Shown here: positions 1-35,826 of the stretch, piece after piece | Numbering within the stretch: the stretch's first letter is position 1 | How the letters are laid out: every line of letters begins with the position of its first letter | Sequence record: OK041467.1 | Direction: 5' to 3' (one strand) | DNA length: 35,826 bases | DNA from: Pseudomonas phage PAE2 | Notes under the pieces: generated by a model | What the model was told of the DNA's origin: nothing | Seen by the model: only the letters and a program-made list of their open reading frames with translations | Databases searched by the model: none | Translations under genes and position numbers: made by a program

Positions 1-1305
1 ATGGAAATCCGCGTACCTGAGAAGCTGGTTGATGCCTTCCTGGGTCAAGCGGACGTTCGTGGTGCATGGGGCGGTCGTGGGTCTGGCAAGACCGTAAGCT
101 TCGCCGAGATGATCGCTGTTCACGCCAGGCGCTTTGCTGAGGCTGGCATCACAGGCGTAATGCTCTGCGCCCGTCAGCATATGAACTCTATCAAAGAGTC
201 TTCGTTTGCTGAGATCAAGGCAGCGATCCTTGGCAATGACGATCTGCGCCCATGCTTTGAGGTGGGCGAGAACTTCATTCGCACGCGTGGCTTTGCTGGT
301 CGTGTCGACTTCATCTTCCGTGGCCTGAATGAGAACCTGGACAGCATCAAGTCCACGGCTCGCATTCTGATCTGCTGGATCGACGAGGCCGAGAACGTCA
401 GCGAGGATGCGTATATCAAGCTGATTCCCACGCTTCGTGCTGAGGATGAAGGCTGGAACGCTGAACTGTGGGTGACATGGAACCCTGAGCGTCGCAATAG
501 CCCAACTGACAAGCGCTTCAGGCAGTCGAAAGACCCGCTGATCAAGATCGTCGAACTCAACTGGCGTGACAACCCGTGGTTCCCTGAGAAGCTGAACCGC
601 GAGCGACTGCGCGACAAGGCCGAGCGCCCCGACGAGTACGACTGGATCTGGGAAGGCGCATACCGGGGCATTGTCCGTGGCGCTGTCTATGGCGATGAGA
701 TCAAGGCGCTCGATGCATCTGATCGTCTGACCCATGTCCCCTACGACAGGACCAAGCCGGTCCATATCTTCTGGGACTTGGGGCGCGCTGATAAGACAGC
801 GATCTGGTTCGCCCAGGTCATCCCGTTCGGGTTTGCGATCCTCGACTATTACGAGCAGTCCGGCAAAGCGCTGGACCACTTCGTGCGTGAACTCCAGTCG
901 AGGGGATATGCATACGGCGACTGCTGGCTACCTCACGACGCAGAGAACGAACTTCTCGCATCCCGGTTGACGGTTGCTCAACAACTGCGAGACGCCGGAT
1001 TCAAGGTGCGTATCGTCAAGAAGATCAGGGTGAGCGAGGGTATCAACGCTGCTCGCATGATCTTTGATCGGTGCTGGTTCGACCGGACCAAGACAGAGCA
1101 TGGCCTAGAGGCGCTCAGAAGCTATCGCTACGAGTACAACGAAGACCGCCAGGAATTCACTCGCGAGCCGATCCACGATTGGGCCTCGCATGGCGCCGAC
1201 GCATTCCGCTACCTCGCTATTGCCCTCAAGCATGACAGCGAGCCCAAGCAGCAAAAGACTAAGGCCAAGCCGCCCCGGGTGGGCGCTAACTCTTGGATGG
1301 CATGA
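1..1305 (+). CDS. terL: terminase large subunit (PBSX/Terminase_6-like)
   Basis: 434-aa ORF with Walker A GGRGSGKT at residues 24-31; 13-nt overlap with the downstream portal gene; the ATG is at window position 1, so the true start cannot be checked against upstream context. Confidence 0.8.
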   Translation: MEIRVPEKLVDAFLGQADVRGAWGGRGSGKTVSFAEMIAVHARRFAEAGITGVMLCARQHMNSIKESSFAEIKAAILGNDDLRPCFEVGENFIRTRGFAGRVDFIFRGLNENLDSIKSTARILICWIDEAENVSEDAYIKLIPTLRAEDEGWNAELWVTWNPERRNSPTDKRFRQSKDPLIKIVELNWRDNPWFPEKLNRERLRDKAERPDEYDWIWEGAYRGIVRGAVYGDEIKALDASDRLTHVPYDRTKPVHIFWDLGRADKTAIWFAQVIPFGFAILDYYEQSGKALDHFVRELQSRGYAYGDCWLPHDAENELLASRLTVAQQLRDAGFKVRIVKKIRVSEGINAARMIFDRCWFDRTKTEHGLEALRSYRYEYNEDRQEFTREPIHDWASHGADAFRYLAIALKHDSEPKQQKTKAKPPRVGANSWMA

Positions 1306-3368
1306 TGGCTGAGAAAGAAGACGAGATCGTTCAAGAGGCGAAGGAGCGGTTCAAGTACGCCCTGGACTTCGAAGACAGCTTCCGCAAGCTGTTCGTGGAT
1401 GATCTGAAGTTCTGCAACGCCGACAGCGACAACGGCTATCAGTGGCCGAATGACCTGCGAAAGAACCGTGAGATCGATGCTCGTCCGTGCCTGACGATCA
1501 ACAAGACCCGCCAGCACGTCCTGCTGATCACCAACGATGCAAAGCAGAACAAGCCTAGCGTCAAGGTTCAGGCAACTGGTGGTGACGCCACTTACGAAGC
1601 CGCCCAGGTCTTCGAAGGCGTTGTGCGTCACATCGAGTACATCAGCAATGCGCAGGATGCGTACGACACTGCGCTCGAGCACCAGGTGCAGGGTGGCGTC
1701 GGCTACTGGCGCGTCGTGACTGATTACGTCGACGATGATTCATTCGACCAGGACATCTTCATCAAGCGCGTGCGCGATCCGCTATGTGTGCTGATCGATC
1801 CCGACGCGAAAGAGGCAGACGCATCGGATGCCAAGTGGGGATTCGTCTTCGACAATCTCAAGAAGGAAGACTTCAAGCGGAAATATCCCAAGATCGAGGT
1901 GGGCAACGATGCGCCGCTCGGTGAGGGGTCTGATTGGGTCACTGAAGACCACGTTCGAGTGGCTGAATACTACCGTTGCGAGTATGTGAAGGATGAGTTG
2001 ATTGCGCTGCCTGTGCCTGATGAGTTTGGCGGCAGCACTATCCAGATGATCAAGGCCAGCGAAATGCCGGCGGACATCCTGAAGGCCATTCGCGGCGACG
2101 AAACAATCCAGCGTCGACCAATCCAGCGCAAGACCTGGAAGTGGTATTTGATTGCTGGCGGCAAGATCGTCGACAAGAAAGACTGGCCGGGCGATACGTT
2201 GCCCATCGTCAAGGCAGTCGGCGAAGAGATGATCATCGAGGGCAAGCTGGAGCGAAAGGGTCATGTCCGCAACCTGAAAGACCCTCAGCGGATGTACAAC
2301 TACTGGACCAGTTCGGCAGTTGAACAGGTCGCGCTCCAGGGTAAGCAGCCATACATCGCTGCCGCAGAAGCCATCGAGGGCTTCGAGAACTACTACGAGA
2401 CGGCCAACGTCCAGAACTACAGCTATCTGCCGTACAACGGTGTGGACGAGCAGGGCAACCAGATTCCCCCGCCCGCCCGAGAACAGCCGCCCGTAATGGC
2501 TGCTGCGTACATCAACGGCATGCAGATAGCTGGTGAAGAGATGAAGATGGTGTCCGGGCAGTATGACCCGGCACAGGGCGACAATCCGCTCGACCAGTCA
2601 GGCGTTGCTATCCGGATGCAGCAGCGCAAGAGCGACGGCGCGACGTATCAGTACACCGACAACCTCGCGAAGGCCGTGCGGCGCACAGGAAAGATACTGA
2701 TCGACCTGATCCCGAAGATCTATGACACCAAGCGAGTGATCAGGATCCTCGCCGAGGATGGCACTGAGTCTGAAGTGACTATCGACCCTGATCTGCAACA
2801 GCCAATGGTCGAAGAGCAGGGCCCGGACGAAACGGTTAACCGCATCTTCAACCCAAGCGTTGGCAAGTACGACGTAATTGCGGACACCGGCCCGAGCTAT
2901 GCAACGCGTCGCGACGAGGCTTTCGAAGCCATGTCGATGATGATGCAGAGCGATCCTGAGTTCAAAACGGTCGCCGGCGATCTGTACTTCCGCACCGCGA
3001 ACTTCCCGATGGCAGAGGAGCTTGCTGAGCGGTTCTCCAGGCTGATACCCGACAACATCAAGGGCGAAGGTCCGCCGCCAGAACTGGTACAGGCTCAGCA
3101 GACCATCGAGCAACTACAAGGGCAGCTCAGCGAGTCTCTGCGCGCCCTGGCTGATCTCCAGCGGGACATGAACGACAAGTCCGACTCGAACAAAATCAAC
3201 GAGTACAAGGCGATCACAGAGCGCATGGACAAGCTGCTTGCACACATCGAGGCAGGCAACCCGGCACTCAATATGGACATTCTGGCCCAGACCGAAGTCG
3301 CAGCCTCGCAAGACCCCATGCCCATCCCTGAAACCGCGCCTGACGTTGGCGCACAGCCATTAATGTGA
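1293..3368 (+). CDS. portal protein (P22 gp1-like)
   Basis: 691 aa; the segment QGGVGYWRVVTDYVDDD resembles the P22 portal segment EAGVGAWRLVTDYEDQS as recalled from memory; size and position after terL fit. Confidence 0.85.
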   Translation: MDGMMAEKEDEIVQEAKERFKYALDFEDSFRKLFVDDLKFCNADSDNGYQWPNDLRKNREIDARPCLTINKTRQHVLLITNDAKQNKPSVKVQATGGDATYEAAQVFEGVVRHIEYISNAQDAYDTALEHQVQGGVGYWRVVTDYVDDDSFDQDIFIKRVRDPLCVLIDPDAKEADASDAKWGFVFDNLKKEDFKRKYPKIEVGNDAPLGEGSDWVTEDHVRVAEYYRCEYVKDELIALPVPDEFGGSTIQMIKASEMPADILKAIRGDETIQRRPIQRKTWKWYLIAGGKIVDKKDWPGDTLPIVKAVGEEMIIEGKLERKGHVRNLKDPQRMYNYWTSSAVEQVALQGKQPYIAAAEAIEGFENYYETANVQNYSYLPYNGVDEQGNQIPPPAREQPPVMAAAYINGMQIAGEEMKMVSGQYDPAQGDNPLDQSGVAIRMQQRKSDGATYQYTDNLAKAVRRTGKILIDLIPKIYDTKRVIRILAEDGTESEVTIDPDLQQPMVEEQGPDETVNRIFNPSVGKYDVIADTGPSYATRRDEAFEAMSMMMQSDPEFKTVAGDLYFRTANFPMAEELAERFSRLIPDNIKGEGPPPELVQAQQTIEQLQGQLSESLRALADLQRDMNDKSDSNKINEYKAITERMDKLLAHIEAGNPALNMDILAQTEVAASQDPMPIPETAPDVGAQPLM

Positions 3369-3375
3369 GGTGCAT

Positions 3376-3708
3376 ATGACCAACTATCTTGGCGTCGATA
3401 CCGACGAGGCAAAACTGAGCAGCCTGAGCGTCGCTGGCGCTACTCCGTTGACCAAGCTTCGGGTCGCTGCTGTCTCGTTTACCCCTGCCGCGACCGCTGC
3501 GACTTCTGCTGTTGAGCAAACCGTCACCGTTGCGGGTGCCGTTGTAGGTGACGCCGTATCGGTCACGCCTCCTGGGACTACTGCCGGTGTAGCGGTGGCG
3601 AGTGCGCGTGTCAGCGCAGCAAACACCGTTGCAGTGATGTTCGTGAACCCCACGGCTGGCTCCCTGACCGCGCCGGCTGGCAGTTACGTATTCCTGCTCG
3701 CACGCTAA
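3376..3708 (+). CDS. hypothetical Ala/Thr/Val-rich small head-module protein
   Basis: ATG at 3376 with TGAGG 5 nt upstream (GTG at 3370 is also in frame); 110 aa of low-complexity A/T/V-rich sequence; followed by a strong intrinsic terminator. Confidence 0.5.
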   Translation: MTNYLGVDTDEAKLSSLSVAGATPLTKLRVAAVSFTPAATAATSAVEQTVTVAGAVVGDAVSVTPPGTTAGVAVASARVSAANTVAVMFVNPTAGSLTAPAGSYVFLLAR

Positions 3709-3726
3709 CCACACCAAATCCAACCA

Positions 3727-3750
3727 AGCCCGCCTCGCGCGGGCTTTTTC
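3727..3750 (+). terminator. rho-independent terminator
   Basis: Stem AGCCCGC (3727-3733), loop CTCGC, stem GCGGGCT (3739-3745), then TTTTT. Confidence 0.6.
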
Positions 3751-3795
3751 ATTCCCGACTTCCGGCGGAACCGGATGCATATCTTGGAGTGATCC

Positions 3796-4542
3796 ATGAC
3801 TGAAGAAGTGATTGACGTAGCAGTTGAGCCAACTGGACAGGAAGTCGAACCGGCGCAAGAGGCCGACATCAGCAGCACCGATCAGGCCGCGGTGCAGGAA
3901 GCGGAGCAGCAGGAACAGCAAGAAGAACCGAAGGCGAAGAAGCCTGATGCCTGGGTTCAGAAACGCATCGACCAGTTGACCCGCGAGAAGTACGAAGAAC
4001 GGCGCAGAACCGAGGCGCTACAGCAAGAAAACGAGACCTATCGGCGCCTGCTTGAGGCCCAGAAGGACGGCGAAAAGATCGAGTTGCCGACGCAACATAA
4101 GTCCGATCAAGACCCGTACGAACTGGCAAAGCAGATCCGCCGCCAGGAAGAGTTCAATGACCGCTGTAACAAGGCCTACGAGCAAGGCAAGACCGAGTTC
4201 GCCGACTTTGATGACAGCATCAAGAACCTCCAACTCCTGGGCCAGATCCCGCAAGACTTCCTTGAAGCCGTAACCGAGCTTGAGAAGCCCCATGCGGTGC
4301 TCTATGCCCTCGCGCAGGACCTCGACAACGCTGCACGCATCCTCTCCCTGCCACCCGTTCAGCAGGGCCGCGAACTTGAGCGCATTGCGCTGAAGGCCGC
4401 TGCCCCGAAAACCAAACCTGTATCCAAAGCTCCCGCCCCGATTGCCCCTATTGATGGCTCTCCGTCTGTCGAAGCAGATCCGACGAAGATGTCCATGGAT
4501 CAGTGGGTGAAGTGGCGCGAGTCACAACTTGCCCAGAGGTAA
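3796..4542 (+). CDS. scaffolding protein
   Basis: 248 aa, very acidic, Gln/Glu-rich with coiled-coil character; located between portal and coat as in P22; GGAG RBS. Confidence 0.6.
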   Translation: MTEEVIDVAVEPTGQEVEPAQEADISSTDQAAVQEAEQQEQQEEPKAKKPDAWVQKRIDQLTREKYEERRRTEALQQENETYRRLLEAQKDGEKIELPTQHKSDQDPYELAKQIRRQEEFNDRCNKAYEQGKTEFADFDDSIKNLQLLGQIPQDFLEAVTELEKPHAVLYALAQDLDNAARILSLPPVQQGRELERIALKAAAPKTKPVSKAPAPIAPIDGSPSVEADPTKMSMDQWVKWRESQLAQR

Positions 4543-4548
4543 TGCCAG

Positions 4549-5748
4549 ATGGCCAACTCCCTTCTGACGATCGACATGATCACTCGCGAGGCTCTGCGCC
4601 TCTTCATCAACTCCAATGCCTTCCTGAAGAACGTGGATCGTCAGTATGACGACCAGTTCGCCCGCACCGGCGCCAAGATCGGCGACACCCTGCGTATCCG
4701 CCTGCCGAACGACTACACCGTTCGTACCGGCAAGACGGCTTCGATTCAGGACACCGTCGAGCAGAATCGTTCGCTCACCGTCTCTACCCAGCAGGGTGTG
4801 GACCTGAGCTTCAGTTCTGCGGAGCGCGCTTTGAAGCTGGACGACTTCAGCGACCGCGTACTGCGCCCGGCTATGAACAACCTGGCTGGCGCTGTCGCTC
4901 TGTCGCTGATGGGCAACGCCGAAAGCGTCAGCAACATGATCTTCAAGGACAACGGATCGGGCGGTATCGCTACTCCCGATGCATCGACCTGGCTGCTGGC
5001 CGGCGCCAAGCTGGACAACAACAGCGCGCCGCGTGATCGCCGCAAGATCATGCTGGACCCGCTGACCCAGGCTCGTACCGTTTCGTCCCTGGCAGGCCTG
5101 TTCAACCCCCAGCAGAAGATCTCCGGCCAGTTCTCGACCGGCGAGATGTCGCGCGACACCCTCGGCTTCGACTGGTACATGGATCAGACCGTGCTTAAGC
5201 GCACCAACGGCACCTTCACTGCGGGCACCGTGAACGGCGCTGGCCAGACTGGCACCACCCTGACCACCAACGCCATCACTGGCACCTTGAACAAAGGCGA
5301 CGTGATCACCATCGCCGGCGTTCTGGCCGTGAACCGCGTAACCAAGCAGTCGACCGGTGAGCTTCAACAGTTCGTCGTGACTGCCAACGTTGCGTCTGGC
5401 GCCACTTCGATCCCGATCTACCCGGCGATCACCCCCGGCAACGTGGCGTATGCCACCGTTACCGCTTCGCCGGCAAACGGTGCCGCGCTGACCCTGATCG
5501 GCGGCGCTGGCGTGACCTTCCGGAAGAACCTGGCGTACTACCCGGAAGCATTCACTCTGGCCACCGCTGACCTGGAACTGCCGCGTGGCGTGCATGAGGC
5601 ATCGCGTCAGGTGTATGACGGCATCAGCATGCGTGCTGTAACCGCGTACAACGTGAACAGCGATGATTTCATCACTCGTCTGGACATCCTGTACGGGCAC
5701 ACCACGCTGCGCCCCGAATGGGGTGTTGCTGTGGCAGACGTCCTCTAA
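4549..5748 (+). CDS. major capsid (coat) protein
   Basis: 399 aa; position after the scaffold gene; followed by the strongest terminator in the window (12-bp GC stem); GAGG RBS. Confidence 0.7.
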   Translation: MANSLLTIDMITREALRLFINSNAFLKNVDRQYDDQFARTGAKIGDTLRIRLPNDYTVRTGKTASIQDTVEQNRSLTVSTQQGVDLSFSSAERALKLDDFSDRVLRPAMNNLAGAVALSLMGNAESVSNMIFKDNGSGGIATPDASTWLLAGAKLDNNSAPRDRRKIMLDPLTQARTVSSLAGLFNPQQKISGQFSTGEMSRDTLGFDWYMDQTVLKRTNGTFTAGTVNGAGQTGTTLTTNAITGTLNKGDVITIAGVLAVNRVTKQSTGELQQFVVTANVASGATSIPIYPAITPGNVAYATVTASPANGAALTLIGGAGVTFRKNLAYYPEAFTLATADLELPRGVHEASRQVYDGISMRAVTAYNVNSDDFITRLDILYGHTTLRPEWGVAVADVL

Positions 5749-5760
5749 CTGGGGCGAGCG

Positions 5761-5792
5761 ACAAAGGGCCCTTCGGGGCCCTTGTCGTTTCT
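5761..5792 (+). terminator. rho-independent terminator after coat gene
   Basis: GACAAAGGGCCC-TTCG-GGGCCCTTGTC hairpin followed by GTTTCT. Confidence 0.7.
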
Positions 5793-5802
5793 GGAGGTTC
5801 GA

Positions 5803-6030
5803 ATGTTCCAAGAATTTCCGAAATGGAAGTACAGCGTAAGCGGCAGCCAGATTGTCCAGGACGCCGCAGAGGAGCTTTCCCTTGGATCGGGATGGTTCGA
5901 CACACCTGAGGCTGCAATCCAGCCTTCGACGCTCACCAAGGATCAACTGCTGGCCCTCGCAGAAGAGAAGGGCGTGAAAGTCGACAAGCGCTGGAGCGCT
6001 GAGAAGATTTCCGCAGCCCTTGAGGCCTGA
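5803..6030 (+). CDS. small head protein with C-terminal HeH/Rho-N-like motif
   Basis: GGAGG RBS 6 nt upstream of ATG 5803; the C-terminal segment TKDQLLALAEEKGVKVDKRWSAEKISAALEA resembles a HeH DNA-binding motif. Confidence 0.5.
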   Translation: MFQEFPKWKYSVSGSQIVQDAAEELSLGSGWFDTPEAAIQPSTLTKDQLLALAEEKGVKVDKRWSAEKISAALEA

Positions 6031-6032
6031 CC

Positions 6033-6749
6033 ATGACGACCCCGAACGATCTGATCATCCTCGCCCTGAAGCAGGCAAACGTGCTTGGGGTCGGGCAGTC
6101 CGCCTCCGCTGAAGACATTCAGGATTGTTTTGCGCTGCTGAACATGATGCTCGCGCAATGGAATCGGCGTCGCTATGCGATCTATCACTTGAAAACGGTG
6201 AACATTGCATGCGATGGGAGTCAGTCGTACACCATTGGCCCGGGAGGCGATATTGATACGACTCGACCGAACAAGATCGAGTCCGCTTATTTCCGCCAGA
6301 TCATCACGTCTCCACCGAACCAGATCGATTACCCGCTGGAGATCATCCGTGCCCGCGAGGACTACGACCGTATCTATTTGAAGGATATGCAGTCGTTCCC
6401 GCAGTACCTGTTCTATGACTCGGATTATCCACTGGGGAACGTCTTCGTTTGGCCCATCCCGGACAACCAGTATCGGTTGTTCCTTACCGTGATGGAGCCA
6501 TTGCAGGTCTTCTCGACGGTATACGACGAGATTGAGCTTCCGCCGGAGTATCAGGAAGCGATCATGTACAACCTTGCGCTTCGTATCTACCCCATGTACG
6601 GCCTGCCTGTGAACGATGCCGTCGTACAGCTTGCCAAGGCCTCCATGAACATCCTGGAGGCGTCGAATGTGCAAGTGCCTAGGCTGAAAGTCCCAGGTTC
6701 GCTCACCCGGGGCGGCGTCTACAACCCCTATGCGGATCGTGTCCGGTGA
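6033..6749 (+). CDS. head-to-tail adaptor / tail accessory factor (P22 gp4-like)
   Basis: N-terminal NDLIILALKQANVLGVGQSASAEDIQDCFALLNMMLAQW resembles recalled P22 gp4 (GDLVRAALRKLGVASDAT...QDAVDDLEAMMAEW); position after coat. Confidence 0.6.
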   Translation: MTTPNDLIILALKQANVLGVGQSASAEDIQDCFALLNMMLAQWNRRRYAIYHLKTVNIACDGSQSYTIGPGGDIDTTRPNKIESAYFRQIITSPPNQIDYPLEIIRAREDYDRIYLKDMQSFPQYLFYDSDYPLGNVFVWPIPDNQYRLFLTVMEPLQVFSTVYDEIELPPEYQEAIMYNLALRIYPMYGLPVNDAVVQLAKASMNILEASNVQVPRLKVPGSLTRGGVYNPYADRVR

Positions 6750-8167
6750 AGTTCCCTCTTACCCAGGGCGCCTACGAGGCGCGCAGCGTCATTGCTAACG
6801 CACAGCGCTGCCTGAACCTATTCCCCGAGTCGAATACTGACGATGCGCCGTTCCCGATGACGCATTACACGACTCCAGGGCTTCTCCTGAAAGGGATTGC
6901 GCCGAGCGGCGACGGGTGGAGATGCCTGTACGCAGCAAACAACGGGAATCTGTACGGTGTCGCCGGAGAAAAGGTCTACCGGATCAAGCCGGACTTCACC
7001 TTCACTGAGCTAGGCTCGATCCTGTACAGCACTGGCCCTGTCTATGCCGTGGACAATGGCATCTATGTGCTGATGGTTGACGGTACCCTGAATGGGTACA
7101 CGATCAAGCTCAACACAGACGAGTTCGCGACTATCTCATCGTCTGCTTTCTACGGTTCGTCCAGGGTCGATCTTGCGGATGACTACCTCCTGCTCAATCG
7201 GCCAGGAACCAACCAGTGGTACATCTCGAAATTCCAGGCTGTCGAGTTCGATGCGCTTGATTTCGCCGCGAAAACTGGATTTTCGGACAACGTAGTTGCT
7301 GTAGCGGCGGCGAAACGACAGGTATTCGTCTTCGGCGAACTGACCACAGAGGTCTGGTTCAACGAAGGCAACACGGATTTCACGTTTAGCCGCATGCCTG
7401 GCGCGTTCATTCAGCACGGGTGCGCCGCTGTTGGAAGCATTCAACAAATGGACGGCTCGCTGTACTGGCTGAGCCGCAGCCCGCAAGGACATTGCGTATT
7501 CGTGCGTTCCGTTAACTACGAGGCCGCACGGATCTCCACTCATGCTATCGAGCAGGAAATCAGCAAATACGCCCGGATCGATGATGCCATTGCATACACC
7601 TATCAGCAGGAGGGGCACTTCTTCTATGTCGTGACGTTCCCGACTGCCGACAAGACGTGGGTCTACGACGTAGCAACTCAGTTATGGCATGAGCGTGCAT
7701 GGCTGGACGAGTTTGGCAAAGAGCATCGCCATCGGAGTAACTGCCATGCGTTTTGGCAGGGGATGACTCTTGTAGGCGATTGGGAAAACGGCAACCTCTA
7801 CGAGATGCGCCCTGACGTGTATCAGGACAACGGCGAGCCGATCCGGCGCGTTCGATCCTTCCCGCACATGTTGAGCGACTCTAACCGTGTCATGTATCGC
7901 GAACTGATCGCTGCAATGCAGGTTGGTGAGGGGCGCCCAGATAGCTTCGAGTCTGGTGAGCTTAGGTTGCGCTGGAGCGATACCGGAGGCGCCAGCTGGG
8001 GGAGTTCGATCAGTAGCGAACTTGGACCGCGCGGCGATCACATCCGATCTCTTCAGTTCCAGCGGCTCGGCTATGCCAGAGATCGAGTCTTCGAACTGTC
8101 ATGGATGGCCAACACAAAGACCGCGCTGAATGGCGTCTTCCTGCGCGTTGAAGAGGCCAACGAATGA
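6746..8167 (+). CDS. tail hub / packaged-DNA stabilisation protein (P22 gp10-like)
   Basis: GTG start overlapping the upstream stop (GTGA); 473 aa versus 472 aa for gp10; motif similarity is loose (YGVAGEKVYRI versus YRVCGGKLY). Confidence 0.5.
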   Translation: MKFPLTQGAYEARSVIANAQRCLNLFPESNTDDAPFPMTHYTTPGLLLKGIAPSGDGWRCLYAANNGNLYGVAGEKVYRIKPDFTFTELGSILYSTGPVYAVDNGIYVLMVDGTLNGYTIKLNTDEFATISSSAFYGSSRVDLADDYLLLNRPGTNQWYISKFQAVEFDALDFAAKTGFSDNVVAVAAAKRQVFVFGELTTEVWFNEGNTDFTFSRMPGAFIQHGCAAVGSIQQMDGSLYWLSRSPQGHCVFVRSVNYEAARISTHAIEQEISKYARIDDAIAYTYQQEGHFFYVVTFPTADKTWVYDVATQLWHERAWLDEFGKEHRHRSNCHAFWQGMTLVGDWENGNLYEMRPDVYQDNGEPIRRVRSFPHMLSDSNRVMYRELIAAMQVGEGRPDSFESGELRLRWSDTGGASWGSSISSELGPRGDHIRSLQFQRLGYARDRVFELSWMANTKTALNGVFLRVEEANE

Positions 8168-9036
8168 TGGACGTGAAGGCCAACATTCCAGAGTTCAACA
8201 CCCCATTCATTGGCCAGGACGGGCGAGTTAATTATGTCTGGTGGCAGTTTCTGCTGAAGCTATGGACGCGCACTGGAGGGACGTCTGGGAATGATGGCAG
8301 CGCGTCCCTAAATCTCATCAGGGCGCTCGAGGGAAGTGCAGCATCTGCCATCGCCTTTCAGGTCTATCCTGCCAATTCTCCGGCTCCAGACGGCCAGGTT
8401 TCGCGCCTGCCTAAGCCTTCTGTGGTCGTACCGGACCAGGCGGTCTATCAACATGGGATACATGACGCTGGAGATCTGCATGCCGCTGTGACGGCTTCTA
8501 AGAACGGATTCATGACGTCGGGTGACAAGTCCAAATTGGACAGTTTCCCTAATATTGCGCCTGTGGCGTTGACTGCTGACGCGACCATCGTCAACAGCAC
8601 GGCTGATGGGAACATTCTGCAACTGACTGCTCCGGCCAGCAGCCTGTCCGCCGGCTCGACCATTGGCGGACGCCTCTATGCCCTTGTTAGCTCGGCGGCT
8701 GCAACCGGAACATTGAGCGTCTGGATCAAGATCGGCGCGACAAAAGTAATCACGCAGACATTCACAATGCCCGCCCTGGGGCAGACAAACACAGGCATGT
8801 CTTACTACTTCACTGCCTCTGTGCGTACCACGGGCGCATCAGGGACGATCCAGCTATCTGCACTAATGACATCGAACGGTAACGCTCTGAATGCCGGGCC
8901 TGTCGTCTCGACTGCAAGCGCAACCATCAATACAACGATTTCTAACACGTTCACCCTAGGCTGGAACTGGAGCGTCGCCAACGCTGCAAACAGTGCCACC
9001 GCGAAGAACGCTGTCCTGAGCCAGGAGAAGCTATGA
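8164..9036 (+). CDS. tail fibre-like protein with phage tail-fibre repeat
   Basis: ATGA overlap with the upstream stop; NGFMTSGDKSKLD matches the Phage_fiber_2 repeat signature (G-L/F-M-S..DK.KLD). Confidence 0.5.
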   Translation: MMDVKANIPEFNTPFIGQDGRVNYVWWQFLLKLWTRTGGTSGNDGSASLNLIRALEGSAASAIAFQVYPANSPAPDGQVSRLPKPSVVVPDQAVYQHGIHDAGDLHAAVTASKNGFMTSGDKSKLDSFPNIAPVALTADATIVNSTADGNILQLTAPASSLSAGSTIGGRLYALVSSAAATGTLSVWIKIGATKVITQTFTMPALGQTNTGMSYYFTASVRTTGASGTIQLSALMTSNGNALNAGPVVSTASATINTTISNTFTLGWNWSVANAANSATAKNAVLSQEKL

Positions 9037-9365
9037 GTCTCACCTACAGCGAAATGATTCGTGGGCAGTTGCTCACGGCAACTCCGACCTCTTACTACAG
9101 CGCGCCGACCAACGCGTCGGCATCCATCCAGGCGGTAACGGCGAATAATCCAACTGGCGCCGCAGTGGTTGTTGACCTGTACAAGGTCCCATCCGGCTCT
9201 GCGGCAGATGGGACGACCAAAATTGCCTCGCGTACCGTGCCTGCTGGAACGACCGTCACCCTGTTCGATGCGCTGAACCATAAGCTCCAGTCTGGGACCG
9301 CTCTGTTTGCGGCGGGTAATGGTTGCGGCCTGAACGTTTCAGGCGTCGAGTACATCCCAGAATGA
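9033..9365 (+). CDS. hypothetical virion protein
   Basis: 110-aa ORF with ATGA coupling to its neighbours inside the tail module. Confidence 0.45.
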   Translation: MSLTYSEMIRGQLLTATPTSYYSAPTNASASIQAVTANNPTGAAVVVDLYKVPSGSAADGTTKIASRTVPAGTTVTLFDALNHKLQSGTALFAAGNGCGLNVSGVEYIPE

Positions 9366-9769
9366 TCGCATCGCCTGATTTCGTCAGGCAGATCATTACC
9401 CATCCGGAAGTGTGGCCGCATCTCTCGGAAGATGGGGATGACCCAGCCTGTTTTGAGCCAGCGGACGCGATCTACTTCCGCTATGCCAACTTCGGTTTCG
9501 TCGAGTTCCGAGCATGTGGGCGCCACTGGTACCAGGCGCACATCGCGATGCTTCGGGGCACTCCGCGCGTGCAGTCATTCGCCCGGTTGTGTATGGAGAT
9601 CATGCGCCGAGATCACGGCGCGCTGGCATTTACTGGCTTCATCCCGGCAACCAACCGGGCAGCACTAATCAATGCCCTGCGCTGCGGGTTTAGCGAAGAG
9701 GGCAGGATGAAAAACGTTTTCCTCAAGAACGGCCAACTGGTCGATATGGTTGTCATGGGAGCCAGATAA
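9362..9769 (+). CDS. hypothetical protein
   Basis: ATG 9362 overlaps the upstream stop (ATGA); the longer ORF from 9323 is Arg-rich and overlaps the upstream gene; only weak GNAT-like tail pattern (GF.EEG...G...D), not claimed. Confidence 0.4.
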   Translation: MIASPDFVRQIITHPEVWPHLSEDGDDPACFEPADAIYFRYANFGFVEFRACGRHWYQAHIAMLRGTPRVQSFARLCMEIMRRDHGALAFTGFIPATNRAALINALRCGFSEEGRMKNVFLKNGQLVDMVVMGAR

Positions 9770-10680
9770 TGGGCAGCGTCAAGAAGATCGTAGGCAGTAT
9801 CACCGGCAGCACTGGAGCAGATGCCGCCAAGGATGCGGCAAATGCGCAAGCGGCAGCGGCTAACAATGCTGCTCGGCTCACTCAGCAGCAATTCGATCAG
9901 TTGCGCAAAGACCTCTCCCCATTCGTATCCCTGGGGACTGGTTCCCAGAACGCGCTATTGCAGGCCATGGGTTTCAACCCGACGTTCAATAAGGACAACC
10001 AGCTAACGGGACTAACGGTCAACCCGAAGGCAGCGCTCCAGCAGAAATTCAATTTCACCGGACAGGACCTGGAGAATACCCCAGGGTACCAATTTGCCCT
10101 GGACCAGGGCATGCGTGCCGTGCAGAACAGTGCTGCCGCTCGCGGCCTCGGGCTCTCTGGCGCTCAACTGAAGGGGGCTACGCAGTTCGCCACGGGCCTC
10201 GCTGACCAGACCTATGGCGATCAGTACAACCGTGCCCTGAGCACCTACAACACCAATTATCAGACCGCCGCGAACAACGTGAACAACCTCATGCAGCTTC
10301 TGAACATCGGCCAGTCGTCCGCTGCCCAGACCGGGGTTGCTGGCTTGAATGCTGCAAACACCGCAGGTGGATACCTGACCCAAGGCGCAAATGCCATCGC
10401 CTCCGGCAAGATCGGTGCAGCCAACGCATATGGAAACGCTTTGCAAAGTGGCATTGGCACTGGTCTTGGTCTGTACGCGTTGTTGTCCGACCGGAGGATG
10501 AAGGTCGACATCAAGCGTGTCGGGCAGACTGACTCTGGGCTCCCGATCTACACCTATCGATACAAGGGGCAGCCCACTGTGCACATGGGCGTCATGGCCC
10601 AGGAACTTCAGGCCGTCAAGCCGGAAGCTGTTGTTGAGCGCGATGGAATCCTGTTCGTGAACTATGCCGAGGTGGCGTAA
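9769..10680 (+). CDS. fibre/needle-like virion protein with C-terminal peptidase S74 intramolecular chaperone domain
   Basis: Gly/Ala/Asn/Gln-rich 240 aa followed by SDRRMKVDIKRV...YTYRYKG...GVMAQELQAVKPEAVV...VNY, matching the SD-R-R-L-K...YxYK...AQEL...PEAV signature of the endosialidase-type chaperone. Confidence 0.6.
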   Translation: MGSVKKIVGSITGSTGADAAKDAANAQAAAANNAARLTQQQFDQLRKDLSPFVSLGTGSQNALLQAMGFNPTFNKDNQLTGLTVNPKAALQQKFNFTGQDLENTPGYQFALDQGMRAVQNSAAARGLGLSGAQLKGATQFATGLADQTYGDQYNRALSTYNTNYQTAANNVNNLMQLLNIGQSSAAQTGVAGLNAANTAGGYLTQGANAIASGKIGAANAYGNALQSGIGTGLGLYALLSDRRMKVDIKRVGQTDSGLPIYTYRYKGQPTVHMGVMAQELQAVKPEAVVERDGILFVNYAEVA

Positions 10681-12155
10681 TGGCTATCGATCCGAGCATC
10701 CCGCTTCAGGCATCAGCCGGTGGCGCCCAGAACCCTCTTGCTATGCTCTCGGCTGCAATGCAGTTGCGCGGGGCAAACCTGAACCAGAGCGCTCTTAATC
10801 AGCAGATCCAGGCAAACCAGGCGGCCTCTGCGGCGTACCAGCAAGCGACCGATCCAGCTACGGGCCAGATCGATTACAACAAGCTGACCGCGCTGCTTGC
10901 GAACTCGCCTGCTGCCTACAACCTGCCGCAGATACAAGCGCAGATCGCGCAGCAGAAGAACGCTCAGCTTGAGAGCCAATCGAAGCAGTTCGAGCTTGCT
11001 CGCAAGCAGGTTAATTGGCTCAAGGGCGGCCTTGGATCGCTACTTAACAACCCTGGGGTTAGCGGGGCGGACGTGATGAAGCTTGCTGCTGGAGGGATCG
11101 CGCAAGGCTTCCTTACGCCAGAACAGGCCGCCGAAGAACTTCGCTCCATGCCTTCCGACCCCCAGCAATTGCAGGGATGGCTGCGCAACCTCTATGTGCA
11201 GTCGCTCGACAGTGATGCTCAGCTTCAGGCCATCCAGCCTCAATTCCAGACTATCGATACTGGCTCTGCAATTGGCCTGGTCAATACCAACCCGTTGGCG
11301 GGCGGCCAGCAAGTCGGCCAGGTCGCCGCATCGTTCCAGAAAGGGCTTTCGCCGGAGACCGCAACGACCCCCACCGAGATCTTCAACCCGCAAACTGGCG
11401 CTCCTGAGCTAGTTACCCGCGCCCAATTCGCCGGCATGGCAGGTGGTGCGCCGAGCGGTAGATATCCTGGAACTCCTGGGATCAATCCTATGGGCGGTGG
11501 CGTACAAGCTGCTCCAGGAATCGGCCAGACCGCAGGCGCTGAAGTTGCGGCGCGTGGAGCTGCGGAGCGCTTCAACAACCTTGCCACTGAGGCTGGCAAT
11601 GTGCGGAATACCGTTCAGGGATATGACGCAGCGTTGGGCGCGCTGGAGAATCTCGGTCGATCAGGACCTGCTGTCGACAAGACGATGCTGATCAGCTCTA
11701 CGCTTGAGAGCTTGGGGCTTCCGTCCGACAAGGACGCGAACGCGAACTGGCAATCTCTGAACAAGTACCTGCAAAACGCTGGGGCGAGTGCGGCGGCGCA
11801 GGCCGGCTATGGCGGCACGGACGCGGGTCGAGCCGTCTTTGGAGAGGGGCAGCCTTCAGCCAAATCGATGAATCCTGAAGCGCTTCGTGAGGCCATCCAG
11901 TATGTGAAGGCACAGAACCTTGGCGTCCTGGCAAAGCAAGGGGCCGCCCAGCGCTTCATCGACCAGAATGGCGGTGACTACACGAAGTACAGCCAGTTCG
12001 AAACCCGCTGGAACAAGACCTATAACCCCGACGCCATGTTCTACATGAGCCTGCCTCCTGAACAGCAAACGGGCTACATCAAAGGCCTGTCTGCGGATAA
12101 GCGCAAGAAGCTGGCGGAGAGCATCCAGAAAATGGACATGCTGGGGGCCTTCTAA
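10680..12155 (+). CDS. internal virion / ejection protein (Gln/Ala-rich)
   Basis: 491 aa; TAATG coupling; low-complexity Q/A/G-rich; in the position of P22 ejection proteins. Confidence 0.5.
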   Translation: MAIDPSIPLQASAGGAQNPLAMLSAAMQLRGANLNQSALNQQIQANQAASAAYQQATDPATGQIDYNKLTALLANSPAAYNLPQIQAQIAQQKNAQLESQSKQFELARKQVNWLKGGLGSLLNNPGVSGADVMKLAAGGIAQGFLTPEQAAEELRSMPSDPQQLQGWLRNLYVQSLDSDAQLQAIQPQFQTIDTGSAIGLVNTNPLAGGQQVGQVAASFQKGLSPETATTPTEIFNPQTGAPELVTRAQFAGMAGGAPSGRYPGTPGINPMGGGVQAAPGIGQTAGAEVAARGAAERFNNLATEAGNVRNTVQGYDAALGALENLGRSGPAVDKTMLISSTLESLGLPSDKDANANWQSLNKYLQNAGASAAAQAGYGGTDAGRAVFGEGQPSAKSMNPEALREAIQYVKAQNLGVLAKQGAAQRFIDQNGGDYTKYSQFETRWNKTYNPDAMFYMSLPPEQQTGYIKGLSADKRKKLAESIQKMDMLGAF

Positions 12156-14752
12156 TGGCGAACTACGATGCTTGGATCGAAGAGGCAAGTAGAGCGCATA
12201 ACGTAGACCCCGGCCTTGTTCGCTTGCTTATCGGGCAGGAGAGTCGTGGTGATCCAAATGCCGTCAGCCCGAAAGGGGCGAGGGGGCTGGGTCAACTGAT
12301 GCCGGCGACGGCGGCAGAACTTGGTGTTGATCCTACTGACCCGCGTCAGAATATCTTTGGCACTGCGCGCTACCTGTCCCAGCAACTGGACAGATTCGGG
12401 TCAGTGCCTCTTGCCCTGGCCGCCTATAACGCAGGCCCAGGGACGGTTGAGCGAGTTGGCGGAATCCCTGACTACCCCGAGACTCAGAACTACGTGAAGG
12501 ACATCATGGCCAAATACCAAGGTGCGCAGCCTGCGTACGAGCCTTCTAGCGCTTCTGTGTCTGAGGCCCTTGCGCGACTGAACGGAGCGCCGGAGGCTGC
12601 TCCTGGCGGCGAGGGGTACCAGCCCTCCAGCCAGGCCGTTGCCGATGCCCTGTCGATGCTGAGCGCGCCTGTAGATGAGAAGGCTAGCGAGCCTGTCGCA
12701 CAGGCTTCTCAAGAAAAGGGCCTGGGAGATCGACTCAAGGACCTGAATGCGGCCATCAACGCCCCTGCTGTCGGCTTCTTCCGTGGCGTGCGGGAGATTG
12801 CAGATGCGCCGAGCGAGTGGCTTGCGAAAGGTTCGGAAGCAGCCGGAATCACGGACGCCTTGAAATCTCTTGGCATCGATATGCTGACTGGTGAAGAGCA
12901 GTTGGCAGCAAACAAGGCGCGCCGAGCAGGCTATGCGAACGAAAGCGGGTCAGAGCTTGCCGGCCGCGTCCTTGGCAACATTGCTGGCGTAATGGTCCCT
13001 ATGGCCGGAGCAGAATCCGCTCTTGCTGGTGGTGGGAATGCTCTACTTGGGGCGCTGTCGAATTCGCCTAGAGCTGCATCGGCACTCCAGGGCGTCGGGA
13101 ACTTCCTGTCTGGTCAGGGAGGGGCGCTCTCCAAGGCGGCATATGGCGCAGCGCAGGGGGCCGGATCTGCCGCGCTTATGTCTGGTGCGAGCGACTCGCC
13201 TCTGGTGAACCAGGTGGGTGCGGGCGCTGCCATTGGCGCAGTAACCGGTCCAATCGTGTCAGCTCTGGCTAATCCTGTTTCCCGCCTTGTCTCAAGAGCG
13301 CGCGGCGCAGCGACTCCTAATTCTGCCATCCAGAACAACGCAGATGAGGTCATGGAGCGTGTGCGGGTGACTCTTGAGGGTGGCGGCACCGACTTGTCCC
13401 AGATCCCACAGGGCATCCTCCGAGGTGTCAGAACTCAGGTTGAGGATGCTTTGCGTGCTGGGCGCCAGATCGATCCTGCGGCTCTTGCCAGGCAGGCGGA
13501 GTTCGAGGCGCTGGGGATTCAGCCAACCCTTGGACAATTGACCCGGGATGCCGGGCAGTTCACCGCCGAACGAAATATGCGCGGTATCGCAGGCGCCGGA
13601 GAGCCTCTAGCCCAGCGATTTGCAGAGCAGAACAACCAGCTTATGCAGATTCTGGGGCGGATGGGTGGCGCCGATGCTGTTGAGGCCGATGCTGCCGGGA
13701 ACGCTCTGGTCAACCGCCTACAGGCCTTGGACATGCCCCGTCGTGAAGCTGTCAATCAGGCGTACCAATCTGCCCGGGATTCTGCCGGTCGCTATGCCAA
13801 TATCGACGTTCCTACGTTTAGCCAGGCTGCAAATCAGGCGCTCGACGAAAACATGTTGGGGCGCTGGTTGCCGGGGCAGGTGCGGGACATGCTGAACGAC
13901 ATCAGTAGCGGTCGCATTCCCCTCAACGTCAATACCGCTGTCCAGGTCGATAGCGTCATGAGCGAAGCGCAACGCGCTGCTACCCGAGCTGGTGACTCCG
14001 CTGCCGCACGTGCGGTAGGCGTGGTTCGCGATGCGCTACAGGCCGCGCCAGTGGAAGAGGGCGCAGGTGCCGCAGCAAGGGCGCAGTTCGATGCTGCCAG
14101 AGGGCTCGCCCGCGCTCGCTTTGCGGAGATTGAGGGTATTCCGGCTCTGCGCGCAGCACTGGATGACGCGCGCCCGGATACGTTCGTGAAGAACTACATC
14201 CTGAATGGCGATCCGCGCGGCGTTACCGCCCTGGGACGTTATATTGCAGAAGACCCAGCTGCTATGCAGACCGCCAGATCACAGATCGCATCGCATCTCC
14301 AGGAGAAGGCATTCGGGCGCAATACTGCCGGTGATGCAACGTTCCGCCAGGACGCATACAACAAAGCGCTCCAGCAGATCGGAACCAACAAGCTGTCGGC
14401 GTTCTTCTCTCCAGAAGAGGTTCAGCAGCTACGCCTTGTAGGGCGAGTTGGCGCGAATATCAACGCCCAGCCGGTCGGGTCGGCAGTTAACAACTCGAAC
14501 ACCGCCGCTGCTGCTATGAACCTGCTCTCTGAGATGGGCGGATTCAGCAGCTACCCGGGCATCAACGTGGTCAGGGAGAGTTTTAGAACCTTCTCGAACG
14601 AAAGGGCTGCGCGCAATGCGTTGCTACCGCGTCTTGAGAGGGTTCAGACAGATCCAGCAGATGCAAATGCTCTGATTCGTTTGCTCACCTCTGGAACAAA
14701 CTCCCGAATCACTTCCGAGCAACCGCCTCGGCAAAAACAGCAACGGCAATGA
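12155..14752 (+). CDS. ejection protein with N-terminal lytic transglycosylase (SLT) domain
   Basis: 865 aa; N-terminal LLIGQESRGDPNAVSPKGARGLGQLMP...AAYNAGPGTV is a canonical SLT motif with the catalytic Glu in QES; Ala/Gly-rich remainder. Confidence 0.75.
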   Translation: MANYDAWIEEASRAHNVDPGLVRLLIGQESRGDPNAVSPKGARGLGQLMPATAAELGVDPTDPRQNIFGTARYLSQQLDRFGSVPLALAAYNAGPGTVERVGGIPDYPETQNYVKDIMAKYQGAQPAYEPSSASVSEALARLNGAPEAAPGGEGYQPSSQAVADALSMLSAPVDEKASEPVAQASQEKGLGDRLKDLNAAINAPAVGFFRGVREIADAPSEWLAKGSEAAGITDALKSLGIDMLTGEEQLAANKARRAGYANESGSELAGRVLGNIAGVMVPMAGAESALAGGGNALLGALSNSPRAASALQGVGNFLSGQGGALSKAAYGAAQGAGSAALMSGASDSPLVNQVGAGAAIGAVTGPIVSALANPVSRLVSRARGAATPNSAIQNNADEVMERVRVTLEGGGTDLSQIPQGILRGVRTQVEDALRAGRQIDPAALARQAEFEALGIQPTLGQLTRDAGQFTAERNMRGIAGAGEPLAQRFAEQNNQLMQILGRMGGADAVEADAAGNALVNRLQALDMPRREAVNQAYQSARDSAGRYANIDVPTFSQAANQALDENMLGRWLPGQVRDMLNDISSGRIPLNVNTAVQVDSVMSEAQRAATRAGDSAAARAVGVVRDALQAAPVEEGAGAAARAQFDAARGLARARFAEIEGIPALRAALDDARPDTFVKNYILNGDPRGVTALGRYIAEDPAAMQTARSQIASHLQEKAFGRNTAGDATFRQDAYNKALQQIGTNKLSAFFSPEEVQQLRLVGRVGANINAQPVGSAVNNSNTAAAAMNLLSEMGGFSSYPGINVVRESFRTFSNERAARNALLPRLERVQTDPADANALIRLLTSGTNSRITSEQPPRQKQQRQ

Positions 14753-14863
14753 AGCTCCAGTAAATCCACGCATTAAGTTCCGTAAAGTCAAACAACGCAA
14801 ATAAAACATCTTGCGCAACCTGCGTGAGATAGCCCATCTATTGCCTCGAAAAAGGTATTCGCC

Positions 14864-16873
14864 ATGACCCAACTGTTGCCCAACGGCAAGCAGCATTTTG
14901 TCGACAACAACGGGCATCCGCTCGTCGGTGGTCGGGTCTATCACTACTACGTAGGAACCAACAACCCAAAAGACACGTATCAGGATAGCGGCCAGACGAT
15001 ACCGAATACAAACCCCGTCGTTTTGGACGGGCGGGGAGAGGCAGCAATCTATGGGACCGGTCCGTATCGACAAGTGCTCCAGACTGCAACTGGAGTGTTG
15101 GTTTGGGACCAGGTAATCCCGGACGGAAGCCAGTTGGCACAGGATGGGCTGGACCAATTCAAGATCGACCTGGCGAACAGCTCTGATGCCACTAAGGGCG
15201 CAGCGCTTGTTGGCTACAAGCGCACGCCGCTCAGTGCAAGTATCGCCACCGTAAAGCAGATGCTGGATTCTACCGCCGTAAGGGTATGGGAATTTGCATC
15301 GCTGGTAACGAGCAAGCCGAACCTTCTCGACCCCTCCACATGGGATTGGACCCCCGCCTTGCAGGCTATGGTCGACTCTGCACAAGGATATATCTCCGGG
15401 TCTGGTTCGAAACGTGTTACTTGCCTGATTGGTCCGGGCACCTTCCTTATAAAGTCAGTCGTTTGGAAGTCCGGTGTTCATGTATATTTCTGCGGAGCAG
15501 AGCTGAAGGCTCACCCAAGTTCAGTTGATGGACTATCCTTGATTGATGCCTCTGCAACCCTTTCAGATATAGGATTCTACGGACCTGGGTCAATCAATGG
15601 AGATAAAGACAGCTTCCCCGCAGAGCATAGACAGCTTGGGATTAACTGCGTTGCAAAAAACGTTAAGGTTCGCGACCTGCTCATAGAGAATATTGGCAGC
15701 AATGCTGTTTATTCTCTAGGCGACGGAGTTATTTTCCGGCCAACAATCCCTGCTGGAGATTTTCAATGCGAAGACTGTGAAGTTAGCGGTTGCACATTTA
15801 GAAACATTGAGCGTCAATGCGTGACAGTCGAATCAGGTTTCAGGATAAGAATTTTTGGGAACTGGTTCTTCGATAGCACCTATTCAGCTGTAGACGTTGA
15901 GAATGCAGGCTATACGATGGGGGATGTAGATGGCGTTTTGTTCTGGGACAACTACGTCGATAATTGTCTCTATGGGCTAACTGCTGTGACTTTTCAGCCT
16001 GTAGATGCTCAGCGCAAGATTGTTTGCGGTGGGAATATCTTCAAGAACGTGATGGATGCATACCAATTCCGTGGCTGCTCTAATGTAAAGGTGGGATATG
16101 GGGACAATGCTGAAGTAACACGCTATGGAGCCTATCTGTATTCTGACGGGTCGACAACGGTCGACAACATCGAGATCGAAAACTTTACAGTATCTGGCGG
16201 GCAATATGGAATTTTTGGCCAAACCACTTCAGGCGGAGCCATTACTAGGGTAAAAGTAACAAATCCTAAAATTACCGGCTCTACCACCTCGGCCATTACA
16301 TTCCAAGCCACATCAGGTCTCACCATAAATGGTGGAGACATTCTTGTTAACGTCCCGGCTGGTGTCGTTATTACAAATTGTGCAAATCCATCTATTACAG
16401 GATTGAAAGTTTCGAGCGCTGTAGCTGTTACTGGAACAGCTATAGTATTTAATGGCACGACAACCCTTCCAAGATTTGGAGGTATCGACATAACCAACTT
16501 TAGCGTTGGAATATCTGTCAACACTTCCTCCCCAACAACTGTCGTCTCTGGGAAAGGCGGTGATAACGTCTTCAATAGTGTCACCACACCATACTCTACA
16601 TCTGTTGGGAATTATTGGAGGGGCACATACCATGGAACCTTTACATTGGCTGCTGCTTCCCAGACCAACGTCCCTACAGTTTTCGCCAATGCGGCTTCTG
16701 CTGTTGAGTTCATGCCTACTAACCAGGCCGCAGCGACTCTTTCTGCGAGCACGAAACGGCCATGGTGCAATCCAGCGGGTGTCAGCAACAATGTCAGTAT
16801 CCGGGTAGCGACCACTGATGGAACGGCGGCGGCTGGGACAGAGACGTACGCATACCGTCTGACTAACCCATGA
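14864..16873 (+). CDS. tailspike with conserved N-terminal anchor domain and right-handed beta-helix (pectate-lyase-like) distal domain
   Basis: 669 aa; AAAGG RBS; C-terminal two thirds rich in the short Asn/Gly/Val/Thr repeats typical of a parallel beta-helix; last structural gene before attP; GC drops sharply after about 15450. Confidence 0.7.
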
Positions 16874-16894
16874 TCTGAATGATTGAGGCCTGGA

Positions 16895-16912
16895 TGGGGG
16901 AATCCTGGGGGA
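16895..16912. repeat. 18-bp direct repeat TGGGGGAATCCTGGGGGA (copy 1), containing two GGGGGAAT 8-mers
   Basis: Exact 18-mer recurs at 17124-17141; additional inverted 8-mers ATTCCCCC at 17157-17164 and 17165-17172. Confidence 0.8.
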
Positions 16913-17041
16913 ATCAATCCCCCAAATGGCGATTTATGGTCATGGGGCAGTATGCGTGAATGGCGCGTGAATTCTGGTTCTCCTGGCTGCGGATGGCGCA
17001 GAATAGGGCCTGAAAACGGATTCGAAATCCGTTGAGTCAGC

Positions 17042-17078
17042 AATGGCTCCTAGGGTTCAAATCCCTATCTCTCCGCCA
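17042..17078 (+). other. attP core: 3'-terminal fragment of a tRNA gene (T-arm, acceptor 3' strand, discriminator G, CCA); likely a Ser-type tRNA
   Basis: TAGGG-TTCAAAT-CCCTA T-arm, TCTCTCC acceptor strand, then GCCA; the matching 5' acceptor GGAGAGA is not found upstream, so it is a fragment and not a gene; adjacent to the integrase. Confidence 0.6.
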
Positions 17079-17123
17079 TATACAAGGGCTCCAGAGGTTT
17101 TCGCTTCTGGGGCCCTTTTCCTT

Positions 17124-17141
17124 TGGGGGAATCCTGGGGGA
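17124..17141. repeat. 18-bp direct repeat TGGGGGAATCCTGGGGGA (copy 2)
   Basis: Identical to 16895-16912; flanks the tRNA-like attP core on the int side. Confidence 0.8.
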
Positions 17142-17156
17142 GTTGCTTCGCGTGAC

Positions 17157-17172
17157 ATTCCCCCATTCCCCC
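17157..17172. repeat. tandem inverted copies of the arm motif (ATTCCCCC x2)
   Basis: CATTCCCCCATTCCCCCA lies immediately upstream of the int start; it is the reverse complement of GGGGGAAT. Confidence 0.7.
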
Positions 17173-17187
17173 ACTAAAGTTCGCCGC

Positions 17188-18162
17188 ATGGCTTACTTCG
17201 AGAAACGCGGAAGCGCCTGGCGCGCACAGATCCGCAGAAAAGGACACCCAACTCTTTCCGCTACCTTCGATACCAAGGCTGAGGCCCAGCGCTGGGCAGC
17301 CGAGATCGAAGGCGATATGTCGCGCTCGAGATTTGTCGATACCAGAGCGGCTATGCGAACCACCCTAGGCAAGGCCTTGGAGCAATACGAAAGGGAGATT
17401 TCTGAGCACAAGAAGGGGGCCAGCCAGGAAAGGGGTCGAATCAGGAGATGGCTGGCGCATCCCCTGGCAGCGAAAGGGCTTGGAGAAATCACTCCGTCTG
17501 ATCTTGCTGAGTATCGTGACTCTCGGCTGAAGGATGGCGCCTCATCATCTACCGTTCGGCTAGATCTGGCGATCATCAGCCACCTCTATACCATTGCGGC
17601 AAAGGAGTGGAGGCTTGAAGGACTGACGAATCCCTGCAAGAACCTGCGTATGCCAAAAGGGAGTAGGGCGCGTGAGCGACGACCAACAACCCTGGAACTG
17701 CGGAAGATTTATGCTGAAGCGGCCAAGCTTCACCCTGAACTCCCGGTGATTATCGAACTGGCAGCCGACACAGCCATGCGCCGGTCTGAGCTTCTGCTGT
17801 TACGCCGAGAGCAGATCCGCGACAAGGTTGCGGTACTGGAGGACACGAAGAACGGTGAGCGTCGTATGGTGCCGCTCTCGAGCAGGGCTCGCGAGTTGCT
17901 GAAGTCCCTGCCTGCGCGAATCGACGGCAAGGTGTTCAGCCTTGCGCCAAACACAGTCAGCAACTACTTCCCCAAGGCTTGCGAGGCCGCCGGCGTCAGC
18001 GGCCTTACCTTCCACGACCTGCGCCATGAGGCCACATCTCGGCTGTTCGAACGCGGCTTTTCCATGATGGAGGTCGCCGCGATCACCGGGCACAAGACAC
18101 TGGCCATGCTCAAACGCTACACGCATCTTTCTCCTCACGCTTTGGCCGACAAGCTCGGCTAG
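17188..18162 (+). CDS. int: tyrosine integrase
   Basis: N-terminal MAYFEKRGSAWRAQIRRKG typical of phage integrases; catalytic residues R (AADTAMRRSEL), K (DTKNGERRMVPL), HDLRH and the Tyr in KRYTHL; the upstream in-frame extension from 17032 would run through attP and is rejected. Confidence 0.9.
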   Translation: MAYFEKRGSAWRAQIRRKGHPTLSATFDTKAEAQRWAAEIEGDMSRSRFVDTRAAMRTTLGKALEQYEREISEHKKGASQERGRIRRWLAHPLAAKGLGEITPSDLAEYRDSRLKDGASSSTVRLDLAIISHLYTIAAKEWRLEGLTNPCKNLRMPKGSRARERRPTTLELRKIYAEAAKLHPELPVIIELAADTAMRRSELLLLRREQIRDKVAVLEDTKNGERRMVPLSSRARELLKSLPARIDGKVFSLAPNTVSNYFPKACEAAGVSGLTFHDLRHEATSRLFERGFSMMEVAAITGHKTLAMLKRYTHLSPHALADKLG

Positions 18163-18404
18163 GCCCTCTTCAGCAGGCGCGGCGGTTCTTTCCGTGGCCT
18201 GCCCACCTTCGGAGCATTGTGCTCTCCCGCCTCGTACTCACGCAGGAACTTGCGCACTGTTTCCAGTCTCCAGCATACCCTGATCCCCTGCTTGAAGTAC
18301 GGCGGCAGCCAGTCAGGGCTCGCCTGGATTGCGCTGCGGATTGATGATTCAGTTCGCCCGAGCAGCTTGGCAAGCTCTGGCACATGGATGATTTCAGGTT
18401 CCAT
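18159..18404 (-). CDS. xis: excisionase / AlpA-family DNA-binding protein
   Basis: 81 aa from ATG 18404 (GGAGAGG RBS; a TTG at 18410 is also in frame); small basic winged-helix-like protein convergent with int; its stop overlaps the int stop (CTAG). Confidence 0.6.
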   Translation of the reverse strand: MEPEIIHVPELAKLLGRTESSIRSAIQASPDWLPPYFKQGIRVCWRLETVRKFLREYEAGEHNAPKVGRPRKEPPRLLKRA

Positions 18405-18462
18405 AAGCAATACCTCTCCACCCCAGCTATTGCCGGGGAGGGCATGATGGTAGGATTTGGAT

Positions 18463-18506
18463 CCCAGCCGGGTTAGCTCAGGGAGAGCTAGTGGCGCCCG
18501 GCTGGG
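18463..18506 (-). other. nested inverted-repeat RNA structure between the DUF2591-like gene and xis
   Basis: CCCAGCCGGG pairs with CCCGGCTGGG (10 bp) and encloses TAGCTC-AGGGA-GAGCTA; no U-tract on either strand; starts directly at the stop of the upstream gene. Confidence 0.35.
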
Positions 18507-18872
18507 CTACTTGATGAGTTCTGCGGGGACGTTGATGGTTTCGCCTAGCTTGGCTGTAACGATGGCTCGGCATGCGGCGATTAGTAGTGTTCTTCCATAA
18601 GCTTCCGCATACGGCCTCCATGTTTGCGCAATACATCCTGCATCGGCGCGCTTCTCTGTATCCGCTGCATAGTGTGTGCGAACCATATGCTTCTCGATCA
18701 GCGGGCCGCCCTGACTCCAATCACTGGACGGTGCGTACAATGCGTTATGGAGAGCAACCATTCTCCAGCCCGGGATGACATTAAGACCTTCCTCGTTCTC
18801 GGCAAAGGCTACCGCCCAATTAAGCGCCGCCCCCTCAAGTTCGCAGGTCTTCACTTCTACGGTTTCGCTCAT
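18507..18872 (-). CDS. hypothetical protein (DUF2591-like N-terminus)
   Basis: 121 aa; MSETVEVKTCELEGAALNWAVAFA resembles the DUF2591 N-terminal pattern ELSG.ALDWAVAKA; ATGA-coupled to the upstream small ORF. Confidence 0.55.
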   Translation of the reverse strand: MSETVEVKTCELEGAALNWAVAFAENEEGLNVIPGWRMVALHNALYAPSSDWSQGGPLIEKHMVRTHYAADTEKRADAGCIAQTWRPYAEAYGRTLLIAACRAIVTAKLGETINVPAELIK

Positions 18873-19009
18873 GGCTTCATACTCATAATTATTAGCCCCT
18901 CAGCCAATACAATTCCAAGGCAGGCAAAGAACCTCACCATGTGCCCTTGTGGGAAAATCAACCCAAATGCAAACCCTAGAGCGATAAGTCCAATCTGCGA
19001 GTAGCTCAC
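18869..19009 (-). CDS. small hydrophobic 2-TM peptide (46 aa)
   Basis: Hand-translated VSYSQIGLIALGFAFGLIFPQGHMVRFFACLGIVLAEGLIIMSMKP; GTG start overlaps the upstream stop (GTGA) and its TGA overlaps the next ATG (ATGA); local GC about 45%; below the ORF-track size cutoff. Confidence 0.35.
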   Translation of the reverse strand: MSYSQIGLIALGFAFGLIFPQGHMVRFFACLGIVLAEGLIIMSMKP

Positions 19010-19239
19010 TCCCCACCTCCCGCCTTCCTAGCCTTTAGCATGGCGTCGGCAACCTGATAGGCCTGCTCTGCAACGTGGTCGCAGGTGCCATTTGTTGCAG
19101 GATGACGATCAGTGACCCCATAGGTCGAAATCCAAGCCTGCATCGCCTTGGCTGCGAAGTAGTCGCGCAGGGTCATTCCAGCTTCGGACGTGTACATCGA
19201 TTCTGACGGAAACGCTTGTCCACCGTGATCTTTCTTCAT
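19006..19239 (-). CDS. hypothetical protein
   Basis: 77-aa ORF in the coupled early-left operon. Confidence 0.5.
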   Translation of the reverse strand: MKKDHGGQAFPSESMYTSEAGMTLRDYFAAKAMQAWISTYGVTDRHPATNGTCDHVAEQAYQVADAMLKARKAGGGE

Positions 19240-19607
19240 TCCCCACCTCCCATAGACTTTCCGATCTCGGCGGCGGCGCGGACGATGGCTCGCCGAGTTG
19301 CACGCGGGCCGTCACGTTCGAATATTTCGTGTACCGCTTCCGGCGCGCCATCCCAAGCGCCGCCCACTATGACGGCGACGCCTGCGTCATAGCTTTCGTA
19401 GCGGATGTCCAGGTTCAGACGCACCGCTAAGCGCAGTGCATCGCCGTCGTCCATGAGGGGGCGCCAGTAGAGCCACTTCGAGCATGGTGATTTTGGCTCA
19501 GGAAAAACGCGGCGCTCGAACGATCCGAGATAGATGTCGTCGTCTCGCCAGCGCACCTCAATCCCCGCCGCCCGCGCCGCCAGTTCGAGTAGTTCGCGGT
19601 CGTTCAT
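19236..19607 (-). CDS. hypothetical protein (possibly related to the 18507-18872 product)
   Basis: 123 aa; ELLELAARAAGIEVRW...WRPL..DGDALRLAVRLNLDI shares an A-L-x-W / W-P layout with the DUF2591-like neighbour. Confidence 0.5.
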   Translation of the reverse strand: MNDRELLELAARAAGIEVRWRDDDIYLGSFERRVFPEPKSPCSKWLYWRPLMDDGDALRLAVRLNLDIRYESYDAGVAVIVGGAWDGAPEAVHEIFERDGPRATRRAIVRAAAEIGKSMGGGE

Positions 19608-19999
19608 TGCGTTGCTCCTTCTATGGCTGCGTCGATGATTCCGTCCAGGTCTTCACATTCATCGGCTCCATCCCCGTTGATAACTATCTCAATGTCTCGG
19701 CACATGACGTCCCATTGACGAGTGCACCTATCGCGCAGCCACCGATACCGCTCAGCATCCTTCGCCATGCGCCGAATCTGCTCTGGAATGCTGACATTGC
19801 CGCCGTCTGGAGGGTCCATGTATTCGGTGCCGGGAAGGGCGCTTGCGCATTGACTAAGCTCTTCCTCCAGCCGCTCCACCTCGCCAATCAGACCGAGAAT
19901 TTCTTGTGGTTTTGCTGATGCTAATAGCGCTACGTAACTATCAAATGTGCAATCAAGAGCCCGCTCTGCCAACACCTTCAGCCTGTTGAAGTCGGTCAT
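19604..19999 (-). CDS. small coiled-coil protein, tandem paralog 1
   Basis: MTDFNRLKVLAERALD...ILGLIGEVERLEEEL; shares N-terminal and central motifs with the next two genes. Confidence 0.5.
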   Translation of the reverse strand: MTDFNRLKVLAERALDCTFDSYVALLASAKPQEILGLIGEVERLEEELSQCASALPGTEYMDPPDGGNVSIPEQIRRMAKDAERYRWLRDRCTRQWDVMCRDIEIVINGDGADECEDLDGIIDAAIEGATQ

Positions 20000-20334
20000 T
20001 TGGTGGTTCCCTTGGTGAGAACAGTGCGAGCGATTACAACAGACCGAGCATCGCTACATGATGCATTGGAGATTTGAGAGAGAGCTTCACGCAGCGCCTC
20101 GTTCTCCGCCCTCAGCCGGTCGCGCTCTTTCGCTGCCCTGGTGCCGTCCTTGATCAGCTTCTTCGTGCACTTGCTGTTGGCGTTCAGCGAGCCACGCATG
20201 CTGCTGGTATCTGCGCGAAGCTTTTCCACTTCTTCAATCAGCCCAAGAACATCAGCACTGATATCAGGGCCTGCGCTGCCTGCACGGATCGCTAAAGCTT
20301 CAGCCCACACTTTCAGCTTGTTGATATCGCTCAT
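19996..20334 (-). CDS. small coiled-coil protein, tandem paralog 2
   Basis: MSDINKLKVWAEALA...VLGLIEEVEKLRADT...RDRLRAENEALREAL. Confidence 0.5.
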   Translation of the reverse strand: MSDINKLKVWAEALAIRAGSAGPDISADVLGLIEEVEKLRADTSSMRGSLNANSKCTKKLIKDGTRAAKERDRLRAENEALREALSQISNASCSDARSVVIARTVLTKGTTK

Positions 20335-20594
20335 GGCTTTGCTCCTTTGAGGATTTCGTTAAGATCGATGGGGACATTGATGCTGTTCATCATCTCGGCG
20401 AACTGCTTCAGTGCCCCTCGCAGAACCTCGTTCTCCGCCTTGAGCCTGTCGATCTCGTCCAGCAGGTCTAGGATCAGCTCAGGTTCAACGCAGTCGTAGA
20501 AATCGTGCAGCCTTCTACGCTCTTCTCCTTCGTCGGCGCAGCGAGACACGTCGCATGCCTCAGCCAGCCTCCGCAGCTCTGCGTGGTCGGTCAT
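20331..20594 (-). CDS. small coiled-coil protein, tandem paralog 3 (the ORF stays open upstream to 20855)
   Basis: From ATG 20594 (GGAGG RBS, ATGA overlap with the erf stop): MTDHAELRRLAEA...ILDLLDEIDRLKAENEVLRGAL; the 5' extension overlaps the erf 3' end in another frame. Confidence 0.4.
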   Translation of the reverse strand: MTDHAELRRLAEACDVSRCADEGEERRRLHDFYDCVEPELILDLLDEIDRLKAENEVLRGALKQFAEMMNSINVPIDLNEILKGAKP

Positions 20595-21568
20595 GGTTTC
20601 TTGGCCTCCATAACTACGTTCGGCTCGTACCAGGGCGAGCAGAAGAGCACTCGCGCACGCTTGTGTCGCTCGGTCATCGCGTTTACAGCGGCGCACATGG
20701 CAGCCTTCGGTGCATCGAATGGTTCTCCGACTGTTTCCCATAGCAAAGTCCACATCAACGTCGTCATAGTCAAAGTTAGGGTCATTGGATTTCCTAAGAT
20801 CGGCGTAACCGCCCATAGCTTTGGTAACCCACGCTTCAAACTCGTGGTGAAGCATCCGCCCTTACTGGGGGCCTTCCACAGTTTGGTTTTCGTTTCTTCA
20901 TCCAGGGTGAACCACTCTTCGGCGGCGGTGCTGTAGTCGCCTTCCAAGATCCCAAGCTTGATGGCGTCGACGCTTGCCTGGCATTGCTTTACGAGGCGTT
21001 CATAGTCGTTCTCCGCCGCAGCGGCAGTGAACGCATCGTCGTCCTCGCCGTGCGTGGTGAAGTTCAGCAGGGCGCCTGCTGTGTAGCGCTTGCCGTAACT
21101 GACGGAACTGGCAACGGCTTGGACGGCGTTCTTGTTGCCGCTGGTGTCTGCCGGCAGCACGATGGTAGTGCGCTCGCTGTGCCCTGCGCGGTGCGTCAGC
21201 ACTCCTTCAACTTCGATGCCTTTCTCGCAGCGCGGCATGCGGAAGCTGATGGAGAAGCCATGCTTCGCCAGGATCGGCTTGAGCTTTTCGTTGATGTCTT
21301 CCCACAGGGCGTATGTGTATCGCCCCGCTGCGTTTCCACGCTCGCCGATGGCAGGGAGTTCCTGTTGCATGGCTGCCATGGCTGCGGCGTACTGCTGTTC
21401 CGCCTGCTTTGACTGCATGCGCTCATGCATGGCCATCAAGCGCTCGAGCTTCTCGATATCGCACGATGGATCGGATGCAGCTTTCTGAATCACTTGAAGC
21501 ACTGTCGTTGCTTCGCTTGCTTGGATGACGGCAGCACTTTCCTGCCGCTGTGCAACTGCGTTGCTCAT
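20591..21568 (-). CDS. erf: ERF-family single-strand annealing recombinase (C-terminal extent uncertain)
   Basis: GRYTYALWEDINEKLKPILAKHGFSISF matches the ERF core (YxYA.L.DV...L...GLS); the last ~90 aa (Trp/Thr/Met/Leu-rich) look like an out-of-frame read, while the alternative frame 20595-20855 reads as a more protein-like Cys-containing sequence. Confidence 0.65.
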   Translation of the reverse strand: MSNAVAQRQESAAVIQASEATTVLQVIQKAASDPSCDIEKLERLMAMHERMQSKQAEQQYAAAMAAMQQELPAIGERGNAAGRYTYALWEDINEKLKPILAKHGFSISFRMPRCEKGIEVEGVLTHRAGHSERTTIVLPADTSGNKNAVQAVASSVSYGKRYTAGALLNFTTHGEDDDAFTAAAAENDYERLVKQCQASVDAIKLGILEGDYSTAAEEWFTLDEETKTKLWKAPSKGGCFTTSLKRGLPKLWAVTPILGNPMTLTLTMTTLMWTLLWETVGEPFDAPKAAMCAAVNAMTERHKRARVLFCSPWYEPNVVMEAKKP

Positions 21569-21625
21569 CGGTTGTACCTCGGTATCAGGAGTAGGCCGCG
21601 CATGCGCAGCCAGTGAAGGGAGGGG

Positions 21626-22027
21626 TTAGCGGTTACGCCAAGCTTCAGCTAGCTCGTTTTTCAGGCGCTCTACTTGGCGTTCAAGCTGTTCAATACGGGC
21701 GTCTTTGATCTGCTCGCCCATAGCCTCGCAAAGCGGCTTAACCATGTCGGACCAGCTGCTCATGAAGACGTAATGGTTCTGTCCATAGCCGTCGCTAACC
21801 ACTGCGTGGTTTTCATGAACCTCGAACTTCCCTGCGATCAGGTTGCGAACGCATCCAGAAACACGGTTACCTATGTTGGCTTCCGTATCCGTAATGACAT
21901 AGGGCAGGTAGTCGGTGTAAAGCTGCCCCATGACTCCGTCGATAACGGCCTTTGCTTCATCTTTCAGCTTGGCCATTGCTGCGGTCAGGATTTCCTCCTG
22001 CACCGCTTCGGGCGATTTAACGTCCAT
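21626..22027 (-). CDS. hypothetical protein
   Basis: 133-aa ORF with GGAG RBS and a coiled-coil C-terminus. Confidence 0.5.
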   Translation of the reverse strand: MDVKSPEAVQEEILTAAMAKLKDEAKAVIDGVMGQLYTDYLPYVITDTEANIGNRVSGCVRNLIAGKFEVHENHAVVSDGYGQNHYVFMSSWSDMVKPLCEAMGEQIKDARIEQLERQVERLKNELAEAWRNR

Positions 22028-22168
22028 ATCGTTCTCCAGGTAGAAGGGGAAAGGCGCTTACGGCGCCACTCGGCAGCGTCACCCCTGCGGGATGAATAGC
22101 GTTGCGCTAGAAGCCGCTGCTGCGGGTGTTTTCTTCATGCCGCCCACCGCCCGCTGGGGAAGCCGCAG

Positions 22169-22339
22169 TTATCCCCTAGGGCCTGCTGCGGACAGGTGCG
22201 TAGCTGGTTGTTCTGCGGTGACTTCGCCAGTGATTGCGCCGCCGAGATCGATTGCCTTGAACACGATCAGGATCGCAACCATCGCGCCGAGCAGGGTGCG
22301 CTTGGTGTAGAGCATGATTCGCTTGAAGTGGTGGTTCAT
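22169..22339 (-). CDS. small membrane protein (56 aa, single TM helix)
   Basis: Hand-translated MNHHFKRIMLYTKRTLLGAMVAILIVFKAIDLGGAITGEVTAEQPATHLSAAGPRG; its ATG overlaps the upstream stop (ATGA); it fills an otherwise ORF-free 300-bp gap. Confidence 0.4.
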   Translation of the reverse strand: MNHHFKRIMLYTKRTLLGAMVAILIVFKAIDLGGAITGEVTAEQPATHLSAAGPRG

Positions 22340-22776
22340 GGCATGGTCGCCTGGATGCTAGATTCGACCCAGTCGCGCATACGCCTCCAGCGATGCTCTG
22401 GCGTTTCGCGCCCCCACTTCATCGAGCCATCGTCCTGCCTCTGGTAGGAGCCAGGGTATTCGTCGTTCTCGAAAACGATCTCAGCGGCCAGAGCAGGAGC
22501 GATGTCGAAAGCCGCCGCTACAGTCTCTCGGCAATTCGGGTCGATCCCGCTCATGTCTATCCCGCGCCTGGCGCCGAGAACGCCGAGGGCGCAGAACTGG
22601 CCGTCAGCCTCTAGCACATCTGCGATAAGGCGTTTTTCTGGCATAGCATCCAGAGCCTCGCGCAACTCGATCAGGAAGGCCTGCCCACGCTTGCCCTTAA
22701 TTGCTGAGCTGACCGCGCCCCGCCAGCAGATCAAAGACCAGTTGTCCAAATCGTCGCAATATCCACTTCTGCTCAT
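22336..22776 (-). CDS. hypothetical protein
   Basis: 146-aa ORF; ATGA-coupled on both sides. Confidence 0.5.
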   Translation of the reverse strand: MSRSGYCDDLDNWSLICWRGAVSSAIKGKRGQAFLIELREALDAMPEKRLIADVLEADGQFCALGVLGARRGIDMSGIDPNCRETVAAAFDIAPALAAEIVFENDEYPGSYQRQDDGSMKWGRETPEHRWRRMRDWVESSIQATMP

Positions 22777-22886
22777 GGCGTAACCATCCCCACGAATGCC
22801 CAGGCGAAAGCGCCGATACCTCCCACAAAAAAGCCGCCGAAGATCAGGACTTGGGCGGCCTTGGTCAGGTCTATGGTGATGGTCAT
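22773..22886 (-). CDS. small hydrophobic peptide (37 aa)
   Basis: Hand-translated MTITIDLTKAAQVLIFGGFFVGGIGAFAWAFVGMVTP; ATGA overlap at both ends within the coupled gene chain. Confidence 0.35.
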   Translation of the reverse strand: MTITIDLTKAAQVLIFGGFFVGGIGAFAWAFVGMVTP

Positions 22887-23248
22887 GTGCGTCTCTCCCT
22901 AACCAGCTTCTCGGCGTTCTCGATAAGCGTTGCTTCGAATGCGCGGAACCAGATGCGTTGTGCTAGCTCCAGGTCGCCTCGGCGCACGGCAAGCAGCAGT
23001 TGGGTCATCGGGCATTCTTTGCTGTCTACCTCGGCGAGCCACTCCGGAACGAAGCCAGCAAAGCCGTAGACAGTGAACTCCGGCCCGATAAAGGGCCTCT
23101 CTTTCCGGTCATGGAACGGCACGCAATCACCGTCCTCGCAGTTCAGGAGCTTCCCTACCTGCGCGGTGACGTACTCGCGGTCGCCGTCATCATCAGGCGG
23201 TAGCGCGTTGTCCCAGCGTTCCTGGGCGTATTTCAATGCGGTGTTCAT
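22883..23248 (-). CDS. hypothetical protein
   Basis: ATG 23248 overlaps the upstream stop (ATGA); 121 aa. Confidence 0.5.
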   Translation of the reverse strand: MNTALKYAQERWDNALPPDDDGDREYVTAQVGKLLNCEDGDCVPFHDRKERPFIGPEFTVYGFAGFVPEWLAEVDSKECPMTQLLLAVRRGDLELAQRIWFRAFEATLIENAEKLVRERRT

Positions 23249-23475
23249 GACATCACCCACACAGCAGCGCCGACATATTCGAACTCGTTCCAGTTCGCCC
23301 GGTAGTAGGCCTGCCCCCCTGGCTTTCCATCAGATCCAAGGCCCTGAACATATCCTTGAGCGCCCCAGGACTTCGGCTCTGTAACGGTCATGATGCATCC
23401 GGCGAACATCGGGTTACTCACCTCTGGAGAGAGTTGAACCAAATCGCCGGCTTTGAGATTTAGTATCTTTTCCAT
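23245..23475 (-). CDS. hypothetical protein
   Basis: 76-aa ORF, first gene downstream of the terminator at 23536-23558. Confidence 0.5.
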   Translation of the reverse strand: MEKILNLKAGDLVQLSPEVSNPMFAGCIMTVTEPKSWGAQGYVQGLGSDGKPGGQAYYRANWNEFEYVGAAVWVMS

Positions 23476-23535
23476 GTTTCACCTCGCGTTCGCGTGCATG
23501 CGGCAGCGTCCTGTCTCGCTGTCGTCATACAGGCG

Positions 23536-23558
23536 AAAAAATGCCCGGCGAACCGGGC
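23536..23558 (-). terminator. rho-independent terminator (minus strand)
   Basis: Minus-strand GCCCGG-TTCG-CCGGGC followed by TTTTTT (plus-strand A-run 23536-23541); lies about 220 nt downstream of the tRNA-like element. Confidence 0.55.
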
Positions 23559-23779
23559 TAAGAGGGGTAGGGTATGAAAGTGATCTGCGCTGCCGGCTCT
23601 ACTTGAGCTACCTCCACCCTCTGCGGTGGCGCGCTAAGCATCAGCACTACTACTACGTCAGCGGCGTGCACACCGCTTATGCCTCGTTCGTGCCTACGCA
23701 ACCCTTCACGCCCTCGCGATGGGCCATTTACGGGTTCACAGATGCGCTACAGCAGCGCAGATCACTATCATTGGTAGGG

Positions 23780-23904
23780 TGGTGCTGCGCGCTGGATTCG
23801 AACCAGCGTCTTCCGGATTAAGGGTCCGGTGCTCTGTCCTTCACGCTTACTGTCCTATGCCTAGGGCCTTCGGCGTGTTGGCGCTCCACTGAGCTAGCGC
23901 AGAC
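23780..23904 (-). ncRNA. tRNA-like element: canonical tRNA 3' half (anticodon-arm-like hairpin, 5-nt variable loop, T-arm GCTGG-TTCGAAT-CCAGC, acceptor GCGCAGC, A, CCA) joined to a degenerate 5' half with a ~50-nt insertion; possible tRNA pseudogene or vestigial att fragment
   Basis: Minus-strand 3' end ...CCGGACCCTTAATCCGG AAGAC GCTGGTTCGAATCCAGC GCGCAGC A CCA; the 5' end TCTGCGC pairs 6/7 with the acceptor and is followed by the D-arm-like TAGCTCAGTGGAGCGC; total 125 nt, too long for a normal tRNA; flanked by TAGGGTGG direct repeats at 23774-23781 and 23905-23912. Confidence 0.4.
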
Positions 23905-24007
23905 TAGGGTGGGGATGGCCGGAGTTTCACCGGCGGCTTAATTGGTCACTACCAATAAGCTATTACCGCTATTCGCATGCGATACTCATCCCCATTGAAG
24001 GGTGGCG

Positions 24008-24322
24008 TTAGGCGGTAGCCTTGGCGATTGCGGCAGTCATCAGCTCATGGATGGCGTCGTACTCCTTAACCGATTCAGGCGATAGGAAGCCCGATCCGCT
24101 CGGCTCGACGACATCCCACAAACGACCGTACAGACGCTTGAAGGCTTGGCACGCCTCAAGCAGATCTGGCGCGGCCTGCATCAGTTGTGCAACAGCTTCA
24201 AGTTCAGACTTTGGCGTGTGAGCGCCATGAATCTGAGCAGAAAACCGGTTGAAGTTGTGAGGGTTTAAGGCGTAAACGGTCGTGCCGTCTCGATACCAAG
24301 GACCTGGCGTGTGCTTCATCAT
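24008..24322 (-). CDS. hypothetical protein (MKHTPGPW N-terminus)
   Basis: 104-aa ORF. Confidence 0.5.
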   Translation of the reverse strand: MMKHTPGPWYRDGTTVYALNPHNFNRFSAQIHGAHTPKSELEAVAQLMQAAPDLLEACQAFKRLYGRLWDVVEPSGSGFLSPESVKEYDAIHELMTAAIAKATA

Positions 24323-24337
24323 CTGTTCTCCTGCCTG

Positions 24338-24601
24338 TCAGGCGTCTTGCGGTGGTTCGGGCAGGGGCATCCAGTGGGTGGTTTCAGGCCGTTCTACATG
24401 GCCCGGTCCATCGGCACAGGTTTCGATGCGCTGGCAAGAATCCTCGGCCAGCATCCAGAAACCGCCTTCATCCGAGCCTTCGTCAGATTCCCATCGGTCG
24501 AACTCGGGAGCGAAACAGTCCTGGCCCGGCCACTTTCGGCAAACCATGACTTCATCTGAGTGCTCCGGCATACGGTCACTGCACTTGATCCACTCACTCA
24601 T
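24338..24601 (-). CDS. DUF551-family phage protein
   Basis: MSEWIKCSDRMPE...THWMPLPEPP matches the DUF551 signature (MSEWIS..DRLPE...W.PLPEPP); strong GGTGAGGTGAG RBS. Confidence 0.7.
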   Translation of the reverse strand: MSEWIKCSDRMPEHSDEVMVCRKWPGQDCFAPEFDRWESDEGSDEGGFWMLAEDSCQRIETCADGPGHVERPETTHWMPLPEPPQDA

Positions 24602-24925
24602 ATCTCACCTCACCAATACATAGTCAGAAACAGCACAACGAACAGCGCTGCGAACTCGCCAAGGTCTGGCATGGATTCCTCTCTTGCCCGGGGGCTTATG
24701 ATTGGCTGTATGGGGGAGTGGTCTGGCCGGTGCTGATCTCCGGCATTCTGCCTCGTCGCGATTGCATGGATGCGGCAGCACTTTGCAATCGGTATCGCTG
24801 CGCATCAGCCTGCGCATTCAGACCACTCTCCGATACAGCCTGGCGATGGGGAGCCAGGTGGATCGGGCCTGCGTTGGGGAACCCGGCAGGCGCGGGTGAT
24901 GCCCTGCTACCGGCAGGGCGGCGGG

Positions 24926-25093
24926 TTAGAGTTCCAGATCAGCATGGAAACGACGCGCCTCAAGCTCCTCAGGAGGAATCTCGTAATCACCTGAGCTTGC
25001 CTCGCTCACAGCGATATCTAGCGCGTCCTCTTCGCTGTCTGCTTCAACGACAACGATGCAGGTTGCTGTCAACAAACATTGATAGTGCGGCAT
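24926..25093 (-). CDS. small acidic protein (55 aa)
   Basis: GAGGAAAGG RBS 3 nt upstream of ATG 25093; translates to MPHYQCLLTATCIVVVEADSEEDALDIAVSEASSGDYEIPPEELEARRFHADLEL; preceded by the GCCCCGG-TTCG-CCGGGGC hairpin; below the ORF-track cutoff. Confidence 0.35.
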   Translation of the reverse strand: MPHYQCLLTATCIVVVEADSEEDALDIAVSEASSGDYEIPPEELEARRFHADLEL

Positions 25094-25135
25094 GTCCTTT
25101 CCTCGGTGATGCCCCGGCGAACCGGGGCGGGGTGG

Positions 25136-25318
25136 TTAGGCCGGGAAAATCTCGGCCGCCGTAAAGGCGGCGATGCGACCGCTATTCAGAATTACGAAAA
25201 CAGGGAATGAGCAGTTCTCGCGAATCTCGCTGACTACGCCGTGGCCACCGCCTTGCGCATAGACCTTCTGTCCAACCGACAGCTTCTTAAGGGTGTCGCT
25301 AAAAACTACGGTTTTCAT
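25136..25318 (-). CDS. hypothetical 60-aa protein, first gene of the PL operon
   Basis: GGAGGG RBS 7 nt upstream of ATG 25318 (MKTVVFSDTLKKLSVGQKVYAQGGGHGVVSEI...); the in-frame upstream extension to 25522 is Arg-rich and lacks a convincing RBS. Confidence 0.45.
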   Translation of the reverse strand: MKTVVFSDTLKKLSVGQKVYAQGGGHGVVSEIRENCSFPVFVILNSGRIAAFTAAEIFPA

Positions 25319-25528
25319 CGTCTTGCCCTCCAGGGCGTGTTGACTTCCTCGATGCGCCTGTCTCCAGGCGCATCTGAGAAATCTTGGTGTTTCTCGCAAA
25401 CCCTCACGCCGGTAGCCGGTGGTGAGCGCATTGCGCATTTCGTACCGTCCAACAGGTCTCACTTGCCTACCTCCGCAAACGATGCCCGATTGCAGAAGCG
25501 TTACTGGCGCCTGTTGGCTCATGCCTGG

Positions 25529-25541
25529 TTGTTAAAGAGCG
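25529..25541 (-). promoter_or_regulatory. nutL boxA-like element (CGCTCTTTAACAA on the transcript)
   Basis: Matches the lambdoid/P22 boxA consensus CGCUCUUUAACA, about +40 in the PL leader; a GCUGC-AGAACAAC-GCAGC hairpin (25561-25578) sits at the transcript 5' end. Confidence 0.4.
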
Positions 25542-25587
25542 GTCGGCTCGGTGGCCTGGCGCTGCGTTGTTCTGCAGCGTTGAGAAA

Positions 25588-25616
25588 ACATTAACCGCAG
25601 GTAGGTCTTTAGTCAA
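25588..25616 (-). promoter_or_regulatory. PL early-left promoter (-35 TTGACT, 17-bp spacer, -10 TAATGT)
   Basis: The -35 (plus AGTCAA 25611-25616) lies in the OL spacer and the -10 (plus ACATTA 25588-25593) overlaps the left half-site. Confidence 0.45.
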
Positions 25617-25629
25617 TACCTGCGGTTAA
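25591..25629. promoter_or_regulatory. OL operator: perfect 13-bp inverted repeat TTAACCGCAGGTA-N13-TACCTGCGGTTAA
   Basis: Perfect palindrome; the same ACCTGCGGTTAA motif recurs three times between cI and cro and, as far as I saw, nowhere else in the window. Confidence 0.6.
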
Positions 25630-25648
25630 TAATATTTGCGAAGACATG

Positions 25649-25670
25649 AAAAAGCCCGCCGAAGCGGGCT
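25649..25670 (-). terminator. rho-independent terminator ending the cI-lipoprotein transcript
   Basis: Minus-strand AGCCCGC-TTCG-GCGGGCT followed by TTTTT; 22 nt downstream of the lipoprotein stop. Confidence 0.65.
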
Positions 25671-25691
25671 CTAACTGTCAGAATCGATGCT

Positions 25692-26087
25692 CTACCTAGC
25701 CACTCCTCGGCATGAGTCAAAACACTGCTCTGGGGTGCGAGAGGTATTGGCTTTGCAGGCCGCAATGCATTGCTCGATGGAGTTCGTAACGGGGGCAGCA
25801 TTAGAAAATGCCGCCGAGCAGCGTAGGAGAGCCGCCCTGTTCTCAAGAGCTGCCGTGTTCTTTGCGGCAACAGCATTCCAGATCGCAGCGTTGCCAGACA
25901 TCATCGCCGGCGCAGAATTCTGCCGTGCGATCTCCTGGCGAATCATGCCGCATTGCTCTATGCGGGCATTCTCATCAGCAGGCATGGGGAGGCTATCCAC
26001 TTTGTCGGCGTAGGTCTGGCACCCAGCCAATACCGTAAGTGTCGCAAGAAAAATTGCTCTCAAAGACCACCCCCGCCCATTCTCCAC
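25692..26087 (-). CDS. Cys-rich lipoprotein co-transcribed with the repressor (lysogenic-conversion or superinfection-exclusion candidate)
   Basis: Signal peptide MENGRGWSLRAIFLATLTVLAGC with lipobox LAGC; 8 Cys in the mature part; its start overlaps the cI 3' end by 28 nt; followed by the terminator. Confidence 0.55.
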   Translation of the reverse strand: MENGRGWSLRAIFLATLTVLAGCQTYADKVDSLPMPADENARIEQCGMIRQEIARQNSAPAMMSGNAAIWNAVAAKNTAALENRAALLRCSAAFSNAAPVTNSIEQCIAACKANTSRTPEQCFDSCRGVAR

Positions 26088-26896
26088 CTCACTCGACCGA
26101 ATACAGGCAGCGTGCCCAGATCGGCGTGGCTGACGTTTTCATCAGGAAATCTTACTTTGTCTTGGCTGTCGGATCGAAGAACCACTTGGCCAGACAGCTG
26201 AACGCTCACACGTCTCAGGGAGACCTTGGAATCGGCGCCAACGAATGCGTAGACCATCCTGTCCATGATCGTGCGCTCAGACTGGTCAATCAGTACAAGG
26301 TCGCCCTCAAAGATGTAAGGCTCCATGCTGGCGTTTGTCGATTGTATGAAAACGCAGTGGCTCGGTCTGACGCCAAGATTCTCGATTAGTTTACGCGGTA
26401 GTGCTTGGCCTCCCTCGATCCGCATATGGTCGTTCAGCGAACCACTATCTCCGGGCTCTATTGATATCACAGGAATCAAGACGAAATCCCTCTCGCTAGG
26501 AGGGCGGATCCTATTTTGTGCCTTTTCGCCCTCACAAGAGGTTAATTCCAAAGGCTGATTTGTCAAAAAGTCATTGTCAAATGCGTGGTTAATACTCTGG
26601 TCAGGATGATCACCTGGAGGCGTCGATCTAGACGCCATCGCATCGATTTCTTTAGCTAATCTTGGACTAAAGTCCAAGACACTTACCTGTAGCAGCTTAG
26701 CAAAACGAGATGCCACCTGAACGTTAAGGGCGTTAACCCCATTCAGGTAGTGGTTCACGCCAGCCCCAGACATTCCGCCCATGAGGGCACCAGCCTTTTC
26801 CTGGCTTAGGCGAAGGTCCTTCTTCTTGGCCAGGTAAATATTTTTGAGCGCCAGGCATTCTCGCCTTTGCTCCTCGGTGAGGGGTTTCTTCTTCAT
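26060..26896 (-). CDS. cI: cI-like repressor: N-terminal XRE HTH plus C-terminal S24 (LexA-like) autopeptidase
   Basis: HTH within ...QEKAGALMGGMSGAGVNHYLNGVNALNVQVASRFAKLL...; C-terminal SMEPYIFEGDLVLID...GADSKVSLRRV carries the Ser and Lys catalytic dyad; divergent from cro across the operator cluster. Confidence 0.85.
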   Translation of the reverse strand: MKKKPLTEEQRRECLALKNIYLAKKKDLRLSQEKAGALMGGMSGAGVNHYLNGVNALNVQVASRFAKLLQVSVLDFSPRLAKEIDAMASRSTPPGDHPDQSINHAFDNDFLTNQPLELTSCEGEKAQNRIRPPSERDFVLIPVISIEPGDSGSLNDHMRIEGGQALPRKLIENLGVRPSHCVFIQSTNASMEPYIFEGDLVLIDQSERTIMDRMVYAFVGADSKVSLRRVSVQLSGQVVLRSDSQDKVRFPDENVSHADLGTLPVFGRVRWRMGGGGL

Positions 26897-26906
26897 TCTC
26901 AGAATT

Positions 26907-26966
26907 TACACCTGCGGTTAACGCATGAGCACCAACCGCAGGTATTGCGTATTCATTAACCGCCCG
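26907..26966. promoter_or_regulatory. OR operator cluster: ACCTGCGGTTAA (26910-26921), inverted AACCGCAGGTA (26934-26944) and partial TTAACCGCC (26956-26964)
   Basis: Same motif as OL; the sites interdigitate with the PR -35 and spacer and abut the cI start. Confidence 0.6.
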
Positions 26967-26973
26967 TTAGTAT
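26945..26973 (+). promoter_or_regulatory. PR promoter (-35 TTGCGT, 17-bp spacer, -10 TAGTAT)
   Basis: Positioned to give a transcription start near 26980, upstream of the cro RBS AGAGAGG (26991-26997). Confidence 0.45.
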
Positions 26974-27004
26974 TTGGCCCATGGACAACCAAGAGAGGTA
27001 TCCA

Positions 27005-27202
27005 ATGGACGCCATTCCCCTCAGCAAGCTGGTAGCCGAGAAGGGCCTTACCGCAGTTGCACGGCTCTTCCAGGTGAGCGCACCGGCTATCAAAAAAGCC
27101 ATCGACAACGACCGAGACATTCGCTGCGTGGAGCTGCTTAACGGCGTCTACAGCGCGCATGAGATCAGGCCGTTCCCCTTCAAGCCACATAAAGCCGCAT
27201 AA
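27005..27202 (+). CDS. cro: Cro-like HTH repressor
   Basis: 66 aa from ATG 27005 with AGAGAGG RBS; HTH in KGLTAVARLFQVSAPAIKKAI; divergent from cI. Confidence 0.65.
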   Translation: MDAIPLSKLVAEKGLTAVARLFQVSAPAIKKAIDNDRDIRCVELLNGVYSAHEIRPFPFKPHKAA

Positions 27203-27215
27203 GGAAATCCACCAG

Positions 27216-27404
27216 ATGTACGACGACCCGCGTCACCGCAATACAAACGAGACAAAGCTCCGCCTCGACGATGACTACGAGGCATTTCTTCGTGACCTCG
27301 CTCGGATTCATCGCACGCAAAAAGGCGTGATTGTCCGTGCGGTGATGAAGGAGTGGATCGACGAAATGAGGGCACAGCTTACCGCGAACACTGATGCGGC
27401 CTGA
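27216..27404 (+). CDS. small regulatory-type protein (cII position), possibly RHH-like
   Basis: AAGGAAA RBS; 62 aa; LRLDDDYEAFLRDLARIHRTQKGVIVRAVMKEWIDEM. Confidence 0.45.
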   Translation: MYDDPRHRNTNETKLRLDDDYEAFLRDLARIHRTQKGVIVRAVMKEWIDEMRAQLTANTDAA

Positions 27405-27422
27405 AGGCCCGAAGGAGGGCCT

Positions 27423-27620
27423 ATGGGCACTGATGATGGGCTGGCTCTCGAATCTCTGCTGAGCGAGGAAGACCTCAGATTCTTGAAGGATCTGGCAGCA
27501 GAGAGAGGGGTAACACCGCAAGAACTGGCTAAGCAGGGAATTCAATCCCTGATCGTCAGAAAGACAAGACCAAAGCTGATGCCAGTCTCTGGAGAGATAA
27601 GGCAGTTCAAGCTGAGATGA
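27423..27620 (+). CDS. small protein, possibly RHH/antitoxin-like
   Basis: GAAGGAGGG RBS; 65 aa; LRFLKDLAAERGVTPQELAKQGIQSLI. Confidence 0.45.
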   Translation: MGTDDGLALESLLSEEDLRFLKDLAAERGVTPQELAKQGIQSLIVRKTRPKLMPVSGEIRQFKLR

Positions 27621-27650
27621 CTGGCCGGAATAGGCCCTTAGAAAAGAAAA

Positions 27651-27671
27651 AGCCGGGATTACGGCCCGGCT
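27651..27671 (-). terminator. hairpin with a U-tract only in the leftward orientation
   Basis: AGCCGGG-ATTACGG-CCCGGCT preceded on the plus strand by GAAAAGAAAA, so it is terminator-like on the minus strand; on the plus strand it is a hairpin without a U-tract. Confidence 0.3.
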
Positions 27672-27694
27672 GATTCAACTACAGAACGGAAACG

Positions 27695-28504
27695 ATGATG
27701 ACAAATATTGTTCAGCTTGACAAGTCCAGGGGGTTCACCCGGATGGACAATGAATTGTACGAGGCCCTCATTGGGGCTGATCTTTCCGGGCGTGAACTTC
27801 GAGTAGCTTTGGCTGTTCATCGCCTAACTGCTGGGTTCAATCAAGACGAGTCTCGCATCACTGCGTCGGTGATTGCTGACATGTCCGGAATCCGTCGTGA
27901 GCATGTTTCTAGGATGCTCTGTGAGCTTCTGCGTCAACGTGTGATTTACCGGGTTGGAGGATCTAAAGGTCCAATCGGTTTTTCTCCCGTTTCTGAGTGG
28001 AAGATCGATGAAAAGGTGTGTGCCGAAAACGGCACAAAGGATTTGGCACAGAGTGCCGAAAACGGCACAAAAGTAGTGCCAATTTCGGCACACTATAAAG
28101 ACAGTAAAGACAATACAACTCCTAACGGAGTTGTTACGCCCGCAAAGCCTGTCGAAGAAAAACCTGCGAAGGCTAAAGCGTTTGGTCTGGCCGATCTCCT
28201 GTCCGACAACCCGCATAGCATCCCTGAGCAACTCCTGGCGGACTGGATAACGACCCGCAAGGCAAAGCGTGCCGCGCTAACCCCTACGGCCTGGAAGCGT
28301 CTGAACAACTCTCTGGCAAAGTGCAAGGCCGCTGGCTTCACCGCTGAATACGCGGTCGAAACCATGGTGTCAAAGGGGTGGCAGACCGTAGAAGTCGACT
28401 GGCTGAAGAACTCAACTCGGAGTTTTTCAGGGCCTCAATCGGTCCCCGCATACGACGCCAATGACACCTCCTGGGCCGTAGGCCTGGAACAGGATCTGTT
28501 CTGA
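27695..28504 (+). CDS. replication initiator (lambda O-like, Phage_rep_O N-terminal domain)
   Basis: LSGRELRVALAVHRLTAGFNQDESRITASVIADMSGIRREHVSRMLCELL matches the replisome-organiser N-domain; the central linker (AENGTK repeats) is encoded by the iterons. Confidence 0.75.
   Translation: MMTNIVQLDKSRGFTRMDNELYEALIGADLSGRELRVALAVHRLTAGFNQDESRITASVIADMSGIRREHVSRMLCELLRQRVIYRVGGSKGPIGFSPVSEWKIDEKVCAENGTKDLAQSAENGTKVVPISAHYKDSKDNTTPNGVVTPAKPVEEKPAKAKAFGLADLLSDNPHSIPEQLLADWITTRKAKRAALTPTAWKRLNNSLAKCKAAGFTAEYAVETMVSKGWQTVEVDWLKNSTRSFSGPQSVPAYDANDTSWAVGLEQDLF
28020..28091. repeat. origin-like iterons: three palindromic 16-mers GTGCCGAAAACGGCAC (28020-28035, 28053-28068) and GTGCCAATTTCGGCAC (28076-28091), with an adjacent AT-rich tract
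   Basis: Inside the O-like gene, as for the lambda ori; the AT-rich tract CTATAAAGACAGTAAAGACAATACAAC follows. Confidence 0.6.
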
Positions 28505-29154
28505 TGAAACGCGCCGGCAGCTTGATCCCGCAAGCAATGTCGACCGCGCCGAGTCAGGTGCAGGCTCCGCGTGAGCTTGACGATGCAACCGTAAGCGTCG
28601 TGAACCAGTTGTTCTCTGAGCTTCAATCGATCTTCCCGGCCTGGCGTCAGGCATGGCCGACAACAGAGGCTATCGCCAAGGCAAAGCGTACTTGGATCAA
28701 GGCGTTCATGGACGCGGGCCTGAGCAGATTGGAGCAGATTCGCTACGGCATTCAGCAGTGCCGGGCATCTGGCGGCGACTTCGCGCCCAGCGTAGGCAAG
28801 TTCATCAAGTGGTGCAACCCGAGTCCTGAGCATCTTGGGCTGCCCAGCTTAGAGAAGGCCTATCTGGAGGCCGCTCGAAAGGCGCATCCGGCATTCACTG
28901 GCGGCTGGAGCCATCAGGCGGTGTATCACGCAGCCACGATGACCGGCTTCTACGAACTGGCGAACCTCTCCGAGGAACGCAGCCGGAAGCTGTTCGAGCG
29001 TAACTACGAGGCGACTGTTCGGATGATCGTCTCCGGCCAGCCCCTGCGCCAGATCCCGAAAGCTCTACCCGAATCCGTATCGATCAGAACGCCAGAGATC
29101 GGCAAAGCCGCGCTCAACGAACTGCGCGCGACTCTGGCAAGGAGTCACCAATGA
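28504..29154 (+). CDS. lambda P-like replication protein (helicase loader)
   Basis: KRTWIKAFMDAGLSRLEQIRYGIQQCRASGGDFAPSVGKFIKWC aligns by eye with recalled lambda P (RRQWVLAFRENGITTMEQVNAGMRVARRQNRPFLPSPGQFVAWC); directly follows the O-like gene. Confidence 0.6.
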   Translation: MKRAGSLIPQAMSTAPSQVQAPRELDDATVSVVNQLFSELQSIFPAWRQAWPTTEAIAKAKRTWIKAFMDAGLSRLEQIRYGIQQCRASGGDFAPSVGKFIKWCNPSPEHLGLPSLEKAYLEAARKAHPAFTGGWSHQAVYHAATMTGFYELANLSEERSRKLFERNYEATVRMIVSGQPLRQIPKALPESVSIRTPEIGKAALNELRATLARSHQ

Positions 29155-29300
29155 CCCAAGCAAACAACGGAAAGATCACCACTGAAGGCTTGCAACTGCC
29201 GAGTGTCTGCGACATCTGCGGCAAGTCCCGCGCCCACGGAAGCCACGTGAAGTGCAGCAAGATCCGGCAGGCGCAGTACAGGAGGAAGGCTAATGGCTAA
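29151..29300 (+). CDS. small Cys/His-containing protein (49 aa), zinc-ribbon-like
   Basis: AAGGAG RBS; ATGA overlap with the upstream stop; ...VCDICGKSRAHGSHVKCSK...; below the ORF-track cutoff. Confidence 0.4.
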   Translation: MTQANNGKITTEGLQLPSVCDICGKSRAHGSHVKCSKIRQAQYRRKANG

Positions 29301-29694
29301 TCCACGCTTCCACCTACGCAACGAGACCGACCGTCAGCGCGCTATAGCGATCCTTCAGCGCGTTGACCTGACCGAGGGCAAGGCCTGGAGCCTCCACGAC
29401 GAGGCCCGCAGTGACGCCCAGAACAGGCGTATGTGGGCCATGTTGCGCGACATCAGCCAACAGGTCGAGTGGTATGGCCGGAAGCTGGACGACGAGAGCT
29501 GGAAGCACATCTTCAGCGCGGCGGTACAGCAACAGGACGCAGTGCCCGGCATCAACGGCGGTTTCGTGGTTCTTGGTGTATCGACCCGCAAGCAGTCAAA
29601 GAAGTGGTTCAACGAAATGTTCCTGGTGATGGAGTCATTCGCCGCTGAGCGCGGCGTGAAGTTCACCACGCGCGATTACTGGGAGGCCGCATGA
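29293..29694 (+). CDS. ninB: NinB (Orf-family recombination mediator)
   Basis: DAQNRRMWAMLRDISQQVEWYGRKLDDESWKHIFSAAVQQQDAVPGINGGFVVLG closely resembles recalled lambda NinB (DQNRKLWACLGDVSRQVEWHGRWLDAESWKCVFTAALKQQDVVP). Confidence 0.8.
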   Translation: MANPRFHLRNETDRQRAIAILQRVDLTEGKAWSLHDEARSDAQNRRMWAMLRDISQQVEWYGRKLDDESWKHIFSAAVQQQDAVPGINGGFVVLGVSTRKQSKKWFNEMFLVMESFAAERGVKFTTRDYWEAA

Positions 29695-29945
29695 GCGACG
29701 GAATCGGAATCATCACCACAACCGAAGTTTTCCTTTCTGTGGACAAGATCGTCAAGGAAATGGATGCAGAGGACATCGCATCATTTTGCAGTGCTGTAGC
29801 GCTTCGGCTTGATCAGGATTTCGCGGGACGTGCTGATGCAGCAAGCCACTTCGCAAGCGGCCTGAGCGAATTTGGATGCCGCTTCTTGGCCGAGGCTGTG
29901 ACGAGCTTCTACATGCGGCAGAAGGCGAAGGAGGTGGAGGCGTGA
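29691..29945 (+). CDS. hypothetical nin-region protein
   Basis: 84-aa ORF, ATGA-coupled. Confidence 0.5.
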   Translation: MSDGIGIITTTEVFLSVDKIVKEMDAEDIASFCSAVALRLDQDFAGRADAASHFASGLSEFGCRFLAEAVTSFYMRQKAKEVEA

Positions 29946-30166
29946 ATACTTTCATCGGCATCTACCTAGGCTTTTTCCTGTGCATGTTCTTGAACGCTGC
30001 CATGCGCAACGAACGTGACAGCACCGATGCACCTGGAGGGCGCAGTGGAATGCGCCTGCACACCGACCACGCTACTGGCTTGCAGTATCTCAGCGTTCCA
30101 GGCGGCGGTATCACCCCGCGCCTCGGAATGGATGGGAAGCAAATGCGCGCGGATGGTGCCGAATGA
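29942..30166 (+). CDS. small membrane protein (74 aa)
   Basis: GGAGG RBS and GTG start overlapping the upstream stop (GTGA); N-terminal TM helix FIGIYLGFFLCMFLNAAM. Confidence 0.4.
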   Translation: MNTFIGIYLGFFLCMFLNAAMRNERDSTDAPGGRSGMRLHTDHATGLQYLSVPGGGITPRLGMDGKQMRADGAE

Positions 30167-30471
30167 CTCTCGCCCAGCGCTCTCAACCCTACCGCTCCCG
30201 CAAATGGCTTGCAGCGGTCCACCAGATCGAATGCTGCGTGCTGTGTGGCAAGTACGGCATCCAGGCAGCCCACCGCAATTTCGGAAAAGGCATGAGCCAG
30301 AAGACAGACGATTGTCTGTGCGCGGCGCTCTGCGAGGAGTGCCATCGCCAGATCGACAACGGCGGGGACATGACCCGCGAGGAACGGCGTGCGCTTCTCG
30401 ACCGCGCCATCTGCGACACCATCGCCCAGCTTGCGCGCATGGGCCTTATCGATGCGAAGGGGGCGGCATGA
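30163..30471 (+). CDS. YbcO/DUF1364-like Cys-rich protein (putative nuclease)
   Basis: 102 aa; ECCVLCGKYGIQAAHRNFG...CLCAALCEECHRQID has the Cys/His spacing of the YbcO family as I recall it. Confidence 0.5.
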   Translation: MTLAQRSQPYRSRKWLAAVHQIECCVLCGKYGIQAAHRNFGKGMSQKTDDCLCAALCEECHRQIDNGGDMTREERRALLDRAICDTIAQLARMGLIDAKGAA

Positions 30472-30638
30472 AGATCTCGCAGAAGCTTTGGTGCCTATTC
30501 GGAGTTCACGAATACAAGCTGATCAAAGAAGGCACAGTTCGATTCATCCATCGTGATGGAACGCCAAGTGGCACTACCGGAATCTACTACCACTTCCAAT
30601 GCGGCGTCTGTGGGCGCTTTAAGGAGAAGCGCGCATGA
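30468..30638 (+). CDS. small Cys-containing protein (56 aa)
   Basis: ATGA overlap; MKISQKLWCLFGVHEY...HFQCGVCGRFKEKRA. Confidence 0.4.
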   Translation: MKISQKLWCLFGVHEYKLIKEGTVRFIHRDGTPSGTTGIYYHFQCGVCGRFKEKRA

Positions 30639-30856
30639 GCAACATCCGCAACGTTCAGTGGAACGAGGGGGCTCCGAAGAAGATTCAGCCAGGAATGCTG
30701 ATTGATCGCTGGGATGGAGAGATTGAGTTGATCGGTACTGCCCGACAAATGTTTCTCAGAACGTCAATCAAACGCTGGGCCTGGCTCATTCAGCCGCACG
30801 AACTGCAATGGCTGGCATCTATGGCAAACAAGCACAAGGCGAGGGCGCGGGGATGA
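30635..30856 (+). CDS. hypothetical protein
   Basis: 73-aa ORF, ATGA-coupled. Confidence 0.5.
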   Translation: MSNIRNVQWNEGAPKKIQPGMLIDRWDGEIELIGTARQMFLRTSIKRWAWLIQPHELQWLASMANKHKARARG

Positions 30857-31068
30857 GCGACGACAAAGTTGTTCCAATGAAGAAGCGCGAAGACCGGTAT
30901 GAGGCCCTGATCAGGGACGAGGCTGATTTCGACGCTCTTGTGATGGGTGCGATCAAGTTCGGCCAGGACCACGGCCTGCCTGAGTCGATGATGAAGGGCA
31001 TCCTCATGAGCGCGATCATTGATCTCGACTTCGGCGCGCTGGTGTTCGAGCCGGAGGAGCCGGCATGA
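30853..31068 (+). CDS. hypothetical acidic protein
   Basis: ATG 30853 overlaps the upstream stop; 71 aa. Confidence 0.5.
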   Translation: MSDDKVVPMKKREDRYEALIRDEADFDALVMGAIKFGQDHGLPESMMKGILMSAIIDLDFGALVFEPEEPA

Positions 31069-31238
31069 ATTTCCTGGATCTCCTGTTCGCGCGGTTCCGA
31101 TGGTATCGCCGCGCCATGGGCGGCACTTGGACTCACATTGCCTTCTGGCCACAGTTGCCAGCTAGCGACCCTTTCTGGATTCGCGGAGAGCCTCGTATTG
31201 CCGAGAAGGTGTTCGAGCGAGAGGTATGGCCGAAATGA
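31065..31238 (+). CDS. small Trp/Arg-rich protein (57 aa)
   Basis: ATGA overlaps at both ends; MNFLDLLFARFRWYRRAMGGTWTHIAFWPQLPASDPFWIRGEPRIAEKVFEREVWPK; below the ORF-track cutoff. Confidence 0.35.
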   Translation: MNFLDLLFARFRWYRRAMGGTWTHIAFWPQLPASDPFWIRGEPRIAEKVFEREVWPK

Positions 31239-31618
31239 CCAACTCCCGCGCCAAGGGCGCCCGCGTAGAACTCGACTTCGCCAAGCTGTGCTTCGAGCAC
31301 TTGGGCATCAAGGTCGAGCGCAACCTCGAACAATCGCGTAGCGGTGGACACGATCTCAGCGGTCTTGATGGCTGGGCGCTTGAGATCAAGGCGCGGGCAA
31401 ATGTCCCCGGGCGCAAAGAACTGCTCGGCATGTGGACTCAGACCCTTGACCAGGCCCAGCGCGCAAAGTCGAAGCCGGCGTTGGCAGTGAAAGTGGATCG
31501 TCGCGGCTGGACTGTTTATGTCGATCTGGCAGACCTCAGTGACTCATGGCTGCCTTGCAAATCCTGGGCTGCCATCGAGCCAGAGGACTTTTTCCAGCTT
31601 GTTCGGGAGGGGATGTGA
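31235..31618 (+). CDS. PD-(D/E)xK-type nuclease, putative Holliday-junction resolvase (RusA/Rap position)
   Basis: 127 aa; pattern KGARVELDFAKL...GGHDLSG...WALEIKAR fits the restriction-endonuclease-like fold (E...D...E.K). Confidence 0.45.
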   Translation: MTNSRAKGARVELDFAKLCFEHLGIKVERNLEQSRSGGHDLSGLDGWALEIKARANVPGRKELLGMWTQTLDQAQRAKSKPALAVKVDRRGWTVYVDLADLSDSWLPCKSWAAIEPEDFFQLVREGM

Positions 31619-31920
31619 TGGGTGATCTTCCACGTTGTAGTCACGGGAAAACGATTCTTGAAAGGTGCAGAGACTGCGAGCGGATGGCTTCGGTCGAGAC
31701 TGATTCTGCACTGAGCATCCAGGAGGGTGGTGCGCATTACAAAGACCAGCCTATTCAGCCCGTTCAATACATCCATGCCAACGGAATCGGCTACCTCGAA
31801 GGAAACGTGATCAAGTACGTCTCCCGCTGGAGGAAGAAGAACGGCATCGAAGACCTGAAGAAGGCAAAGCATTACATCGAGCTTTTGATCGAACTCGAAT
31901 CCAAGCAGGAGAACGCCTAA
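31618..31920 (+). CDS. DUF3310-family protein
   Basis: AHYKDQPIQPVQYIHANGIGYLEGNVIKYVSRWRKKNGIEDLKKAKHYIELLIE matches the DUF3310 signature (HY...I.P...I......GN.IKY..R...K....DL.KA.HY...L). Confidence 0.6.
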   Translation: MGDLPRCSHGKTILERCRDCERMASVETDSALSIQEGGAHYKDQPIQPVQYIHANGIGYLEGNVIKYVSRWRKKNGIEDLKKAKHYIELLIELESKQENA

Positions 31921-33053
31921 TGGGCACTCGCAGTTTCAGTGACGATGATCTCATCGAAGCTCTGAAGAGCATGACTAACTCCCAAGCGGCGAAGCACTTC
32001 GACGTCAGCAAGCGGCAGATTGAGCGTCGGCGTGCGGCTCTGGTGCGCAAAGGGTGGAGCCCTGCGCATGACCTGCATCATGCCGTTCCGGACGGATACA
32101 TGCTCAAAGGCGCGTCGACGCTCTACAAGGAAGGCAAGCCCGTTCTTCAGTGGGTTAAGTCAACCGTGGACGAAGAGCGGCAGCGCGAACTGTTCGAGGC
32201 TTCATGCAAGGCTGCCGTCAAAGATCTTCCTGTCGTGGTGCCTAAAGAGGCCCTCGGAAAGCACGTCGACCACCTGATGACTGTATACCCAATCGGAGAT
32301 CCGCATTTCGGTGAGTACATCTGGGGCGACGAATGCGGACGTGATTGGGATCTGTCGATTGCTGAGCGTGTGCACTGCCAGGCCATGGCTGCACTAGTCG
32401 ACGCGGCCCCGAAAACCGAGCGCGCGCTCATCATCAACCTGGGCGATGCCGCGCACTATGACTCGATGATCGCGGTAACTCCTCGCTCTGGCCACCACCT
32501 GGACGCAGACAGCCGCTACGCTAAGATGGTCGACGTGCTGATCCTGGCAATGCGTCAGGTCGTCGAATCAGCGCTCAAGAAGCACCGCTATGTCCACGTC
32601 GTCCACGTCATCGGCAATCACGACGAGACGGGGGCGGTCTGGCTCAGCCGACTGTTTGCCCACCTCTACAGCAAAGAGCCTCGGGTGACAGTGGAAACCT
32701 CGCCAAGCGTGTTCAGCTACTACCGCTGGGGCAAGACGCTGATCGGAATGCACCATGGCCACACAGCCAAGGCGCATGTCCTGCCCGGCGTAATGGCTAC
32801 CGACAGGGCGAAGGACTGGGGCGAAACCACGCACCGTTACTGGTACACAGGCCACATCCACCACGAGAGCAAGAAAGAATTCCCGGGCTGTGTAGTCGAA
32901 TCGTTCAACACTCTCGCCCCGGCTGACAGCTACGCACACAGCGGCGGCTATCGCGCTCGGCAGAACATGAAGTGCGTGGTGCTTCACAAGGAGCACGGCG
33001 AAGTCGCACGGCACACGGTTAGTCCTGACATGTTGGAAGGGGAAGCGGCATGA
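31920..33053 (+). CDS. N-terminal HTH fused to a calcineurin-like metallophosphoesterase
   Basis: Motifs GDPHFG, LGDAAHYD, VIGNHDE, GMHHGH, GHIHHE; the N-terminal 45 aa look like an HTH (SQAAKHFDVSKRQIERRRAAL). Confidence 0.7.
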   Translation: MGTRSFSDDDLIEALKSMTNSQAAKHFDVSKRQIERRRAALVRKGWSPAHDLHHAVPDGYMLKGASTLYKEGKPVLQWVKSTVDEERQRELFEASCKAAVKDLPVVVPKEALGKHVDHLMTVYPIGDPHFGEYIWGDECGRDWDLSIAERVHCQAMAALVDAAPKTERALIINLGDAAHYDSMIAVTPRSGHHLDADSRYAKMVDVLILAMRQVVESALKKHRYVHVVHVIGNHDETGAVWLSRLFAHLYSKEPRVTVETSPSVFSYYRWGKTLIGMHHGHTAKAHVLPGVMATDRAKDWGETTHRYWYTGHIHHESKKEFPGCVVESFNTLAPADSYAHSGGYRARQNMKCVVLHKEHGEVARHTVSPDMLEGEAA

Positions 33054-33622
33054 CTGTCTATCGCGACGCAGCACACGCAATCGCTCGAATCATGAGCATC
33101 GAGACCATTGACGGGACGAATAAGGCTCTCTGGCAGCAGCAGTATGAATCGGGATATCAGGAAGAGCCTGTAGCAGCGAATCCGTGCCCACTCAGCGCTC
33201 AGGAACGACTGACCCAGGACGCGATGACACGTGCGATGATCCACCGCGAGTTACCGCCATCGCTCTGGTATGCGCTGGTTGCAAAGTACAGCATCAATGA
33301 TGCCGAAGTGGTCGATGCCATCCGCTGGCTTGTGCCAAAGGTAGTTACGCCGGCACATCATCTGTTCCGCATGAAGTGCGTTACTGCCTGGGCGATCCCG
33401 CAGAAGCGCGGCGTGAAGGAGGGCGCCAAGACTTCCCATCGCGGCCTTCCTGACTCTTTCTATCAGGTGCATACGTGGGATACCGAAGGGACTCCCGAAG
33501 GCACTCTGCGGCGCTGGAAGCACCTTACAAACAAGTGGCTTGAGGAACAGATAGACTTGGCATTCCGTGAAGTAACCACTTTGTTAGATAAAGATTCGCT
33601 TATTGTGCGTATCGCTGCATAA
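33050..33622 (+). CDS. putative late-gene antiterminator (Q-like, by position only)
   Basis: 190 aa, immediately upstream of the late promoter, tandem terminators and lysis cassette; no recognisable Q motifs. Confidence 0.4.
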   Translation: MTVYRDAAHAIARIMSIETIDGTNKALWQQQYESGYQEEPVAANPCPLSAQERLTQDAMTRAMIHRELPPSLWYALVAKYSINDAEVVDAIRWLVPKVVTPAHHLFRMKCVTAWAIPQKRGVKEGAKTSHRGLPDSFYQVHTWDTEGTPEGTLRRWKHLTNKWLEEQIDLAFREVTTLLDKDSLIVRIAA

Positions 33623-33627
33623 ACTAT

Positions 33628-33661
33628 TTGACAGTCGGCGAACAAGCGAACAGAATATATT
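33628..33661 (+). promoter_or_regulatory. candidate late promoter PR' (-35 TTGACA 33628-33633; -10 CAGAAT 33651-33656 or TATATT 33656-33661)
   Basis: Consensus -35 six nt after the Q-like stop; the -10 choice is ambiguous. Confidence 0.3.
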
Positions 33662-33723
33662 CATCTTGCGGTAATGCCGCATCATAGTGCCAACGTCGAC
33701 TTTGTAGCGTTTCAAACATCCAG

Positions 33724-33749
33724 AGCCCAGCCTAGCGCTGGGCTTTTTC
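33724..33749 (+). terminator. rho-independent terminator tR'-1 in the late leader
   Basis: AGCCCAGC-CTAGC-GCTGGGCT followed by TTTTTCGTTT. Confidence 0.65.
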
Positions 33750-33772
33750 GTTTCTGCGCCTCCCCAGCGCAT

Positions 33773-33798
33773 GCCCGCAGCCCCGCGGGCGTTTTATT
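33773..33798 (+). terminator. rho-independent terminator tR'-2 (tandem with tR'-1)
   Basis: GCCCGC-AGCCCC-GCGGGC followed by GTTTTATT. Confidence 0.55.
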
Positions 33799-33841
33799 CC
33801 GCAGTGCCCAAGGCCGGCGAGGCCGCAGGACTCTCAGAGAC

Positions 33842-34234
33842 ATGAAGATGACAGAACCAGCCAGCACAGCGGCAGGAGGCCTAGTTTTGTACAAGCTAGG
33901 TGCTTTCGGTGTCGTGGCCGTACTGGCTGCCATCGTTGTTATGTGCATGACAGTGCCGAAGACCATCAAGGAATTCGCCTGTGCATTGATTGTGACGCTG
34001 ATGTTCTCAATTGGCGGCGGCGGTTGGATCATCAAGGCCAAAGGCCTGGAAGAGTGGGTGAACGACGAGTTCGGCCTATTCGCTCTGCTCGGGCTCGTAT
34101 TCGTGTGCGGTCTGCCTGGTTGGGTACTGACCCGTGGCTTCTTTGCCTATGCCGAGTATCGCAAGAGCGGCCGCAGCTTCATGAAGATGGTCAACGACAT
34201 CACCAGCGTGATTAAGTCGGTAGTCTGGAAATGA
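33842..34234 (+). CDS. class I holin (3 TM) with Met-Lys-Met dual-start motif
   Basis: MKMTEPAS...; three hydrophobic segments (LGAFGVVAVLAAIVVMCM, FACALIVTLMFSIGGGGWII, FGLFALLGLVFVCGLPGWVL); the upstream part of the longer ORF covers the terminators and is rejected. Confidence 0.65.
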   Translation: MKMTEPASTAAGGLVLYKLGAFGVVAVLAAIVVMCMTVPKTIKEFACALIVTLMFSIGGGGWIIKAKGLEEWVNDEFGLFALLGLVFVCGLPGWVLTRGFFAYAEYRKSGRSFMKMVNDITSVIKSVVWK

Positions 34235-34647
34235 ACATCTCTCCCTCTGCACTCGACACTCTCACCAAGACAATTTGGGGCGAGGCTCGCGGAGAGGGAA
34301 GGGAAGGCATGATTGCCGTCGCCTGGGTGATCCTCAATCGCGCAGCAATTGGCGGCTGGTGGGGCAACAGCATCGAGACTGTATGCCTGAAACCGTGGCA
34401 GTTCTCATGCTGGAACGCCAACGATCCGAACGCTCCCTACATGCGCGGTCGCAAGGCTATCCCCGGCCATCAATACACCGCTGCGCGCGAAGCCGCCCTA
34501 GCAGCCGTTGAAGGGCATGAGAAAGACCCAACGCTTGGGGCTACTCACTACTACGCACCCAAGGCCGTGAAAGAACCCGCATGGGCCAAGACTGCGACTA
34601 AGACTACGCAGATCGGCGGCCACATCTTTTTCAAGAACGTGAAGTGA
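34231..34647 (+). CDS. endolysin, SleB/Hydrolase_2-family cell-wall hydrolase
   Basis: TIWGEARGEGREGMIAVAWVILNR...PWQFSCWN matches the Hydrolase_2 signature. Confidence 0.8.
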   Translation: MNISPSALDTLTKTIWGEARGEGREGMIAVAWVILNRAAIGGWWGNSIETVCLKPWQFSCWNANDPNAPYMRGRKAIPGHQYTAAREAALAAVEGHEKDPTLGATHYYAPKAVKEPAWAKTATKTTQIGGHIFFKNVK

Positions 34648-34823
34648 TGGAATGGCTCGGCGCGATCCTCATCCTCTCAGTGATCGCCCGCAACGCCTAT
34701 CTCGTCATCGATGAGTGGTCAGTCGGTGGAGTCATCTGGCACGTCTTGATGGTGCTGGGTTGGTCGGCTCTGTTCTGGATCCACGTATCCGGCATCGTGC
34801 TCGGCAAGGTGTTCTGTGACTAA
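34647..34823 (+). CDS. small 2-TM protein between endolysin and spanins (antiholin/pinholin-like candidate)
   Basis: 58 aa, MEWLGAILILSVIARNAYLVIDEWSVGGVIWHVLMVLGWSALFWIHVSGIVLGKVFCD; ATG overlaps the endolysin stop; its 3' end overlaps the Rz GTG start. Confidence 0.4.
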   Translation: MEWLGAILILSVIARNAYLVIDEWSVGGVIWHVLMVLGWSALFWIHVSGIVLGKVFCD

Positions 34824-35256
34824 GTGGCTGATCGTTGCAGTGGGTGTGCTGGCTGTCTTGCTGGCAGGCACCGCAGCAGCCTGGCGCATGAGCGTTCTAA
34901 GCAACGAGCGTGATCAGTACCGCGCAGAGGCTGTGCAAGCCAAAGCACAGGCCAGCGACTATCAACGCCGCGTAGAAGTCGGCAACGCCATCGAGCGCAC
35001 CTATCTAGAGGCAGTGAAGAGTGCAAACGCTCAAAACGATCAGCTTCGCGCTGACATCGCTTCTGGTGCTCGCCGGGTGTACGTCAAGGCCAGTTGTCCA
35101 GTGCAGCATCCCGGAGCCGCCACAGGCCCTGATGCAGGAAGAGCCGAGCTTGCTCCTTCTGATGGACAAACTGTTTCAGATCTCCGAGCCGGCATCGAGC
35201 GAAAAGAAGCGCTGATCCGTTCTCTTCAGCAGTACATCAAAGAGGCCACCAAATGA
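34816..35256 (+). CDS. rz: i-spanin (Rz)
   Basis: GTG start with AAGG RBS; N-terminal TM (WLIVAVGVLAVLLAGTAAAW) followed by a charged coiled coil; contains the embedded Rz1. Confidence 0.7.
   Translation: MTKWLIVAVGVLAVLLAGTAAAWRMSVLSNERDQYRAEAVQAKAQASDYQRRVEVGNAIERTYLEAVKSANAQNDQLRADIASGARRVYVKASCPVQHPGAATGPDAGRAELAPSDGQTVSDLRAGIERKEALIRSLQQYIKEATK
35021..35215 (+). CDS. rz1: o-spanin (Rz1), embedded in the +1 frame of Rz
   Basis: MQTLKTISFALTSLLVLAGCTSRP with lipobox LAGC; Pro-rich 64-aa product lying entirely within Rz. Confidence 0.65.
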   Translation: MQTLKTISFALTSLLVLAGCTSRPVVQCSIPEPPQALMQEEPSLLLLMDKLFQISEPASSEKKR

Positions 35257-35516
35257 CCTTCTCCGTCTCCAAGTACAAAGAGAAAGCGCCTCAGATTGAG
35301 GCTGTCGAGTTTCGCGATATGGCAGACGCCGGATTGCTTGCGAATTTCGCCAAGGCCGAATCGTTCAATGCTCACGTTCCGAATGGCGAACTCACTCTTT
35401 TCCTGACTGCTAGCCGCTTCATCACGTTGTCGGTCAGTGATGTGCTGATCAAGAACGGTGAAGAGGTCAGCGTCATGAAGGGTGAAGATTTCTATAAGCA
35501 ATACGAACCTGCTTAA
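35253..35516 (+). CDS. hypothetical protein
   Basis: 87-aa ORF with ATGA overlap with Rz. Confidence 0.45.
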   Translation: MTFSVSKYKEKAPQIEAVEFRDMADAGLLANFAKAESFNAHVPNGELTLFLTASRFITLSVSDVLIKNGEEVSVMKGEDFYKQYEPA

Positions 35517-35540
35517 GAAAAACTATCAAGGTGAATCATT

Positions 35541-35826
35541 ATGGCTCGTGGCGGAAAGCGTGAAGGCGCTGGCCGGCCAAAGGGCAGTCGCAACAAGCTG
35601 ACAGCTGACATCAAGGCTGTTGCTCAGTCCTTCGGCGAAGAAGGGATTATGCATCTGGTCGAGATCGCCCGGAATGGTGACGCGCCGCCTGCTGCTCGCG
35701 TTGCTGCGGTGAAAGAGATTCTCGACCGTGGATATGGCAAGGCCAAGCAGCCGCTCGAGCACACTGGCGAAGATGGCGAACCAATCAAGGCCATCACTGA
35801 GATCCGCATTGTTGGTGTGAGCCCGG
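35541..35826 (+). CDS. terS: putative terminase small subunit, 3'-truncated by the window end
   Basis: N-terminal MARGGKREGAGRPKGSRNKLT (a GRPKG DNA-binding motif common in small terminases); the ORF runs off the window; terL opens the window. Confidence 0.5.
   Translation, partial: MARGGKREGAGRPKGSRNKLTADIKAVAQSFGEEGIMHLVEIARNGDAPPAARVAAVKEILDRGYGKAKQPLEHTGEDGEPIKAITEIRIVGVSP

What the first reader, a model, noticed from the sequence alone, without database searches (positions are those of the whole stretch)
16874..17196. attP with a tRNA 3'-end core flanked by six copies of a GGGGGAAT arm motif
Directly after the tailspike gene is a 37-nt stretch that is a textbook tRNA 3' end: T-arm TAGGG/TTCAAAT/CCCTA, acceptor TCTCTCC, discriminator G, CCA. 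No matching 5' acceptor strand is present, so it is a fragment. Around it an exact 18-mer, TGGGGGAATCCTGGGGGA, is repeated at 16895 and 17124. Each copy carries two GGGGGAAT 8-mers, and two further inverted copies (ATTCCCCC x2) abut the int start codon. That is the architecture of a tyrosine-integrase attP, core plus arm-type sites. It predicts integration into the 3' end of a host tRNA; the GCCA terminus suggests a Ser-type tRNA.
Basis: partly seen in the sequence, partly recalled or inferred. Interest (0 to 1): 0.6.

Follow-up and report, generated by a model that had tools for sequence, protein, structure and literature searches.

The report
Known tRNA-Ser phage attachment site
This is the site a temperate Pseudomonas aeruginosa phage uses to insert into the host serine-tRNA gene; the same site was already mapped experimentally in the sister phages Ab31 and YA3, so it is real but ordinary.

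Summary
Window 16895-17173 is an attP for the tyrosine integrase encoded at 17188-18162.

Corrections:
- The tRNA-identical block is 64 bp (17016-17079), not 37. It runs from the first base of the anticodon stem (anticodon CGA) through a long variable arm, T arm, acceptor strand and CCA, plus one base.
- It is 64/64 identical to the published attP of phage YA3, which equals the last 63 nt of the P. aeruginosa tRNA-Ser gene plus one base.
- GGGGGAAT occurs five times exactly here, not six. The shared word is TGGGGGA, with seven copies: three left of the core and four right.

The repeats behave as integrase arm-type sites, although binding is untested:
- They are invariant in 11 relatives while the spacers drift.
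- Homology with relatives begins exactly at the outermost repeat.
- Both arms switch together to TGGTGCA or TGGTACA in sister lineages.
- In 46 of 51 relatives the best repeat pair before int is spaced exactly 11 bp.
- A residue in the predicted arm-binding domain tracks the motif.

The core is already known. The arm sites were not found in the searchable literature, but they are expected. Low interest.

The parts
16895..16903 (+). P-arm site 1, TGGGGGAAT. It is the outer edge of the attP and of the int-attP module shared with other phages.
   Evidence: It is invariant in 11 relatives, and megablast homology to PAJU2, Ab31, YA3 and others starts exactly here.
16906..16914 (+). P-arm site 2, TGGGGGAAT, 11 bp after site 1.
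   Evidence: Its TGGGGGA part is invariant in the 11 relatives; Ab31 and YA3 read TGGGGGAGC.
16916..16924 (-). P-arm site 3, inverted (TGGGGGATT on the minus strand).
   Evidence: TCCCCCAAA is invariant in 11 relatives. It becomes TGCACCA in L125/L126 and TGTACCA in the L168 lineage, in step with the direct copies.
16925..17015 (+). P-arm spacer. It is variable among relatives, with short conserved islands that are candidate accessory-protein sites. Its right end is a decayed look-alike of the tRNA 5' half.
   Evidence: alignment of 11. One search gives a weak whole-length tRNA-Sec model hit at 16995-17077 (23 bits). ARAGORN calls a full tRNA here in relatives but not in the window.
17016..17079 (+). 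The 64-bp attP core identity block: the last 63 nt of host tRNA-Ser(CGA) plus one base.
   Evidence: It is 64/64 identical to the published YA3 attP and identical to the tRNA in P. aeruginosa attL contigs. It is invariant in all relatives.
17016..17032 (+). Anticodon stem-loop ACGGA-TTCGAAA-TCCGT. This is the inferred crossover region, with the 7-nt loop 17021-17027 as overlap and the 5-bp stem halves as inverted core-type Int sites.
   Evidence: The sequence shows this directly (I14). The left edge of the conserved block falls here. In L172, L173 and L226 the first two stem bases are already non-tRNA. The crossover position itself is inferred.
17084..17123 (+). Rho-independent terminator (15-bp stem plus T-rich tail). 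It would terminate the rebuilt tRNA gene in the lysogen and insulate int.
   Evidence: (-26.3 kcal/mol, z = -6.6). It sits directly after the tRNA in attL.
17124..17132 (+). P'-arm site 1, TGGGGGAAT, 64 nt before the int ATG.
17135..17143 (+). P'-arm site 2, TGGGGGAGT (one mismatch to GGGGGAAT), 11 bp after P' site 1.
17157..17173 (-). P'-arm sites 3 and 4, two inverted copies ATTCCCCCA that share one base. They fill the spacer of the only promoter-like match before int.
   Evidence: Promoter-like GTGACA-17-TAAAGT at 17152-17180 (a weak 9/12 match).
17188..18162 (+). int: a 324-aa tyrosine integrase with a predicted N-terminal arm-binding domain (residues 2-46).
   Evidence: The N-terminus MA[YTS]... 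is conserved across 65 relatives, which fixes the start at 17188.
18159..18404 (-). Candidate excisionase (81 aa, helix-turn-helix) converging on int.
   Evidence: weak HTH matches. (phrog_6355 at 4e-33 with unknown function; phrog_66 excisionase at 7e-4). The ORF at the same position in YA3 (converging on int, same 246-nt length) is annotated excisionase. It is conserved after int in relatives.

Best explanation
Window 16895-17173 is the attP of a lambda-style, two-handed tyrosine integrase (int, 17188-18162). It directs integration into the single-copy-looking tRNA-Ser(CGA) gene downstream of purC in Pseudomonas aeruginosa.

Shown:
- The phage carries a 64-bp copy of the tRNA gene, from the first base of the anticodon stem to one base past CCA.
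- Lysogens have a complete tRNA at attL, made of the host 5' part plus this block, followed by the phage's own terminator, the right-arm repeats and int.
- The block recurs at attR.

Inferred:
- Strand exchange occurs at the left end of the block. The 7-nt anticodon loop would be the overlap, and the two halves of the anticodon stem would be the inverted core-type sites for the catalytic and core-binding domains.
- The integrase's small N-terminal domain (three strands and a helix) binds the TGGGGGA repeats. There are three on the left arm (two direct copies 11 bp apart plus one inverted). There are four on the right arm (two direct copies 11 bp apart plus two inverted).
- That binding would bridge arms and core into an intasome.
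- The two inverted right-arm copies sit in the spacer of the only promoter-like match in front of int. Int could therefore also repress its own gene.
- The ORF at 18159-18404 is the likely excisionase.
For: Core:
- The block is 64/64 identical to the experimentally mapped YA3 attP. Ab31 was mapped to the same 64 bp in the PA14 serine tRNA gene.
- attL is seen in three P. aeruginosa contigs and attR in L130, L131 and L133.
- The Shamal record is bounded by the 64-mer at both ends.

Integrase:
- Pfam Phage_integrase match and invariant catalytic residues.
- AlphaFold model with mean pLDDT 89 and strands at 2-7, 10-15 and 23-27 followed by helix 30-46.
- The best Foldseek hit is full-length lambda Int 1z1g, aligned over 350 columns.

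Arm sites:
- 7 of the 10 TGGGGGA copies in the window fall within 279 bp.
- They are invariant in 11 relatives although the spacer between them and the core varies.
- Homology with other phages starts at the first repeat, and the 16.9 kb to its left has no megablast match.
- In sister lineages on the same tRNA the motif is TGGTGCA or TGGTACA at the same positions in both arms.
- In the 110 nt before int, the best repeat pair is spaced exactly 11 bp in 46 of the 51 relatives (of 65 examined) that have an 8/9 or better pair there.
- The residue after W-x-A/V in predicted strand 2 tracks the motif. K goes with GGGACA in 12 of 12 loci, R with TG[TC]NCC in 10 of 10, and L or I with GGTACA in 5 of 8.
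- The Int arm sites annotated in the phage P2 RefSeq record are likewise 11-bp-spaced pairs (TGTGGACA) in both arms.

Crossover position:
- The whole block from the anticodon stem to CCA is invariant in phage copies, while sequence to its left has drifted.
Against: - No binding or recombination data exist for the repeats. The assignment to Int rather than to the excisionase or a host factor rests on comparison only.
- The excisionase-like protein also differs between the three motif lineages, so it is not excluded as the reader of the motif.
- The residue-to-motif association is confounded by shared ancestry.
- The fine differences between the GGGGGA and GGTGCA lineages do not map to one clear residue.
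- L162 and L167 carry both GGTGCAA and GGGGGAA words with a single integrase type.
- No IHF consensus is present in the window.
- The crossover point cannot be read from these data, because attP and attB are identical over all 64 bp.
- The promoter match is weak: 9 of 12, with 0.4 expected by chance in the region.
Confidence: 0.85

Rival explanations
1. The TGGGGGA repeats are not integrase arm sites. They would be binding sites for another regulator, such as the excisionase-like protein or a repressor, that controls int transcription or directionality. The integrase would then need only the tRNA-like core.
For: The two inverted copies lie inside the only promoter-like match upstream of int. 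The small helix-turn-helix protein next to int also differs between the lineages that carry different motifs. Tandem direct repeats are also typical of excisionase sites (own knowledge of lambda X1/X2).
Against: The repeats flank the core on both sides, about 100-120 bp away, whereas excisionase sites are normally on one arm. The integrase has a confidently predicted lambda-Int-like N-terminal domain that needs a target. The motif tracks a residue in that domain across many lineages with different tRNA targets. P2, whose annotated Int arm sites have the same 11-bp pair layout, provides a precedent.
Confidence: 0.1
2. The stretch is a phage-encoded tRNA or tRNA-like gene with a function of its own, and the resemblance to an attachment site is secondary.
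For: ARAGORN calls an 85-90-nt tRNA-Ser over the equivalent region of some relatives (Ab31 L128, L129, L130, L133). The Shamal record annotates one. The tRNA-Sec model gives a weak whole-length hit in the window (23 bits against a 47-bit threshold).
Against: No tRNA is called in the window. The 5' half is not conserved among relatives, while the 64-bp block is invariant. There is no acceptor 5' strand to pair with TCTCTCC. Junction sequences prove recombination within the block.
Confidence: 0.03
3. The repeats are a chance feature or a low-complexity G-rich tract with no function.
For: The motif is short and G-rich in a 57% GC genome. TGGGGGA occurs 10 times in the whole window against 4 expected, and one shuffle in 100 reaches that number.
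Against: Seven of the ten copies lie in 0.8% of the window. The 8-mer count is never reached in shuffles. The copies are invariant in 11 relatives. They are replaced in concert in sister lineages. They hold an 11-bp spacing shared by 46 of 51 relatives.
Confidence: 0.02

Closest known systems
int-attP module of Pseudomonas aeruginosa phages PAJU2, vB_PaeP_Tr60_Ab31 and vB_PaeP_YA3, with integration into the PA14 serine tRNA gene PA14_51230 / PA14_RS20820
   Same: The module from 16895 onward is 96% identical in DNA to PAJU2 and 88-89% to Ab31 and YA3. The integrase is 100% identical to PAJU2 and 99% to Ab31. The 64-bp core is identical to the published YA3 attP. The repeats and terminator are the same.
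   Different: The module is joined to a different structural and tailspike half that has no near match among 50,697 phage records. The Ab31 and YA3 passages retrieved on integration describe only the 64-bp identity, not arm-type sites, and place part of the core inside over-extended ORFs.
Phage lambda attP and Int (core C-O-C' with arm-type sites P1, P2, P'1-P'3; heterobivalent integrase)
   Same: The predicted protein has three domains, and full-length lambda Int is the best structural match. The repeats on both arms are distinct from the core. The right arm has tandem direct copies about one helical turn apart. The attP spans about 280 bp.
   Different: Sequence identity is only about 23%. 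The target is a tRNA gene with a 64-bp identity block rather than a 15-bp core. No IHF consensus was found. The motif and the numbers of sites differ. Nothing has been tested biochemically.
Phage P2 attP (Int arm sites annotated in NC_001895) and the related HP1 integrase
   Same: P2's annotated P and P' Int sites are each a pair of direct repeats 11 bp apart: TGTGGTCA/TGTGGACG and TGTGGACA/TGTGGACA. This is the spacing seen here and in 46 of 51 relatives. The wider family's motifs (TGGGACA, TGTCACA) resemble P2's. HP1 Int is the closest of the three characterised integrases (HP1, P2, phiCTX) compared directly, at 26% over 333 residues and E = 4e-18. From my own knowledge, HP1 also targets the anticodon stem-loop region of a tRNA gene.
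   Different: Identity is low. P2 does not target a tRNA gene. In P2 the P' arm lies at the 3' end of int, whereas here it lies just upstream of the int start.
Phage phiCTX attP (P. aeruginosa, serine tRNA gene)
   Same: Same host species, a serine tRNA target, and repeats flanking the attP (record NC_003278).
   Different: It uses a different tRNA-Ser gene and sublocation. The 30-bp attP is the T-arm and 3' end, GAGTTCGAATCTCACCGCCTCCGCCA. The integrase is essentially unrelated (E = 0.017 over 66 residues).

Membership tests
Lambda-type (arm-binding, heterobivalent) tyrosine-integrase attP | Adjacent tyrosine recombinase with the Arg-Lys-His-Arg-His-Tyr catalytic set | tested here: met
   Pfam PF00589 at 3e-23. 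R198/R199, K221, H276, R279, H302 and Y311 are invariant in 54 homologues. There are matches to HP1, lambda and XerC-like structures.
Lambda-type (arm-binding, heterobivalent) tyrosine-integrase attP | Separate N-terminal arm-binding domain (three-stranded sheet plus helix) | tested here: met
   The AlphaFold model has strands 2-7, 10-15 and 23-27 and helix 30-46, with pLDDT 83-89. The top Foldseek hit is full-length lambda Int, aligned over 350 columns. The Pfam Arm-DNA-bind_4 match is weak (E = 0.008). This is a prediction, not a solved structure.
Lambda-type (arm-binding, heterobivalent) tyrosine-integrase attP | Repeated arm-type sites on both sides of the core, different in sequence from the core | tested here: met
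   There are three copies at 16895-16924 and four at 17124-17173. They are conserved, swapped in concert in sister lineages and spaced 11 bp across the family.
Lambda-type (arm-binding, heterobivalent) tyrosine-integrase attP | Core with inverted binding sites around a 6-8 bp overlap where strands are exchanged | tested here: inconclusive
   ACGGA-TTCGAAA-TCCGT (17016-32) has the right geometry and sits at the left edge of the conserved block. The cleavage points cannot be located, because attP and attB are identical over 64 bp.
Lambda-type (arm-binding, heterobivalent) tyrosine-integrase attP | Sequence identity between attP and attB, and a prophage flanked by direct copies of the core | tested here: met
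   published lysogen junctions; 64/64 identity; attL; attR; Shamal record ends.
Lambda-type (arm-binding, heterobivalent) tyrosine-integrase attP | Physical binding of Int to the arm motif, and a requirement for the arms in integration | not testable with these tools
   This needs EMSA or footprinting and attP deletion assays.
Lambda-type (arm-binding, heterobivalent) tyrosine-integrase attP | Sites for a DNA-bending host factor (IHF) and an excisionase | tested here: inconclusive
   There is no WATCAANNNNTTR match in the window. Conserved islands exist in the P-arm spacer. A candidate excisionase ORF is present, but its sites are unknown.
PAJU2 / Ab31 / YA3 tRNA-Ser(CGA) integration module | The same 64-bp attP and a near-identical integrase | tested here: met
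   The core is 64/64 identical to YA3 22196-22259. The integrase is 100% identical to PAJU2 and 99% to Ab31. DNA identity is 88-96% from 16895 on.
Functional tRNA gene | Complete cloverleaf with a paired acceptor stem | tested here: not met
   ARAGORN finds none in the window. There is no 5' strand complementary to TCTCTCC. Only a sub-threshold tRNA-Sec hit is found, at 23 bits against a 47-bit threshold.

The most novel reading that the evidence does not exclude
The arm repeats here may be one instance of a simple recognition rule that runs through a large family of tRNA-targeting integrases with the N-terminus MA[TYS]..KRG..W.A.[IV]RRKG. In this family a pair of arm sites sits exactly 11 bp apart just upstream of int. 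One side chain in the second strand of the arm-binding domain would set the site sequence: Lys with GGGACA, Arg with TGTCCA or TGCTCC, Leu or Ile with GGTACA, and Gln with GNCACA, GGGGGA or GGTGCA. If the rule is causal, arm specificity could be predicted or re-engineered from sequence.
Probability: 0.4. Interest if true: 0.45.

Novelty: already known. Interest (0 to 1): 0.22.

Why it matters
For this window the result gives a confident annotation:
- The host is P. aeruginosa.
- The insertion point is the tRNA-Ser(CGA) gene next to purC.
- attP spans 16895-17173.
- The true int start is at 17188.
- The phage supplies a terminator for the rebuilt tRNA gene.

It also corrects inconsistent annotation in related GenBank records. 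There the integrase appears with three different starts and is sometimes called a "shufflon-specific recombinase", and the decayed tRNA look-alike is annotated as a tRNA.

The attachment site itself is not new, because it was mapped in Ab31 (2014) and YA3 (2020). The modest added value is a defined set of arm-type sites, and a family-wide regularity (11-bp pairs, with the motif tracking one residue) that could guide design of minimal attP cassettes for P. aeruginosa integration vectors.

Tried and rejected
It returned tRNA-Ser genes from Vibrio, Photobacterium, Shewanella and other Pseudomonas, but not P. aeruginosa. I recovered the P. aeruginosa junctions through the integrase protein instead.
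- Rfam on the region gave no informative hit. The best match, 'Plastid-psbl-rps4' on the minus strand, is probably just the antisense of a plastid tRNA-Ser gene (my inference, not checked against the Rfam entry). 'ctRNA_p42d' and 'BjrC68' are matches to the terminator.
- Rfam on 20 distant attP-form loci did not detect 5'-truncated tRNA fragments. A T-arm regular expression found them in only 3 of the 20 loci. I therefore could not test the anticodon-stem sublocation across the wider family.
- There is no IHF consensus match in the window.
- I tried to use the excisionase-like ORF to separate 'Int reads the repeats' from 'Xis reads the repeats'. The ORF also differs between motif lineages, so this was not decisive.
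- I looked for single residues that explain GGGGGA versus GGTGCA among close lineages and found no consistent position.
- Williams 2002 (PMC100330), on tRNA sublocation classes, is not held. What I say about sublocation classes is from memory.
- Literature searches for the 17-mer and for arm-type sites in P. aeruginosa attP found nothing relevant.
Full report
**What is in the sequence**

A 669-aa tailspike-like ORF ends at 16873. It matches Pfam Beta_helix and a PHROG tail protein at 1e-260. An ORF with a Phage_integrase domain follows. Its start is the ATG at 17188, because relatives down to 38% identity all begin MA[YTS]... at that point.

- The 18-mer TGGGGGAATCCTGGGGGA is exact at 16895 and 17124.
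- GGGGGAAT occurs five times in the interval: at 16896, 16907 and 17125 on the plus strand, and at 17157 and 17165 on the minus strand. A sixth copy lies far away at 2463. Shuffles give 0.98 copies per window and never reach six.
- A better common word is TGGGGGA.

Reading leftward from the T arm there is a long variable arm and a complete anticodon stem-loop, ACGGA-TTCGAAA-TCCGT (17016-17032), with anticodon CGA. ARAGORN finds no complete tRNA in the window. Directly after CCA there is a 15-bp-stem terminator at 17084-17117 (-26.3 kcal/mol, z = -6.6).

**What it is**

Megablast of 16500-18200 against phage records hits 23 P. aeruginosa phages, including PAJU2 (96%), the CF-series, Ab31 and YA3. 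In 20 of the 23 records, homology begins exactly at window 16895, the first repeat. The other three start further right: Shamal at window 17016 and FBPa47 at window 17079 because those records are cut at the att core, and HB2107-3I within int.

Two papers sequenced lysogens.
- Ab31 hybrid reads centre on a 64-bp sequence shared with the PA14 serine tRNA gene PA14_51230 (PMC3974807).
- YA3 uses a 64-bp attP = attB made of the last 63 bp of that tRNA gene plus one base (PMC7326022).

The YA3 attP (22196-22259) is 64/64 identical to window 17016-17079.

I also recovered junctions directly.
- Three contigs (NCBI assemblies) encode P0002, a 99%-identical integrase that NCBI names as P. aeruginosa. 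They read purC, then a complete 90-nt tRNA-Ser(CGA), TATACAAGG and the phage terminator, the TGGGGGA repeats, and int. This is attL.
- IMG/VR prophage contigs L130, L131 and L133 show the left-arm repeats and the 64-mer followed by host DNA. This is attR.
- The Shamal GenBank record begins and ends with the 64-mer.

The window has phage DNA on both sides, so it is the attP form.

**Where the strands probably cross**

This is inference. The identity block starts exactly at the first base of the anticodon stem. The whole block is invariant in every phage copy, while the DNA immediately to its left has drifted. Only DNA to the right of the crossover ends up in the working tRNA of a lysogen, so selection on the whole block places the crossover at its left end.

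The anticodon loop (7 nt) flanked by the 5-bp stem halves has the geometry of an overlap region with inverted core-type sites. In the L172, L173 and L226 lineage the first two stem bases are already non-tRNA, which narrows the left limit to GGA|TTCGAAA. From memory, this is the 'anticodon-loop' sublocation in Williams' 2002 classification; that paper is not held.

L154 gives a supporting detail. It is an attL from another host whose acceptor stem is GGGAAGA/TCTTCCC. The 3' strand, which the crossover model assigns to the phage, matches the 5' strand, which it assigns to the host.

**Are the repeats integrase arm sites?**

Five lines of comparative evidence say yes.
1. In 11 close relatives, TGGGGGAAT-CTGGGGGA---A-TCCCCCAAA is invariant, while the roughly 90-bp spacer to the core varies widely.
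2. The first repeat is the boundary of the shared module. The 16.9 kb to its left has no near match in 50,697 phage records.
3. Sister lineages that use the same tRNA carry TGGTGCA (L125, L126, L191) or TGGTACA (L168, L172, L173, L226) at the same positions in both arms, including the inverted left-arm copy.
4. I examined 65 relatives (38-100% identity; targets include Ser, Arg, His, Val, Ala, Gly, Cys, Leu, Met, Thr, Asn, Pro and Glu tRNAs). The best repeat pair in the 110 nt before int is spaced exactly 11 bp in 46 of the 51 loci that have an 8/9 or better pair, out of six allowed spacings.
5. The integrase has somewhere to put them. The AlphaFold model (mean pLDDT 89) has three strands and a helix at residues 2-46. 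The best structural match is full-length lambda Int.

The residue after W-x-A/V in predicted strand 2 also tracks the motif. Lys goes with GGGACA in 12 of 12 loci, Arg with TG[TC]NCC in 10 of 10, and Leu or Ile with GGTACA in 5 of 8. Gln goes with GNCACA, GGGGGA or GGTGCA. This association is confounded by shared ancestry and is not proof.

**Closest characterised systems**

Among characterised systems, the Int sites annotated in the P2 RefSeq record are also 11-bp pairs in both arms (TGTGGACA). HP1 Int is the nearest of the three characterised integrases I compared directly (HP1, P2, phiCTX), at 26% over 333 residues. phiCTX, the classic P. aeruginosa tRNA-Ser integrator, uses a different tRNA-Ser and an unrelated integrase.

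**What remains open**

- Nothing here shows binding.
The ORF at the same position in YA3 is annotated as excisionase.
- No IHF consensus is present.
- The two inverted right-arm copies fill the spacer of the only promoter-like match before int (17152-17180, 9 of 12). This suggests autoregulation but does not demonstrate it.

**Verdict**

The attachment site and its target are already in the literature for phages carrying the same module. I found no description of the arm-type sites in the searchable library, but they are what the lambda/P2 paradigm predicts. I score interest as low. The family-wide 11-bp rule and the residue-to-motif pattern are the only parts with some wider value.

Noticed in passing
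window 1-16890: The whole structural half of the window, up to and including the tailspike, has no megablast match in 50,697 GenBank phage records. Everything from 16895 on is a mosaic of PAJU2-, Ab31- and MPK9-like early genes. The mosaic joint coincides with the outermost arm-type site.
   Followed up: partly
window 16990-17015; L128 10084-10170; L183 735-824: The phage DNA just left of the core is a decayed look-alike of the tRNA 5' half. ARAGORN calls an 85-90-nt tRNA-Ser across it in Ab31, L129, L130 and L133, and the Shamal record annotates one, but not in this window. It may be a relic of capture of the whole host tRNA locus. The host and phage terminators after CCA also look alike.
   Followed up: partly
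window 17032-17187: The int reading frame stays open upstream to a TTG at 17032, running through the core, terminator and arm sites. Related records annotate int with three different starts: PAJU2 short, and CF23a and Shamal long. CF23a names it 'shufflon-specific DNA recombinase'. The Ab31 and YA3 papers describe the core as overlapping a gene. These look like annotation artefacts.
   Followed up: partly
L162, L167, L166 (upstream of int): In these 75%-identity relatives, the right arm carries both TGGTGCA(A) and TGGGGGAAT words in tandem. In L162 and L167 the left arm mixes TGGGGGAAT with TGGTG. They look like recombinant or transitional arm sets with a single integrase type.
   Followed up: no
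L154 1-236: This is an attL from another host whose tRNA-Ser acceptor stem is GGGAAGA/TCTTCCC instead of GGAGAGA/TCTCTCC. The 3' strand (phage-derived on the crossover model) carries the two compensating changes, so the phage copy tracks its host's tRNA.
   Followed up: no
L190-L269 (metagenome relatives): Many contigs end 200-230 nt upstream of int, just beyond the tRNA. This is consistent with assemblies breaking at the duplicated att core. The family sits next to at least 13 different tRNA isoacceptor types.
   Followed up: no
L175 about 1290-1330: A 68%-identity integrase (named Azomonas agilis by one source) is preceded by ACGGATTTCGAATCTGT. This is an anticodon-stem-loop look-alike with no T arm or acceptor after it. 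It may be a degenerate or retargeted site.
   Followed up: no
window 17024-17075, minus strand: The best Rfam hit in the region is 'Plastid-psbl-rps4 3'UTR' (42.7 bits, below the 68-bit threshold) on the opposite strand. It probably reflects only that this plastid family overlaps an antisense tRNA-Ser gene (my inference, not checked against the Rfam entry), so it is not a finding.
   Followed up: yes

Follow-up and report, generated by a model that had tools for sequence, protein, structure and literature searches.

The DNA analysed here is a stretch of 35,826 nt from Pseudomonas phage PAE2 (OK041467.1), which we call the window; all coordinates are those of the window, and features lie on the minus strand unless stated otherwise. 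Between the TAA of a 104-aa ORF (24010-24008) and an ATG at 23475 lies a gap (24007-23476), in a position that appears to close the first segment of the early-left (PL-type) operon, shortly ahead of a conserved intrinsic terminator. It contains an array of three modules, in the 5' to 3' order A, T and B, and then the terminator and a leader. An earlier reading of the letters alone (the sequence-only reading) had called this gap non-coding, and it was right to do so: the 122-aa and 57-aa ORFs on the plus strand and the 47-aa ORF on the minus strand match no PHROG family at E<0.001, the 57-aa ORF giving a single marginal match (E 0.0099). The 'hypothetical protein' annotated on the opposite strand of the homologous stretch in BUCT566 likewise has no PHROG match at E<0.001, and homologues of the B stretch differ by indels of 1 nt and 3 nt. 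The hypothetical proteins that several GenBank records place across B (on the opposite strand, as checked in BUCT566) are probably spurious. Our literature search found no description of this locus, and a phage RNA locus of this kind does not appear to have been described before.

Downstream of the array, a C-rich spacer, CCCCUCUUA (23567-23559), leads into a predicted intrinsic terminator, GCCCGG-UUCG-CCGGGC followed by U6 (23558-23536; stem 23558-23543), and then into a 60-nt leader (23535-23476) that runs up to the ATG at 23475. This leader is 91-97% identical in D3, PMG1, Shamal and others, and the gene that follows it differs among these phages. The sequence-only reading had seen the terminator and assigned it to the tRNA-like element described below as module T. 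A terminator is indeed predicted there, but it does not belong to T alone, because it is found, with a variable loop, in all related loci, and terminator and leader together are common to about 110 of them (including D3, JBD44 and Ab31), almost all without T. A nut site was also considered, with CCCUCUUA as a boxA-like element, and rejected: the hairpin that follows has variable loops and a U-tract and is therefore better taken as a terminator.

At the other end, the conserved 5' leader CGCCACCCTTCAAT (23994..24007), kept in about 100 related loci, contains CCACCCTT (24005-23998) and gives module A a U at position -1. Promoter prediction over 23000-24500 returned no promoter-like site, and by reading the sequence we saw no fit to sigma-70 spacing in this conserved 5' flank; the array appears to have no promoter of its own. 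Modules A, T and B share the orientation of the flanking genes and of the terminator, and on this ground we accept the earlier proposal that the RNA would run in the sense of the early-left operon. The array as a whole has a folding z-score of -4.39; the antisense strand of the region reaches an equal minimum free energy (-191 kcal/mol) with a z-score of -3.17. Because of that equal energy, the strand assignment rests on the tRNA features, the G·U pairs and the orientation of genes and terminator. Taken singly, A (-4.45), B (-4.42) and a further module in a second slot, E (-4.53), have strongly negative z-scores, and T only -1.47. When the region was searched against Rfam, at the gathering threshold and at E<=10, the tRNA family alone passed; A, B and E had no match, and the other matches at E<=10 were weak and to unrelated families.

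The slot is conserved across related loci, and related phages carry a changing set of what are predicted to be tRNA-shaped RNA modules. Most loci have A alone; A is joined by T in three (L008, L007 and L274) and by B in BUCT566, Ab31, L010 and others, and the window alone has A, T and B together. T is rare (4 of about 110 loci) and B occasional. A terminal helix closes every module. The junction at which T sits (ACCCTA|CCCCTC) is also used by a small AT-rich ORF in L102 and by module B, and other tRNA-like fragments lie nearby in L274, L047 and L088. Comparison of the interiors of A, E, T, B and C revealed no shared subsequences and no sign of cassette exchange between slots.

The modules are punctuated by a short motif. 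The direct repeat CCACCCTA occurs at 23782-23775, overlapping the CCA end of T, and at 23912-23905, overlapping the end of A; together with CCACCCTT the motif is matched five times in the window, where 1.17 matches would be expected, and three of the five fall within about 230 nt. The 8-bp repeats that had been noted as flanking the tRNA-like element are thus present, but they are not specific to it: each of the array's modules ends in (C)CACCCTA or ACCCTA, and the motif also occurs in phages that have no T. An insertion of the MITE type, with duplication of its target site, was considered in view of the direct repeats that flank T (8 bp) and B (6 bp); the motif pre-exists at the empty site; in L008, T lacks the 3' copy of the repeat, and in L072, B has no flanking repeat. 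Mimicry of a CRISPR repeat was set aside: the string GGGGATGAA resembles the end of the type I-E repeat, but the hairpin of that repeat is absent.

Module A (23993-23905) is a predicted cloverleaf-shaped RNA found in almost every locus that extends to the 5' anchor. Its closing stem, GGGGAUG/CAUCCCC (23993-23987/23917-23911), precedes the tail ACCCUA (23910-23905) and encloses two arms and a 3'-proximal, T-like hairpin, GCCGG-UGAAACU-CCGGC, which abuts it. Among 52 unique variants the closing stem is identical in 48, and the hairpin lies at most 1 nt from the 3' strand in 45 (43 directly abutting), with a 7-nt loop in 31 of these; the remaining seven have no abutting hairpin. Position 4 of the hairpin stem covaries from G-C to U-A. 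The interiors are hypervariable, falling into at least 11 unrelated clusters, and within the D3-type family there are two compensatory pairs and many G-C/G·U switches. A also has U(-1), G1-C72, a 7-bp stem with an abutting hairpin and an A-C-C-C tail, candidate features of an RNase P substrate. Near-identical copies of A accompany differing upstream and downstream genes and cI genes just 39% identical, and we therefore rejected a link between A variant and immunity type; an RsmA/CsrA site was also rejected, the GGA motif being buried in the closing stem. Matches of the A 3' end in the genome collection were almost all chance or REP-like, in unrelated phyla, the one real match being to a Pseudomonas nitroreducens prophage.

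Module T (23903-23780; 124 nt) is, judging from its sequence features, derived from a tRNA-Lys(CUU), and the earlier claim stands: this is a genuine derivative of a tRNA, about 125 nt long and broken by some 50 extra nt. The covariance-model search with Rfam finds a tRNA in T (23847-23791) at 29.9 bits, just above the gathering score of 29, as a local match over model positions 9-63; the copy in L274 scores 31.1 bits. The 3' half is as previously described, with an anticodon stem CCGGA/TCCGG, an anticodon loop CCCUUAA (CCCTTAA in DNA; 23824-23818), a variable loop AAGAC, a T arm GCTGG-TTCGAAT-CCAGC (23807-23791), an acceptor 3' strand GCGCAGC (23790-23784), A73 and an encoded CCA (23782-23780). 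By the Rfam alignment and ARAGORN the anticodon loop reads C32, C33, CUU (23822-23820), A37 and A38; the C33 (from the alignment and from reading the sequence) departs from the U33 of a canonical 7-nt loop, and the purine at 37 is retained. On the 5' side, TCTGCGC (23903-23897) pairs with the acceptor 3' strand at 6 of 7 positions, as had been proposed, the mismatch being an abnormal U1·C72; it is followed by TA, GCTC and AGTGG, and the base before the module (position -1) is G. The D arm had been taken for a relic, which it is not: its 3' strand, GAGC (23834-23831), lies beyond a 50-nt insert (23885-23836) placed after G18-G19, at position 20 of the D loop, and predicted to form a hairpin, CACGC...GCGUG. 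By eye, T retains U8, A14, G15-C48, G18G19, A21, G46, G53-C61 and the T loop UUCGAAU; of these, U8, A14, G18G19, G53-C61 and UUCGAAU, read from the Rfam alignment as well, are the conserved tertiary nucleotides and T loop of a canonical tRNA. Its arm sizes are not those of a full-length canonical tRNA, given the insert and the local Rfam match.

ARAGORN (tRNA and tmRNA) made no call at the locus in the window or in about 20 loci, and Rfam gave no tmRNA match. With the insert deleted in silico, ARAGORN called a tRNA-Lys(CTT) in 62 of 63 boundary variants. A blastn search of the phage database with T gave no uninterrupted relative; the 3' half alone was similar, in a generic way, to tRNAs for Lys, Arg, Ile and Asn, and a pattern scan of IMG/VR with the T anticodon arm found the known copies, an unrelated jumbo-phage tRNA cluster and nothing else.

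The stretch that follows T, which the sequence-only reading had treated as about 220 nt of non-coding spacer, is instead a separate, conserved and structured module. B (23769-23576; 194 nt, with a tail CAUACCCUA to 23568) folds as a closed, multi-branched RNA. Of the 20 predicted pairs in its closing helix 17 are invariant; the helix contains UCUGCGC, like the acceptor stem of T, followed by UAGCGC, and a small hairpin, GCUC-AAGUA-GAGC, lies near the 3' side. Across six variants, 4 of 64 predicted pairs show compensatory double changes, and several are G·U on the minus strand. B is also present in BUCT566, Ab31, YA3 and others, and in L072 it has another flank and its own terminator. Its closing repeats and UAGC raised the possibility of a retron msr/msd, which we rejected: the neighbourhood has no reverse transcriptase, and UAGC is equally the tRNA U8-A9-G10-C11 motif.

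A second slot upstream holds module E (24840-24704), a predicted cloverleaf. Its bulged closing helix (GGCUGUAU-C-GG-A-GAGUGGUCUG/CAGACCACUC-C-CC-C-AUACAGCC) and its first arm are conserved, its middle is hypervariable, and a T-like hairpin, GCCGG-AGAUCAGCA-CCGGC (24744-24726), abuts the closing helix. The 23 unique variants of E share a common frame with differing interiors, the same design as in A. In L047 the E interior holds an anticodon-less tRNA-like element that scores 39.1 bits.

The explanation that we favour, and to which we would give an even chance, is that the gap is a co-transcribed array of three tRNA-shaped RNA cassettes excised by host enzymes, with T an accessory mimic of tRNA-Lys. 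It starts from the observed anatomy of the array, its modular reassortment, the conservation of its structures and its tRNA ancestry; from there we infer that the array would be transcribed as one unit and processed, and that its products may act in trans. On the evidence of their shape, host RNA-processing enzymes would cut the operon transcript at the closing helices. RNase P would cut the 5' ends of A and T: A would offer the enzyme U(-1), G1-C72, a 7-bp stem stacked on a 5-6-bp hairpin and an A73-C74-C75 tail, and T, with its G at -1 and its U1·C72, would be a less than ideal substrate. RNase III would cut the approximately 20-bp helices of B and of E. Such cuts would punctuate the polycistronic mRNA and free stable, tRNA-like small RNAs. 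If only this processing frame is constrained, as we propose, the interiors would be free to diverge and to accept nested insertions. Against this explanation, A itself is not recognised by the Rfam tRNA model, seven of its 52 variants lack the abutting hairpin, and the folding z-score of T taken alone is unremarkable. T would be an accessory cassette that came from a tRNA-Lys(CUU) and kept the nucleotides of the L-shape, the anticodon loop, A73 and the encoded CCA, with its extra arm at what would be the solvent-exposed position 20 of the D loop. Both C33 and the 50-nt arm speak against normal decoding, and the most plausible role of T is not that of an ordinary decoder but that of a substrate, or a decoy, for tRNA-Lys-recognising enzymes.

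A much bolder version, which we consider improbable at present, holds that the two slots (A/T/B at 24.0-23.5 kb and E at 24.84-24.70 kb) represent an undescribed class of phage non-coding RNA, in which a constant tRNA-like scaffold carries a hypervariable core that exchanges cassettes. The cores would act in trans as decoys or sponges that bear the specificity in conflicts between phage and host or between phages; T would be a nuclease-resistant mimic of tRNA-Lys, and the anticodon-less inserts would present tRNA-targeting toxins with a mimic of the acceptor end and elbow.

Rather unlikely, in our estimation, is that T has no function of its own and is a tRNA pseudogene in decay, or a fragment that has hitch-hiked, caught at a recombination-prone junction open to any insert that is self-contained. 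ARAGORN does not call T, and its Rfam score is barely at the threshold; T has C33, the 1:72 mismatch and the 50-nt insertion, and it is rare; the junction has also accepted the AT-rich ORF of L102 and B, and tRNA-like fragments lie close by, all as decay would have it. However, the tertiary-contact nucleotides that we checked are intact, the insertion occupies the only position of the D loop at which extra nucleotides are tolerated, and the 74-nt tRNA body is invariant in all four known copies, each in a different phage background. All 4 variable sites fall within the insert (probability by chance about 0.03-0.07); one retains its pair as G·U, one, in L274, breaks a pair, and another weakens an alternative proximal D-stem pairing. 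This confinement is a weak sign of constraint on the body, and the substitution pattern leans weakly against plain decay; the four copies are nearly identical, so that the conservation may merely reflect recent spread.

An explanation that overlaps with the favoured one, and adds to it a specific function, makes T an anti-defence surrogate or decoy of tRNA-Lys: a moron-like accessory RNA, charged by LysRS or bound by a nuclease that targets tRNA-Lys (of the PrrC, RloC or PARIS-AriB type), whose C33 and extra arm resist cleavage and so secure translation or titrate the nuclease. We think it unlikely that T does precisely this. PrrC cleaves the bond next to tRNA position 33, and the deviant position of T adjoins the bond cut by anticodon nucleases; the lysine identity elements U35, U36 and A73 are present with the encoded CCA, and T is rare and reassorts like an accessory gene, with a body that does not vary between copies. 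On the other side, neither the phage database nor IMG/VR yielded an intact relative free of the insert, the arm near the elbow would probably hinder contacts with the ribosome and RNase P, and the U1·C72 mismatch is abnormal. Furthermore, CUU reads AAG, a lysine codon abundant in a GC-rich host, so supplementation with a tRNA-Lys(CUU) would not be needed. The hypothesis that phage tRNAs evade tRNA-targeting defences itself rests on mutations in the anticodon loop (PMC10264068), and phage tRNAs have been shown to overcome a retron and other defences (PMC11555353).

We regard as very doubtful the possibility that the modules are antisense regulators like c4 or CI, processed by RNase P, with variable loops that pair with phage targets and an interior that sets the specificity of immunity or exclusion. 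The design is similar, with a constant frame and a variable interior: the c4 RNA of P1 and the CI RNA of P4 have a closing stem, internal hairpins and an RCC tail, lie in a phage regulatory operon and vary between related phages. However, Rfam gave no C4 match in the region at E<=10 or in 11 related loci at E<=1, and no ant or icd gene was recognised downstream. The longest complementarity of A interiors to their own locus was 9-13 nt against means of 9-11 nt for unrelated loci, by exact matching, a test within whose reach loop-loop pairings of up to 9 nt do not fall. Copies of one A variant are also found beside differing neighbouring genes and with another cI.

Phage attP cores often duplicate the 3' ends of tRNAs, and T has a perfect tRNA 3' half between short direct repeats, as though a host tRNA 3' half had served as an attP core or been left by an ancestral integration. 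This relic attachment site, put forward in the sequence-only reading, we reject as most improbable: the 22-mer of T arm and acceptor, GGTTCGAATCCAGCGCGCAGCA, is present in none of 185,579 species genomes (exact matches only being counted), the integrase (Pfam PF00589; 17032-18162, plus strand) lies 5.6 kb away, the 5' half with its D arm is present as well, the repeats recur at every module end, and in Ab31 and YA3 attP adjoins int, with integration at a tRNA-Ser (PMC3974807, PMC7326022).

The loci compared here include D3, JBD44, Ab31 and YA3, which are well-used model temperate phages of P. aeruginosa. The genome papers of Ab31 and YA3 report "no tRNA genes" and do not discuss the present region (PMC3974807, PMC7326022). 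If the processed RNAs are real, these phages would have at least two conserved slots for tRNA-shaped RNAs whose interiors turn over like accessory genes, and the concept of the moron, or accessory gene, would extend to structured RNAs. The modules would then be new candidates for RNA-based counter-defence or regulation in phages, beside c4/CI, nuclease-evading tRNAs and RNA anti-CRISPRs. T, for its part, would be a natural tRNA fold that tolerates a 50-nt arm at D-loop position 20, which could be useful for tRNA engineering and for studies of enzyme recognition.

Several known systems resemble parts of this locus. Like the tRNA genes of other phages, including those that evade nucleases (PMC10264068, PMC11555353), T is a phage-carried accessory with a deviation in the anticodon loop, and its body is likewise that of a tRNA, here a tRNA-Lys(CUU), with the T loop, the tertiary nucleotides, A73 and an encoded CCA. 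It differs from them in its 50-nt D-loop arm, its C33 and U1·C72, in being missed by tRNA finders, and in its setting, a temperate early-left operon and an array of cloverleaf RNAs that are not tRNAs. The C4 RNA of P1 and P7 and the CI RNA of P4 (the RF01695 clan) have a similar closing stem with an RCC(A) tail, internal hairpins and variation between relatives; they are cut from an operon transcript, to which we liken the predicted excision of the modules. Unlike these, the modules lack a covariance-model match, target complementarity (by exact matching) and an icd/ant context, are larger (87-194 nt) and stand in tandem.

In architecture the modules match the bacterial Y RNA YrlA, in which a terminal helix encloses a tRNA-like domain without a normal anticodon arm; its closest counterparts here are the nested, anticodon-less tRNA-like element of L047 and the bulged closing helix of the second slot. 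The modules differ from YrlA in matching no Rfam family except tRNA, and no rsr (Ro) or TROVE domain was found by Pfam in 18 neighbouring ORFs (20591-26896, 17032-20855 and 27180-28504). Finally, the RNase III sites of phage early operons (T7 R1-R5, the lambda N leader and sib) are far smaller than the modules, which are cloverleaf-branched, in some cases tRNA-featured and hypervariable inside, and for which cleavage is a prediction. Like the modules, however, they are self-contained intergenic helices in early operons transcribed by the host RNAP, and the approximately 20-bp helices of B and E are of the size of an RNase III substrate.

Sequence comparison indicates that the non-coding gap between the stop codon of the 104-aa gene and the ATG at 23475 (23476-24007) is a slot whose frame is fixed. 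The gap was aligned with BUCT566, Ab31, JBD44, D3 and Shamal; the comparison was then widened to about 110 IMG/VR loci gathered by conserved terminator and leader patterns. On the minus strand the frame runs from the upstream stop codon through CGCCACCCTTCAAT, a cloverleaf RNA (module A, 23993-23905), ACCCTA, optional cassettes, CCCCTC(A)TTA, a terminator (GCCCGG-loop-CCGGGC-T6) and a 60-nt leader to the next gene. This non-coding frame is 91-97% conserved between phages, and the genes on both flanks vary. The cassettes here are a tRNA-Lys(CUU)-like element (T, 23903-23780) and a structured RNA (B, 23769-23576); at the same junction (ACCCTA|CCCCTC) the related locus L102 holds a small AT-rich ORF, and A and the terminator lie about 240 nt apart there. 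The spacer CCCCUCUUA (23559-23567, minus strand), directly before the terminator hairpin, is boxA-like (CGCUCAUUA in JBD44); the hairpin is not a boxB, because its loop sequence varies between phages.

The window belongs to a mosaic D3/JBD44/Ab31/BUCT566 group of temperate P. aeruginosa phages, and all 59 phage records matching parts of the gap by blastn are from Pseudomonas. The minus-strand order is cI repressor (26060-26896), DUF551 protein (24338-24601), 104-aa protein (24008-24322), gap, small-gene chain and Erf recombinase (20591-21568), with the integrase on the plus strand (17032-18162), so that 'early-left operon' is a fair label. Overlapping the end of cI, a 131-aa ORF (25692-26087, minus) with a lipoprotein-type signal (…LTVLAGC) and no family in Pfam or PHROG may be a lysogeny-expressed moron. 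About 3 kb farther down the same operon, two related phages have sub-threshold matches to the Rfam Proteo-phage-1 RNA (L017:2720-2801, 33.7 bits; L011:4733-4814, 27.9 bits; gathering score 42).

Module A was found in nearly all loci reaching the 5' anchor, and no Rfam model recognises it. Among its 52 unique variants, 48 close with one and the same 7-bp stem, GGGGAUG/CAUCCCC, and continue with ACCC, and 45 have a GC-rich hairpin 0-1 nt from the 3' strand of that stem (directly abutting in 43, and with a 7-nt loop in 31 of the 45), a geometry that resembles a tRNA acceptor arm stacked on its T arm. Interior length varies between 38 and 155 nt, and the interiors form at least 11 clusters that cannot be aligned with one another. 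The window copy folds as a cloverleaf (z -4.45), and in the D3-type family arm pairing is kept by two double changes that restore a pair and by numerous G-C/G·U switches on one side only. Four loci (L122, L136, L133, L092) carry an ~80-aa gene between two A-type elements with different interiors, the second preceded by TCTAAAT, not TTCAAT. A palindromic repeat (…ACCC-ATCCCCACCCTCCCCCTC-CCCTTGAAGGGGAGGG…) in betaproteobacterial genomes (Undibacterium, Oxalobacteraceae and others; L160, L166, L174, L177, L185 etc.) was rejected as a relative of the A 3' end, being a chance match to the 18-mer query in unrelated genomes.

Module B, seen in about 20 loci, is predicted to be a closed multi-branch RNA of 194 nt (z -4.42), with 17 of the 20 pairs of its closing helix invariant and compensatory changes in 4 of its 64 predicted pairs; the copy in L072 has a different flank and its own terminator. 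The structure of the gap may instead lie at the DNA level, as the antisense strand has an MFE equal to that of the sense strand (z -3.17 against -4.39), but RNA is favoured by G·U pairs on the minus strand, by the polarity of the tRNA-like element and by the terminator.

The sequence-only reading had described T as a tRNA-like unit of about 125 nt, and its statements on the sequence of the gap were all borne out by rereading, Rfam, the terminator and the repeat count. The Rfam tRNA model matches T at 23847-23791 (29.9 bits, gathering score 29; model positions 9-63 only), and ARAGORN called nothing there. Reread, the 5' part comprises the acceptor strand TCTGCGC, U8-A9, the D-stem GCTC and A14-G15-U-G18-G19, followed by a 50-nt insertion (23885-23836), A21 and the 3' D-stem strand GAGC (23834-23831). 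With the insertion deleted in silico, ARAGORN calls a tRNA-Lys(CTT) in 62 of 63 boundary variants. All tertiary-contact positions checked (standard numbering) are present: U8-A14, G15-C48, G18/G19, G46, G53-C61 and the T loop UUCGAAU. The insertion falls at position 20 of the D loop, a place at which extra residues are tolerated in natural tRNAs; what sets T apart from a working tRNA is this additional arm, C33 for U33 and the mismatch of U1 with C72. It occurs in four loci only (the window, L008, L007 and L274), invariably immediately after A and before B or the terminator. An uncalled tRNA-like piece with T's anticodon arm (CCGGACTCTTAATCCGG) lies in a jumbo-phage contig with 20 tRNA genes (L273:1840-1910, minus). 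Plain decay of a phage tRNA, one of the explanations first proposed for T, is possible, but the four copies vary at four sites, every one of them within the insert and none in the 74-nt tRNA body (chance ~0.03-0.07).

The operon has a second slot, about 1 kb farther upstream, with more tRNA-shaped elements. In the related locus L047 (646-713), a full-length Rfam tRNA match (39.1 bits, model positions 1-71), with a 7-nt stub for an anticodon arm, a G73-CCA end and no ARAGORN call, is nested within the closing helix of this slot, and its conserved 3' flank is also in the window. In the predicted cloverleaf fold of the window module (E, 24840-24704, minus; z -4.53 for 24672-24925), the bulged closing helix and the first arm are conserved, a T-like hairpin lies directly against the helix, and the middle is hypervariable. 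Its 23 unique variants share one frame, some with nested T-arm-like hairpins (GAGGG-UUCGACU-CCCUC). Directly after E, a 20-codon hydrophobic mini-ORF, MPDLGEFAALFVVLFLTMYW (24610-24672, minus), has a good ribosome-binding site and a start conserved in L047. In L274 (2555-2665 and 2800-2900), the conserved leader that follows the terminator is interrupted by another closed module, which has two UUCGACU hairpins with T loops of tRNA type; a short insert and a second copy of terminator and leader are also present, in that order. The operon is thus, on predicted folds, peppered with self-contained tRNA-shaped RNA modules of one plan, a constant frame around a variable core. What had been taken for T's own terminator is part of the operon frame, its 220-nt spacer is module B, and its flanking 8-bp direct repeats are a recurring module-end motif.

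The possibility that the modules are antisense RNAs like c4/CI, RNase P-processed phage RNAs that they resemble in overall design, is counted against by the lack of a covariance-model match, by variant complementarity no better to the own locus than to other loci, and by the occurrence of one A variant beside different neighbouring genes and with a cI of only 39% identity. An attachment-site relic, also first suggested for T, is rejected: the T-arm/acceptor 22-mer has no exact match among 185,579 species genomes, T keeps the tRNA 5' half too, the integrase is 5.6 kb away, and in Ab31 and YA3 attP adjoins int in a tRNA-Ser site (PMC3974807, PMC7326022). A coding role for the gap is not supported: its ORFs have no supported PHROG family (the sole match is marginal, E 0.0099) and indels between homologues shift every reading frame. 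The 'hypothetical protein' CDS annotated across B on the opposite strand in BUCT566 (L001:2385-2765), itself without a PHROG family, is probably spurious for the same reasons. Several other GenBank records have a 'hypothetical protein' under the blastn match; the opposite-strand placement is established for BUCT566.

For the tRNA-shaped modules, we propose that the conserved parts are those read by host processing enzymes. These are U at -1, G1-C72, a helix of 7 bp with a hairpin stacked on it, and an A-C-C tail, as in minimal RNase P substrates, together with helices of ~20 bp, the size of RNase III substrates. Regions that the enzymes ignore would be free to vary and to take nested inserts, so the array may be read as cassettes excised from the early-left transcript. 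Excision would set a break in the mRNA immediately ahead of the first terminator and free stable tRNA-like RNAs, which may act in trans; T would be an accessory element that mimics tRNA-Lys(CUU).

A, B and E fall outside every Rfam family, and a full-text search of the literature found no description of the locus; according to the genome papers for Ab31 and YA3, these phages have no tRNA genes, and neither paper takes up this region (PMC3974807, PMC7326022). The design, a constant scaffold with a hypervariable core, may represent a new functional class, though this is the less likely case. We file the locus with the tRNA-like phage RNAs, and recent work on phage tRNAs that evade defences directed at tRNA suggests that T may be a decoy or surrogate (PMC10264068, PMC11555353).
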